This document shows positions 1-64,000 of a DNA stretch of 64,000 nucleotides, one piece after another. The translations under genes were made by a program, and so were the position numbers. The stretch comes from Sminthopsis crassicaudata (lineage: Eukaryota): NCBI RefSeq assembly GCF_048593235.1, contig NC_133622.1:251166055-251230054 (forward strand). Reading direction: 5' to 3'. The notes under the pieces are model-generated. The model had not been told where the DNA came from, did no database searches, and was given only the letters and a program-made list of their open reading frames with translations. Positions within the stretch are counted from its first letter, which is position 1. Each line of letters opens with the position of its first letter.

Positions 1-158
1 GGGTTGGGGGGCCCAGAACAGCCTAAGGACCCAGGGCCCCAGCCTCCGAGCTCCAGGGGCCTCCTGCAGCCTGGGTCACCCTCCCTGCCCCCAGCTGCTC
101 TGGGCCCGAGGATCCCCCTGGGGAGACCCCCTGGCCAGGCCTCGCCCCAGGTCTGCAA

Positions 159-164
159 TTTATT
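159..164 (-). terminator. Likely FIBP polyadenylation signal (AATAAA)
   Basis: tttatt on + at 159-164, about 280 nt downstream of the FIBP stop codon on the minus strand. Confidence 0.7.
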
Positions 165-441
165 ATCAGCACAAAGAGGCCTCAGGAGTGCCTGCGTGGG
201 GGCTGGGCTTCCCTGCCGGCCCGGCTCCCTGTTCCTCCCCCACCCCGTTCCACAGGGCAGGAGGAGCCCAATGGGGGCCCAGGGAGCAGGTGTCCTGGGG
301 CTGAGGCCCCCCAGGGCCCAGGTTCCCCGGCTGAGCGTGGAGGTGATGAGCAGGGCTGGCCAGGGGTCCCCTCCCCCCCTCCCCCTTTGGCAGCAGGGCC
401 CAGCAGAGGGCGTGCTGGGCGGGCGTCCGGGCTTCGGGGCC

Positions 442-3400
442 TCAGTCGTGGTACATGCGCAGGAGGCAGCTGCGCAGCGTGACCATGTAGCGATCCCAGA
501 GGGCCTGGTGCCTGCCAATGCAGAGAAGCTGCTCAGAGAGGGGCACACAGGGGTGGGGGGCAGGGGGCAGTGGGGCAGCAGGGGACCCTCACCGAAAGCC
601 ATCCAGGGAGTGGACGGAGGCAGAATACTGGTTCAGGAAGAGCCGGACATCGTTCAGCGGCCACCGGTCCGAGCGGCACGGCTCTATAAACTTTAGGGAG
701 ACAGGAGGCCTGATCTTTTCAGCCCAACAAGGCACAGTGGAGACCCCAACAGGCAGGAGGGGGGTGGCCCCAGCACCGGGAATCCCTACCTTTTCAACCA
801 GATCCACAAACAGGTCTCGCACGTCCTTGGTGTGGGTGAGCTTGGAGGCGATGTTGACCAGCCCTCGGGACAGGTTCTGTGGGGCCGGGAAGCCAAGGTC
901 TCGGGTCTGGCCTTCTCCCTCAGGACCCCAAAAGCCCCGGGTAGCACCCCCCCTCCCGAGGGGCTGCCAGGACCGCTGGGCCCCCTGCGGTGTGCACAGC
1001 CAAGCTGGCCACGGAGGTTTGGCAAAGGCCCCTGGTGCGCCGACCATGTGCGGGGAAAGCCGAGGAAAGCCGCTCCCCGAGCTGAGCCTCGGCTCACATG
1101 GGGAGCAGGAGCTTGGAGGGCTCCAGGGGGGTTGCGGCCCAGGGGACACACCTTGAAGTTAGCTTCCATCTCTGGAAAGACACTGAGCTTCCCTCGGAGA
1201 GCAGTGCACACCAAGCTGGGGGGAGGGAAGGAGGGGATGCTTCTGGGCCCTAGATTTCCCAACCCCTTCTTGAGCCCTGGACCTCCCCTCCCCAGTTCCG
1301 GATCCCCTCCCCTGAACCCTGGATCCCCCCTCCCCAGTCCTGGATCCCCTCCCCCAGTCCCCAGGACTTCAGATCCCCCTCCCACCGCCCCGGCCACCTC
1401 TTGTGCAGATCGAGCAGGTCCTTGTCGGCCACCAGCACCTTGAGCTCCTTCAGGTCCTGGAGAAACTCCTTGTCCAGGTCCACATCCATGTCGTCCACCT
1501 GAGAGTCTGCAGGGGGAGAGCTGGCTGAGGCCCAGGAGCCACCCATGAGCAGCCATGTCTGGCCAAAGCCCGCAAGGGGATGGGCCTCGGGCACCGAAAA
1601 GCAGCCTGGCTGGCTGGGAGGCAGGAGGCCCAGGTTCTGGGGCACAGTCATTTCCAGGTTCGAGTCGAGGTCTGGGTTCAAATCTTGCCTCAGACAATGA
1701 CTAGCAACATGCCTGGGCTTCAGATGGGAAAGGCTTCCCCTGATGTTCCTGGGACTCAGTTTCCCCCCAGGGAAGGACAGGACTGAAGCCTGGCTATTCC
1801 TGCTCCCTGTATTAGTCTGCCAGGCAAAGCCCACTGGGGTCCTGGGAGGGGAAGAGCAGGTGGGACTCAGAGCCAGGAGCCCTCTGTGGGGAGGGGGTCA
1901 GGAGGCTGCTTACCTGGGAGGGGAAGGAGGAGGGGGGCTGCTCACACACAGAGGGCCTGGTGGTCACCCATGGCGGGGGGGAGGGAAGGAAGTACAGGGG
2001 CTGCTCACCCACAGCGCCAGGCGTCCAGTTCTGAATCATCAGTTCAGCACAGAAGGCCAAGTCCCCAAAGGTGAGATACTGAAGCTTCTTCTTGCCCGTC
2101 TCAAACCGGTTGTTGGCAAAGAAGACCACGGCCGCGTAGTCCCTGGGGGGACGGGCGCTTAGCCAGACTCCGGAGCCCCAGGGCCGCGCCCTCCCGGGTC
2201 CCCGGGCCTCACCTGGCTAGCCGGTCGGAGAGGAGGAAATGCTGCTGGATGTTGCCGGCCAGGGACCCCCGCATCTCCTCCACCACCTTGAAGACTCTCT
2301 TGAAGTTGTCGAACTGCGGGGAGAAGAGGCTGAGCGCAGGCTGGGCAGGAGGCCGAGACCCTCGCCCCAGTTATTGGTGTCCCAGGCAGGACTGTGCCGG
2401 GGAGAGCTGCGCTGTAAGCAGCGGCTCTTCTTTTTGTCGGTTCTTCACAAACCATCATGAGGTTTTGGGAAATGAACCGGTTTAATGGGTTCTGACTTGG
2501 AATCTGTTTCATCTCCCCCTGGTTTTCAGGATCGAGGGTTTGGTGGAGAATTTTCTCTTTTTCTAGGTTTTTGTTGCTGTTGCTTGGTTTTGGTTTATGC
2601 CCAACTCATTGATCTGCTTGTTTAGAGACAGAAATTCTCCCCAAGGGCTGCTCTGGCTGCCCCCCCCACATTTTGGGACGTTTTGTCTCAGGGACAGCCT
2701 GCAGGAGGCCCGTTCTTGATGTGACTGCATTGGGGGTTAGGGGCTGGGGGTGGGCGGCACTCCAATGTCCCCACAAGCAGCATGGTCCCGAAGAGAGATG
2801 GGCTGCCTCAGGAAGAGCTGGATGGGTTCTCACCCGCAGTGGGGGGTAGGGGCCTTTTTTCTGGTTGGGCTGGACTGGTTCAGCTCTCAGGCCTCTTTGG
2901 ATTCTGAGGTCCTATGGTTCTGGGCCACATGGACCTGGTTTAAATGCTGCCTCAGGCACTGGGTCACATGACCACTCAGCTTCAGTTTACCCATTTATAA
3001 AACAGGGGTGATAACAGCTATGACACAGGGCTGACTTTAGGAAGTTCACACTGTCAGCTGATCCGGCGCCCTGAGAACAAGGCCTGGCCGTGCCCGGGGT
3101 GGGGGCAGAGCCAGAAGTTTTGCTGAAGAGGGAGGGCAGGATGCCCACTCATGCTGGCAGACAGAACTGGGAGACCGTGCGGAGGGAAGGGCGGAGGCGC
3201 CCACTCAGAAAAGGCTGAAAGGGGCTCAGATTTACTTTTCCCCAACAAGCCTTTATGGAGTGTCTCCTGGGTACTGGGCATTGTGCTTAGTGCTTAACAG
3301 ACATCACACCTGACTCTTACAACCTGGGGAAGAAGGTGCTATCATTGGACAGATGAGTAAACTGAGGCAGCAGAGATATAGAATTTGCCCATGGGTCACG

Positions 3401-4627
3401 CAGACGGGAACGTGGGGTTTCCCGACCGCAGGCCCGGCGCTCTGAGGGCCTCCGCAGAGGAAACTGGGGCCCGACAAGGGAAGGGGTTTGTCTGAGGGGG
3501 TCAGTGGCCTCCCAGGCTGGCGCGGGGGTCTCAGCTAGAAAAAGTCGCTGGGCTCAGAGTGGGAAGCCCACCATTTGGACCCCAGCACCCTGGTACAAAG
3601 TCCCTCTCTTGCCACCCTAGTTCTGGCTGGGAGAGGGTGTTCAGACCAGCTGGCGAAGGGAGCTGAGTGCCCTCGGACGCACTGGGTGGATCACAGGGGG
3701 AGTGGGGAGGTGGCAGGGAAGCCAGAAGAGCCGGGGTGACCCGCTCAGGTGGGAGGCTGCTGGAATGTCCCAAAGGAATAATGCAGTCGTGGGCAGAGGA
3801 GGCTCCAGAGCCCCAGGATCCCTGACCTGTCTCCGGCAGCTCTTGAGGGTCACCCCGGTCTTGGTGCTGATGTCATCCAGGTCCTTCTTGGTGCCCTTGG
3901 ACAGCTTCTTTCCCAGCACCTCCCGGACAAAGGCCTCATCAAAGGCATAGTACCTGGTGGGACAGAAAGGGGTGGCCTTGGGGGGACAGGAGGCACAGCC
4001 TGGGGCTGCCTGGGGGCAGGGAAGGGCTCCTTAGAGGGGGAAAGCTCTGCCTAAGGGAACTAGGGGGGGGGGGGACACAGGGGATGTCCCTAGGGGGGAG
4101 GAGGGGCTTGAATGGGAGAGCCCAGTCTGGGGAAGGGGGCGGGGCAGGGCAGCCAGAGGAGGGGAGGAGCAGAGCAGAGGACGAGCCCACGAGGGAAAGC
4201 CGCCCAGCTGGGGGCGGAGCTTAGGGCCTCCCCACCTCTCGATGAGCAGGGCCTGCCGGGAGGGCGGGATCTGGAAGACTAGCTGGTGCAGCAGCTTGGG
4301 CGGCGTATGCAGCAGGCGCTCCAGCATGTGGAAAGTGCGGTAGTGGTCCATGGTGTCGCTCTGCAGCACGCCCGCCGTGGCTCCCGTCTGCTCCAGGATG
4401 CCCGAGCGCACTCGCAGCCCCACCGCATCGCTCACTGCGGACGAGAGGAGGCCATGGGGGCGGTCAGGGGGAGGGGGAAGGAAGTTCGCGCCCCGCCCCC
4501 GCCCTCCCCCGCCCCGCCCCCCCAGGGCTCCCCCGCCCGCACCCGAATATCCGTCCAGCCAGAGCCGATACACGTCCTCGTCGATGAGGGTCGTGTTCCC
4601 CACGAAGATGTCCAGCTCGTTGGTCAT
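442..4627 (-). CDS. FIBP: FGF1 intracellular binding protein, 10 coding exons, 357 aa
   Basis: Exons (minus): 4627-4543, 4434-4236, 3953-3827, 2313-2213, 2142-2009, 1506-1398, 1215-1152, 876-790, 690-593, 511-442. All introns are GT-AG and phases are continuous; the total is 1074 nt. The protein runs [29 protein letters not shown]...[19 protein letters not shown]...[22 protein letters not shown] and matches recalled human FIBP (357-aa short isoform). Confidence 0.97.
1275..1385. repeat. Short degenerate tandem repeat (~20-bp unit, ggatcccctccccagtcct) in FIBP intron 6
   Basis: About five imperfect GGATCCCCTCCCC-containing copies in tandem. Confidence 0.7.
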
Positions 4628-4639
4628 GGCGGAGCTGGG

Positions 4640-4830
4640 CGCCCGGACGCTCGCCGGACTCGCCCCGGCCCCGGAGCAGCCACCGCTTCCGGGTGCAGCC
4701 GTGCCTCCGCTCCGACACTCACTGCGAACCTCGGACCATTTCCGGTGCGGAGGGTTGGGCCTGGCGGCTCTGGTTAAGCCCCGCCCCTAGGTGGGCGGTC
4801 CTGCCTCCCTTGGGCCCCGCCTCATCCCTG
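4640..4830 (-). promoter_or_regulatory. FIBP CpG-island promoter with Ets-type and GC-box motifs
   Basis: CpG-dense DNA just upstream of the ATG, containing CGCTTCCGG and ATTTCCGG (Ets-like) and CCCCGCCCC (Sp/KLF). Confidence 0.65.
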
Positions 4831-7114
4831 GCCCTCCGCAGCCCTGAGGTTCTGGAGGACGGGGAAATCCCGGCCCCCTCTGCAGCTCCACCTCCTGGCC
4901 TTGTTGTCCGCCCCTCATCCCCCAGCTCCCCATTTCATGTCCCCTTTGCCAGGCTCCCTCCCCAGCGGTCCCTTCCGTATTCCCTCCCCTAGATCAGTCT
5001 CCCCCTCCCCCCACGCATCTCCCCTCCCATTCCTCACCTCCCCTTATCCCTGCCCCTCTCTCCCCATCCTTCCTCCTTCCTCCCTCGTCGTCCTTATTGA
5101 AATAAGTCAGGAAATCAATGAAAAACATTTATTTAAAAATGGATTCGAGCATCTACCACACGCCGGCACTTCGGGGGCAACGTCAAACGCGGGAACAGCC
5201 TCTGCCCTCCCAGAGCTTTCCCTCGGAGAGACCATGTGCCCTTAGAGGCAGAAAGTAACACCCGACGTAAACAAGAGGGGGGGAGAGGGGAGGGTGCCGG
5301 GGGGGGGGGGGGGGCGGAGAGCAGAGGCACTGCGCGGGAAGGCCCGGGGAAGGGGTGAGAGGCTATGGGCCGGCTGACACGTTAAAGGGCCTGGGGCTTT
5401 GAAGGAATGGGAGTGAGGAGAGAACACACTGCAGGGTGGGGGGGAGAGTGAAAATCTCCCGAGAGGCTGCGAGGCAGCAAGCGGGCCGCTTTCTCCTCAC
5501 ACATCCCCCTGCTCCTCCTCCCCACTTCTTTTCCTTCTCTCTCCACCTCCTCTTCCCCAGTCTTCAGCTCCACATCCCCTCTCGTCCAATCTCTTCTCCT
5601 CCCTTGTCTCTCCACCCTCCCCCACTGGGGCCTCCTCTGCTCCCCACCCCATCATCCCTAAGTCCTATCTTCCTCCCCTCTCCACCTCTCCTCTGCCCAT
5701 CCTCATCCTCCTCCGCAGAGCCACTGTTCCTTTTCCCCTCTCCTTCCGAGTGTCTCATCACTTCTTCCTCCCCGCCCCCCACTCCTGTATTGCTCCTTCC
5801 TCAGCGCCAGTGGGGGGCCGGGGCTCGGCAGCCGCCGAGGGGCCCAGCTCTCCTGGGTCCTCCGCTTCCCGGTCCCACAGCGGGCTCGGCCTTCCCAGCT
5901 CCGAGCTTGGGGACTCGGCTGCCCATTCAGACAATCCCTAAGGAAGCAGAACGGAGGCTGACGCGGGGAGGGGAGAGCTGAGGGACTAGGACTCCGGGCT
6001 TTGCTAGAGATAAGATGCCGTGTCCAGGAAGGGTCCCAGTGTTGAGGAGGTGACGGCGAAGTGGGAATTTAGATACCTGGCGTAGGGCTCAGAAAGAAAT
6101 AGAACAGCCCAGCCCTCAAAGCGCAGCGTCTTAGGGAAAGCACAGGGGCTTCTGGCTCTAGAGGGCACTGAGAGAGGAGAGAGCTTGAGGAACTCGGGGG
6201 ACAGGAGAACAGCACCCTGAGTCCGAAGGCCAGGGACACGGGGTGCCAGTTTGAGGCACTGAGGACACACCGGGACAGGCGCCGAGGGGTTGGAACTCCG
6301 ACCCAAGGAAGCCGGCCTAAATGCCCAACGAGAATAGGTTCAGGAGGAGTTGGGATGAGATTCCACGCCCCCCCCCCCCGTCCCAGCCCCCCACCCGGCA
6401 GGCACCGGGCCTCCGGATTCTGGGGAAGATGCAAACTCTGAGGGGGGGTTGGGACACTTGGGTTCCGGCTTGTGTGATCCTCTCCTCACTCCCCCAAGCA
6501 CGGGGACCCCAGGATTCGGAAGGAAAGTAGCCTGAAATCTGAGGAAGGATCTTGGGATGCTGCAGCGGAGATGGGAGGAGAGCGCCCAGGGACAAGCTGA
6601 GGCGGCGGGGCTCTGGGCCAGATAAGCTGGGAGCCTCCGAGGCCTGGGAGCCTCCGAGGCCTGGGAGCTGGGCCCCGGCCCGGATCAGAGATGGGAGGAT
6701 AATCCTCCCCTCCCCCGCGGGCTCTTCGGGGTTCAGGGGAAGGGAAGATAAGAGCCCTTTGAGGATAAGACCTTGAAAGCACTTGATCCCGGGTTCGGGC
6801 GGAGAGGGGAGAGCAGCCCCCGGGGCAGGCACCCAGACGCCTGGCTTCTGCAGAAGATAAGCCGAGGCCCTTTGAGGACGGGAGCTCAGACTCCGGAGGC
6901 CAGGGGTCACGTGGAAGTTCGGCCCGGCCCTTAGGATAAGGGCAAGCCCCGGGACGCCTGGGTTCCGCGGAAGATAAGCCGCGGCCCTAGGAGCACGGCG
7001 AGCCGGGACACTCTGTGCCCCCGGATTGTCCGGATGGGAGGACAGCTCCTTCCCCGCCCCCGCGGGCGCGCGGACGCCAGGGTCCCGTGACACGCTAGCA
7101 TGGGAGCGCTTTGA

Positions 7115-8260
<1,146 letters not shown>

Positions 8261-8409
8261 GCGAGCCCCCCAGCCCCCGCCCCCGCCCAGCCGGGTCGTG
8301 ACCTCAGGGTGCCAGCCCCCGCCCCCGCCGGGATGCGGCCCCGGGGTGCCAGCCCCTGCCCCTGCCAAGCCCAGCTCTGTCCAGCCCGGATGCGCCCTTG
8401 CCCTCGGGC

Positions 8410-8415
8410 AATAAA
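8410..8415 (+). terminator. Likely CCDC85B polyadenylation signal (AATAAA)
   Basis: AATAAA 150 nt after the stop codon. Confidence 0.7.
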
Positions 8416-9375
8416 ACTGCGAGAGATCCCAGCCCACTGGCCTGGACCCTGCGTCTGTTTGGGGACCCAGAGGCGACGTGGGGGTGGGGTTGGGGGACCA
8501 GACCCCTCCCGAGATTGGGGTGACTTCCCTCCCCTCCGAAGCCCCTTTATGCAGGGGAAGGCACAGGAGCCAGAATGCCTGGTGCTTGGAGATAGATGCC
8601 CGGAAACCTTGCTCTGTCCCAGCTCCTCCAAGCCAGAGGGGATGGGGGGGCAGCGGCCCCCAGGAATCTGTAAGGGAGCATGTTTTGTGGGCACCCTGGG
8701 CCTGGGGCTCAGAGGGGTCTGGAGAATTCCATGAGCACAGTCGGCTGGGATCCAAGGCCCGAGGAGGAGCCCCCACCCTCTCCAGGCTCCTTCCTGCCCA
8801 GACCAGGATGTTTCTGGCGAAGACAATGGGGCAGGAAGCAGGTGGTGGGGTTTAAGGTCCAGATAAAGAGGAACCCGAGGTGACCCCCCTCCCCCGGGGA
8901 CTTCCGAGCTGGTCGAGGGGCAAGATGCTCTGATTCCAGGGAGATAGCAAGTGTCCGGCACTGTCCCCCTTCCTGGCCTAGCCGGTGGGAAAGGCAGCCC
9001 CCACCCACTTCCCAAGCTTCCTGGCATCTTTGCAAGTGAGTGAGTCTTCTTCCGGCCTAGCCACAAAGTGGCCACTCATCTGAGACTAAGTCCATGCACT
9101 TTCCTAGGTCTCAGTCTCCCCATCTGTAAACTGAGGGTAGATTAGATAACAGGGACAATTCCTTCCAGCCCGACATTGGGTATTCTTGTCCCAAGGTCAT
9201 TCCCTGGTCTAACGTTCTGCCTTCCAAGATCCCTCCCCACTGTCCCAGCCTGCGTTCCGTGGTGTAAGGACATTGGGGTTCTGGGTTCTCAGACGCTTCC
9301 CTTCGGGGCCAGTGGGTTCTCCGCGCTCGGATCTCCAGGTTTCAAGGAGACGCCACCCCAACAGCCTTCAGTCTT

Positions 9376-9381
9376 TTTATT
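9376..9381 (-). terminator. Likely FOSL1 polyadenylation signal (AATAAA)
   Basis: tttatt on +, about 610 nt past the FOSL1 stop codon on the minus strand. Confidence 0.65.
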
Positions 9382-9988
9382 CCATTTGGCCATTTGTACA
9401 AAAATAGTCTCTTTAGGAAAATAAATAGCAGCCTCTCAGGAAAAGGAGCAGGTTTCGTGGAGGAGTTTGGGGGGAGCCTCTCTGAGCTTTGAGGGCCCGG
9501 GGCCACTCCAGCCCATCAAGGAGGCTTCTGCCAGAGGTAGGCCCTGCCCAGGGCGAAGGGCACCAGAGCAAGGGGGCAGGGGAGGGCCCTGTGCTCCATC
9601 ACTTGTGCTGCTGGGAAGAGATTAGTGTTCTAGGGGACTCCTGGAGCCGCAGGGGGAGGAGGCAGTGAGAGCTCAGAAGGGGGTTAGGGCCTTGTAGGAA
9701 GATTAGCAATAAGCCCCTGAGGACAGCTCAGCCCTGAAAATCTCAGCTGTGGGTCAGGGGAGGGCAGCAGCCCCAAGTGCTCCTGCATACGTGAGAGCTC
9801 TGGCACACAGTAGGCATTTAAATGTTCCTTGCCTTCAATAGCATCAATTTCTGTCTGAGCCCCCGGGAGGGGGCTTCGTGGTCCCCAAGGTGCTCAGGAC
9901 ATGCTAAGACAAGGGATGCCCAGACAAGATGTCCGGATTGGAGACGGGGACCAAACAAGAAGGGAATGGGAGGGAGAGGGATGACCTC

Positions 9989-15410
<5,422 letters not shown>

Positions 15411-15753
15411 GTCTCGGCGAGTACTGAGTGGGTCCCAGGCTTCCCGGACTCCCCGCGTCCCTACTCGGATCTGACTCACTTGTTGCTCGGTCGCCTACTT
15501 GGCTTTTTTATGAATGAACATTTTTATGGAACGAACCATTTTTTTCTAGGGGGAGAATGGCTAGCCATCTTCCTGACTTTAACTTCCAAAAATACAAACC
15601 TGTTCTGAATCCCATCTTTTTAGATTTCCTCTCCTCTCTTATATAAATCTATCCTTTCTTATTTAGAAAAAAAAACCAGACCCGTGTTTCTCGGAGCTTC
15701 CAGTCTGTACGTCCCCCCCGGGGTCCAACAGATTGGTATGGTCGAAGGCTTGA

Positions 15754-15786
15754 TGACGTAGATGCCCATATATGGGGCAACTTCCT
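15754..15786 (-). promoter_or_regulatory. FOSL1 serum response element (ATF/CRE + CArG + Ets)
   Basis: TGACGTA 15754-15760, perfect CArG CCATATATGG 15766-15775 and ACTTCCT 15780-15786, about 360 nt upstream of the ATG. Confidence 0.75.
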
Positions 15787-17026
15787 ACGCCACGCCTGGG
15801 CTCTGTGAAGGATTCCCCCGACGCCAGACCTCGCCGCAGGTTCTAGGGCACCTGGGCTCCGCCCCCTGACTCCCAGGCCCTGAGCGCTGCGGAGGGATGC
15901 GGGGTCCTCGCGCTGCTGGGGACCCGGCCACGGACCTTCATTAAGCCTGCACCCTGCGCCAGGCCCGGCTCACGGAGACACAAATGAAGCCACCCTTGCC
16001 CTCGGGAAGCTTACGTTCTGCCGCGTACTTCCCGGCACCCGGATGAGTAAGTACGGACTGAAGGGGGAGGGGCGGTGGCGTGGGGATGCTAGCGAGGCTC
16101 TTCTAAGGTGGCCGTTTCAGTGCTTGGGCTGGGGAGGTCAGCAGAGCCCGGCACCCAAAAGGACAGGGATTCCTGCCCTCGCGGAGCTCACAGTCTCTGT
16201 GGGGGAGGGGGAGGGTCACCGGAGGGAAGCACCAGTGGGGAAAAGGAGGGGGACTCACCTGGTCTGAGCCCCGAAGGAAGAGAAGGCTTCTGGGAGGCCC
16301 AGGGACAAGGATGGGCAGGCATGGGGGGTTCTTAGGCAGACTTAGGCTATGGGGACACGAAGCAAGTACTCTGGGGAACAGCTCATAAAATGCAGAAGGG
16401 GAGCCCTGGCTCCCATGCCTCCGACATTAGTTGGGTCTCCATTCACTCAGTTTCCAGCTCTGTGAAAGGGTTTTGTTTTATTCCCCCCCCCCCGCAGGGG
16501 GTGGTGGGAAAACTGGCCATGGATTCATTGAAGCCCCTTTTGTTAAGCCCCTCGTACATGCCAGGCTCTGCGCTAAGTGCTGGGGTACAAAAGAGGCAAA
16601 AGACAGGCCTGGCACAATTTAAGGGTGAAGAGGCGGAGGAATACACCCCCAGAGCGACCTAAATACAAGCCAAATGGGAAGTAATTCAAAAAGGGGAAGG
16701 TCGGGATTAAGAAAAGTGTCCTTTAAAGGTAAGATCTGAATTGGGATTTAGAAGCCCTGGAGGGCAGCAGTCAGAGCCGAGGTACAACTTGTCAGGCATG
16801 GGGGATGCCACAGAGAACGCCTGGAGCCAGATGTAGGGTCTCCTCATGAAAAGAGCAGGAGGCTGCAGTCCCGCGGTTCTAGTGGAAGGAGATAGGGCAG
16901 GTAGGAGGGACCACGTGAGGAAGAGCTTTAAAAAACTTTAGAGCATCATAGGGAGTTGAATTTGGTCCTGAACCAAGTGGGAGCTAGTGAGCTGCTTGTC
17001 CATGCTTGGAAAAAAATTAGAAAATT

Positions 17027-17152
17027 GGGGCAGCTAGGTGGCACAGTGGATAGAACATAAGCCCTGAAGTCAGGAGGACCTGAGTTCAAATCAGGCCTGG
17101 GACACTTAACATTATCTGGCTGGGTGACCCTGGGCAAGTTACTTAACTCCCC
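17027..17152 (+). mobile_element. Marsupial CORE-SINE (WSINE1/Mar-like)
   Basis: ggggcagctaggtggcacagtggatag...aggacctgagttcaaat...gtgaccctgggcaagttacttaac: a tRNA-derived A/B-box head plus the CORE domain. Confidence 0.85.
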
Positions 17153-17160
17153 AACTACTT

Positions 17161-17193
17161 AGGAAGGAAGGAAGGAAGGAAGGAAGGAAGGAA
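17161..17193. repeat. (AGGA)8 microsatellite
   Basis: Read directly. Confidence 0.95.
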
Positions 17194-17279
17194 CCTTCAT
17201 TAATTCCCAATTCTCAAAGGTAAAGGAGAAGGCAGCAGTGAGATCCTCTGGTCCATCTTTCTGCCTACATAGAACAAGA

Positions 17280-18120
17280 AACAAACCTGATTATACAGTG
17301 ATTGATTCTGATGGAATCTTTTCAGAAGTGAGGTGATTCAGGCCTGTTCCAATGGTCTTGTGACAGAGCAAGCCATTTGCAGCCAGAGAAGGAGCAGGGA
17401 TCACGAGACTTTTTTGTTGTTTGTTTGCTTGCATTTTGTTTTCCTTCTCATTTTTTCCTTCTGCAGCACGATAATTGTGGAAATATGTACAGGAGAATTG
17501 CACATGCTTAACATATATTGAATTGCTTACTGTCTATGGTGGGGGGGAAGGAAGGGAGGGAGAAAAACATTTGGAACCCAAGATTTTGCAAGGGTGAATG
17601 CTGAAAAACATCTGTGCACATGGTCTAAAAATAAAAAACGTAAAAAACCAGATCTGAAAGCTTCTAAAGACATTAGGATCCCCTTTTCCTCACTAGGGAA
17701 CCATCACTACTTTTTTGAATTGGGTTATAGGTTTAAAGATGAAAGGAGACTTACAAATCAGCTCATTTAGCCTCCCCTTTTTACAGAGGAGGAAACTGAG
17801 ACCTAAGTCTTAAAACCCTCCCAGAAGCAGATCACAACATAGTCTTCTCACTCTTTTTATTGTTGTTTGCTGGCATTTTGTTTTACTTCTCCTTTTTTTT
17901 TTTTTTTCCTTTTTGATTTGATTTTCCTTGTGCGGCAAGATAACTGTACAAATATGGATGCATACATTGGATTTAACCTAGATATCTACCATTTTTAACA
18001 TATATTGTACTACTTGCCATCTAGGGGAGGGGGAAATTGGAACACCAGGTTCTGCAAGGGCTAATGTTGAAGAATTGGTCACACATATGTTTTGAAAAAT
18101 AAAAAGCTTTAATAAAGAAG
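17280..18120 (+). mobile_element. Two older L1 3'-UTR fragments (~17280-17647 and ~17840-18120)
   Basis: T-rich tract, then a G-rich ggggagggg stretch, ttttgcaagggtgaatg / ttctgcaagggctaatgttg, and AATAAA-containing ends, typical of marsupial L1 3' ends. Boundaries are approximate. Confidence 0.6.
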
Positions 18121-18990
18121 AAGAATACAGAGCATAGAAAATCTGGGCTGGGAAACATAAAGTGTAAAGTTGGGAGGAGACTTAGAACATGGAATACCAA
18201 AGTTGGAATGGACCTGTGAACAAAGAAAGTGAGAGCTGGGAGAACCCTTATAAAGACCATCAGCTCCTTGAGAGAGGCTAGAACACAAAACAGAGGGTGT
18301 CAGAGTTGGGAAGGATCTTAGTCAATCAGTAAGTCAGGCAAATCAATAAATATTTATTAAGCTCCTACTAAGTGCTAAAGAGACAAAGAAAGGCAAAAAA
18401 CTCCTTCCTCTCAGAAAGTTTATCAATCTAATGTGCAGTGGCTTGGCCAAGGTCGTACAGATACTAAATAAATCCGGGAGCTGGGACTTGAACCCCAGTC
18501 CTAAAGGCAGTACTCTGTTCATTATGCTATACTGCCTACATAGTCTGAGGATTCTGGGTTTCCCGTCATCCACCCCAACTCCAAAATAAGGCTGAAATGG
18601 CCCAACAACGGTTCCTTCCTTGCTTGCCTTTGGATCTCTGTGTTAAAATTCACTCTGGACCCACTGAATCGAGTCTCCCACACAGCTTGCCCAGGGAAGG
18701 CTTATCTCAGTGGTAGAAGCTCCTGAATGACCTAGGGGCCTGCCTGCACTCAAACCCTGGCAGAGACCACGTCCCCGGACAGAAGGACCCAGGCACATAC
18801 ACCCGCGATTGCTGCCGCCTGCGGACACACAGGCAGACGCAGCCGTAGCACCTCGTTCTCCCTGAATCGGACCCAACCACACATCCTGGCCCAAGAAAGC
18901 CCCCCTAGCCCCCCCACCATAGGGACAGGAAGTTGTGGGGGAAGCACAAAGGGACCATCAGTCAGGAATCCTGGGTTCTAGTCCTAGTTC

Positions 18991-19333
18991 TGTTAGGATT
19001 CTTACAAGGTGCCAAGTCAGTGGAATTGATGAGCTCATGATTCTCTAATTTACACGAACTTAGTACTTACTACAATTCCACAAGATTCACACCTTTAGAG
19101 AGCAGATATAAGGAGGAGCCTCAGACAGGACTGACTTCCCGGAGATTCACAAGCCAGAGAAGGCAGCCAAGACTCCAGAAGGCCTCTGAGAAAGCTAACC
19201 TGGCCCAGGAAAGACACAAGACTTTGAAGGACACAATAAAGGATTTGGACTTTAATCCCTGGCTGTACTATTTGTGGGGATTACCGGCTGCCTCCAGAAG
19301 CCCCCAAGAAACCTGTTCCCAGAGAACATTACA
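18991..19333 (+). mobile_element. ERV solo LTR (~343 bp)
   Basis: Starts TGTTAGG and ends ...AGAACATTACA (TG...CA), with a TATA-like GATATAAG (~19106) and AATAAA (19235-19240). It appears to interrupt a MIR-like element. No TSD could be read. Confidence 0.7.
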
Positions 19334-19337
19334 TTTT

Positions 19338-19495
19338 TTTTTTATTTTTATTTTTAAAGAATTGTTTTAAAAATATCTGAAACTTTTAATGCATGAGAAG
19401 AATGATATGATTAAATAGTGTTTCATGGTAATACCCCTGAGAAAGAATATAGATTCTTTTTTTTTAATTATAAATTTTTTTGACAGTATATATGT
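19338..19495 (-). mobile_element. Severely 5'-truncated L1 with a 3'-transduced segment and 15-bp TSD
   Basis: TSD AGAACATTACATTTT at 19323-19337 and 19496-19510. The L1 terminus ACATATATACTGTCAAAAAAATTTATAATT-A9 is followed by about 110 nt of non-L1 DNA, AATAAA twice, and a second A-tail. Confidence 0.75.
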
Positions 19496-19619
19496 AGAAC
19501 ATTACATTTTAGAGAAGAACATTAAAGTTGACTTATTGTGTATCTTGGGAACTCAAAAGATCAGGACTTTTCTCATCTGTAAAGTAGGGCAGCTGGACTA
19601 GATGCCCCACTGGGTTCTC

Positions 19620-20240
19620 CCGGTTCTGACATTGCCTAGTTAATGTTCTAAGAAGGACCCTCCTAGCACTGACATTCTCTGTTCTAAAATCCCTCCCATC
19701 TCTGTGTTCTCCAGTCCCTTCTAGCTCTAACCTATGATATCCTAATGGCGGTCCCAGTGCTGATGTTCTATGTCCTAAGATCCCTGCAGCTCTGATATTC
19801 TAAGGTTCCTTCTAGTATTGCCATTCTGTATTCTAAATTCCCAACCAGTTCTGACATTCTGTTCTAGGTTCTAAGTCCCTTCCCAGCACTGACATTCTCC
19901 ATTCTAAGGTGTCTCCCATCTCTAACATTCTGGGTTCTAAGATCTTTCCGAGCTCTGACAATCTATGTCTCCTCTCTCCTGTGATATTCTGAGTTTTAAG
20001 GATGCAACAGGGTCCTCCCAGCACTGACATTTTCTGGTCTAAGACTCCTCCCAGTTCTGACATTCTTAGTTCTGGGTTCTAAGGTGCTGTGAAGATCCAA
20101 CATTCTATCTTTTATGTTCTAAGAGTGTTCCTAGCTATGACTTGTCTGTTTTAAGGTTTCTCCTAGCTTTGACATTTTATTTCAAAGGAGCTTTTTAGCT
20201 TTGATATTCTCTGTTCTGTGGCCTAAGAACCCTCCCAGAT
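19620..20240 (-). repeat. Degenerate ~38-bp tandem array (gttctaaggtccctcccagctctgacattct-like)
   Basis: gttctaag...ccag(c/t)(t/a)ctgacattct motifs recur with much decay. Confidence 0.65.
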
Positions 20241-20428
20241 TTCATTTATTAGAATATAGAGAATAGAAAATCTGGGCTGGGAAATACATTAGAACCTAGA
20301 ATGTAGGGATGGGAGGAGACTTAGAACGTGGAATGCCAAAGCTGGAATGAACAAAGAAAGTCAGAACTGGGAGAAACCTTATAAAAGAATATCAGATCCT
20401 TGAAAGAGATTAGAACATAGAACAGAAC

Positions 20429-20594
20429 ACATTTAACATGTATGGGATTGCCTGTCATCTAGGGGAGGGGGTAGAGGGAGGGAGGGGAAAATCCTGAAAA
20501 AAAGTGAGTACAAGGGATAATATTGTAAAAAAAAAAAATTGCCCACGCATATGTACTGTCAAAAAATTATAATTATAAAATTAAAAAAAAAAAA
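20429..20594 (+). mobile_element. Young L1 3' end (5'-truncated)
   Basis: atgtatgggattgcctgtcatctaggggaggggg...catatgtactgtcaaaaaattataattataaaatt-A tail, near-identical to the copies at 21598 and 28260. Confidence 0.85.
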
Positions 20595-21597
20595 GAACAG
20601 AGAACAGAGAATGTCAGACCTGGAAGGATCTTAGTCAGTCAATAAGGATCTATTAAGTACTTTTTAAATTAAATTAAATTTTAATTTTAATTTTAAAAAA
20701 TTTTTGCTACATTTTAAGTTCTGAACTGCTTCCCTTTTTCCCTCCCCATCTCACACTAGAAAAGGCCATCATTTGACATAGATATATGTACATGTATAAA
20801 TATATATAAAATATATATTTCATGTAAATATGTAAAATCACATTAGGCATGTTAATTTATCAGTTCTTTCTCTGGGGGCAACATGGACGTTCGAACATCA
20901 AAACAGAGTTCATGGAACTTAGAGATCATTGAGTCCCACCTCTTCTGTTTACAAGTGAAAAAGCTAAGGTCTAGAGAAGGATAGGGCCCTGCTTGAGGAC
21001 ATGGCAGGGTGGTACCACAGCCTGGGCCCCTGCTCACCGGTCTGGGATTATTGGCTCAGGTTTGGAGAGGAATCAGACCAATACAGTGAAAGCCAAAGTC
21101 AGAAACAATCAAATCAGCAATTTTAATGGCACCAGGAAGGCTTGGTCAAGAGAAAGAGCACAGAGAGCACTGGGGAGCTTCAAGGCTTGAGCACACTTGG
21201 GAGGTGCTGCCTTATATCCATCTGTGAGCCTTTGTAGGCTGTCTCTTGCCAAAGTGAACCCCAAGATTCCTGGGAGCAGAAGGGATGGGCACAGGCACTT
21301 TCCCCTCCTGGTTTTTCAGTTGATAATGACTCAATTCATTTTTTAAAATTAAAATATTTTATTTTCAAAACACATGCATGGATAATTTTCATCATTAAAT
21401 CTTGCAAAGCTGTGGGTTCCAAATTTTTTCTTCCTTTCCTTGGGAACAAGTATTCCAATAGCTATTAAATATGCGCAATCCTTCTATACATGTTTTTTGT
21501 GCTGCACAAGAAAAATCAGATCAAAAAGGGAAAAAAATGAGAAAGAAAAAAAAGCTAGCAAATAACCACAAAAAGAGTGAAAATACTATGTTGTGAT

Positions 21598-21783
21598 ATC
21601 TAGGTTATACTCTAACACATGTAAAATGTATGGGATTGCCTGTCATCTAGGGGAGGGAGTAGAGGGAGGGAGGGGAAAATCTGGAAAAATGAATACAAGG
21701 GATAATGTTATAAAAAAATTAGTCATGCATATATACTGTCAAAAAATGTATAATTATAAAATTAATAAAAAAAGAAAAGAAAA
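21598..21783 (+). mobile_element. Young L1 3' end with 19-bp TSD, nested in an older antisense L1 fragment
   Basis: TSD GAAAATACTATGTTGTGAT at 21579-21597 and 21784-21802. Confidence 0.9.
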
Positions 21784-22280
21784 GAAAATACTATGTTGTG
21801 ATCCAAACTCTGTGCCCATAATCCTGGAGCTAGCTGCAGATGGCTGTCTTCTCCATTCATTCTTCAAGCCCTCCCTCCTTCTTCACCATCATGGCGGGTT
21901 CCCGGGTGCTAGAGAAATTGTCCAATTTTCACTGTAACAATTTCCCCCCAAAACTGACAAACACTATAATCAAAACTCAGTTTACCGTTTTGTAGCTTGT
22001 TGAGGTGTGAGAAAATAATGGAGGAAACTTAATAAGGCAGATTAGACTTAAAAGTATATCAAGTATAAATTTTTTTTTTTTTTTTTTTTAAAGAAGATCC
22101 TGTTGTTGAACATTTACCAGCAAAGCCCTAGCCCCAGGTTTGGAGGAGTTGGAAGCCCATCCCCATGATCATGCTATGGTCTGTTAAGAAGCGAAAGGCA
22201 AATGGACTAAAAGGCAGTTTGGAAAGCTCTGAGAGCCCACTACTTAAAAGTGGGGAAGGAGACTGAGGGGAGGGGATGCT

Positions 22281-22360
22281 GGAGGAGGGAGAATGGGAGT
22301 GGAGGAGGGAGAATGGGAGTGGAGGAGGGAGAATGGGGGTGGAGGAGGGAGAATGGGGAT
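22281..22360. repeat. 20-bp tandem repeat x4 (ggaggagggagaatgggagt)
   Basis: Units start at 22281, 22301, 22321 and 22341. Confidence 0.95.
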
Positions 22361-22551
22361 GGACGGGGGTCCTGTTGACACACAGATACAAACACAGGCC
22401 TTCTGCCTCCCAGCCAGTCACCGCATGTCCCTCTGGGAAAGCAAAAGGTTTTGAACTCCCCCAGGATGAAAGGTCCTAATGGATGATCTGGTTGGCCAAT
22501 AAATCTGCCACACCTCACATCGGGAGAAACTCCAAATGCCCGGGGGGAAAC

Positions 22552-22593
22552 TGAGTCACAGAGCGGGAGCAGCCCAGGTTGGGGAGTGAGTCA
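22552..22593. promoter_or_regulatory. Paired AP-1 consensus sites, candidate FOSL1 upstream enhancer
   Basis: TGAGTCA at 22552-22558 and 22587-22593, both followed by CAGAG. Confidence 0.5.
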
Positions 22594-24899
22594 CAGAGGC
22601 TTGAGAAGGCACAGACACACCTTCCCAAGGGTACCTCCCCTTCCCTCCCGCTCCCCCCCCCCCCCAAGCCCCAGCCCTCTTGCCCTGGAATGACAAAAGC
22701 CTTCAGCAGAGGCTGAGGAGTGGGTTCCAGTGATGCTCCCAGAACAGGACCCAGGAATTCCTGCCCCCGGATACTTCTCTTCGCTCTGAGCCACCCAGTT
22801 CTAAGGTGGAGAGGGTGGGGAACAGCAAGGTACCAGCTGGCAACCCCGTCCCCGCCACAGATGGAGAAAGCCAGACAGCTGGCCATTCAGGCCGGGGCCC
22901 TCCCGCAGGGCCCAGGCCCAGGCAGACAGGAAGCTCCTGACTCCAAAGAAAAGGATTTTGGGTTTGGAAGGGATTCAGGGCTCTGAAAGAGGCATTCTTT
23001 GGCTGCAAAGCTGCCCTCTCGTCTCCTGCCCCTGCTGCTCTGACCATTGCTCCGGAAGAGCTGCCACTTTTGCTGGTGGCAAGGATTTTCCCCTCGCCAC
23101 CTCCACCAAGTGGTCATTCCCTGACTCCCTGACCTTGTCCCACGTTCGACCCTCTCCCCCTTCCTCCCCCACGTTCCTCCCTTTCCCTCTCTCCCTCTTC
23201 CCATCAACCCTCTTTCCCCCTTCCCCCTCCATGGGTCCAGACCTTCTGCCTTTTCGGGACAGCTACCTGACCACCTAAGGCAGGACATGGTCACTGTCAG
23301 AAATCCCGAGGGGCGGGAAGGGTCTGGAAGGGGGAAGCCTGGGGGGTCTGGGAGCCCCCCAGGGAAGCCTCCGTGACCCCGAGTTACCCCCTCACTGGCC
23401 CTAGGACGGGACTCCACGAAATGGGGAGTTTCCCCCAGGATGAATCACCCCCATGTGTCAGGTTGCCAGGGGCTGAGGCGCCTGCCGCCACTCCCTCCCT
23501 TCGCTAAGCCCAGAGGCCTTCGCCAGGGAAATTCCCCATTTGGGGGCTTTGAACCCCATCCAAACCCATCGCTCTCCCTCGAGTCAGTCATTTCCTGTTT
23601 CCTACAGCGCATCCCTGGCGTCCCTCCCGAGGGGCCGAGGAGCCCAGTGCCCGGACTGCAGCCCGCCCTGTGACTGCTGGGGGGAGCGGGATGCAGGGGC
23701 AGGAGCCGGCGGGTTCCAGATCTCCCTCTGGAAGCAAGGAGCTGTCCGGAGCAAGAGACCGAGGCCCTGCCTCAGCTTCCCGGACGGAGGCGCCCTCTTT
23801 CCTCTCCGGGAATTCCTCTGCTGCCATTCAAGGCCTTGCCCAATGTGGTGCTGCCTCAGTTTGCAGGCCTGTCTGTGAGTCATCCCTGTCTGCTCTGTAC
23901 CCCAGTGGGCTAAACAGGGCAGTTCTGGGGTCCCTGGGGTCCCAGTGCCTGTTCCGTGTGTCTGTGCCCTCCCCCCTCTCTGCACCCTCCGCCTGCCCAA
24001 TCCTTCCCATTCTTCTTTCTTTCTTTGCTACAGAACTGGGTTAAGTGACTTGGCTAGGGATACAGCAAGGGGGGCCTGAGGCTGGATTTGAACTCAGGTC
24101 CTGACTGGGGGGTTACCCATTGTACCATCTAGCTGTCCATTCCCCATTCTTTAAACAGCTCGGCGCCTCCTCCTCCAAGAAGCCTTCGACTGCCCGCGGG
24201 AGACAGGGCAGCATTTGTGCGGAATTCCCGGAGCCTGTCCCGTAGGAGATCGGGGTTCTCTGGGACACCTCGGACGCTGAAGCCCCAAGAACAGGGAAAG
24301 GATGAGTAAAGTGGGAGGGAGGAGGACTGAGGAAATCGCCAGGGAAGGAGAAAGGAAGTGACTAAGCGCTTAAGGTGCCCACTGTGCCCGAAACACTTTC
24401 TAAGCATGATTTTATTGGGTCCTTAGGACAACCCGGGGGGGGGGTGATCTTTGTTTTAAAGATGGGGAAACTGAGGCAGAGAGAAATTCAGGGACTTGTA
24501 CAGGGTCCCACAGCCCCCCTCTGAACCCAGACAGCTTCGCTTGCTGATCCCCCTGACTTTCAAGGAAACCCCCCCCTTGTGTGGGGAGCCTGCAGCAGGT
24601 GTGTAGGGGCGGCTGGGGGGTCTCTGCCTTCCCCCCCTCCTGGGGCCCACACAGGGGACCTCGTTTCCCCCTCCCCGCAGCCCTGGGAGAGAGAGAGGGA
24701 TAACCTTATCCCGGAGCTGAGGAGACTGAGTCCGGGCAGGCCCGGCCTTTCTCAGAGTCCCCCACCCAGCTCCTGCGCCCAGAAGTCCGAGCCAGCGCCC
24801 AGAGTCCGGGTCCTGCCCCTCGCTGCTCTCGGACATTCCTCCCTCCGTGAGCCTCGGGGGCTCTTCCAGGATTCAGAGCAGGAAAAAGGGGCGGGGGAG

Positions 24900-25900
24900 G
24901 GTGGGAATCGAGATTTAGAGCAGTGTCCCCCCTGGGGGTGGCGGCGCTCGGGGGAAACTGAGGCACGGGGGGGGCAAGCGGGCAGCGGGGAGGGGGGGGA
25001 CTCATAGGCAGGGAGGGGGCCGGGGGGAAACTGAGGCACGGGGGGGCAGCGGGCGACAGGGGGGGTGGGGAACAGACTCGTAGGCAGGGAGGGGGCCCGG
25101 GGGATGGTGCCGCGGGGAGGTCTGGGGGTGGGGAGGAAGCTTTCCATCTCCCGAGCCCGACATCTGCGCCCCATGACCGCGTCCGCCACGGCGGCCCCCG
25201 GGGACAAGCCCTCGAGTAACCGACTGCCCGTGACTCAGCGCGCTTCCACCTCCCGCCGCCGCCAGGCCAAGTCAAGCCTGTGGCATCTCCGCTCCCCGGC
25301 CGTGGCATTCCGATCCCGTGAGCCTCCGGGGCTGACTCAGCCTTCGCACGCACCGCTCGGCCCGGGAAGCGGCCGCCAACCCCCCCCCCCCCCCCCCAAG
25401 GCCGAGCCCGCCAATCAGGGGCGGCCCAGGAGCCTCGGGGGAACCCGGGGATCCGAGTCTCGGGGACAGCTCTCGGCAGAACCCCCCCCCCTCCCCCACA
25501 CCTCACAGCCACCCCCCCTCCCCATCTCATCCCCACCCCCACCCCCTCCCCTTACTCATATTTCCCGAAGCCCACAGCGGTCCCCAGCATCCAGCCCAGC
25601 CCAGGGCCAGGGCCAGACCCGTGGGAACGAACGCCTTCTGCGTAGCGCCGTCAATTTCCAAACGCAAAAGCGGTCCCGGGGCGAATTCAAACGCGGAGAG
25701 GAAGGGAGCGCCCGAGAAAAAGGCCCGGGACAGAAAACAAAACATCGGGAATCTCGGGGCATAAAATGCAGATGCTTTTGCACAACTAAAATCATTGCAG
25801 CCAGAATCAGAGAAACGGACGGAGTGGGAATCCTGCCGTGAACTCTGACAAAAGTTCGATAAATGTGGCCCGCGGGGAACAGACGGGAAGATGAGGAAGA
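24900..25900. promoter_or_regulatory. Orphan CpG island with AP-1, CCAAT and GC-box motifs
   Basis: CpG-dense with no recognisable CDS. TGACTCA at 25231-25237 and 25333-25339, CCAAT at 25411-25415 next to GGGGCGG, and a ~70-bp G-rich tandem duplication at 24951-25103. Confidence 0.55.
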
Positions 25901-26643
25901 ACCTCAAAAAGAAGTTTTTTCCCAAAAAAGAAACAAACTATCGATATGGAAAAAAAAAATTCAAAATCATAAGTAACCCAATAAATCCCGGGACAAAACC
26001 TCTTTGGACAAGGAATTCTGCCCTAAGGTAGCAAGGATGTTAAAGGATTTGCTGTAGCGCACGTGGGGGAAGAGAGACAAATTAAGTTATTGCTAGTGAA
26101 GCTGTGAAGGGTCCAACTGCTCTGAGGGAAGAAATTGGGGTTATGCAAGAAAAGTCACAAATTGTTCAGTTCCTTTGATCCTGAAATCCCGGGACTGGGA
26201 TGATATTTCCGAGAGGTTATTGACAGCAAGAAAACCTCCCGAAGCCAAAGTGTTGATGAGAGCATTGTGATAGACAAGACAGTGGCCAACAATTAGCCCC
26301 GAAGTCAGGAGGACCTGACCTTCATACTTACTAGCTGTGTGACCCTGGGCAAGTCACTTAGCTTCAATTGCCTCAGCAAAAAAACAAAAAACAAAAACAA
26401 AAACAAAAAAACTAGGGATGGCTGCAGGAACTTCTCTGAGGTGAAGAAAAATTGCATTCTTTCAAGGCAATCCTAATAAACTGGATAGAAAACGCCAGCT
26501 GCATCCAGACAAATGTGGTACAGACCAACACACATGATACGTCCCCTTTTTTTCTGTTTTTTTTTTTCCCCCTCTCGTAGCTTTTCCCTTTTGTTTTGAT
26601 TTTTCTCTTCCAATAGGATTCATAAAGAAAAGTACATTTTAAA

Positions 26644-26647
<4 letters not shown>

Positions 26648-26718
<71 letters not shown>

Positions 26719-26728
26719 GTGTGTGTGT
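26648..26728. repeat. Compound (TA)n(CA)n(TA)n(TG)n microsatellite
   Basis: Read directly. Confidence 0.95.
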
Positions 26729-27064
26729 TTATAGATAAAAAAATAAAACAATAAGTAAAAAAAGAAATATAATTGCACTCTATGGAATGATGAATACGAA
26801 AAAATCCAGAGGATCATGTGAAAAAAAATGAAATGATGGCAAGACAAGAAAATAGTCTCCATAGTGTCACCGTGGAAGAGCATAGAATTCAAGGCCAGGA
26901 TAATTGTTAGTTTTTGCCCCCACCACCTGTTAGGGGACACAGACTCTGTTTTGGGTGGGGGACTGTACTAGGTTAAAGAGTACAGTGGGGTCTTCATTGG
27001 AAAGCATCTGTTGTGTCCAAATAGAATGTTGTCAACAAAATTTAAAAAAGAAAGAAATTTAATA

Positions 27065-27190
27065 GGGGCAGTTAGAGCACCAGCCCTGGGGTCAGGAGGG
27101 CCCAAATTCAAATCAAGCCTCACTCACTTAACACTAATTACTAGCTTACTAGCTGTGTGACTCTGGGCAAGTCACTTAACCCCAATTGCT
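27065..27190 (+). mobile_element. CORE-SINE copy
   Basis: gggggcagttagagcaccagccctggggtcaggagg...ttcaaatc...tgtgtgactctgggcaagtcacttaaccccaattgc. Confidence 0.8.
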
Positions 27191-27827
27191 TTTCAAAAAC
27201 TCATTAACAGTAATTAAGGAATTAAAAATAATTAATAAATATATATTATGTTATATATAAAATAATTCAATAAATTAAAAAAATTTAAAAATCTGTTTTA
27301 GTGATCCCCCCAAAGACCAGAAAATATGTATTTATTCCAGTCCTGTAATTTATTATTGTCTGCAGTTGCACAGACTGAGGCAAATGACTTGCTCAGGGTC
27401 ACAGGGCTATTCATGTCTGAGATGAAATTTGAACTCAGGTTTCCACACTCCAGGTCCAGGCCTCCATGGATTATACATTGAGCGCCCCTGGATTTGAGGT
27501 GACCTGGAGTTTTAGCGTTTGGAGAGATCCCAAGATCCTTAGCCATAGTCTCTAGAAGCATACTGGCATTTAAAGGTGGTTTGTGTGTTTTGGTTGGTGA
27601 GAATCTTGAGGATCCATCATTAAAATTACTGTACAATCTCCCTGATGAAGGTCAGCCATACTCACCCATTCAGTTCCAGGCCTGGTTCGGGCCTTTGCAG
27701 CAGCTGCCAAGATATGGGCTGCCTGTCCGAGCCCACGTAGCCCAGACAATGAGTGGCTTTCATTCACTTGGTTCCTTCTGGGTAGAAAGCTAGTTACCAT
27801 GAATGGCCTTCAAGAAGCTTGGCCACA

Positions 27828-28450
27828 GCTCTTTCATAGTGGCCAGAAACTGGAAGATGAATGGATGTCCATCAACTGGAGAATGGTTGGGTAAATTATG
27901 GTATATGAAGGTTATGGAATATTACTGCTCTGTAAGAAATGACCAGCAGGAGGAACACAGAGAGGCTTGGAGAGACTTCCATCAACTGATGCTGAGTGAA
28001 ATGAGCAGAACCAGAAGATCGCTGTACACTTCAATGCTGTATGAAGGTGTATTCTGATGGAAGTGGATATCTTCAACATAGAGAAGATCCAACTCACTTC
28101 CAGCTGATCAATGATGGACAGAAACAACTACACCCAGAGAAGGAACACTGGGAAGTGAATGTAGATTGTTAGCACTACTGTCTATCTACCCAGGTTACTT
28201 ACACCTTCGGAATCTAATACTTAACGTGCAACAAGAAAATGGGATTTACACACATATATTGTATCTAGGTTATATTGTAACACATGTAAAATGTATGGGA
28301 TTGCCTGTCATCTAGGGGAGGAAGTACAGGGAGGGAGGGGAAAATCTGGAAAAATGAATACAAGGGATAATGTTATAAAAAAAAATTACTCATGCATATA
28401 TATTGTCAAAAATTATAATTATAAAATAAAATATTAAAAAAAAAAAAAAA
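27828..28450 (+). mobile_element. Young 5'-truncated L1 (ORF2 C-terminus + 3'UTR + polyA) with 13-bp TSD
   Basis: TSD AAGCTTGGCCACA at 27815-27827 and 28451-28463. The translation ...VARNWKMNGCPSTGEWLGKLWYMKVMEYYCSVRNDQQ...AWRDFHQLMLSEMSRTRRSLYT is an L1 ORF2 C-terminus. Confidence 0.92.
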
Positions 28451-29206
28451 AAGCTTGGCCACATGCAGGATATCACAGCAGACAGCAGAAGCTGCAAAGG
28501 GGCATCTAGAAGATGGTATGGGTTAAAGGGAAGGGAGACCCCCTTTCGTGGGGATTCTGGGGGGGACGGAGCAGACACCTCTCCTGGGGAGTGGCCCTTT
28601 CTCAGCTTTCGTCACAGGATGACCTAAGGAGACGGGACTCTACGGCTGAGTGTTTCCAGGATGCTCACCAGCATTCTCATATCCCAAGTAAGCCTGGAGG
28701 CGACTTTATCTCCCCCTGCTCAGAACCCTCAAGTGGGAATTGCCTTCCCTCTGTACCTTCCAGAGGCTTAACTCGGGGAAACAGAATTCCCCAACTGCCA
28801 GGTACAAAATGGGCTAAGGGGATGATGTCTGTGTAAACAGAAAGCTCCAGGAGGGCAGGCTCTAGTCGCTGCTCTTTACATCCCCGGCACCCGGCACAGA
28901 GCCTTGTGGGATCACTGGGAATGTATTAACTGCCCATTGAAGTAAACTGAGCTTCCCCCTAAGAGTCAGATGCTACAGCAGGGAAAGAGCTCTGGATTTG
29001 AAGTCAGGGACCCCGGCAGTTGAGCTACTTGATCTCCATGTTTGTTTCCTCATCTGTAAAATGGGGATGCTAGTTGTGCTCCCTACTTGGCAGGGCTGTG
29101 GGGGGGATGAAATGAGAACAGATGGCAAGCTCACCACAAACGACGAGGTGCCCATGGGCACCGCAAGGCAACGAGCGAAGCCGTCACAGGAACCGAGTCA
29201 GTCAAC

Positions 29207-29400
29207 AAGCATTTATTCAGGGCTCACTAGGCACCAGGCACTGGGCTAAGTGCTGTGGATACAAAGAAAAGCAAAAAGTCGGGTCCCTTGCCTCGGGGGG
29301 CGCACATTCTAATGGAAGAGACAACATGTTAATAACTACAGAGACACAAAATATGTACAGTGTAAGGAGGAGGAAGGCAGTGAAGGTGCCAGGGAAGGCA
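29207..29400 (+). mobile_element. L2 3'-end remnant
   Basis: tcagtcaacaagcatttatt...ccaggcactgggctaagtgctgtggatacaaag...cacattctaatgg motif typical of L2 tails. Confidence 0.65.
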
Positions 29401-29796
29401 GGAGACTGAGCTGAAGAGAACGAGCGCTCCGGGCCGGGGTCCAGCCTGGAGTCCGGAGATGGTGCCACCCGGGCAACTACAGCCAGGCCATGGTACCCGG
29501 GTCATGGGGGTGCAGGGGGGAATAGTGTCAGAACCCCGGAAGGGAGGAAGGCAGCAGGCTGGGGAGGGCTGTCATGCCGGAGGGAGCAGTCAACCTGCTC
29601 CTGGAAGTGATAGGAGCCAAAGAGTCAAATGAAGCAGAAGCGCGTGGTCAAGCCTGTGGCTCCCCAGTCTTGGTCCGAGGCTAGCCCTTCACTTCCTCAG
29701 TCCCAGAAGGCCTCCTGACACCATTGCTCGTCACATCTGACCTGAGCAAGTGACACCTAAATCTGTAAACCAGAGGACCAGGAGGGGAGGGGGTGC

Positions 29797-29802
29797 TTTA
29801 TT
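29797..29802 (-). terminator. Likely C11orf68 polyadenylation signal (AATAAA)
   Basis: tttatt on +, about 510 nt past the stop codon. Confidence 0.65.
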
Positions 29803-30313
29803 GAAGCAATGAGAGGAGTAGGAGAGGGACGGGGGCCCAGGGAATTGCAATCAGAGCAGGGAGCAGCAGGCACCCTCTCTAGGGCCTTGCCGGTGGCCCA
29901 GTCCATGGTCAGGGTTACAACTCCCAGGATGCAACACTCCACCAACTCTTGGGTGCCAGCCAGGGATGGGGGTGGAGCAGCTCTAAGCAGGGGAGGGAAC
30001 CAGCCGAGGCTCTGGGCCAGCAACCTGAGCTCCAGGAAGAGGGTCCCTTTCTCCCTCCACTAACTAGGTCACAAGGGGGAAGGGAGATGGGAGTGGCGCC
30101 ATAGCCCCACCTCCTCTCCCTTGCAGGTTGGCAACTGTGTCCTTTCCCCTTTCCTGAGGCCCGAGGAGGCTGGCCCTGAAGGCTAAAAGGCAGGCAGCCC
30201 TGGGGCGGGGGCTGAGCAGAGGGTCAGGTCTCAGCCCCAAAGTCCATCCCCTGGAAGGCCGGCCAGAATGATTGTCTGCGCCCTCCCCACCCCCGTGTCT
30301 GGGCTCCCCCCAG

Positions 30314-31852
<1,539 letters not shown>

Positions 31853-32368
31853 CTTGGGCCGCCTGCCGCCTCAACAACAACTTTATCGGCAACCGCCGGC
31901 CGCGGTCGGAGACAGGCAGAAGACAGGGAGTGAGTGGTCCGGGAGGCGGGACTTACCCGGACGTGGCAGAGGACGCGGCCAATGGGAAGCGAAGTCTCAT
32001 CGCGGAGGCGCTCGGCTTGAACGCGCGGGGGGCGGGGCCGTTGTAGGCGTTCCTCCTTCAACAGGAAGGCGGAGCGAATGTCGTCATCCTTCACGGGTCT
32101 GTCTATAGGAGGAAGGGGTGCTGGAGCGATGTGGACGGGAGTGTGAGCTGCAGCGCGGGCGCTAGGACCCGGAGGAGCGAGGGTAGGCCCGGCGCTAGGA
32201 CCCAGAGGCCCAGGAGAGCGGCCGGCGCTAGGACCCGGGCGGGGCCGCGGCCGGAGCCGGAGAAGCCGCGGCGGCTGAGCCGGAGGAGCCGGAGCCGGGG
32301 CCGGAGCCGGGGCCGGAGGGCCGAGGCCGAGGTGCTTCGAGAGCGGCGGCGACACAGGAGGCCCCGAG
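31853..32368. promoter_or_regulatory. Bidirectional CpG-island promoter shared by C11orf68 and DRAP1
   Basis: The divergent ATGs are 516 nt apart. A YY1-type CCGCCATCTT overlaps the C11orf68 start; CCAAT at 31979-31983; GGGGCGGGG near 32030. Confidence 0.8.
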
Positions 32369-35212
32369 ATGCCGAGCAAGAAGAAGAAGTACAACGCGCG
32401 CTTCCCGCCGGTAAGGACTCGGCCCGGGGCCGCCCCCGGCCCCGCCTGGGCCTCCCCGCGCCGCCCCCCCCTCCGCAGCTGTCCCTGTCCCCGGGGCCCG
32501 GCCCCCCCCAGCGCCTCCAGCGTCTGGACCCCCCCCCCCCCCGGCAGCGCCCGCCTGCCCCGCCTGCGGCACCCACAGTCTGGGACAGCCCCCTACCCTC
32601 CGACCCCGCTCCCCCTTCCTCTGCAGCCCCAACTTGGAGACCCCCGCCTGTCCCCATCCGCCGGGACCCCCCTCCCGGACCCCTCCTCCGCTTCGCTCCT
32701 CTGTCCCCGAACCTGCGCGCCGCCCTGGGACCCCGCGGGGGAGGTGGGGAGGGGGCCTCACCCTGTTCTTCTGCCCCATCTAAGGCCAGGATCAAGAAGA
32801 TCATGCAGACGGACGAGGAGATCGGCAAGGTGGCTGCAGCTGTTCCTGTCATCATCTGTATCCTGGGTGTGGGGACCCGGGCCGGGGTCAGGGGCTGGGG
32901 CCAGGGGGTCAGGGGTCATGGGGCTGGGGGTCAGGGGGGTCAGGAGGCTGGGGTCATGGGGCTGGGTGCGTTTCCTTGGTTTTTCCCTTTCCTTTTTGTG
33001 GCTAAGACAATTGGGGTTCAGTGACTTGCCCAGGGTCCCACAGCCAGGAAGTGGGAAGCGTCTGAGGCCAGATTTGAACTCCTGACTCCAGGGCTGGCCC
33101 TCTCGTGGCTGCCCCTCCTTGGTTTTTCTTGACGAGCCCCCTCAGCTCGAGCACTAGAACTGTTTTTGGAATCGCTTCTCAAGAAAGCCTGTCAAGTGAC
33201 CCAGTCCCGGAATGCCAAGACCATGACCACCTCCCACCTGTGAGTCCGGCTCCGGCCTCCCTCCTCCCCTTTGCCTCCCTCACCTTTGGAAAGGTCACCG
33301 CACTCACAACTAGACGACCCCTCGGGCCCCTCCCTGCAGCCCAACCTTTTCCTGGTTCTGGACCCTTTAGTGGGGGGTAAAGTTAGAAAACTTCGAGGGT
33401 CGCCTCGAGGAGCCCCACCCCCATTTCTGCCAAGACCCCTTCCCCTGGAGCTCAAGGGGGGAGCTCAGCCCTTAACTCCCATCCTAGGAAACAGTGTATC
33501 GAGTTGGAGCAGCAGTTTGACTTCCTGAAGGACCTGGTGGCCGCCGTGCCAGACATGCAGGGGGACGGAGAGGACAATCACCTGGACGGCGAGAAGGGAG
33601 CCCGGAGGTAAGGGCTGCGGGGGGAGGGGGCGCTCCTCTCCTCCTCCCCAGGCTGCTTTGCTCCAGAGAAAACCTTTTCAGAATTATTCTGATCTAAGCA
33701 GTGCCAGAAAAAGGGAGAAGTTCGGAAACATTCGGCCCCTGCTGGAGGCCAGGAAACCCCGGTTTTCTGCCTCTGTCCTCTCACACGCACGCACACGTAT
33801 CTGCGTCCAGCCTCTTGCTTTCTTTTCCAGAATTGTTATTGCTGCCTTTTGTTTTTATGTCCCTGGGTTTCTCAGAAAAGCACCCTCCCTGCTCCTCCCC
33901 AGAGAAAAGTACTGTAGAACCAACAAAGGGGTTTCTTTGTTTTTTTGCTGAGGCAATTAGGGTTAAGTGACTTGCTCAGGGTCTCACAGCCAGGAAGTGT
34001 GAAGTGCCTGAGATCAGATTTGAACTCCTGACCCCAGGGCTGGGCCTCCAGGGCCATCCAGCTGTCCCACCAATAAAGTTTTTAAAGAAAAAAAATCAGA
34101 ACGGATCAGCCCTTAGAAAAAGTCTGCTGGAGTATGCAGCACTCCACCCCCGGGGACCTCCACCTCTGCCAAGGGGTCAGAGCGGGGGGAGGGCTTCTCC
34201 AGCCAGTGTTCACACTGCCGCTCGCCGCTTGTGTAGTGTGGTGCTCCTGGGTCTCTGTTTCTTACGCATCAGTTCTTACAAATCTTTGGGGGTTTCTTTG
34301 AGACTCTCCCTTTCCCCCTTCTGACGGCCCCGTAGTATTTGACCCACATCTGCAAAGGGTCTCTGAGCCAGGCTCCCTCTGAGGCCGAATGACGTTTCGG
34401 CACATCAGGCCCTGCTTTTTGTGACCTGTGACCTCGAGCATTCATAACCATTCTTCGCTGTCGCCTTAGTTTCCCCGTCTGGAAAGTTCCCAAGTCTTAT
34501 GTCTGATTCTAGGGGCCGGAAGCCTGGGAGCAGCCGGAAGAATGGCGGTGCTGGAGGAAAAGGGAAAGACAAGAAGCAGTCCGGCACGGACTCGGAGCAG
34601 GAGGTAAGATGGCCCCTTAGACTTGCCCAGGGCAGGGCTTGCTTCCCTTCGGTGTCTCTGGCCACTGAGGGCTCGTGCTTGATTGCCGCTGAGCTCACGG
34701 CCTGGCCCTGGGCCTCCCCCAGCCTGCCTGACGTCCCTGAGCCGTCGGCCTGGCCCCTTCCCTCTGAGCTGGGGCGGTCTGAGGGGCTGACCTGGCTGAT
34801 TCCGCCCACAGGATGATTCTGAGGACACAGAGACAGATGGGGAGGAGGAGATGCCCCAGCCCCCAGCCCAACCCATTCGGCCCCCGGCCCCGTTCCAGAG
34901 GTGAGGTCGGCGACCGGGATGGGGGCATCATAGGAGGTGGGGGCGGGGGTGCAGGCCAGAGGCCGAGGGGAATACAGGGGGTCTGTCCGTGGTGGAGGCG
35001 CACCCTAGGTGGGGAGACGGCCCCATAGTGCTCCGGGGTTCTGTTGGGGGGGAATGGGGTTCTGGCCCTGGGTGCCTCTGTAACTAATCCAATCACCTCT
35101 CTCCTTCCACAGCCCCCCGGCCCCTTTTCTCCCCTTTTCCTCCACCCTCCCTCTCCCTCCGGCCCCCCCTGGCCCCACAGCTGTTGAAGAAGAAGAAGAT
35201 TATGATTCATAG
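32369..35212 (+). CDS. DRAP1: DR1-associated corepressor (NC2 alpha), 7 exons, 202 aa
   Basis: Exons 32369-32410, 32785-32857, 33146-33239, 33488-33607, 34513-34603, 34812-34900 and 35113-35212; total 609 nt. The histone fold [57 protein letters not shown]...[19 protein letters not shown] is followed by an acidic/Pro-rich tail ending EEEEDYDS. Confidence 0.97.
32858..33145 (+). other. U12-type (minor spliceosome) GT-AG intron, DRAP1 intron 2
   Basis: Donor GTATCCTG matches 7 nt of RTATCCTT. Branch site TTCTTGAC at 33126-33133 has its A 13 nt from the acceptor end, with no long polypyrimidine tract. The intron contains an antisense SINE (~33005-33110). Confidence 0.8.
33945..34070 (-). mobile_element. 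CORE-SINE in DRAP1 intron 4
   Basis: gctgaggcaattagggttaagtgacttgctcagggtc...agatttgaactcctgac...agctgtccc. Confidence 0.8.
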
Positions 35213-35324
35213 GTCTACCCCCCCCCCCTAGCCGTCTCACCTCCTCCTCCCACCCTCTACCCTCATTTAGTCCATTTTAGGGGCTGTAGGTGAGGTGGGG
35301 GGAGGGGAGGACCTTCTTAAATTT

Positions 35325-35330
35325 ATTAAA
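35325..35330 (+). terminator. Likely DRAP1 polyadenylation signal (ATTAAA)
   Basis: Variant hexamer 113 nt after the stop codon. Confidence 0.55.
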
Positions 35331-36829
35331 AAATTTTAAAAAGAAAGAGGCTCCTGAGTGTTCCCCCCCCCAAGCCCTCCATCTCTGGGTGCTCTCCCCC
35401 AGGCCCCCCACTTCCCCACCCTCCTTTCCCTCTAGGAGAAACAAAGCATGGGCGTGCTTGGGGAGTCATTCCTCCCGCGCCTCACTTTGCTGATTTGTAA
35501 GGGAGGCATTGGGTCCAGTGCCCCTAGAGAGTGGATGGCTGCCAGACCCTCTGCCCTGGAACCTGGGCTCAGATACTTCCTCCCCCATTCAGCTGTTCCC
35601 TCGCCTGTAAGCTAAGGTAGCTGCACCCCTGTTGCTGGGGCACTGGGAGCCAGAGTCACTGGGGTCAGGGCAACCCTCCCTCCTCTCCACTTTTATCCAC
35701 CTGCCCCTGCCCTGGTGACTGAGGTTCACCCTGCGGAGTCCCAGAAAACCCTCTGGACCTCCAGGGAGGGAAGGCCAGAGGCAGGTGATGGTGCCCAGGG
35801 ACAGAGCGGAGGTGAGCGTGAGGCCATGGAGATGGAAAGGACCCAAGACTTTGGCCAGATGGAGAAACTGAGGTCCTGAGGTCCCAGGTGGCTCCACAGG
35901 CGGCAGCTGCCCCCTGCAGAGCGCTTTATGTGTCATGCCATAAGGCAACAGTTCTCATCCCCAGGGAGGGGCCACCAACCTCAAACGGGCGATGTGATTG
36001 GCCAGTGTTGGAGTCAGTTTAGGTCACACCAACTCCAGATCCCGTTTTCTGTCCATTTGTCTTGATCCCTATGCAGAAAGCAGCTGTACCCCAAAGCTCC
36101 CCAGCTCCCCTTCTTTCCCCTAGCCTCCTCCCTGGAACTGGCCCCTTAAAATCCCCCAAAGTGAATCATGGAGACTTGAGCCTCTGGTGGAATTTATCTA
36201 ATACTACTGGGTTGGGGAGAAAGCAGGAACCATGGGGCTGGCCCAGGGTGGAGGGAGGGGGTAGTCTCAAGCCCTGTTCAGTCCTGATCATCCACCTGGA
36301 TTCTGTTTAACTCCCTCCAACCCCTTCCCCATTTCTGCATGGAGCCCCTTTGTCCTCAGGGTTGTACAAGTTAGAAAGGCCTGGTCTTCAGATGTCCTTG
36401 AACCATCTAAACGTCCCTATCTCGAGACCGTTGAGCGTCCTCCCCGCTTAGACCACCAGAGGGCCTTCTAACAGAGACCTGGGATCCCCTTTGGGCTAAG
36501 TTCTGGGTATCAAATTTAGGATGCTGTCGAGACAATCCAGGTCGCCTGGGTCCTGATCAGTGTGGAGCCTGCCCCCCTTGTGCCAGACCCCACGACTCTA
36601 ACCCACCAGAGACTCGTATGCCATTCTTGTCTCATTTGGGGTTTGCAGTCCTCTAAGAATCCCAGATCATTTTCAACAGGTACCCAAAAGTTTACCAGGG
36701 CTCAGATTATCTGGAGGTTCTTCTGCCTTGACAAGGTGAGACTTGAACCAGATCTTAGCAAGCTGATCTTGACAGGAAGGAAAGGGAGAAGGGGTTGAGT
36801 CAGTGGAGGGAAATGGGCCACATTTATGG

Positions 36830-36992
36830 GTACTGGCAGTGTGACCCTGAGCAAGTCACTTAACCCAGTTTGCCTCAAGATTTCCCATCGGTAAAGGGAA
36901 TTGGAGAAGGAAATGACAAACTCCCCCAGGATCTTTGCTGAGGAAACCCCAGATGGTGGCATGAAGAATCGGACAGGACTGAGATGACTGAA
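36830..36992 (+). mobile_element. Mar1-type CORE-SINE with RTE/Bov-B-like tail
   Basis: The CORE (gtgaccctgagcaagtcacttaacc) is followed by ggagaaggaaatgacaaactcccccaggatctttgctgaggaaacccc...gaatcggacaggactga. Confidence 0.75.
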
Positions 36993-37220
36993 GTGTCTCC
37001 TGGTGCCCTTTTTCCTGTTCCTACCTAGAGAACCATCTCATATGGCAATATTTTTAAATAAAGCTTTTTATTTTCAAAACACATGCAGATAATCTGACAG
37101 CATTGACCCTTGCATAGCCTTGGATTTCAGATTTGCTCCTACTCCCCACCCCCTCCCCTAGATGGCAAGCAAAAATCCAATATATGTTAAATATGTATAA
37201 TAATGTTTTTTTGTTTTTCC

Positions 37221-37351
37221 TGAGGCTGGGGTTAAGTGACTTGCCCAGGATCGCACAGCTAGGAAGTGTTAAGTGTCTGAGACCAGATTTGAACTTGGGT
37301 CCTCCTGAATTCAAGGCTGGTGCTCTATCCACTGCGCCACCTAGCTGTCCC
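37221..37351 (-). mobile_element. CORE-SINE (WSINE1-like)
   Basis: Reverse complement of a full gggacagctaggtggcgcagtggatagagcacc...gttcaaatctggtctcagacacttaac copy. Confidence 0.85.
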
Positions 37352-38749
37352 AGTAGTGTTTTTTAAGACTAAAAAAAGGAAAAGAAAATCAGCCAAAGGG
37401 ATCTGGCTACCCGGAAACTCCAATAGGCAAGGTATTTATGTGGCCTTAAGGAAGAATCTGGGAAGATTCCAAGGGGGAGGTGACCTTTACGCTGCCTGGA
37501 GGTGGCAAGGCAGAGTGAGACGGCCATCCAGGTATTAGGGGCTCTCTGCTCTGGAAAATGAGAGGGTGGGATTCATTTTGTGCACATGGCCCCAGGAAGG
37601 GGGCAAAGTAGTCATGTCCCAGTTCTGTAGAAGTTCATTCTATGATAGTGTCATAAAGCAAAGTAAAACCTCATTCTACATTTGTGTAAACAGACAGAGC
37701 AGGGTTAAAGCAACTCATTTAGAGAAACAGACAGTCGGGGAAGAAGTAACCACGATGGAGACAAGCCAGGACATTGGCTGAGCTCTCCCCAGCTTCCCTC
37801 ACAATCAATGCTAGAACAAGCCTTGGAACATTTTCTGGAGCGACAAAAGCCACAAACAGGGAAATTATTTTCAAGCTTAAGATATCTTGGAAGAACTTCA
37901 GGAAAGGCACTCACTTGGGCAGAAGGGAAACGGGTATGACATAGGGAATCTAGTGGGACACTCTTGCCAAAGGGACAGCAGCATTGGCTACCCTGTCCTA
38001 GTTCCGAGGGCTAGTGGCCCAGCAGGCCAGCTGTGAGGCCTCCCACTCAACCATGGAAGGTAAATAAATTCTTAGCCCTTAATAACAGGTGGGACCAGGT
38101 CAAGGTCAATCCAGCACAGTGGGAAAGCCCGAAAGCACTGTCAGTCTCTCAGAAAATTAGTGAGAGGTCCCTGACCACCTGCAAAAAAAAAAAAAAAAAG
38201 TTTCAAACAATCTCCCCTGCTCCCTAGGAGCAAAGCTCAACTTTTAAAAATGAGCAAAAAAGCAGAAAGACCCCTGAAAGCTACTATGGCAACAGGGAAG
38301 ATCAGAGCACAAAGCCAGAAGAAGATAGCAATGGCAAAATGCCTACATGTAAAGTCTCCAAGGGGAATATGAACTGCTCTCAAAGCTCAAAAGGATCTAT
38401 TGGAAGAGCTCAAAAAGAATTTACAAAATTATTAAGGGGTAGAAGAAAAATGGGGAAAATTAAATGAGAGCTATGAAAATTTTGGAAGGCCAACAGCTTG
38501 TAAAAGGAAGCACAGAAATTGACTGAAGAAAACTTTAAAAACTGGCAAAATGAAAAAAAAAATCCATTGAACAAAACTCCTTTAAAAGTACAATTTGCCA
38601 AATGCAAAGATAGCTAATGTAAGAAAACAATTCACTCAAGATTAGAATTGTATGAATAGAAGTGAATGACCCAATGAGATATTTTTTAAAAATAGAAAAT
38701 GTAAAATATCTCACTAGGAAAAACAACTGACCTGGAAAATAAGCCCAGA

Positions 38750-38893
38750 TGTTATAGGCCAGAACTCTGAAACAAAGACTCTTACAAGGCATTAAGTCAG
38801 TGGAATTTACTTAATAGTTCTCTAGTTCAGTATATGTACTTAGTACTTAATATAGTTCCATAAGATTCACACCTACGATAATGAAGTATATAA
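38750..38893 (+). mobile_element. ERV LTR 5' fragment fused to a SINE 3' half inside L1 ORF1
   Basis: cttacaaggcattaagtcagtggaatt...ttagtactta...ttccataagattcacacct aligns by eye with the LTR at 18991. Confidence 0.65.
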
Positions 38894-40320
38894 CAGCCAG
38901 CCTTTGCTGGTTTCAGACACTTAACACTTCCTAGCTGTGTGACCCTGGGCAAGTGACCCCAGCCTAAAAAATAAAATAAAATAAAAAAAAGAAATCTAGG
39001 AAAACTGCCCTGTTATCCCTGGAATCAGAAAGTAAAATAGCCATTAAAAGAATCCACTGATCACCCTCTGAAAAAGACCCCCCCCCAAAAAAAAAACTCT
39101 TAAGAAATATTGTAGCTAAATTCCAAAATTATCAGATCAAGGAGAAAAGACTATAAGCAGCCAGAAAGAAACAATTGGAATATAGAAAAGCCAGAAACAG
39201 GATTAGCTAAGACCTAGCAGCTTCCACATTGAAGGATTGAAGAGCCTGGAATCTGATGTTCTGGAATTTGGCAAAGGAGCTTGGACTACAGCTAAAAAAA
39301 TCAACCACCCAGCAAAATTAAGCATTTTCTTTCAGGGGGAATGATGGACATTCAATTAAATTGGGGATTTTCAATCATATCTGATGAAAAGACTAGAGCT
39401 GAACAGAAAATTTGATCTTCAAATAGAAGAGAAATATAAAAAGAAAAAACAACCAATTACTTTTTTAAAAAGGTTAAGTTGTTTACACCCCTTCATGAGA
39501 AAATGATACTTGTAACTTAAGAATTGTATCTTTGTTAGGGTACTTAGAAGGACTATACATAGAGGGTGTGAGCATAAGTTGGCTTTAATGTGATCATAAA
39601 AATTAAGGGGTGGAAAAGGGATTGTGTTGGGAAAAGAGGAAAGGGGAGATAAAAAAGAAGTGAATTACATCATATGAAGAGGCACAAAAGACCTATTACA
39701 GTAGAGGAAAAGAAGGAAGGAAGATTTTGAACCTTAATCTCATCAGATTTGGCTAAAAGAGGGAAGAAATAAAATACATTTCAAGTTTAGTATAGAAATT
39801 AATCTCACTGTATACTGTACATTTTTGGAAATAGGTGGGGAAAAGGAATAAGAAAGGGGGGAGGCTGATTGAAGAGAGGGCAGAAATAGAAGAGGAAAGG
39901 GGTAAAAAAGGAAGGAGAGAGGCTGATAAAAGCGAGGGCAGATTGAGGGAGGTAGGGGTCAAAAGCAAGACACTTGTGAAGGGAAAGGGTGAAAGGAGAG
40001 AGAAACATAAAAATGCGGAAAAATACAGTTAGTAATATTATTAATTATGAATGTGAATGGGATGACCGCTCCACAAAACGGAATTGAATAACAAACTGGA
40101 TTAAAAGCCAGAAACCTGCAATATGTTGTTTACCAAAAATATATGTGAAGCAGAGAGATACATACAGAGTAGACCTAAAACACTGGGAAAGAATTAATAT
40201 ATTATGCTTCAGCTAAAGGGAAGAAACAAAGGTAGTGATCCTAATCTTAGACTAAGCAAAAGCAAAAATAGATCTAATTAAAAGAAATAAGGGAACGACA
40301 TCTTGCTAAAGTATACCATA

Positions 40321-40388
40321 TGTTAGGTTCTTACTAAGTGCTAACTTAGCAACTTAGTACCAACTTAGCACTTAGTAAGAACCTAACA
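40321..40388. mobile_element. 68-bp palindromic mini-element made of two inverted LTR left ends, with a 5-bp TSD
   Basis: Perfect 24-bp terminal inverted repeats (TGTTAGGTTCTTACTAAGTGCTAA ... TTAGCACTTAGTAAGAACCTAACA) flank a 20-nt core. CCATA is present at both 40316-40320 and 40389-40393. Confidence 0.85.
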
Positions 40389-40949
40389 CCATACATAATA
40401 AATCACTATGAATACTTAATATATGCATAGTATAGTATTCAAATTCTTAGAGGAGAAATTAAGTGAGTTGCAGGAAGAAATAGCAAACTACACTAGTGGG
40501 GGATTTCAATCTCTCTCTCTCAGAACTAGATAAATTTAATCACAAAATAAAAGGGAAGTTAAATAGAACTTTAGAAAAGTTAGGTTATCATATGCTTCTG
40601 GAGAAAATTGAATGGGGATATACCTCTTTCTCAGAGGTACATGGCACCTACACAAAAAATGACCTCACAATCAAATGCAAAAAGGCAGACATGTTAAATG
40701 CATCCTTTACAGATCATGATGCAATAAAAATTATGTGTAATAAAGGGTCATGGAAAAATACTCCAAAAATTGATCAGAAACTGAATAATCTAATCCTAAA
40801 GAATGGGTAAGTCAAAGAACAAATCGTAGAAACTATCAATTTCATTCAAGAGAATGACTGTAATGAAACAACATACTAAAACTTATGGGATGCAACCAAA
40901 GCAATTCTTAGGGGAAATTTTATATTGAATTTTAAAGTTTTTGTTTTGT

Positions 40950-41080
40950 GATGCAATTGGGGTTAAGTAACTTGCCTAAGGTCACACAGATAAGAAGTGT
41001 TAAGTGTGTGAAGCCAGATTCAAACTTTGGTTCTTCTGACTCTGGGACTGGTGCTATATTCTCTGTACCATCTAGCTTCC
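40950..41080 (-). mobile_element. CORE-SINE nested in L1 ORF2
   Basis: gcaattggggttaagtaacttgcctaaggtcacacag...ccagattcaaac...tagcttcccc. Confidence 0.75.
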
Positions 41081-42488
41081 CCTTAGGGGAAATTTTTAGA
41101 TCTCTAGATGCTTACAGGAATAAAATAAAGAGGAGACTAATGAATTGGGCATGCAACTAAAAATGCTAGAAAAATAGCTTTTAAAAAAACCAATTAAATG
41201 ACAAATTAGAAATTCTGAAAATCAAAAAAGAGATTAATAAAAGTGAAAGAAAGCTATTGAACTTATAAAATAAAACTGAGTTGATTTCATTAAAAATACA
41301 AAGACCAACAAAATAGATAAGCCTTTGGTTAATTTGATTAGAAAAAGGAAGAAAACCAAAGTATCAGTATCAAAAAGGAAAAGGATGAACTTATCACTAA
41401 TGAAGAGAAAATTAAAGCAATAATTAGGAGCTATTTTGCCCAATTGTGTGGCAGTAAATCTGACAATCTAAAATGGATGAATATTTACCAAAAATATAGA
41501 TTGCCCAGATTAAATACTTACAAAGTTCCATTTTAGAAAACTAAATTGAACAAGCCATCAGTGAATTCCCTAAGAAAAGGGTAGATTGATTTACAAATTC
41601 TACCAAACGTTTAAAGAACAATTAATTCCAATAGAGTAACAGATGTACTTTCAAAGCTAGCTTGCTGATCCCTGCATCATGTTGTCTTTCTGCTAAGAGG
41701 CCACTGGGAGGCGACACAGTGCAGAGAACCCTAGACCTGGAGTTGGGAAGATAAGATCAATCCAGCTTTAGATTTCATCCTTTCAATTTCAGTCTACCCC
41801 ACTTTCCTCATGTGTAAAATGGGGATCAAGATAGACCTGTCCTCCTAGGGTTGTTTGGAAGATAAAATAAGGTTGTATTTGTAAAGTGCTTTATGAATTA
41901 GTGTTATAATTCCTATAATTTCATTCAAACTCTGGCCTTCAGGCAGCTCCTCTAAAGGCTAGAGATGACCTGCTGGTACTCTGACTGTGATTTCAGGATG
42001 CTTGAGAGCCTTCTATGATGTTCTGCAGCATTTTCAACATTCCCTCTATTAACCTGGTTAGCATTAATGGCGACCACGTGTTCTAAGCCTAAAGGCTTGG
42101 CTGAGCTCATCCTGAACTCCCACTGTCCTTTCCTATATTGATCCCAGAAGCCACCTTGTCATGGTTCTTTCTGGCAAGGGCAAGAGACCCCCAAAGGCCC
42201 CCGCTTCCCCGACTTCTCTTTTTGCTAGGTGACTGACTGACTGAGAAGTAGAGGTTGAATGGGAGCATGAAATACAGTTACCTAACATCTGAGGTAAAGG
42301 AGAGACTCAAAGTACTTTGGGAAATCTGAGCAGGAAACATCCCTTTTAATTGGGGGCTTCTTGAAAGAGGGGGCATCGAAATGGAGCCTAGAAATATTCA
42401 CAAAGTCAAGTCTACCAGCATTTATTAAGCTCCTAATAGGTATCAGATTATGCTCAGCACCTCCTGATACAAAGAAAGGTTAAAAAAA

Positions 42489-42665
42489 GGGGGCTGCTAG
42501 GTGGCACAGTGGATAGAGCACCACCCCTGAGGTCAGGAGGACCTGAGTTCAAATCTGCCCTCAGACACTTAACACTTCCACACTGTGTGATCCTCCAAGT
42601 CACTGAACCCCAATTGTCTCAGGAAAAAAAAAATTTAAATAAATAAAAAAAACTTAAACAAAAAA
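42489..42665 (+). mobile_element. CORE-SINE (WSINE1-like) with A-rich tail
   Basis: ggggctgctaggtggcacagtggatagagcacc...aggacctgagttcaaatctg...cactgaaccccaattgtctcag followed by an A-rich tail. Confidence 0.85.
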
Positions 42666-43589
42666 ATCCAACCCTTAGCCTAAGGGAGCTTCTGATCTAA
42701 CAGTGAGAAATCACATGTAAACAACTATGTACAAACTGAATATATGTACAAACTGAGTTATATGGAGAGCATTCCTTCTGGGAGGAGAAAGCGAGGAGGT
42801 GGAGATGAGGAGGGAGACTTGGGGGACCAAAGTCTGACAGGAGGAAATGGACAGGCTGGTTTGTCCAGTCTGATCGAAGCCTAAAGTCTGTGAAAGGAAC
42901 ATAAAAGCTTAGAAAGTAAGAGCTGGAAGAGATCTTAGAGGCCCTCCCAGCCCATCCCTCAGGAGCCGACTGGTTTGGATGGCAGTTCATACTGCCTCCT
43001 AATTCTCTAAAACCATTGCTTTTCAAAAACAGCATGGACTGCCTTCACAGAAAGGTAGTGAGCTCTCCAGAACTGGAAGTCTACAAGCAAAATATGGCTG
43101 GCTGTCAACATTGTTTAAAGGGGCATGTCTGCTAGCTCTGGGAGGGAGGGAGGAAGGAAAGGAGGGAGGGAAGTGCTGGACTTGGGGCCTCTGAGAAGCT
43201 TCCAGCTCTGAGAATGATTAATGTGGGTAAAGGTAGAAGGCCTGGAAATGCCAAGTTCAGTAAGGCAAGAAGAGAATGGGGATGATTCTGATACTGTCGG
43301 CCTAGCTCTGGGGTGGGGGGCCGTTGGCAAACAGTGTCTACAAATGAACCCCTGGAATGATTGCAGCTGGTACTTCTAGAGGGCCATTTCCCTTGAGTGA
43401 GCAGGAACCTCTGATTGCCCAGGCAGGATCTGAGATTCCCAGTGTGCATTGGAGGGCGTGTCATCTGATCATACCTAATTTGTGAATCCATTGGAAAGCA
43501 CGCCTCCTCTACTTCAGCCCTTTTGGGTGCAGTTGCACCCAGCTCTCAGAGAAGGGGAGGTTGGGCTTGGGGACACCACAAGAGGAGGA

Positions 43590-46500
43590 GGTGACTTAAA
43601 ATGCCGGGTATGAGAACTCTCCCAGAGTCTGGGGCATTCTCAGAGGCTGGGGTGCTCTCGGAGGATGGGATGTTGGCAGAGGTTGGGCATCTCTGAGGCT
43701 GGGGTACTGTCTGAGACTGGGGTGGTCTCAGAGGCTGGGATGTTTTCAGAGGTGGAAGTGAGCTCAGATGCCAGGTCTGAGAACTCTCTCAGAGGCTGGG
43801 GCATTCTCAGAGGCTGGGTTGCTCTCAGAGGCTGGAGTGTTCTGAAAGGCTGAAGTGTTCTGAGAGGCTGTGGAGCATTGAGAGGCTGAGTTGTTCCCAG
43901 AAGCTGGGTTGCTCCCATTGGCTGAAATATTCTCAGAGGCTGGGACATTCTCAGAGGCAGGGGGGTGCTCTCAGAGGCCGGGATGTTCTCAGAGGCTGGG
44001 GCTATCTCAGAGGCTGGGACATTCTCAGAGGCTGTGTTGCACTCATTGGCTGGGACCATGTCAGAGGCAGGGATGTACTCAGAGGCTGTGCTGTTCTCAG
44101 ATGTTGGGTTGCTCCCAGATGCTGGAACATTCTCAGAGGCTGGGGCATTCTCAGAGGCTGGGGCTATCTCAGAAGCAGAGGCTGGGACGTTCTCAGAGGC
44201 TGGGATGTTCTCAGAGGCTGGGGCTAACTCAGAGGCCGGGACGTTCTCTGAGGCTGGGGCTATCTCAGAGGTCGAGAAGTTCTCAGAGGCAGGGTTGCAC
44301 CCATTGGCTGTGACCTTCTCAGAGGCTGGGACACTCTCAGAGGCTGGGCTATCTCAGAGGCTAGGACATTCTCAGAGGCCGGGGCTATCTCAGAGGCTGG
44401 GACGTTCTCAGAGGCTAGGTTGCACCCATTGGCTGGGACCATGTTAGAGGCAGGGATGCACTCAGAGACTGGGGCTATCTCAGAGGCCGGGACGTTCTTA
44501 GAGGCTGGGACGTTTTCAGAGTCTGGGTCGCACCCATTGGTTGGGACCATGTCAGAGGCAGGGATGCACTCAGAGACTGGGGCTATCTCAGAGGCCGGGA
44601 CGTTCTCAGAGGCTGGGGCTATGTCAGAGGCTAGGATGTTCTCAGAGGCTGGGTTGCACCCATTGGCTGGGACCATGTCAGAGGCAGGAATGCACTCAGA
44701 GACTGGGGCTATTTCAGAGGCCGAGAGGTTCTCAGAGGCTGGGACATTCTCAGAGTCTGGGTTGCTTCCATTGGCTGGAACCTTCTCAGAGGCCGGGACA
44801 CTCTCAGAGTCTGAGACGCTCTTAGAGGCTGGGGCTATCTCAGAGGCTGGGGTGCTCTCAGAGGCTGGGGTGTTTTCAGAGGCTGGGGTGTTCTCAGAGG
44901 TGCAAGTCAGCTCAGATGCCACGTTTGAGAACTCTCTCAGAGTCTGGGGTCTTCTCAGAGGCTGGGGTGTTCTCAGAGGCTGGGGTGTTCTGAGAGGCCC
45001 GGACTTTCTCAGAGGCTGAGTTGCTCCCATTGGCTGGGACGCACTCAGAGGCCGAGACGTTCTCAGAGGCTGGGACATTCTCAGAGGCAGAAGCCGGGAC
45101 GTTCTCAGAGGCTGGGGTGTTCTGAGAGGCTGGGACGTTCTCAGAGGCTGGGGTGTTCTGAGAGGCTGGGACGCTCTCAGAGGCTGGAACATTCTTAGAG
45201 GCTGGGGTATTCTCAGAGGCTGGGGTGCTCCCATCAGCTGGGACCTTGTTAGTGGCAGGGACGCTCTCAGAGGCTGGGGCTATCTCAGAGGCTGGGGTGC
45301 TCTCAGAGACTGTGTTACTCCCATTGGCTGGGATGTTCTCAGAGGCAGGGGCTATCTCAGAGGCCGGGATCTTCTCAGAGGCTGGGACGCTCTAAGAGGC
45401 TGGGGCTATCTCAGAGGCCGGGACCTTCTCAGAGCCTGGAACGTTCTCAGAGGCTGGGGCTATCTCTGAGTCTGGGAGGTTCTCAGAGGCAGGGACACTC
45501 TCAGAGGCCGGATGTTCTCAGAGGCCCGGATGTTCTCAGAAGCTGGGGCTATCTCAGAGGCCGGGACACTCTCAGAGTCTGAGACGCTCTTAGAGGCTGG
45601 GGCTATCTCAGAGGCTGGGGTGTTTTCAGAGGCTGGGGTGCTCTCAGAGGCTGGGGTGCTCTCAGAGACTGTGTTGCTCCCATTGGCTGGGATGTTCTCA
45701 GAGGCCGGGATGTTCTCAGAGTCTGGGGTCTTCTCAGAGGCTGGGGTGTTCTGAGAGGCTGGGATGCTCTCAGAGGCTGGGACGTTCTCAGAGGCTGGGA
45801 CATTCTCAGAGGCAGGGACATTCTCAGAGGCTGGAACATTCTCAGAGGCTGGGGTGTTTTAAGAGGCTGGGGTGTTCTCAGAGGTGCAAGTCAGCTCAGA
45901 TGCCACGTTTGAGAACTCTCTCAGAGTCTGGGGTCTTCTCAGAGTCTGGGGTCTTCTCAGAGGCTGAGTTGCTCCCATTGGCTGGGACGCACTCAGAGGC
46001 CGAGACGTTCTCAGAGGCTGGGGTGTTCTGAGAGGCTGGGACGCTCTCAGAGGCTGGAACATTCTTAGAGGCTGGGGTATTCTCAGAGGCTGGGGTGCTC
46101 CCATCAGCTGGGACCTTGTTAGTGGCAGGGACGCTCTCAGAGGCTGGGGCTATCTCAGAGGCTGGGGTGCTCTCAGAGACTGTGTTGCTCCCATTGGCTG
46201 GGATGTTCTCAGAGGCCGGGATGTTCTCAGAGTCTGGGGTCTTCTCAGAGGCTGGGGTGTTCTGAGAGGCTGGGATGCTCTCAGAGGCTGGGACGTTCTC
46301 AGAGGCTGGGACATTCTCAGAGGCAGAAGCCAGCACGTTCTCAGAGGCTGAGACGCTGTCAGAGATTGGGGTGCTCCAAGAGGCTGGAACATTCTAAGTG
46401 GCTGGGGTATTCTCAGAGGCTGGGGTGCTCCCATCAGCTGGGACCTTGTTAGTGGCAGGGACGCTCTCAGAGGCAGGGGCTATCTCAGAGGCCGGGATCT

Positions 46501-49500
46501 TCTCAGAGGCTGGGACGCTCTAAGAGGCTGGGGTTATCTCAGAGGCCAGGACCTTCTCAGAGCCTGGAACGTTCTCAGAGGCTGGGGCTATCTCTGAGTC
46601 TGGGAGGTTCTCAGAGGCAGGGACACTCTCAGAGGCCGGATGTTCTCAGAGGCCCGGATGTTCTCAGAAGCTGGGGCTATCTCAGAGGCCGGGACACTCT
46701 CAGAGTCTGAGACGCTCTTAGAGGCTGGGGCTATCTCAGAGGCTGGGTGTTTTCAGAGGCTGGGGTGCTCTCAGAGGCTGGGGTGTTTTCAGAAGCTGGG
46801 GTGTTCTCAGAGGTGCAAGTCAGCTCAGATGCCACGTTTGAGAACTCTCTCAGAGTCTGGGGTGTTCTGAGAGGCTGGGACGCTCTCAGAGGCTGGGGCT
46901 ATCTCAGAGGCTGGGGCTATCTCAGAGGCAGGGACATTCTCAGAGGCTGGGGTGCTCTCAGAGGCTGGAACATTCTCAGAGGCTGGGGTGTTTTAAGAGG
47001 CTGGGGTGTTCTCAGAGGTGCAAGTCAGCTCAGATGCCACGTTTGAGAACTCTCTCAGAGTCTGGGGTCTTCTCAGAGTCTGGGGTCTTCTCAGAGGCTG
47101 AGTTGCTCCCATTGGCTGGGACGCACTCAGAGGCCGAGACGTTCTCAGAGGCTGGGGTGTTCTGAGAGGCTGGGACGCTCTCAGAGGCTGGAACATTCTT
47201 AGAGGCTGGGGTATTCTCAGAGGCTGGGGTGCTCCCATCAGCTGGGACCTTGTTAGTGGCAGGGATGCTCTCAGAGGCTGGGGCTATCTCAGAGGCTGGG
47301 GTGCTCTCAGAGACTGTGTTGCTCCCATTGGCTGGGATGTTCTCAGAGGCCGGGATGTTCTCAGAGTCTGGGGTCTTCTCAGAGGCTGGGGTGTTCTGAG
47401 AGGCTGGGATGCTCTCAGAAGCTGGGAGGTTCTCAGAGGCTGGGATGCTCTCAGAAGCTGGGAGGTTCTCAGAGGCTGGGACATTCTCAGAGGCAGAAGC
47501 CAGCACGTTCTCAGAGGCTGGGGTGTTCTGAGAGGCTGGGACACTCTCAGAGGCTGGAACATTCTTAGAGGCTGGGGTATTCTCAGAGGCTGGGGTGCTC
47601 CCATCAGCTGGGACCTTGTTAGTGGCAGGGACGCTCTCAGAGGCTGGGGCTATCTCAGAGGCTGGGGTGCTCTCAGAGACTGTGTTGCTCCCATTGGCTG
47701 GGATGTTCTCAGAGGCCGGGATGTTCTCAGAGTCTGGGGTCTTCTCAGAGGCTGGGGTGTTCTGAGAGGCTGGGATGCTCTCAGAGGCTGGGACGTTCTC
47801 AGAGGCTGGGACATTCTCAGAGGCAGAAGCCAGCACGTTCTCAGAGGCTGAGACGCTCTCAGAGATTGGGGTGCTCCAAGAGGCTGGAACATTCTAAGTG
47901 GCTGGGATATTCTCAGAGCCTGGGGTGCTCCCATCAGCTGGGACCTTGTTAGTGGCAGGGACGCTCTCAGAGGCAGGGGCTATCTCAGAGGCCGGGATCT
48001 TCTCAGAGGCTGGGACGCTCTAAGGGGCTGGGGTTTTCTCAGAGGCCAGGACCTTCTCAGAGCCTGGAACGTTCTCAGAGGCTGGGGCTATCTCTGAGTC
48101 TGGGAGGTTCTCAGAGGCAGGGACACTCTCAGAGGCCGGATGTTCTCAGAGGCCCGGATGTTCTCAGAAGCTGGGGCTATCTCAGAGGCCGGGACACTCT
48201 CAGAGTCTGAGACGCTCTTAGAGGCTGGGGCTATCTCAGAGGCTGGGGTGTTTTCAGAGGCTGGGGTGCTCTCAGAGGCTGGGGTGTTTTCAGAAGCTGG
48301 GGTGTTCTCAGAGGTGCAAGTCAGCTCAGATGCCACGTTTGAGAACTCTCTCAGAGTCTGGGGTGTTCTGAGAGGCTGGGATGCTCTCAGAGTCTGGGGT
48401 GTTCTCAGAGGCTGGGACGTTCTCAGAGGCTGGGACGTTCTCAGAGGCCGGGACTTTGTCAGAGGCTGGGACGTTTTCAGAGGCTGGGACGTTCTCAGAG
48501 GCCGGGACTTTGTCAGAGGCTGGGACGTTCTCAGAGGCCGGGACACTCTCAGAGTCTGAGATGCTCTTAGAGGCTGGGGCTATCTCAGAGGCTGGGGTGC
48601 TCTCAGAGGCTGGGGTGTTTTCAGAGGCTGGGACGTTCTCAGAGGCCGGGACACTCTCAGAGTCTGAGACGCTCTTAGAGGCTGGGGCTATCTCAGAGGC
48701 TGGGGTGTTTTCAGAGGCTGGGGTGCTCTCAGAGGCTGGGGTGTTTTGAGAGGCTGGGACGCTCTCAGAGGCTGGAACATTCTTAGAGGCTGGGGTATTC
48801 TCAGAGGCTGGGGTGCTTGCATCAGCTGGGACCTTGTTAGTGGCAGGGACGCTCTCAGAGGCTGGGGCTATCTCAGAGGCTGGGGTGCTCTCAGAGACTG
48901 TGTTGCTCCCATTGGCTGGGATGTTCTCAGAGGCCGGGATGTTCTCAGAGTCTGGGGTCTTCTCAGAGGCTGGGGTGTTCTGAGAGGCTGGGATGCTCTC
49001 AGAGGCTGGGACGTTCTCAGAGGCTGGGACATTCTCAGAGGCAGAAGCCAGCACATTCTCAGAGGCTGGGGTGTTCTGAGAGGCTGGGACACTCTCAGAG
49101 GCTGGGACGTTCTCAGAGGCTGGGACATTCTCAGAGGCAGAAGCCAGCACGTTCTCAGAGGCTGGGGTGTTCTGAGAGGCTGGGACACTCTCAGAGGCTG
49201 GAACATTCTTAGAGGCTGGGGTATTCTCAGAGGCTGGGGTGCTCCCATCAGCTGGGACCTTGTTAGTGGCAGGGACGCTCTCAGAGGCTGGGGCTATCTC
49301 AGAGGCTGGGGTGCTCTCAGAGACTGTGTTACTCCCATTGGCTGGGATGTTCTCAGAGGCAGGGGCTATCTCAGAGGCCGGATGTTCTCAGAGGCCCGGA
49401 TGTTCTCAGAAGCTGGGGCTATCTCAGAGGCCGGGACACTCTCAGAGTCTGAGACGCTCTTAGAGGCTGGGGCTATCTCAGAGGCTGGGGTGTTTTCAGA

Positions 49501-52500
49501 GGCTGGGGTGCTCTCAGAGGCTGGGGTGCTCTCAGAGACTGTGTTGCTCCCATTGGCTGGGATGTTCTCAGAGTCTGGGGTCTTCTCAGAGGCTGGGGTG
49601 TTCTGAGAGGCTGGGATGCTCTCAGAGGCTGGGACGTTCTCAGAGGCTGGGACATTCTCAGAGGCAGGGACATTCTCAGAGGCTGGGGTGCTCTCAGAGG
49701 CTGGAACATTCTCAGAGGCTGGGGTGTTTTAAGAGGCTGGGGTGTTCTCAGAGGTACAAGTCAGCTCAGATGCCACGTTTGAGAACTCTCTCAGAGTCTG
49801 GGGTCTTCTCAGAGTCTGGGGTCTTCTCAGAGGCTGAGTTGCTCCCATTGGCTGGGACGCACTCAGAGGCCGAGACGTTCTCAGAGGCTGGGGTGTTCTG
49901 AGAGGCTGGGACGCTCTCAGAGGCTGGAACATTCTTAGAGGCTGGGGTATTCTCAGAGGCTGGGGTGCTCCCATCAGCTGGGACCTTGTTAGTGGCAGGG
50001 ATGCTCTCAGAGGCTGGGGCTATCTCAGAGGCTGGGGTGCTCTCAGAGACTGTGTTGCTCCCATTGGCTGGGATGTTCTCAGAGGCCGGGATGTTCTCAG
50101 AGTCTGGGGTCTTCTCAGAGGCTGGGGTGTTCTGAGAGGCTGGGATGCTCTCAGAAGCTGGGAGGTTCTCAGAGGCTGGGATGCTCTCAGAAGCTGGGAG
50201 GTTCTCAGAGGCTGGGACATTCTCAGAGGCAGAAGCCAGCACGTTCTCAGAGGCTGGGGTGTTCTGAGAGGCTGGGACACTCTCAGAGGCTGGAACATTC
50301 TTAGAGGCTGGGGTATTCTCAGAGGCTGGGGTGCTCCCATCAGCTGGGACCTTGTTAGTGGCAGGGACGCTCTCAGAGGCTGGGGCTATCTCAGAGGCTG
50401 GGGTGCTCTCAGAGACTGTGTTGCTCCCATTGGCTGGGATGTTCTCAGAGGCCGGGATGTTCTCAGAGTCTGGGGTCTTCTCAGAGGCTGGGGTGTTCTG
50501 AGAGGCTGGGATGCTCTCAGAGGCTGGGACGTTCTCAGAGGCTGGGACATTCTCAGAGGCAGAAGCCAGCACGTTCTCAGAGGCTGAGACGCTCTCAGAG
50601 ATTGGGGTGCTCCAAGAGGCTGGAACATTCTAAGTGGCTGGGATATTCTCAGAGCCTGCGGTGCTCCCATCAGCTGGGACCTTGTTAGTGGCAGGGACGC
50701 TCTCAGAGGCAGGGGCTATCTCAGAGGCCGGGATCTTCTCAGAGGCTGGGACGCTCTAAGGGGCTGGGGTTTTCTCAGAGGCCAGGACGTTCTCAGAGCC
50801 TGGAACGTTCTCAGAGGCTGGGGCTATCTCTGAGTCTGGGAGGTTCTCAGAGGCAGGGACACTCTCAGAGGCCGGATGTTCTCAGAGGCCCGGATGTTCT
50901 CAGAAGCTGGGGCTATCTCAGAGGCCGGGACACTCTCAGAGTCTGAGACGCTCTTAGAGGCTGGGGCTATCTCAGAGGCTGGGGTGTTTTCAGAGGCTGG
51001 GGTGCTCTCAGAGGCTGGGGTGTTTTCAGAAGCTGGGGTGTTCTCAGAGGTGCAAGTCAGCTCAGATGCCACGTTTGAGAACTCTCTCAGAGTCTGGGAT
51101 GCTCTCAGAGTCTGGGGTGTTCTCAGAGGCTGGGACGTTCTCAGAGGCTGGGACGTTCTCAGAGGCTGGGACGTTCTCAGAGGCCGGGACTTTGTCAGAG
51201 GCTGGGACGTTTTCAGAGGCTGGGACGTTCTCAGAGGCCGGGACTTTGTCAGAGGCTGGGACGTTCTCAGAGGCCGGGACACTCTCAGAGTCTGAGATGC
51301 TCTTAGAGGCTGGGGCTATCTCAGAGGCTGGGGTGCTCTCAGAGGCTGGGGTGTTTTCAGAGGCTGGGACGTTCTCAGAGGCCGGGACACTCTCAGAGTC
51401 TGAGACGCTCTTAGAGGCTGGGGCTATCTCAGAGGCTGGGGTGTTTTCAGAGGCTGGGGTGCTCTCAGAGGCTGGGGTGTTTTGAGAGGCTGGGACGCTC
51501 TCAGAGGCTGGAACATTCTTAGAGGCTGGGGTATTCTCAGAGGCTGGGGTGCTTGCATCAGCTGGGACCTTGTTAGTGGCAGGGACGCTCTCAGAGGCTG
51601 GGGCTATCTCAGAGGCTGGGGTGCTCTCAGAGACTGTGTTGCTCCCATTGGCTGGGATGTTCTCAGAGGCCGGGATGTTCTCAGAGTCTGGGGTCTTCTC
51701 AGAGGCTGGGGTGTTCTGAGAGGCTGGGATGCTCTCAGAGGCTGGGACGTTCTCAGAGGCTGGGACATTCTCAGAGGCAGAAGCCAGCACGTTCTCAGAG
51801 GCTGAGACGCTCTCAGAGATTGGGGTGCTCCAAGAGGCTGGAACATTCTAAGTGGCTGGGGTATTCTCAGAGGCTGGGGTGCTCCCATCAGCTGGGACCT
51901 TGTTAGTGGCAGGGACGCTCTCAGAGGCAGGGGCTATCTCAGAGGCCGGGATCTTCTCAGAGGCTGGGACGCTCTAAGAGGCTGGGGTTATCTCAGAGGC
52001 CAGGACCTTCTCAGAGCCTGGAACGTTCTCAGAGGCTGGGGCTATCTCTGAGTCTGGGAGGTTCTCAGAGGCAGGGACACTCTCAGAGGCCGGATGTTCT
52101 CAGAGGCCCGGATGTTCTCAGAAGCTGGGGCTATCTCAGAGGCCGGGACACTCTCAGAGTCTGAGACGCTCTTAGAGGCTGGGGCTATCTCAGAGGCTGG
52201 GGTGTTTTCAGAGGCTGGGGTGCTCTCAGAGGCTGGGGTGTTTTCAGAAGCTGGGGTGTTCTCAGAGGTGCAAGTCAGCTCAGATGCCACGTTTGAGAAC
52301 TCTCTCAGAGTCTGGGGTGTTCTGAGAGGCTGGGACGCTCTCAGAGGCTGGGGCTATCTCAGAGGCTGGGGCTATCTCAGAGGCAGGGACATTCTCAGAG
52401 GCTGGGGTGCTCTCAGAGGCTGGAACATTCTCAGAGGCTGGGGTGTTTTAAGAGGCTGGGGTGTTCTCAGAGGTGCAAGTCAGCTCAGATGCCACGTTTG

Positions 52501-55500
52501 AGAACTCTCTCAGAGTCTGGGGTCTTCTCAGAGTCTGGGGTCTTCTCAGAGGCTGAGTTGCTCCCATTGGCTGGGACGCACTCAGAGGCCGAGACGTTCT
52601 CAGAGGCTGGGGTGTTCTGAGAGGCTGGGACGCTCTCAGAGGCTGGAACATTCTTAGAGGCTGGGGTATTCTCAGAGGCTGGGGTGCTCCCATCAGCTGG
52701 GACCTTGTTAGTGGCAGGGATGCTCTCAGAGGCTGGGGCTATCTCAGAGGCTGGGGTGCTCTCAGAGACTGTGTTGCTCCCATTGGCTGGGATGTTCTCA
52801 GAGGCCGGGATGTTCTCAGAGTCTGGGGTCTTCTCAGAGGCTGGGGTGTTCTGAGAGGCTGGGATGCTCTCAGAAGCTGGGAGGTTCTCAGAGGCTGGGA
52901 CATTCTCAGAGGCAGAAGCCAGCACGTTCTCAGAGGCTGGGGTGTTCTGAGAGGCTGGGACACTCTCAGAGGCTGGAACATTCTTAGAGGCTGGGGTATT
53001 CTCAGAGGCTGGGGTGCTCCCATCAGCTGGGACCTTGTTAGTGGCAGGGACGCTCTCAGAGGCTGGGGCTATCTCAGAGGCTGGGGTGCTCTCAGAGACT
53101 GTGTTGCTCCCATTGGCTGGGATGTTCTCAGAGGCCGGGATGTTCTCAGAGTCTGGGGTCTTCTCAGAGGCTGGGGTGTTCTGAGAGGCTGGGATGCTCT
53201 CAGAGGCTGGGACGTTCTCAGAGGCTGGGACATTCTCAGAGGCAGAAGCCAGCACGTTCTCAGAGGCTGAGACGCTCTCAGAGATTGGGGTGCTCCAAGA
53301 GGCTGGAACATTCTAAGTGGCTGGGATATTCTCAGAGCCTGGGGTGCTCCCATCAGCTGGGACCTTGTTAGTGGCAAGGACGCTCTCAGAGGCAGGGGCT
53401 ATCTCAGAGGCCGGGATCTTCTCAGAGGCTGGGACGCTCTAAGGGGCTGGGGTTTTCTCAGAGGCCAGGACGTTCTCAGAGCCTGGAACGTTCTCAGAGG
53501 CTGGGGCTATCTCTGAGTCTGGGAGGTTCTCAGAGGCAGGGACACTCTCAGAGGCCGGATGTTCTCAGAGGCCCGGATGTTCTCAGAAGCTGGGGCTATC
53601 TCAGAGGCCGGGACACTCTCAGAGTCTGAGACGCTCTTAGAGGCTGGGGCTATCTCAGAGGCTGGGGTGTTTTCAGAGGCTGGGGTGCTCTCAGAGGCTG
53701 GGGTGTTTTCAGAAGCTGGGGTGTTCTCAGAGGTGCAAGTCAGCTCAGATGCCACGTTTGAGAACTCTCTCAGAGTCTGGGGTGTTCTGAGAGGCTGGGA
53801 TGCTCTCAGAGTCTGGGGTGTTCTCAGAGGCTGGGACGTTCTCAGAGGCTGGGACGTTCTCAGAGGCCGGGACTTTGTCAGAGGCTGGGACGTTTTCAGA
53901 GGCTGGGACGTTCTCAGAGGCCGGGACTTTGTCAGAGGCTGGGACGTTCTCAGAGGCCGGGACACTCTCAGAGTCTGAGATGCTCTTAGAGGCTGGGGCT
54001 ATCTCAGAGGCTGGGGTGCTCTCAGAGGCTGGGGTGTTTTCAGAGGCTGGGACGTTCTCAGAGGCCGGGACACTCTCAGAGTCTGAGATGCTCTTAGAGG
54101 CTGGGGCTATCTCAGAGGCTGGGGTGTTTTCAGAGGCTGGGGTGCTCTCAGAGGCTGGGGTGTTTTCAGAGGCTGCGGTGTTCTCAGAGGCTGGGGTGTT
54201 CTCAGAGGTGCAAGTCAGCTCAGATGCCACGTTTGAGAACTCTCTCAGAGTCTGGGGTCTTCTCAGAGGCTGGGGTGTTCTGAGAAGCTGGGACGCTCTC
54301 AGAGGCTGGGGTATTCTCAGAGGCTGGGGTGCTTCTATCGGCTGGGACCTTCTTAGTGGCAGGGACATTCTCAGAGGCTGGGGTGCTCTCAGAGACTGTG
54401 TTGCTCCCATTGGCTGGGACCTTCTCAGAGGCTGGGACGCTCTAAGAGGCTGGGGTTATCTCAGAGGCCAGGACATTCTCAGTGGCTGGGGCTATCTCAG
54501 AGGCTGGGGCGTTCTCGGAGGCTGAGACGTATTCAAAGGCTGGGACAATCTCAGAGGCTGGGACATTCTCAGAGGCTGGGACATTCTCAGAGGCTGGGAT
54601 GCTTCCATTGGCTGGGACCTTCTCAGAGGCCGGGACACTCTCAGAGGCCGGGACGTTCTCAGAGGCTGGGGCTATCTCAGGGGCTGGGATGCTCTCAGAG
54701 GCCAGGACATTCTCAGTGGCTGGGGCTATCTCAGAGGCTGGGGCGTTCTCGGAGGCTGAGACGTATTCAAAGGCTGGGACAATCTCAGAGGCTGGGACAT
54801 TCTCAGAGGCTGGGATGCTTCCATTGGCTGGGACCTTCTCAGAGGCCGGGACACTCTCAGAGGCCGGGACGTTCTCAGAGGCTGGGTCTATCTCAGGGGC
54901 TGGGATGCTCTCAGAGGCTGGAACATTCTCAGAGGCTGGGGTGTTTTAAGAGGCTGGGGTGTTCTCAGAGGTGCAAGTCAGCTCAGATGCCAGGTTTGAG
55001 AACTCTCTCAGAGTCTGGAGTCTTCTCAGAGGCTGGGGTGTTCTGAGAGGCTGGGACTTTCTCAGAGGCTGAGTTGCTCCCATTGGCTGGGACGCACTCA
55101 GAGGCCGAGACGTTCTCAGAGGCTGGGACATTCTCAGAGGCAGAAGCCGGGACGTTCTCAGAGGCTGGGACACTCTCAGAGGCTGGGACGCTCTCAGAGA
55201 TTGGGGTGCTCCAAGAGGCTGGAACATTCTTAGAGGCTGGGGCATTCTCAGAGGCTGGGGTGCTCCCATCGGCTGGGACCTTCTTAGTGGCAGGGACGTT
55301 CTCAGAGGCTGGGGTGTTTTCAGAGGCTGGGACCTTCTTAGTGGCAGGGACGTTCTCAGAGGCTGGGGTGTTTTCAGAGGCTGGGACGTTCTCAGAGGCC
55401 GGGACACTCTCAGAGTCTGAGATGCTCTTAGAGGCTGGGGCTATCTCAGAGGCTGGGGTGTTTTCAGAGGCTGGGGTGCTCTCAGAGGCTGGGGTGTTTT

Positions 55501-58500
55501 CAGAGGCTGCGGTGTTCTCAGAGGCTGGGGTGTTCTCAGAGGTGCAAGTCAGCTCAGATGCCACGTTTGAGAACTCTCTCAGAGTCTGGGGTCTTCTCAG
55601 AGGCTGGGGTGTTCTGAGAAGCTGGGACGCTCTCAGAGGCTGGGGTATTCTCAGAGGCTGGGGTGCTTCTATCGGCTGGGACCTTCTTAGTGGCAGGGAC
55701 GTTCTCAGAGGCTGGGGTGCTCTCAGAGACTGTGTTGCTCCCATTGGCTGGGACCTTCTCAGAGGCTGGGACGCTCTAAGAGGCTGGGGTTATCTCAGAG
55801 GCCAGGACATTCTCAGTGGCTGGGGCTATCTCAGAGGCTGGGGCGTTCTCGGAGGCTGAGACGTATTCAAAGGCTGGGACAATCTCAGAGGCTGGGACAT
55901 TCTCAGAGGCTGGGACATTCTCAGAGGCTGGGATGCTTCCATTGGCTGGGACCTTCTCAGAGGCCGGGACACTCTCAGAGGCCGGGACGTTCTCAGAGGC
56001 TGGGGCTATCTCAGGGGCTGGGATGCTCTCAGAGGCCAGGACATTCTCAGAGGCTGGGGCTATCTCAGAGGCTGGGGCGTTCTCGGAGGCTGAGACGTAT
56101 TCAAAGGCTGGGACAATCTCAGAGGCTGGGACATTCTCAGAGGCTGGGATGCTTCCATTGGCTGGGACCTTCTCAGAGGCCGGGACACTCTCAGAGGCCG
56201 GGACGTTCTCAGAGGCTGGGTCTATCTCAGGGGCTGGGATGCTCTCAGAGGCTGGAACATTCTCAGAGGCTGGGGTGTTTTAAGAGGCTGGGGTGTTCTC
56301 AGAGGTGCAAGTCAGCTCAGATGCCAGGTTTGAGAACTCTCTCAGAGTCTGGAGTCTTCTCAGAGGCTGGGGTGTTCTGAGAGGCTGGGACTTTCTCAGA
56401 GGCTGAGTTGCTCCCATTGGCTGGGACGCACTCAGAGGCCGAGACGTTCTCAGAGGCTGGGACATTCTCAGAGGCAGAAGCCGGGACGTTCTCAGAGGCT
56501 GGGACACTCTCAGAGGCTGGGACGCTCTCAGAGATTGGGGTGCTCCAAGAGGCTGGAACATTCTTAGAGGCTGGGGCATTCTCAGAGGCTGGGGTGCTCC
56601 CATCGGCTGGGACCTTCTTAGTGGCAGGGACGTTCTCAGAGGCTGGGGTGCTTTCAGAGGCTGGGGTGCTCTCAGAAACTGTGTTGCTCCCATTGGCTGG
56701 GACCTTCTCAGAGGCTGGGACGCTCTAAGAGGCTGGGGTTATCTCAGAGGCCAGGACCTTTTCAGAGGCTGTAACGTTCTCAGAGGCTGGGGCTCTCTCA
56801 GAGGCCGGGAGGTTCTCAGAGGCAGGGATGCTCTCAGAGGCTGGGACTCTCTCAGAGGCCGGGACACTCTCAGAGTCCGAGACGCTCTTAGAGGCTGGGG
56901 CTATCTCAGAGGCTGGGACATTCTCAGAGGCTGGGGCTATCTCAGAGGCCGGGACGTTCTCAGAGGCTGGGGCTATCTCAGAGGCCGGGACGTTCTCAGA
57001 GGCTGGGAGTTTCTCAGAGGCAGGGACGCTCTCAAAGGCTGGGATTTTCTCAGAGGCTGGCATGTTCTCAGAGGCCGGGTTGCTGCCATTGGCTGGGACC
57101 TTCTCAGAGGCTGGGGCTATCTCTGAGGCTGGGACGCTCTCAGAGGCTGGGGCGTTCTCGGAGGCTGAGACGTATTCAAAGGCTGGGACATTCTCAGAGG
57201 CTGGGACATTCTCAGAGGCTGGGATGCTTCCATTGGCTGGGACCTTCTCAGAGGCCGGGACACTCTCAGAGTCTGAGACGCTCTTAGAGGCTGGGGCTAT
57301 CTCAGAGGCTGGGGTGCTCTCAGAGGCTGGGGTGCTCTCAGAGGCTGGGGTGTTTTCAGAGGTTGGGGTGTTCTCAGAGGTGCAAGTCAGCTCAGATGCC
57401 AGGTTTGAGAACTCTCTCAAGAGTCTGGGGTCTTCTCAGAGGCTGGGGTGTTCTGAGAGGCTGGGACGCTCTCAGAGGCTGGGACGTTCTCAGAGGCTGG
57501 GACATTCTCAGAGGCAGAAGCCAGGACGTTCTCAGAGGCTGGGACGCTCTCAGAGATTGGGGTGGTCCAAGAGGCTGGAACATTCTTAGAGGCTGGGGCA
57601 TTCTCAGAGGCTGGGGTGCTCCCATCGGCTGGGACCTTCTTAGTTGCAGGGACGCTCTCAGAGGCTGGGGCTATCTCAGAGGCTGGGGTGCTCTCAGAGA
57701 CTGTGTTACTCCCATTGGCTGGGATGTTCTCAGAGGCAGGGGCTATCTCAGAGGCCGGGATCTTCTCAGAGGCTGGGACGCTCTAAGAGGCTGGGGTTAT
57801 CTCAGAGGCTGGGACGCTCTAAGAGGCTGGGGTTATCTCAGAGGCTGGGGTGCTCTCAGAAACTGTGTTGCTCCCATTGGCTAGGACCTTCTCAGAGGCT
57901 GGGACGCTCTAAGAGGCTGGGGTTATCTCAGAGGCCAGGACCTTTTCAGAGGCTGTAACGTTCTCAGAGGCCAGGAGGTTCTCAGAGGCAGGGATGTTCT
58001 CAGAGACTGGGGCTATCTCAGAGGCCGGGAGGTTCTCAGAGGCTGGGGCTCTCTCAGAGGCCGGGAGGTTCTCAGAGGCAGGGATGCTCTCAGAGGCTGG
58101 GACTCTCTCAGAGGCCGGGACACTCTCAGAGTCCGAGACGCTCTTAGAGGCTGGGGCTATCTCAGAGGCTGGGGTGCTCTCAGAGGCTGGGGTGTTTTCA
58201 GAGGCCGGGACTTTCTCAGAGGCAGGGACATTCTCAGAGGCTGGGGCTATCTCAGAGGCCGGGACGTTCTCAGAGGCAGGGGCTATCTCAGAGGCCGGGA
58301 CGTTCTCAGAGATTGGGGTGCTCCAAGAGGCTGGGATGCTCTCAGAGGCTGGGGTGCTCCCATCGGCTGGGACCTTCTTAGTGGCAGGGACGCACTCAGA
58401 GGCCGAGACGTTCTCAGAGGCTGGGACATTCTCAGAGGCAGAAGCCGGGACGTTCTCAGAGGCTGGGGTGTTCTGAGAGGCTGGGACGCTCTCAGAGGCT

Positions 58501-61500
58501 GGAACATTCTTAGAGGCTGGGGTATTCTCAGAGGCTGGGGTGCTCCCATCAGCTGGGACCTTGTTAGTGGCAGGGATGCTCTCAGAGGCTGGGGTGCTCT
58601 CAGAGACTGTGTTGCTCCCATTGGCTGGGATGTTCTCAGAGTCTGGGGTCTTCTCAGAGGCTGGGGTGTTCCGAGAGGCTGGGGTGCTCTCAGAGGCTGG
58701 GGTGCTCTCAGAGACTGTGTTGCTCCCATTGGCTGGGACCTTCTCAGAGGCTGGGACGCTCTAAGAGGCTGGGGTTATCTCAGAGGCCAGGACATTCTCA
58801 GTGGCTGGGACAATCTCAGAGGCTGGGGCGTTCTCGGAGGCTGAGACATTCTCAGAGGCTGGGATGCTTCAATTGGCTGGGACCTTCTCAGAGGCCGGGA
58901 CACTCTCAGAGGCCGGGACGTTCTTAGAGGCTGGGGCTATCTCAGGGGCTGGGATGCTCTCAGAGGCTGGAACATTCTCAGAGGCTGGGGTGTTTTAAGA
59001 GGCTGGGGTGTTCTCAGAGGTGCAAGTCAGCTCAGATGCCAGGTTTGAGAACTCTATCAGAGTCTGGAGTCTTCTCAGAGGCTGGGGTGTTCTGAGAGGC
59101 TGGGACTTTCTCAGAGGCTGAGTTGCTCCCATTGGCTGGGACGCACTCAGAGGCCGAGACGTTCTCAGAGGCTGGGACATTCTCAGAGGCAGAAGCCAGG
59201 ACGTTCTCAGAGGCTGGGACCTTCTCAGAGGCTGGGACGCTCTAAGAAGCTGGGGTTATCTCAGAGGCCAGGACCTTTTCAGAGGCTGTAACGTTCTCAG
59301 AGGCTGGGGCTCTCTCAGAGGCCGGGAGGTTCTCAGAGGCAGGGATGTTCTCAGAGACTGGGGCTATCTCAGAGGCCGGGAGGTTCTCAGAGGCTGGGGC
59401 TCTCTCAGAGGCCGGGAGGTTCTCAGAGGCAGGGATGCTCTCAGAGGCTGGGACTCTCTCAGAGGCCGGGACACTCTCAGAGTCCGAGACGCTCTTAGAG
59501 GCTGGGGCTATCACAGAGGCTGGGGTGCTCTCAGAGGCTGGGACATTCTCAGAGGCTGGGCTGCTCTCAGAGGCCGCGACGTTCTCAGAGGTTGGGGCTA
59601 TCTCAGAGGCCGAGAAGTTCTCAGAGGTTGGGACATTCTCAGAGGCTGGGTTGCACCCATTGGCTGGGACCATGTCAGAGGCAGGGGTGCACTCAGAGGC
59701 TGGGGCTATCTCAGAGGCTGGGGTGTTTTCAGAGGCTGGGGTGCTCTCAGAGGCTGGGGTGTTTTCAGAAGCTGGGGTGTTCTCAGAGGTGCAAGTCAGC
59801 TCAGATGCCACGTTTGAGAACTCTCTCAGAGTCTGGGGTGTTCTGAGAGGCTGGGATGCTCTCAGAGTCTGGGGTGTTCTCAGAGGCTGGGACGTTCTCA
59901 GAGGCTGGGACGTTCTCAGAGGCCGGGACTTTGTCAGAGGCTGGGACGTTTTCAGAGGCTGGGACGTTCTCAGAGGCCGGGACTTTGTCAGAGGCTGGGA
60001 CGTTCTCAGAGGCCGGGACACTCTCAGAGTCTGAGATGCTCTTAGAGGCTGGGGCTATCTCAGAGGCTGGGGTGCTCTCAGAGGCTGGGGTGTTTTCAGA
60101 GGCTGGGACGTTCTCAGAGGCCGGGACACTCTCAGAGTCTGAGATGCTCTTAGAGGCTGGGGCTATCTCAGAGGCTGGGGTGTTTTCAGAGGCTGGGGTG
60201 CTCTCAGAGGCTGGGGTGTTTTCAGAGGCTGCGGTGTTCTCAGAGGCTGGGGTGTTCTCAGAGGTGCAAGTCAGCTCAGATGCCACGTTTGAGAACTCTC
60301 TCAGAGTCTGGGGTCTTCTCAGAGGCTGGGGTGTTCTGAGAAGCTGGGACGCTCTCAGAGGCTGGGGTATTCTCAGAGGCTGGGGTGCTTCTATCGGCTG
60401 GGACCTTCTTAGTGGCAGGGACGTTCTCAGAGGCTGGGGTGCTCTCAGAGACTGTGTTGCTCCCATTGGCTGGGACCTTCTCAGAGGCTGGGACGCTCTA
60501 AGAGGCTGGGGTTATCTCAGAGGCCAGGACATTCTCAGTGGCTGGGGCTATCTCAGAGGCTGGGGCGTTCTCGGAGGCTGAGACGTATTCAAAGGCTGGG
60601 ACAATCTCAGAGGCTGGGACATTCTCAGAGGCTGGGACATTCTCAGAGGCTGGGATGCTTCCATTGGCTGGGACCTTCTCAGAGGCCGGGACACTCTCAG
60701 AGGCCGGGACGTTCTCAGAGGCTGGGGCTATCTCAGGGGCTGGGATGCTCTCAGAGGCCAGGACATTCTCAGAGGCTGGGGCTATCTCAGAGGCTGGGGC
60801 GTTCTCGGAGGCTGAGACGTATTCAAAGGCTGGGACAATCTCAGAGGCTGGGACATTCTCAGAGGCTGGGATGCTTCCATTGGCTGGGACCTTCTCAGAG
60901 GCCGGGACACTCTCAGAGGCCGGGACGTTCTCAGAGGCTGGGTCTATCTCAGGGCAGGCTGGGATGCTCTCAGAGGCTGGAACATTCTCAGAGGCTGGGG
61001 TGTTTTAAGAGGCTGGGGTGTTCTCAGAGGTGCAAGTCAGCTCAGATGCCAGGTTTGAGAACTCTCTCAGAGTCTGGAGTCTTCTCAGAGGCTGGGGTGT
61101 TCTGAGAGGCTGGGACTTTCTCAGAGGCTGAGTTGCTCCCATTGGCTGGGACGCACTCAGAGGCCGAGACGTTCTCAGAGGCTGGGACATTCTCAGAGGC
61201 AGAAGCCGGGACGTTCTCAGAGGCTGGGACACTCTCAGAGGCTGGGACGCTCTCAGAGATTGGGGTGCTCCAAGAGGCTGGAACATTCTTAGAGGCTGGG
61301 GCATTCTCAGAGGCTGGGGTGCTCCCATCGGCTGGGACCTTCTTAGTGGCAGGGACGTTCTCAGAGGCTGGGGTGTTTTCAGAGGCTGGGACGTTCTCAG
61401 AGGCCGGGACACTCTCAGAGTCTGAGATGCTCTTAGAGGCTGGGGCTATCTCAGAGGCTGGGGTGTTTTCAGAGGCTGGGGTGCTCTCAGAGGCTGGGGT

Positions 61501-64000
61501 GTTTTCAGAGGCTGCGGTGTTCTCAGAGGCTGGGGTGTTCTCAGAGGTGCAAGTCAGCTCAGATGCCACGTTTGAGAACTCTCTCAGAGTCTGGGGTCTT
61601 CTCAGAGGCTGGGGTGTTCTGAGAAGCTGGGACGCTCTCAGAGGCTGGGGTATTCTCAGAGGCTGGGGTGCTTCTATCGGCTGGGACCTTCTTAGTGGCA
61701 GGGACGTTCTCAGAGGCTGGGGTGCTCTCAGAGACTGTGTTGCTCCCATTGGCTGGGACCTTCTCAGAGGCTGGGACGCTCTAAGAGGCTGGGGTTATCT
61801 CAGAGGCCAGGACATTCTCAGTGGCTGGGGCTATCTCAGAGGCTGGGGCGTTCTCGGAGGCTGAGACGTATTCAAAGGCTGGGACAATCTCAGAGGCTGG
61901 GACATTCTCAGAGGCTGGGACATTCTCAGAGGCTGGGATGCTTCCATTGGCTGGGACCTTCTCAGAGGCCGGGACACTCTCAGAGGCCGGGACGTTCTCA
62001 GAGGCTGGGGCTATCTCAGGGGCTGGGATGCTCTCAGAGGCCAGGACATTCTCAGAGGCTGGGGCTATCTCAGAGGCTGGGGCGTTCTCGGAGGCTGAGA
62101 CGTATTCAAAGGCTGGGACAATCTCAGAGGCTGGGACATTCTCAGAGGCTGGGATGCTTCCATTGGCTGGGACCTTCTCAGAGGCCGGGACACTCTCAGA
62201 GGCCGGGACGTTCTCAGAGGCTGGGTCTATCTCAGGGGCTGGGATGCTCTCAGAGGCTGGAACATTCTCAGAGGCTGGGGTGTTTTAAGAGGCTGGGGTG
62301 TTCTCAGAGGTGCAAGTCAGCTCAGATGCCAGGTTTGAGAACTCTCTCAGAGTCTGGAGTCTTCTCAGAGGCTGGGGTGTTCTGAGAGGCTGGGACTTTC
62401 TCAGAGGCTGAGTTGCTCCCATTGGCTGGGACGCACTCAGAGGCCGAGACGTTCTCAGAGGCTGGGACATTCTCAGAGGCAGAAGCCGGGACGTTCTCAG
62501 AGGCTGGGACACTCTCAGAGGCTGGGACGCTCTCAGAGATTGGGGTGCTCCAAGAGGCTGGAACATTCTTAGAGGCTGGGGCATTCTCAGAGGCTGGGGT
62601 GCTCCCATCGGCTGGGACCTTCTTAGTGGCAGGGACGTTCTCAGAGGCTGGGGTGCTTTCAGAGGCTGGGGTGCTCTCAGAAACTGTGTTGCTCCCATTG
62701 GCTGGGACCTTCTCAGAGGCTGGGACGCTCTAAGAGGCTGGGGTTATCTCAGAGGCCAGGACCTTTTCAGAGGCTGTAACGTTCTCAGAGGCTGGGGCTC
62801 TCTCAGAGGCCGGGAGGTTCTCAGAGGCAGGGATGCTCTCAGAGGCTGGGACTCTCTCAGAGGCCGGGACACTCTCAGAGTCCGAGACGCTCTTAGAGGC
62901 TGGGGCTATCTCAGAGGCTGGGACATTCTCAGAGGCTGGGGCTATCTCAGAGGCCGGGACGTTCTCAGAGGCTGGGGCTATCTCAGAGGCCGGGACGTTC
63001 TCAGAGGCTGGGAGTTTCTCAGAGGCAGGGACGCTCTCAAAGGCTGGGATTTTCTCAGAGGCTGGCATGTTCTCAGAGGCCGGGTTGCTGCCATTGGCTG
63101 GGACCTTCTCAGAGGCTGGGGCTATCTCTGAGGCTGGGACGCTCTCAGAGGCTGGGGCGTTCTCGGAGGCTGAGACGTATTCAAAGGCTGGGACATTCTC
63201 AGAGGCTGGGACATTCTCAGAGGCTGGGATGCTTCCATTGGCTGGGACCTTCTCAGAGGCCGGGACACTCTCAGAGTCTGAGACGCTCTTAGAGGCTGGG
63301 GCTATCTCAGAGGCTGGGGTGCTCTCAGAGGCTGGGGTGCTCTCAGAGGCTGGGGTGTTTTCAGAGGTTGGGGTGTTCTCAGAGGTGCAAGTCAGCTCAG
63401 ATGCCAGGTTTGAGAACTCTCTCAAGAGTCTGGGGTCTTCTCAGAGGCTGGGGTGTTCTGAGAGGCTGGGACGCTCTCAGAGGCTGGGACGTTCTCAGAG
63501 GCTGGGACATTCTCAGAGGCAGAAGCCAGGACGTTCTCAGAGGCTGGGACGCTCTCAGAGATTGGGGTGGTCCAAGAGGCTGGAACATTCTTAGAGGCTG
63601 GGGCATTCTCAGAGGCTGGGGTGCTCCCATCGGCTGGGACCTTCTTAGTTGCAGGGACGCTCTCAGAGGCTGGGGCTATCTCAGAGGCTGGGGTGCTCTC
63701 AGAGACTGTGTTACTCCCATTGGCTGGGATGTTCTCAGAGGCAGGGGCTATCTCAGAGGCCGGGATCTTCTCAGAGGCTGGGACGCTCTAAGAGGCTGGG
63801 GTTATCTCAGAGGCTGGGACGCTCTAAGAGGCTGGGGTTATCTCAGAGGCTGGGGTGCTCTCAGAAACTGTGTTGCTCCCATTGGCTAGGACCTTCTCAG
63901 AGGCTGGGACGCTCTAAGAGGCTGGGGTTATCTCAGAGGCCAGGACCTTTTCAGAGGCTGTAACGTTCTCAGAGGCCAGGAGGTTCTCAGAGGCAGGGAT
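43590..64000. repeat. Over 20-kb 18-bp-unit minisatellite/satellite (consensus ctcagaggctgggRYRYt) with nested higher-order repeats; continues past the window end
   Basis: CTCAGAG cores recur every 18 bp, with 17-, 24-, 36-, 43- and 54-bp variants. Identical ORFs in the track recur at offsets of 1134, 2736, 2719, 1334, 6056 and 6005 bp. Confidence 0.97.

What the first reader, a model, noticed from the sequence alone, without database searches (positions are those of the whole stretch)
40316..40393. 68-bp palindromic mini-element: two ERV-LTR left ends joined in inverted orientation, with an integrase-type 5-bp TSD
Seen: the element is TG...CA with perfect 24-bp inverted arms and a 20-nt core, flanked by duplicated CCATA. 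The surrounding L1 endonuclease sequence reads through colinearly if the element and one CCATA are removed, so this is a true insertion. The arm matches the 5' end of the solo LTR at 18991 (TGTTAGGATTCTTACAAGGTGCCAAGT) at 21 of 24 positions with one gap. On the minus strand the core continues LTR-like sequence (GTTGGTACTAA) and repeats GCTAAG. Established: TG...CA ends and 4-6-bp TSDs are retroviral integrase signatures, whereas L1 insertions give long TSDs and polyA tails and normal LTRs have only very short terminal inverted repeats. Inference: this is a MITE-like element with U3 attachment sites at both ends. It could be (a) a fold-back product of aborted plus-strand synthesis that was integrated, (b) concerted integration of two U3 ends followed by collapse of the unstable palindrome, or (c) a non-autonomous family mobilised by ERV integrase. 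I know of no standard repeat class that describes this, but I could not search.
Basis: partly seen in the sequence, partly recalled or inferred. Interest (0 to 1): 0.8.

Follow-up and report, generated by a model that had tools for sequence, protein, structure and literature searches.

The report
Retroviral insertions with two left ends
This 68-base palindrome is one of hundreds of insertions in which an envelope-less endogenous retrovirus put two copies of its own left end into the chromosome facing each other, most likely as by-products of its copying step; it is not a self-multiplying mini-transposon, but it opens a large fossil record of how retroviral copying goes wrong.

Summary
In detail: 68 bp (40321-40388), perfect 24-bp arms, CCATA on both sides, inserted into an L1-type endonuclease relic. 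It is not a MITE. It is the short end of a class of independently formed 'U3-U3' insertions of one env-less, betaretrovirus-like ERV family. I found 22 minis of 37-113 bp with different junctions, 17 with a 6-bp TSD like the family's solo LTRs. 7 of 40 genome-wide sampled U3 starts and 16 of 84 in a regional sample belong to such elements: about 10% of insertions. U5-U5 minis: 0 against 8; one 2.7-kb U5-U5 element exists. Longer members give the origin away: one arm is a whole LTR plus primer-binding site, sometimes plus a copy of the tRNA-Lys primer with a variable base opposite A58, which is plus-strand strong-stop DNA. Best reading: reverse-transcription template switching makes DNA with two U3 ends and the ERV integrase inserts it. 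Whether short ones arise by collapse or by host joining of two stumps is open. Ten literature searches found no description.

The parts
40316..40320 (+). left copy of the 5-bp target-site duplication CCATA
   Evidence: one copy only in paralogous L1-type repeats
40321..40344 (+). short arm: LTR U3 bases 1-24 with the TG attachment end
   Evidence: 5,673 exact copies of this 24-mer in G000, reversed control 0
40345..40353 (-). 9-nt junction insert copied from the arms (7 of 9 letters in one templated piece; by eye two short slips back inside U3 bases 19-28)
   Evidence: slip reading from the sequence itself
40354..40388 (-). long arm: LTR U3 bases 1-35, inverted, giving the CA end
   Evidence: 35 of 35 identical to the 5' end of solo LTR L002
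40389..40393 (+). right copy of the target-site duplication
   Evidence: contig of run X1 covers 40364-40473 with 0 differences
40010..40925 (+). decayed L1-type ORF2 endonuclease relic that received the insertion (approximate extent)
   Evidence: both flanks align at 68-81% to held repeat copies; the L085 copy hits PF03372 at E 5e-14
18991..19530 (+). more distant relative of the LTR family in the window, not the source of the arms (end approximate)
   Evidence: 21 of 24 with one gap; only a 37-bp match to the 42 ordinary copies used as reference

Best explanation
The element is an integrase-made insertion of a reverse-transcription by-product of an env-less betaretrovirus-like ERV. Steps. 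(1) Shown by sequence: both ends are the U3 attachment end, exact to the base, and the class carries the family's 6-bp TSD, so the ERV integrase handled both ends. (2) Shown in longer members, inferred for this copy: one arm is plus-strand DNA primed at the polypurine tract (strong-stop DNA: LTR, LTR+PBS, or LTR+copy of the tRNA primer). (3) Inferred: instead of its normal transfer to the PBS, the growing plus strand switches at a few matching bases onto a plus-sense template (itself or a second plus strand), sometimes after detours through pol, gag, rRNA or other host sequence, and copies it back to U3 base 1, giving a DNA with U3 at both ends. (4) Inferred: very short members such as this one are what is left after the unstable centre of a longer palindrome was lost and rejoined by microhomology-mediated end joining, which left the 9-nt templated insert. 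It is a dead end: it has no promoter-R-U5, PBS or polypurine tract and was not amplified.
For: 22 minis of 37-113 bp: 14 exact 6-bp TSD, 3 6-bp with one mismatch, 2 exact 5-bp, 3 composite of which 2 have an exact outer 6-bp TSD. 7 of 40 genome-wide sampled starts, all 7 with exact 6-bp TSD. L090 and L091: whole LTR, then the 18-nt PBS, then jumps to pol/pro pieces in either polarity, then inverted U3. L195, L211, L218, L219: LTR + partial or whole antisense tRNA-Lys copy ... inverted U3 + exact 6-bp TSD; ARAGORN calls tRNA-Lys(ctt) in 8 of 15 such loci; base opposite A58 is T 16, A 10, C 7, G 0 of 33, the pattern recalled for misreading of m1A; m1A58 is the plus-strand stop (PMC8599865, abstract). 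Arms are closer to each other than the median ordinary copy in 10 of 12 elements with arms of 75 nt or more; L218 arms differ at 13 of 449 against 5.4% or more for other copies. Strong U3 bias: 8 U3-U3 against 0 U5-U5 at 52-82 bp. LSU rRNA captured in L045, E 5e-22. Integrase closest to the MMTV intasome chains, E 1e-59.
Against: No long form of this very copy and no orthologous empty site was seen (inconclusive), so steps 2-4 are by analogy. How the second strand of a snap-back is made is not shown. Zero-spacer palindromes centred on a self-complementary 4-mer (L047, L188) cannot come from one intramolecular priming step. L219's arms differ in structure (23 of 353 substitutions, 6 gaps; two other copies are closer); L005 and L161 arms are no closer than the median copy. 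Only 4 of 33 tRNA-copy loci end in an inverted U3 with exact TSD within the stretch held. One U5-U5 element with an exact 6-bp TSD exists. Templated inserts are a hallmark of host Pol theta (PMC7454005, passages), which fits the first rival equally. This copy's TSD is 5 bp, not 6.
Confidence: 0.55

Rival explanations
1. Two separate molecules, each with one U3 end (two strong-stop duplexes or two hairpins), were paired in one intasome and inserted in concert. That cuts the chromosome and leaves a viral stump on each side; host end joining (Pol theta type) trims and joins the stumps, sometimes adding templated or foreign DNA. No single U3-U3 molecule ever existed before integration.
For: Intasomes do insert two synapsed oligonucleotide ends in concert, and 22 bp is enough for MMTV (PMC5329712, passages). 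A 37-113-bp duplex is too stiff to give both ends to one intasome (established knowledge, recalled). Junctions: 8 of 22 minis have 1-9-nt overlaps, 6 have 1-3 inserted letters, 8 have longer unassigned stretches, several copied from the arms, iterated in L240 and L241. L085 holds 280 bp from a unique site on another chromosome with no LTR beside it. L219's arms look like two templates. Zero-spacer palindromes fit.
Against: In L218 and L219 the inverted arm starts a few bases after the very end of the tRNA copy, with a short fold-back in L219 (read from the sequence), which is what a polymerase at the end of its template does; resection would not spare that end. Multi-jump paths through pol and pro in both polarities (L090, L091) and rRNA capture suit a reverse transcriptase inside a particle.
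Confidence: 0.3
2. An ordinary solo LTR or provirus was remodelled after integration: a replication fork switched strands, copied U3 backwards, and returned at the LTR's imperfect terminal inverted repeat, replacing the U5 end while keeping the TSD.
For: The U3 start and the U5 end agree at 9 of 11 positions as inverted repeats (read). The TSD would be kept. One U5-U5 element exists. The U3 start is locally unstable: a 37-bp tandem copy is present or absent in duplicates of one insertion.
Against: Predicts U5-U5 about as often as U3-U3: seen 0 against 8 at 52-82 bp, and 1 element among the first 100 listed U5 ends. Cannot supply tRNA copies with a variable base at A58, rRNA, or jumps at the PBS end. 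No U3/U5 hybrid ends or inverted flank overshoot among the 22 minis (the search patterns demanded exact U3 ends, so this is a weak test).
Confidence: 0.08
3. A non-autonomous MITE-like family that is itself copied and moved, by the ERV integrase or by a DNA transposase.
For: Terminal inverted repeats and TSDs. Three elements (L044, L045, L046) share one 64-bp layout.
Against: One full-length match to the 68-mer, itself (that search scores only the best candidates). Lengths and junctions differ among the 22 minis. The shared 64-bp junction sits on a 4-9-nt self-complementary spot, its three copies differ in sequence, and two lie at the 3' end of composite proviral structures, so it is a recurring junction, not a lineage.
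Confidence: 0.02
4. Assembly or library artefact (fold-back chimera).
For: Palindromes are prone to it. No independent record formally bridges the element.
Against: Clean TSD and colinear empty-site alignment; a contig of run X1 is identical across the right junction, 25 letters inside the element, below the tool's 31-letter rule, and X1 may be the assembly's source; arms of long members have diverged by 0-8%.
Confidence: 0.02

Closest known systems
Aberrant HIV-1 and ASLV proviruses (PMC5041404; passages and Discussion read)
   Same: Viral end joined to further viral DNA in either orientation or to host DNA from other chromosomes, at short homologies.
   Different: There integrase inserts one end and host enzymes the other, with duplications usually much larger than the normal TSD, and wild-type controls gave none (0 of 85 in PBMCs). 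Here both ends are exact U3 ends with the normal 6-bp TSD, at about 10% of insertions.
Ty1 composite insertions from paused replication intermediates; integrase use of any TG...CA fragment (PMC2939329; passages)
   Same: Erroneous priming and template switching from paused reverse-transcription intermediates; integrase accepts non-standard substrates and leaves a normal TSD.
   Different: Forced in yeast with transformed DNA; the passages seen do not describe natural elements with two U3 ends.
Marsupial endogenous betaretrovirus MEBrv 3, env-less, IAP-like (PMC11334065; passages and section 10)
   Same: Parent family here is gag-pol with no env ORF seen, beta-like integrase, very abundant.
   Different: Match is by description only; copies seen are about 6 kb against 7.3 kb. 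The paper's main text has no occurrence of 'invert' or 'primer binding'.
MITEs and fold-back DNA transposons (recalled)
   Same: Short, non-coding, terminal inverted repeats, TSD.
   Different: Not amplified, no uniform size or core, no transposase partner; ends and TSD are those of a retroviral integrase.
AAV snap-back genomes and retroviral autointegration inversions (recalled, no call)
   Same: Polymerase switches onto the opposite polarity and yields a molecule with one terminus duplicated in inverted form.
   Different: Those are episomal or circular; here the products were integrated in the germ line and fixed.

Membership tests
MITE / non-autonomous DNA transposon | terminal inverted repeats and a TSD | tested here: met
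MITE / non-autonomous DNA transposon | many copies of uniform length and sequence | tested here: not met
   one full-length match; 22 minis of 37-113 bp with different junctions
MITE / non-autonomous DNA transposon | autonomous partner with the same inverted repeats at both ends and a transposase | tested here: not met
   the arm is the U3 start of gag-pol proviruses whose other end is U5; no genome-wide transposase search was made
Solo LTR | one U3-R-U5 in a single polarity between TSDs | tested here: not met
   U3 at both ends, no U5
TRIM-type small LTR retrotransposon | two direct LTRs with PBS and polypurine tract between | tested here: not met
   inverted arms, neither signal in the 68 bp
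Retroviral integrase product | TG...CA ends exact to the base on both sides | tested here: met
   (the mini searches demanded this; the flank-selected sample demanded only one end)
Retroviral integrase product | TSD of the family's own length (6 bp) | tested here: inconclusive
   met for the class (17 of 19 stand-alone minis); this copy and L231 have 5 bp
One-end aberrant provirus (PMC5041404 type) | one end host-joined, with long duplication or deletion of flank | tested here: not met
   short exact TSDs on both sides
MEBrv 3 (parent ERV) | beta-like gag-pro-pol, no env ORF | tested here: met
   Gag_p24, RVT_1, rve, IN_DBD_C in L056; no env-sized ORF in L056 or L076 (both copies are broken); the putative pro piece gave no Pfam hit
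MEBrv 3 (parent ERV) | RT phylogeny or identity with the published representatives | not tested
   representative sequences not held; supplements not read
Dfam/Repbase LTR entry | match to a named consensus | not testable with these tools
   no repeat library on hand

The most novel reading that the evidence does not exclude
An env-less mammalian ERV routinely integrates unfinished plus-strand products through two U3 ends, as snap-backs or as pairs of half-molecules sealed by host end joining. About a tenth of its germ-line insertions are U3-U3 palindromes and a further large set carries a copy of the modified tRNA primer, so the genome holds a countable fossil record of reverse-transcription intermediates, of m1A58 read-through in the germ line and of intasome end-pairing errors, and the same class may be hidden as 'two adjacent LTR fragments' in other genomes.
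Probability: 0.45. Interest if true: 0.8.

Novelty: new variant of a known kind. Interest (0 to 1): 0.62.

Why it matters
Textbook retroviral integration pairs one U3 and one U5 end of a finished DNA, and short LTR insertions are read as solo LTRs left by recombination. Here roughly one in ten insertions of an abundant family has two U3 ends with a normal TSD, which makes end pairing and the fate of strong-stop DNA in vivo testable by counting. It also changes how LTR copy numbers and solo-LTR ratios are read, supplies a steady source of new hairpins of 37 bp to over 1 kb, and shows integrase-mediated capture of tRNA, rRNA and other host sequence. The single 68-bp copy has no shown function.

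Tried and rejected
Orthologous empty site: four runs laid at 85% likeness were swamped by L1 paralogues; no 73-bp skip among the 15 joints shown, 502 not shown; runs X7 and X10 (two other organisms) have no depth over 40327-40384, which is no proof of absence. 'Overshoot into the polypurine tract' for L005 and L045: dropped, in L045 the three letters are part of a degenerate TSD; L005's outer TSD was not found. LTR read-through as source of the L085 insert: rejected, no LTR beside the source locus; inserts of L019, L085 and L161 are not from their own flanks. Short U3 stubs of 44-74 nt in L102, L105, L163, L173: no inverted U3 or matching TSD within about 10 kb, unexplained. L209: 5' TSD not found. 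Rfam did not see the partial tRNA in L107; the genome-wide tRNA family search added nothing; miRNA-family hits on L045's palindrome are far below gathering score. Window LTR at 18991 as source: rejected. One region (L215) was fetched at a wrong coordinate and dropped before counting. Earlier-findings look-ups by sequence, words and place were blank. Literature searches (listings only unless cited) showed no description of natural U3-U3 ERV insertions; the library lacks most subscription papers, including older retrovirology.

Full report
Observation. The element lies at 40321-40388: 68 bp, TG...CA, perfect 24-bp inverted arms, a 20-nt core, CCATA on both sides. The arm has no other match in the window with up to 3 mismatches, and none is expected by chance. 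Both flanks align to held repeat copies, one of which is a Pfam endonuclease domain at E 5e-14; in 3 distinct loci (4 of 7 rows) the flanks join with one copy of the 5-bp repeat and no insert, the other 3 rows gave offsets -1, +6, -21. So it is a true insertion. Read on the minus strand it is LTR bases 1-35, a 9-nt insert copied from the arms, and LTR bases 24-1.

The parent family. The 24-mer has 5,673 exact copies in the genome, reversed control 0. It is the U3 start of an LTR of about 320-520 bp whose solo copies mostly carry 6-bp TSDs. Two proviruses of about 6 kb show gag, RT and integrase domains and no env-sized ORF; the integrase's best solved relatives are chains 7usf and 3jca, E 1e-59 or better, 3jca being the MMTV intasome (PMC5329712, passages). 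This fits the description of the env-less, IAP-like MEBrv 3 (PMC11334065, passages and section 10); identity was not tested by sequence.

The element is one of a class. Three gapped searches demanding exact ends gave 7 elements of 37-53 bp (12-nt ends), 8 of 56-78 bp including this one (15-nt ends) and 7 of 84-113 bp. Of these 22, 14 have an exact 6-bp TSD, 3 a 6-bp TSD with one mismatch, 2 an exact 5-bp TSD (this one and L231), and 3 are the 3' end of composite structures, two of them with an exact outer 6-bp TSD and one with 4 of 6. Two more minis with a mismatch in an arm turned up otherwise (L003; L188), so 22 is a floor.

Frequency. Sample 1: all 42 starts with one arbitrary 3-letter flank, genome-wide; 2 segmental duplicates dropped; 7 of 40 belong to U3-U3 elements of 202-1,068 bp, all with an exact 6-bp TSD (6, L107); Wilson interval 9-32%. 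Sample 2: the first 100 listed starts, 87 distinct, 3 internal tandem copies dropped; 16 of 84 starts, 12 distinct elements. One element is in both samples. Since each element offers two starts, about 10% of insertions are U3-U3, some 500-1,000 elements (my extrapolation). Only about 1.5 kb beyond each start was examined for most loci, so longer members are missed.

Control. A degenerate U5-end 20-mer has 3,520 copies. U5-U5 minis of 52-82 bp: 0. Of 30 U5-anchored loci, many of them segmental duplicates, all have a U3 upstream in normal polarity; one, with its neighbour, forms a U5-U5 element of 2,694 bp with an exact 6-bp TSD (L112/L113). I saw no other outward-facing pair within 3 kb among the 100 listed positions. 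The bias is strong, not absolute, and the U5 motif does not cover the family's second U5-like end.

What the long members show. The long arm often stops at a landmark of plus-strand strong-stop DNA. In L059, L009 and L046 it is a whole LTR plus the first bases of the PBS; in L090 and L091 a whole LTR plus the 18-nt PBS, followed by pol or pro pieces in either polarity and then inverted U3. L107 runs on past the PBS into a copy of the primer tRNA. A search with that stretch gave 184 candidates, 40 scored; I examined 33 of the 40 (6 not fetched, 1 fetched at a wrong coordinate). An LTR start was found upstream in 29 of 33; ARAGORN calls an antisense tRNA-Lys(ctt) right after the LTR in 8 of the 15 loci given to it. 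The base opposite tRNA position 58 is T in 16, A in 10, C in 7, G in 0 (the query carries A, which favours A, and two pairs look like duplicates), the mix I recall for reverse transcription across m1A; m1A58 is the plus-strand stop (PMC8599865, abstract). Four of the 33 (L195, L211, L218, L219) end in an inverted U3 with an exact 6-bp TSD, L221 with one mismatch; many of these loci belong to a sister LTR subfamily. A tRNA copy with a variable base at the modified position cannot come from rearranging chromosomal DNA. L045 holds LSU rRNA; L085 holds 280 bp from a unique site on another chromosome, 89% alike, with no LTR beside it.

Arms and junctions. In 10 of 12 elements with arms of 75 nt or more the arms are closer to each other than to the median of 31-42 ordinary copies, in 3 of 12 closer than to any; L005 and L161 are exceptions. 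L218 fits self-copying (13 of 449), L219 does not (23 of 353, 6 gaps). Among the 22 minis, 8 junctions have 1-9-nt overlaps, 6 have 1-3 added letters, 8 have longer stretches not assigned to an arm, partly templated inserts and partly subfamily variants missing from my reference set. L047 and L188 are zero-spacer palindromes centred on self-complementary 4-mers.

Mechanism. Shown: both ends are integrase ends; the arms come from one family and usually one source; long arms are plus-strand products. Inferred: a template switch onto a plus-sense strand supplies the second U3 end, and short members are finished by microhomology-mediated joining. I put 0.55 on one molecule formed by reverse transcriptase and later trimmed, 0.30 on two U3-ended molecules inserted together and joined by the host, 0.08 on remodelling of a solo LTR after integration, 0.02 each on a mobile MITE-like family and on artefact. 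The first two agree that this is an integrated by-product of reverse transcription. A duplex of 37-113 bp is too short to bend both ends into one intasome (recalled), so the minis need collapse, two molecules, or hairpin isomers. Templated inserts are a Pol theta hallmark (PMC7454005, passages) but do not tell collapse from stump joining. The orthologous site could not be resolved.

Comparison and novelty. Closest are aberrant HIV/ASLV proviruses, where only one end is integrase-made and flank duplications are usually long (PMC5041404, passages and Discussion), and Ty1 composites from paused intermediates (PMC2939329, passages). Searches listed nothing that describes natural U3-U3 ERV insertions; two devil and dasyurid ERV papers have no occurrence of 'invert'. 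The library lacks most subscription papers, no supplements were read, and Dfam/Repbase could not be checked, so prior notice is possible. An unchecked scan note reports a single head-to-head LTR insertion in a fungus; I did not test it. Verdict: real, not a MITE, a new and surprisingly frequent variant of aberrant retroviral integration; interest 0.62.

Noticed in passing
L195-L229 (hits): A large set of LTRs is followed directly by an antisense copy of the tRNA-Lys(CTT) primer, up to full length, with T/A/C opposite position 58, then jumps into gag, pol or host sequence. It looks like a fossil record of m1A58 read-through and may deserve its own census.
   Followed up: partly
L063, L077, L093, L097, L134, L144, L171 and others: The family has two primer-binding sites about 90 nt apart, each preceded by a CA end; solo LTRs with exact 6-bp TSDs end at either. 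The Lys isoacceptor for the second site is recalled, not tested.
   Followed up: partly
L112/L113 = G000:C1:1658904-1661597: A 2,694-bp element with U5 ends on both sides, internal inversion and exact 6-bp TSD.
   Followed up: partly
L082, L084, L092, L093, L094, L104, L107, L139, L140, L145, L149: 11 of the 40 flank-selected insertions, with LTRs of different lengths, sit at what looks like the same position of one repeat (similar flanks): a possible integration hot spot.
   Followed up: no
L069:9304-9642: Composite insertion: U3 start, about 220 nt of LSU rRNA 5' region, polypurine tract, 64-bp U3-U3 palindrome.
   Followed up: partly
L102, L105, L163, L173: U3 stubs of 44-74 nt joined to non-LTR DNA with no partner end or TSD within about 10 kb; unexplained, possibly one-ended events.
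   Followed up: partly
L030/L038, L021/L034, L056: A 37-bp tandem duplication at the U3 start is present or absent in duplicates of one insertion and between the two LTRs of one provirus.
   Followed up: no
window 43623-63999: A 20-kb array of an 18-bp unit, about 1,117 copies, running off the window.
   Followed up: no
window 18991-19530: Distant relative of the LTR family interrupted near its 3' end by a short poly(T)-led insertion with a duplicated flank (read).
   Followed up: no

Follow-up and report, generated by a model that had tools for sequence, protein, structure and literature searches.

Structure of the array downstream of DRAP1

The window analysed here, a 64,000-nucleotide genomic stretch from Sminthopsis crassicaudata (fat-tailed dunnart) that is free of N, contains the coding exons of DRAP1 (NC2 alpha) on the plus strand (32369–35212) and, downstream of them, an 18-bp tandem array whose G-rich strand is also the plus strand (43623–64000). 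The DRAP1 exon peptides were read directly and searched exon by exon, without a joined spliced model. The exon at 32785–32856 matched NC2 alpha in PDB entry 1JFI_A (E = 1.5e-9), and the exon at 34514–34603 showed a 100% match to marsupial DRAP1 proteins. The stop codon is located at 35210–35212, and the array starts approximately 8.4 kb downstream of it, as the original prediction had placed it. From the flanking genes and the human gene order, we take the locus to be syntenic with human 11q13.1.

TRF reported the array as a single call (43623–63999; period 18; 1116.7 copies; 71% matches and 3% indels), and the array was also traced by anchor spacings and a position matrix. It continues past the end of the window, and the length of at least 20.4 kb is thus a lower bound. 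The anchor spacing was exactly 18 bp in 865 of 1,053 cases, indicating head-to-tail units within the minisatellite size range of about 10–100 bp. In the position matrix, unit positions 1–13 and 18 are 77–98% conserved, and positions 14–17 are conserved at 53–55%. The 18-mers are of many different kinds, with the most frequent one accounting for only 86 of 868, and this corresponds to the interspersed variant repeats of minisatellites and VNTRs. The array is GC-rich with one G-rich strand: the GC content is 0.58–0.60, the GC skew is +0.22 to +0.26 in each 2-kb bin, and runs of GGG or longer amount to 42.8 per kb versus 3.6 per kb for CCC or longer. The GCTGGGGT-type unit core occurs in 222 copies in the array compared to three in the remaining 43.6 kb, and one array locus is visible in the window. 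These results agree with the size (at least 20.4 kb and about 1,100 units), the unit (ctcagaggctgggNNNNt, including its variable stretch), and the strand asymmetry that had been described for the array from a first reading of the sequence. The abundant retained CpG noted in the same reading was not borne out. The 402 CpGs correspond to an observed/expected ratio of 0.24 at a GC content of 0.585, which is below the 0.37–0.50 of the genic part of the window and, judged from the sequence, appears to resemble that of methylated bulk DNA. A CpG island was rejected, as the threshold ratio is at least 0.6.

A two-unit proto-repeat is present in inverted orientation approximately 350 bp to the left of the array (43186–43225, minus strand), and it bears the dispersed motif TTCCAGCTCTGA on the plus strand. 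This proto-repeat is the best match to a trimer of the unit outside the array, with a Smith-Waterman score of 40 (next best, 28; background, 11.8 ± 2.8 over 8,656 windows). The motif TTCCAGCTCTGA has 18 matches in the window versus 3.5 expected, and the other copies of the dispersed element bearing it do not reach high scores against the unit trimer.

Higher-order structure

The left edge of the array (43543–45000, plus strand), as read directly, is degenerate and shows short sub-periods of 108 and 126 bp, with the first punctuation-like motif at about 43589–43634. The best ungapped identity of its 300-bp windows to any other part of the array is merely 0.47–0.83; the left 1.5 kb or so of the array is old and degenerate, and has no close copy. 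From about position 45,990 rightward, nearly all of the 300-bp windows have a copy of at least 99% identity elsewhere in the array.

Two kinds of large blocks were found on the plus strand. The first is a 2.7-kb block in approximately three copies spanning 46920–54166 (46920–49655, 49656–52374, and 52375–54166, the last being partial). The identity is 99.44% between 46920–49054 and 49656–51790, and 99.1–99.8% at offsets of 2719 and 2683. The second is a 6.0-kb block that contains sub-blocks of 1.3 kb and is present in at least two copies spanning 53639–64000 (one at 53639–59694, the other from 59695 to the window end). At offsets of 6056, 6059, and 6005, the identity is 99.84–100%; the 2,671 bp at 55325–57995 are exactly the same as those at 61330–64000, and the 1,297-bp sub-blocks are 99.85% identical. 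The individual units are about 71–75% alike, whereas blocks of 0.4–2.7 kb are 99–100% alike, as in satellite DNA with higher-order repeats. The differences between block copies are grouped in patches of one or two units, such as the nine differences within 48363–48400. This patchiness fits conversion or exchange, not scattered point mutation. CpG-driven divergence of the block copies was rejected, with CpG transitions making up 12 of the 93 differences and the differences being patchy.

The array is punctuated by a motif, an example of which is located at 47017–47060 (plus strand), that makes a 25-bp unit and shifts any reading frame by +1. It is present in 21 copies, as counted both from the unit that starts the motif and from the 25-bp spacings.

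Folding and motif content

The canonical G-quadruplex motif (four tracts of three or more G with loops of 1–7 bases) was not found on either strand of the array, and a G-quadruplex minisatellite of the CEB1 or CEB25 kind was rejected on this ground. The mean G4Hunter score in the array is 0.57, and merely 0.3% of the windows exceed 1.5. A hairpin-forming repeat was also rejected, the folding z-scores against shuffled sequences being 0.81 and -0.01.

The CCAAT-box consensus RRCCAATSR has 58 matches in the window versus 8.9 expected, and 55 of them lie in the array (for example, 47109–47117, minus strand). Fifty-four of the 55 are AGCCAATG[GA] and one is AACCAATGG. All of them are on the minus strand and on one variant unit.

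Evaluation of alternative explanations

An unlikely alternative is that the array is real and its assembled length is inflated by over-expansion of near-identical blocks. Blocks of 2,671, 879, and 419 bp that match exactly at offsets of 1.3–6 kb could be explained in this way, and the public DNA runs contain just 0.32–0.46 of the sampled array words. However, many of the block copies are 99.0–99.9% and not 100% identical, and they differ in the patchy manner of true paralogous blocks. In addition, the published dunnart assemblies are built on long reads (PMC13408496), and the sampled array words are present in seven studies.

It is rather improbable that the array serves as the template of a repeat-based lncRNA, of a long 5′ leader or upstream transcript of TSGA10IP, or of a testis piRNA precursor. 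The strict strand asymmetry across 20 kb would suit such a role, and with the G-rich strand on plus, a plus-strand transcript would itself be rich in G and liable to form R-loops. Among the runs guessed to be RNA, several small ones contain 0.14–0.35 of the array words, and four others of the same organism contain none; this difference could point to tissue-specific expression if the former are truly RNA. On the other hand, the runs in question may come from DNA libraries, and among the listed runs with array words none is on record as RNA. The share of array words expected from the run size was tried as a means to tell DNA from RNA and was dropped, since the DNA runs showed 0.46 compared to an expected 0.89. 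The Rfam search of the array returned no family, folding showed no structural bias, and the depletion of CpG speaks against a long state that is unmethylated and promoter-like. We consider it doubtful, to a still greater degree, that the array is a regulatory or RNA element of the dunnart lineage, that is, a germline-transcribed G-rich array, 30 kb or more in length and directly upstream of the testis gene TSGA10IP, that would form R-loops, carry dozens of same-orientation NF-Y (CCAAT) sites, and either set or insulate the expression of TSGA10IP or give rise to a repeat-built lncRNA or piRNA precursor.

A protein-binding or chromatin platform, either an NF-Y-bound CCAAT array or a heterochromatin block or boundary insulating DRAP1 from TSGA10IP, is highly improbable. 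DRAP1 and TSGA10IP are differently expressed in other mammals, and the presumed location of the array between them would be consistent with a boundary, as would the one-strand accumulation of RRCCAATSR with a platform for NF-Y. However, every CCAAT box traces back to a single variant unit that was copied together with its block, so that the number of boxes reflects amplification and not independent retention. Furthermore, inspection of the unit by eye found no CTCF-like core.

The array encodes no protein. The consensus unit is stop-free in five of six frames, as had been pointed out originally; stops nonetheless occur in all frames of the array (72–475 per frame), the longest open stretches being 283–353 codons, and none of the six frames is open. 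When the register was tracked, the stop-bearing units numbered 35–890 of 1,008 depending on the register. Thirty-four units have a length that is not a multiple of three, and both the frame-shifting and the stop-bearing units have been amplified. The variable positions 14–17 are contiguous and lack a period of three, that is, a codon-wobble pattern. A Pfam search of the array translations gave nothing above the cut-off, a protein word search gave one weak metagenome match and no vertebrate relative, and a metagenome scan with a dimer of the unit gave no matches. An exhaustive HMMER search against 1.84 billion representatives found no related protein of any length; its best matches were compositional look-alikes, namely repeat proteins of a protist, Plasmodium, a snail, a fungus, and metagenomes with 18–55% identity. 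The decayed mucin-like coding repeat that had been envisaged, here taken as the remnant of a minus-strand gene (hexapeptide E-N-V-P-A-S), is barely credible and is largely refuted already for the present sequence: the 18-bp unit does equal six codons, and the minus-strand NVPASE register does look protein-like in translation, with fewer stop-bearing units than any other register (35 of 1,008), but this low count is expected without selection because the register can reach a stop via just one single-base path, and the amplified frame-shifting and stop-bearing units, the variable positions, and the searches for relatives all speak against it.

Discussion

We conclude, with a probability of roughly 0.7, that the array is an unusually large, non-coding, GC-rich minisatellite that is neutral and has grown by slippage and unequal exchange. 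A neutral, self-expanding minisatellite is the simplest reading and is favored by the evidence, and nothing requires or points to a coding past. The original prediction of a lineage-specific expansion stands as far as the expansion is concerned, much of which is recent given the kilobase blocks of 99–100% identity as opposed to the degenerate left edge. The sampled array words were found almost solely in runs of one organism. None of the three functions proposed along with it (an RNA template, a binding or heterochromatin platform, and a coding repeat) gained support.

The array may have originated from the tail of a dispersed element, as suggested by the one strong local match. The seed may have been a 17–18-bp proto-repeat internal to such a tail, a copy of which sits 350 bp to the left of the array, and a similar motif would persist as the 25-bp punctuation. 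The growth probably began with replication slippage and went on through repeated rounds of unequal exchange or gene conversion, with exchange occurring between ever larger misaligned blocks. Such exchange would keep the interior homogeneous and leave the edge to decay, and the expansion of the interior is presumably recent. The array is most likely a tolerated spacer without selected function. Possible side effects include instability of the locus, those of the CCAAT boxes (approximately 55, all in the same orientation), and, if the array is transcribed on the plus strand, R-loops, the G-rich strand then being the non-template strand.

Some observations count against the neutral reading. With 20.4 kb or more, the array reaches or exceeds the upper size range usual for minisatellites, and it lies in a gene-dense region. 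The array words in the small runs guessed to be RNA could mean expression, and assembly over-expansion could account in part for the 2.7-kb blocks of 100% identity.

The GC-rich hypervariable minisatellites or VNTRs of mammals include the Jeffreys-type MS32 and CEB1 in human and Ms6-hm and Hm-2 in mouse. The dunnart array shares with the Jeffreys type a short head-to-tail unit, a GC-rich composition with one G-rich strand, interspersed variants, a chi-like GCTGG core in the unit, and the probable growth by slippage and unequal exchange or conversion. Unlike most of these minisatellites, it is at least 20 kb long, contains kilobase higher-order blocks, and is interstitial in a gene-dense region. 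The nested blocks of 99–100% identity, the homogeneous interior, and the degenerate edge are reminiscent of higher-order satellite DNA of the alpha-satellite type. In contrast to the latter, the unit is 18 bp and not nucleosome-sized, the array measures tens of kilobases instead of hundreds of kilobases to megabases, and it occupies one visible euchromatic locus, with no other loci in the window. Immunoglobulin switch regions, which form R-loops, likewise extend over kilobases as short repeats whose G clusters lie on one strand, and have a core of the GCTGGGGT type, but the present locus is not an immunoglobulin locus, and the GAGCT pentamer that typifies switch regions occurs once in the array (AGCT, 64 times); the resemblance is one of composition only. 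RSX, the Xist repeat domains, FIRRE, and DXZ4 are also strand-asymmetric tandem repeats of tens of kilobases. The array differs from them in its far shorter unit, the lack of an Rfam match, and its position in a region syntenic with human 11q13.1. A literature search found no mention of the dunnart array.

If neutral, the array mainly documents the length that a minisatellite can attain in a gene-dense, conserved syntenic block while leaving its neighbors undisturbed, here 20 kb or more with nested blocks of 1.3, 2.7, and 6 kb. It also illustrates clearly how a short-unit array passes into a higher-order structure. The array would be of greater importance if it were transcribed or bound, as it abuts the 5′ side of a putative testis-gene neighbor. 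The locus should be flagged as prone to assembly error and length polymorphism, and the latter makes it a potential hypervariable marker for laboratory colonies of this marsupial.

Extent and composition of the array

The 18-bp tandem array downstream of DRAP1 is real and exceeds chance expectation by a wide margin. Tandem Repeats Finder, applied to the window, reported one array at 43623–63999 (period 18, 1116.7 copies, 71% matches, 3% indels), bearing out its predicted existence. The start of 43,590 given in the original prediction is fair, because direct reading of the sequence places degenerate units from ~43,543 and the first motif resembling the punctuation (a recurring motif giving a 25-bp unit) at ~43,589–43,634. 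The array was segmented on a conserved anchor, and 865 of the 1,053 anchor spacings were exactly 18 bp. Among 868 clean 18-mers, positions 1–13 and 18 were conserved at 77–98% and positions 14–17 at only 53–55%, in exact agreement with the predicted unit, ctcagaggctgggNNNNt.

The GC content of the array is 0.58–0.60. The strand asymmetry noticed at first reading was also found, with a GC skew of +0.22 to +0.26 in all 2-kb bins and 42.8 G runs (≥3) per kb on the plus strand versus 3.6 C runs. In contrast, the CpG sites described as abundant and retained (n = 402) correspond to an observed/expected ratio of 0.24, which is far under the level of CpG islands and under that of the genic part of the window (0.37–0.50). 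The commoner variants of the unit seem to derive, by CpG decay, from rarer units that contain CpG.

Gene neighbourhood

DRAP1 was queried exon by exon, leaving out a joined spliced model. Its exon peptides are directly readable on the plus strand; one exon matched NC2 alpha (PDB 1JFI_A, E = 1.5e-9), and another was 100% identical to marsupial DRAP1 proteins, which were found for devil, wallaby, koala, and monito del monte. The stop codon lies at 35210–35212, and the array therefore starts ~8.4 kb downstream, as had been proposed. The window also contains an exon-bearing ORF of FIBP (4034–4627, minus strand; Pfam PF05427, E = 5.8e-33) and intronless CCDC85B (7520–8257, plus strand; PF10226, E = 1.4e-77). 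The order FIBP-CCDC85B-...-DRAP1 is that of human 11q13.1.

Nested blocks and probable growth of the array

The array is organized hierarchically, with nested duplicated blocks detected as exact-word diagonals. A 2.7-kb block occurs in about three copies (46920–49655, 49656–52374, and a partial third; 99.1–99.8% identity) and a 6.0-kb block in at least two (53639–59694 and 59695 to the window end; 99.84–100%), and sub-blocks of 1.3 kb are 99.85–100% identical. The segments 55325–57995 and 61330–64000 show no difference over 2,671 bp. At the left edge (43,590–45,000), the best copy of any 300-bp window elsewhere in the array reaches only 0.47–0.83, and from ~45,990 rightward nearly all 300-bp windows have a copy of at least 99%. 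Differences between block copies are not scattered; they cluster in patches one or two units long, and only 12 of the 93 are CpG transitions. The 25-bp punctuation unit (21 occurrences) and a 17-bp unit (nine) both belong to larger blocks.

A degenerate edge, a homogenized interior, and larger periods built on smaller ones form a pattern to which unequal exchange and conversion give rise in tandem arrays. We presume, with a probability of roughly 0.7, that the array represents a non-coding, GC-rich minisatellite of unusual size, probably neutral, which would have recently expanded and been homogenized in kilobase blocks through slippage and unequal exchange or conversion. It would be a further case of a known repeat class.

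Partial over-expansion of the array in the assembly, a caveat compatible with the other readings, has a small but appreciable chance. The window contains no N bases, and the published dunnart assemblies are based on long reads (PMC13408496).

Tests for RNA and protein-binding functions

That the array serves as a template for a transcribed lncRNA, leader, or piRNA is unlikely: no Rfam family reached the gathering score in 42700–64000, and among the public runs listed with array words, none is recorded as RNA. These words occurred in 19 runs of one organism (six studies) and in one run of a second organism (share 0.13, a seventh study). Array words were absent from four runs guessed to be RNA, and their share was 0.14–0.35 in several others of unrecorded library type. 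Four very small runs from 2018 (52–92 million letters, guessed RNA) contained 14–28% of the sampled array words, whereas the four guessed-RNA runs free of them are larger; the words in the small runs could reflect either tissue-specific expression or enrichment in DNA libraries. Run size was considered as a guide to library type (DNA versus RNA) and was rejected after failing its own control. The unit dimer had no match in a metagenome scan, and the array was mentioned in no paper found.

The possibility that the array is a protein-binding or chromatin platform draws on its CCAAT boxes. The pattern RRCCAATSR occurs 58 times in the window versus 8.9 expected, and 55 of these lie in the array (43915–63887), all on the minus strand, nearly all as the NF-Y-type consensus AGCCAATGG, spaced 108–1,300 bp apart. 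However, all the array boxes stem from one variant unit copied along with its block, and their number is therefore no independent evidence of selection; we regard such a platform as quite improbable. The array contained no canonical G-quadruplex motif (loops 1–7) on either strand, its mean G4Hunter score was 0.57, and it folded as single-stranded DNA no better than shuffled sequences (z = 0.81 for the plus and -0.01 for the minus strand). The tests performed here found no functional marks on the array.

Coding potential

As originally predicted, the consensus unit is free of stops in five of six frames, and stops nevertheless occur in every phase of the array. No frame is open throughout (72–95 stops in the plus frames and 316–475 in the minus frames), and no open stretch exceeds 353 codons. 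When the register was tracked unit by unit, so that frame shifts no longer mattered, the best register (N-V-P-A-S-E, minus strand) had stops in 35 of 1,008 units. So few stops are to be expected even in the absence of selection, since the consensus of this register can mutate to a stop by just one single-base change. Thirty-four units have a length that is not a multiple of three, and units bearing stops or shifting the frame have been amplified too. The variable bases form one run of four, unlike wobble positions.

Four array ORFs showed no Pfam domain above the cut-off, and the only match of a 268-aa ORF in a word search was a weak one from a metagenome. Because a word search is blind to longer proteins and the idea of a decayed gene hinges on missing relatives, an exhaustive HMMER search was run with a 274-aa ORF. 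It gave 254 matches at E ≤ 0.001 and no vertebrate protein with the repeat of the array. The best matches were repeat proteins with other periods (18–55% identical) from a protist, Plasmodium ovale (a TRAP-like protein), a snail (RhoGEF), a fungus ('involucrin repeat protein'), and metagenomes; they are compositional look-alikes. The stops in all frames, the amplified frame-shifting units, the lack of a wobble pattern, and the lack of related proteins in these searches make a decayed, mucin-like coding repeat very improbable.

A possible seed and other repeats

The best match to the unit trimer outside the array lies ~350 bp to its left (43181–43240, minus strand), with a Smith-Waterman score of 40 versus 11.8 ± 2.8 for 8,656 windows and 28 for the next best. 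It includes the motif TTCCAGCTCTGA, dispersed in the window (18 occurrences versus 3.5 expected), which we take to resemble the tail of a common marsupial SINE. Two copies of this tail motif stand in opposite orientation 280 bp apart, close to the left end of the array (42917–42928, minus; 43200–43211, plus), the right-hand one lying in the best non-array match. The element tail holds two half-repeats of 17–18 bp, and within the array punctuation the motif recurs with a single mismatch (minus strand, 43746). A small array with a 33-bp unit (19869–19964, ~2.9 copies, followed by more degenerate ones as far as 20060) is built from the same motif, in a TCCCAGCTCTGACATTCT-like form similar to the unit of the large array, suggesting that the tail is prone to tandem duplication. 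From these resemblances, such a tail seems to have a roughly even chance of having seeded the array; the proposal remains a lead, because other copies of the element do not reach high scores against the unit.

Two further repeats were observed in the window: a G/A-rich 20-bp unit repeated in tandem 3.9 times, almost perfectly (98%), at 22280–22357, and an A-rich stretch with a 19-bp repeat at 42614–42655.
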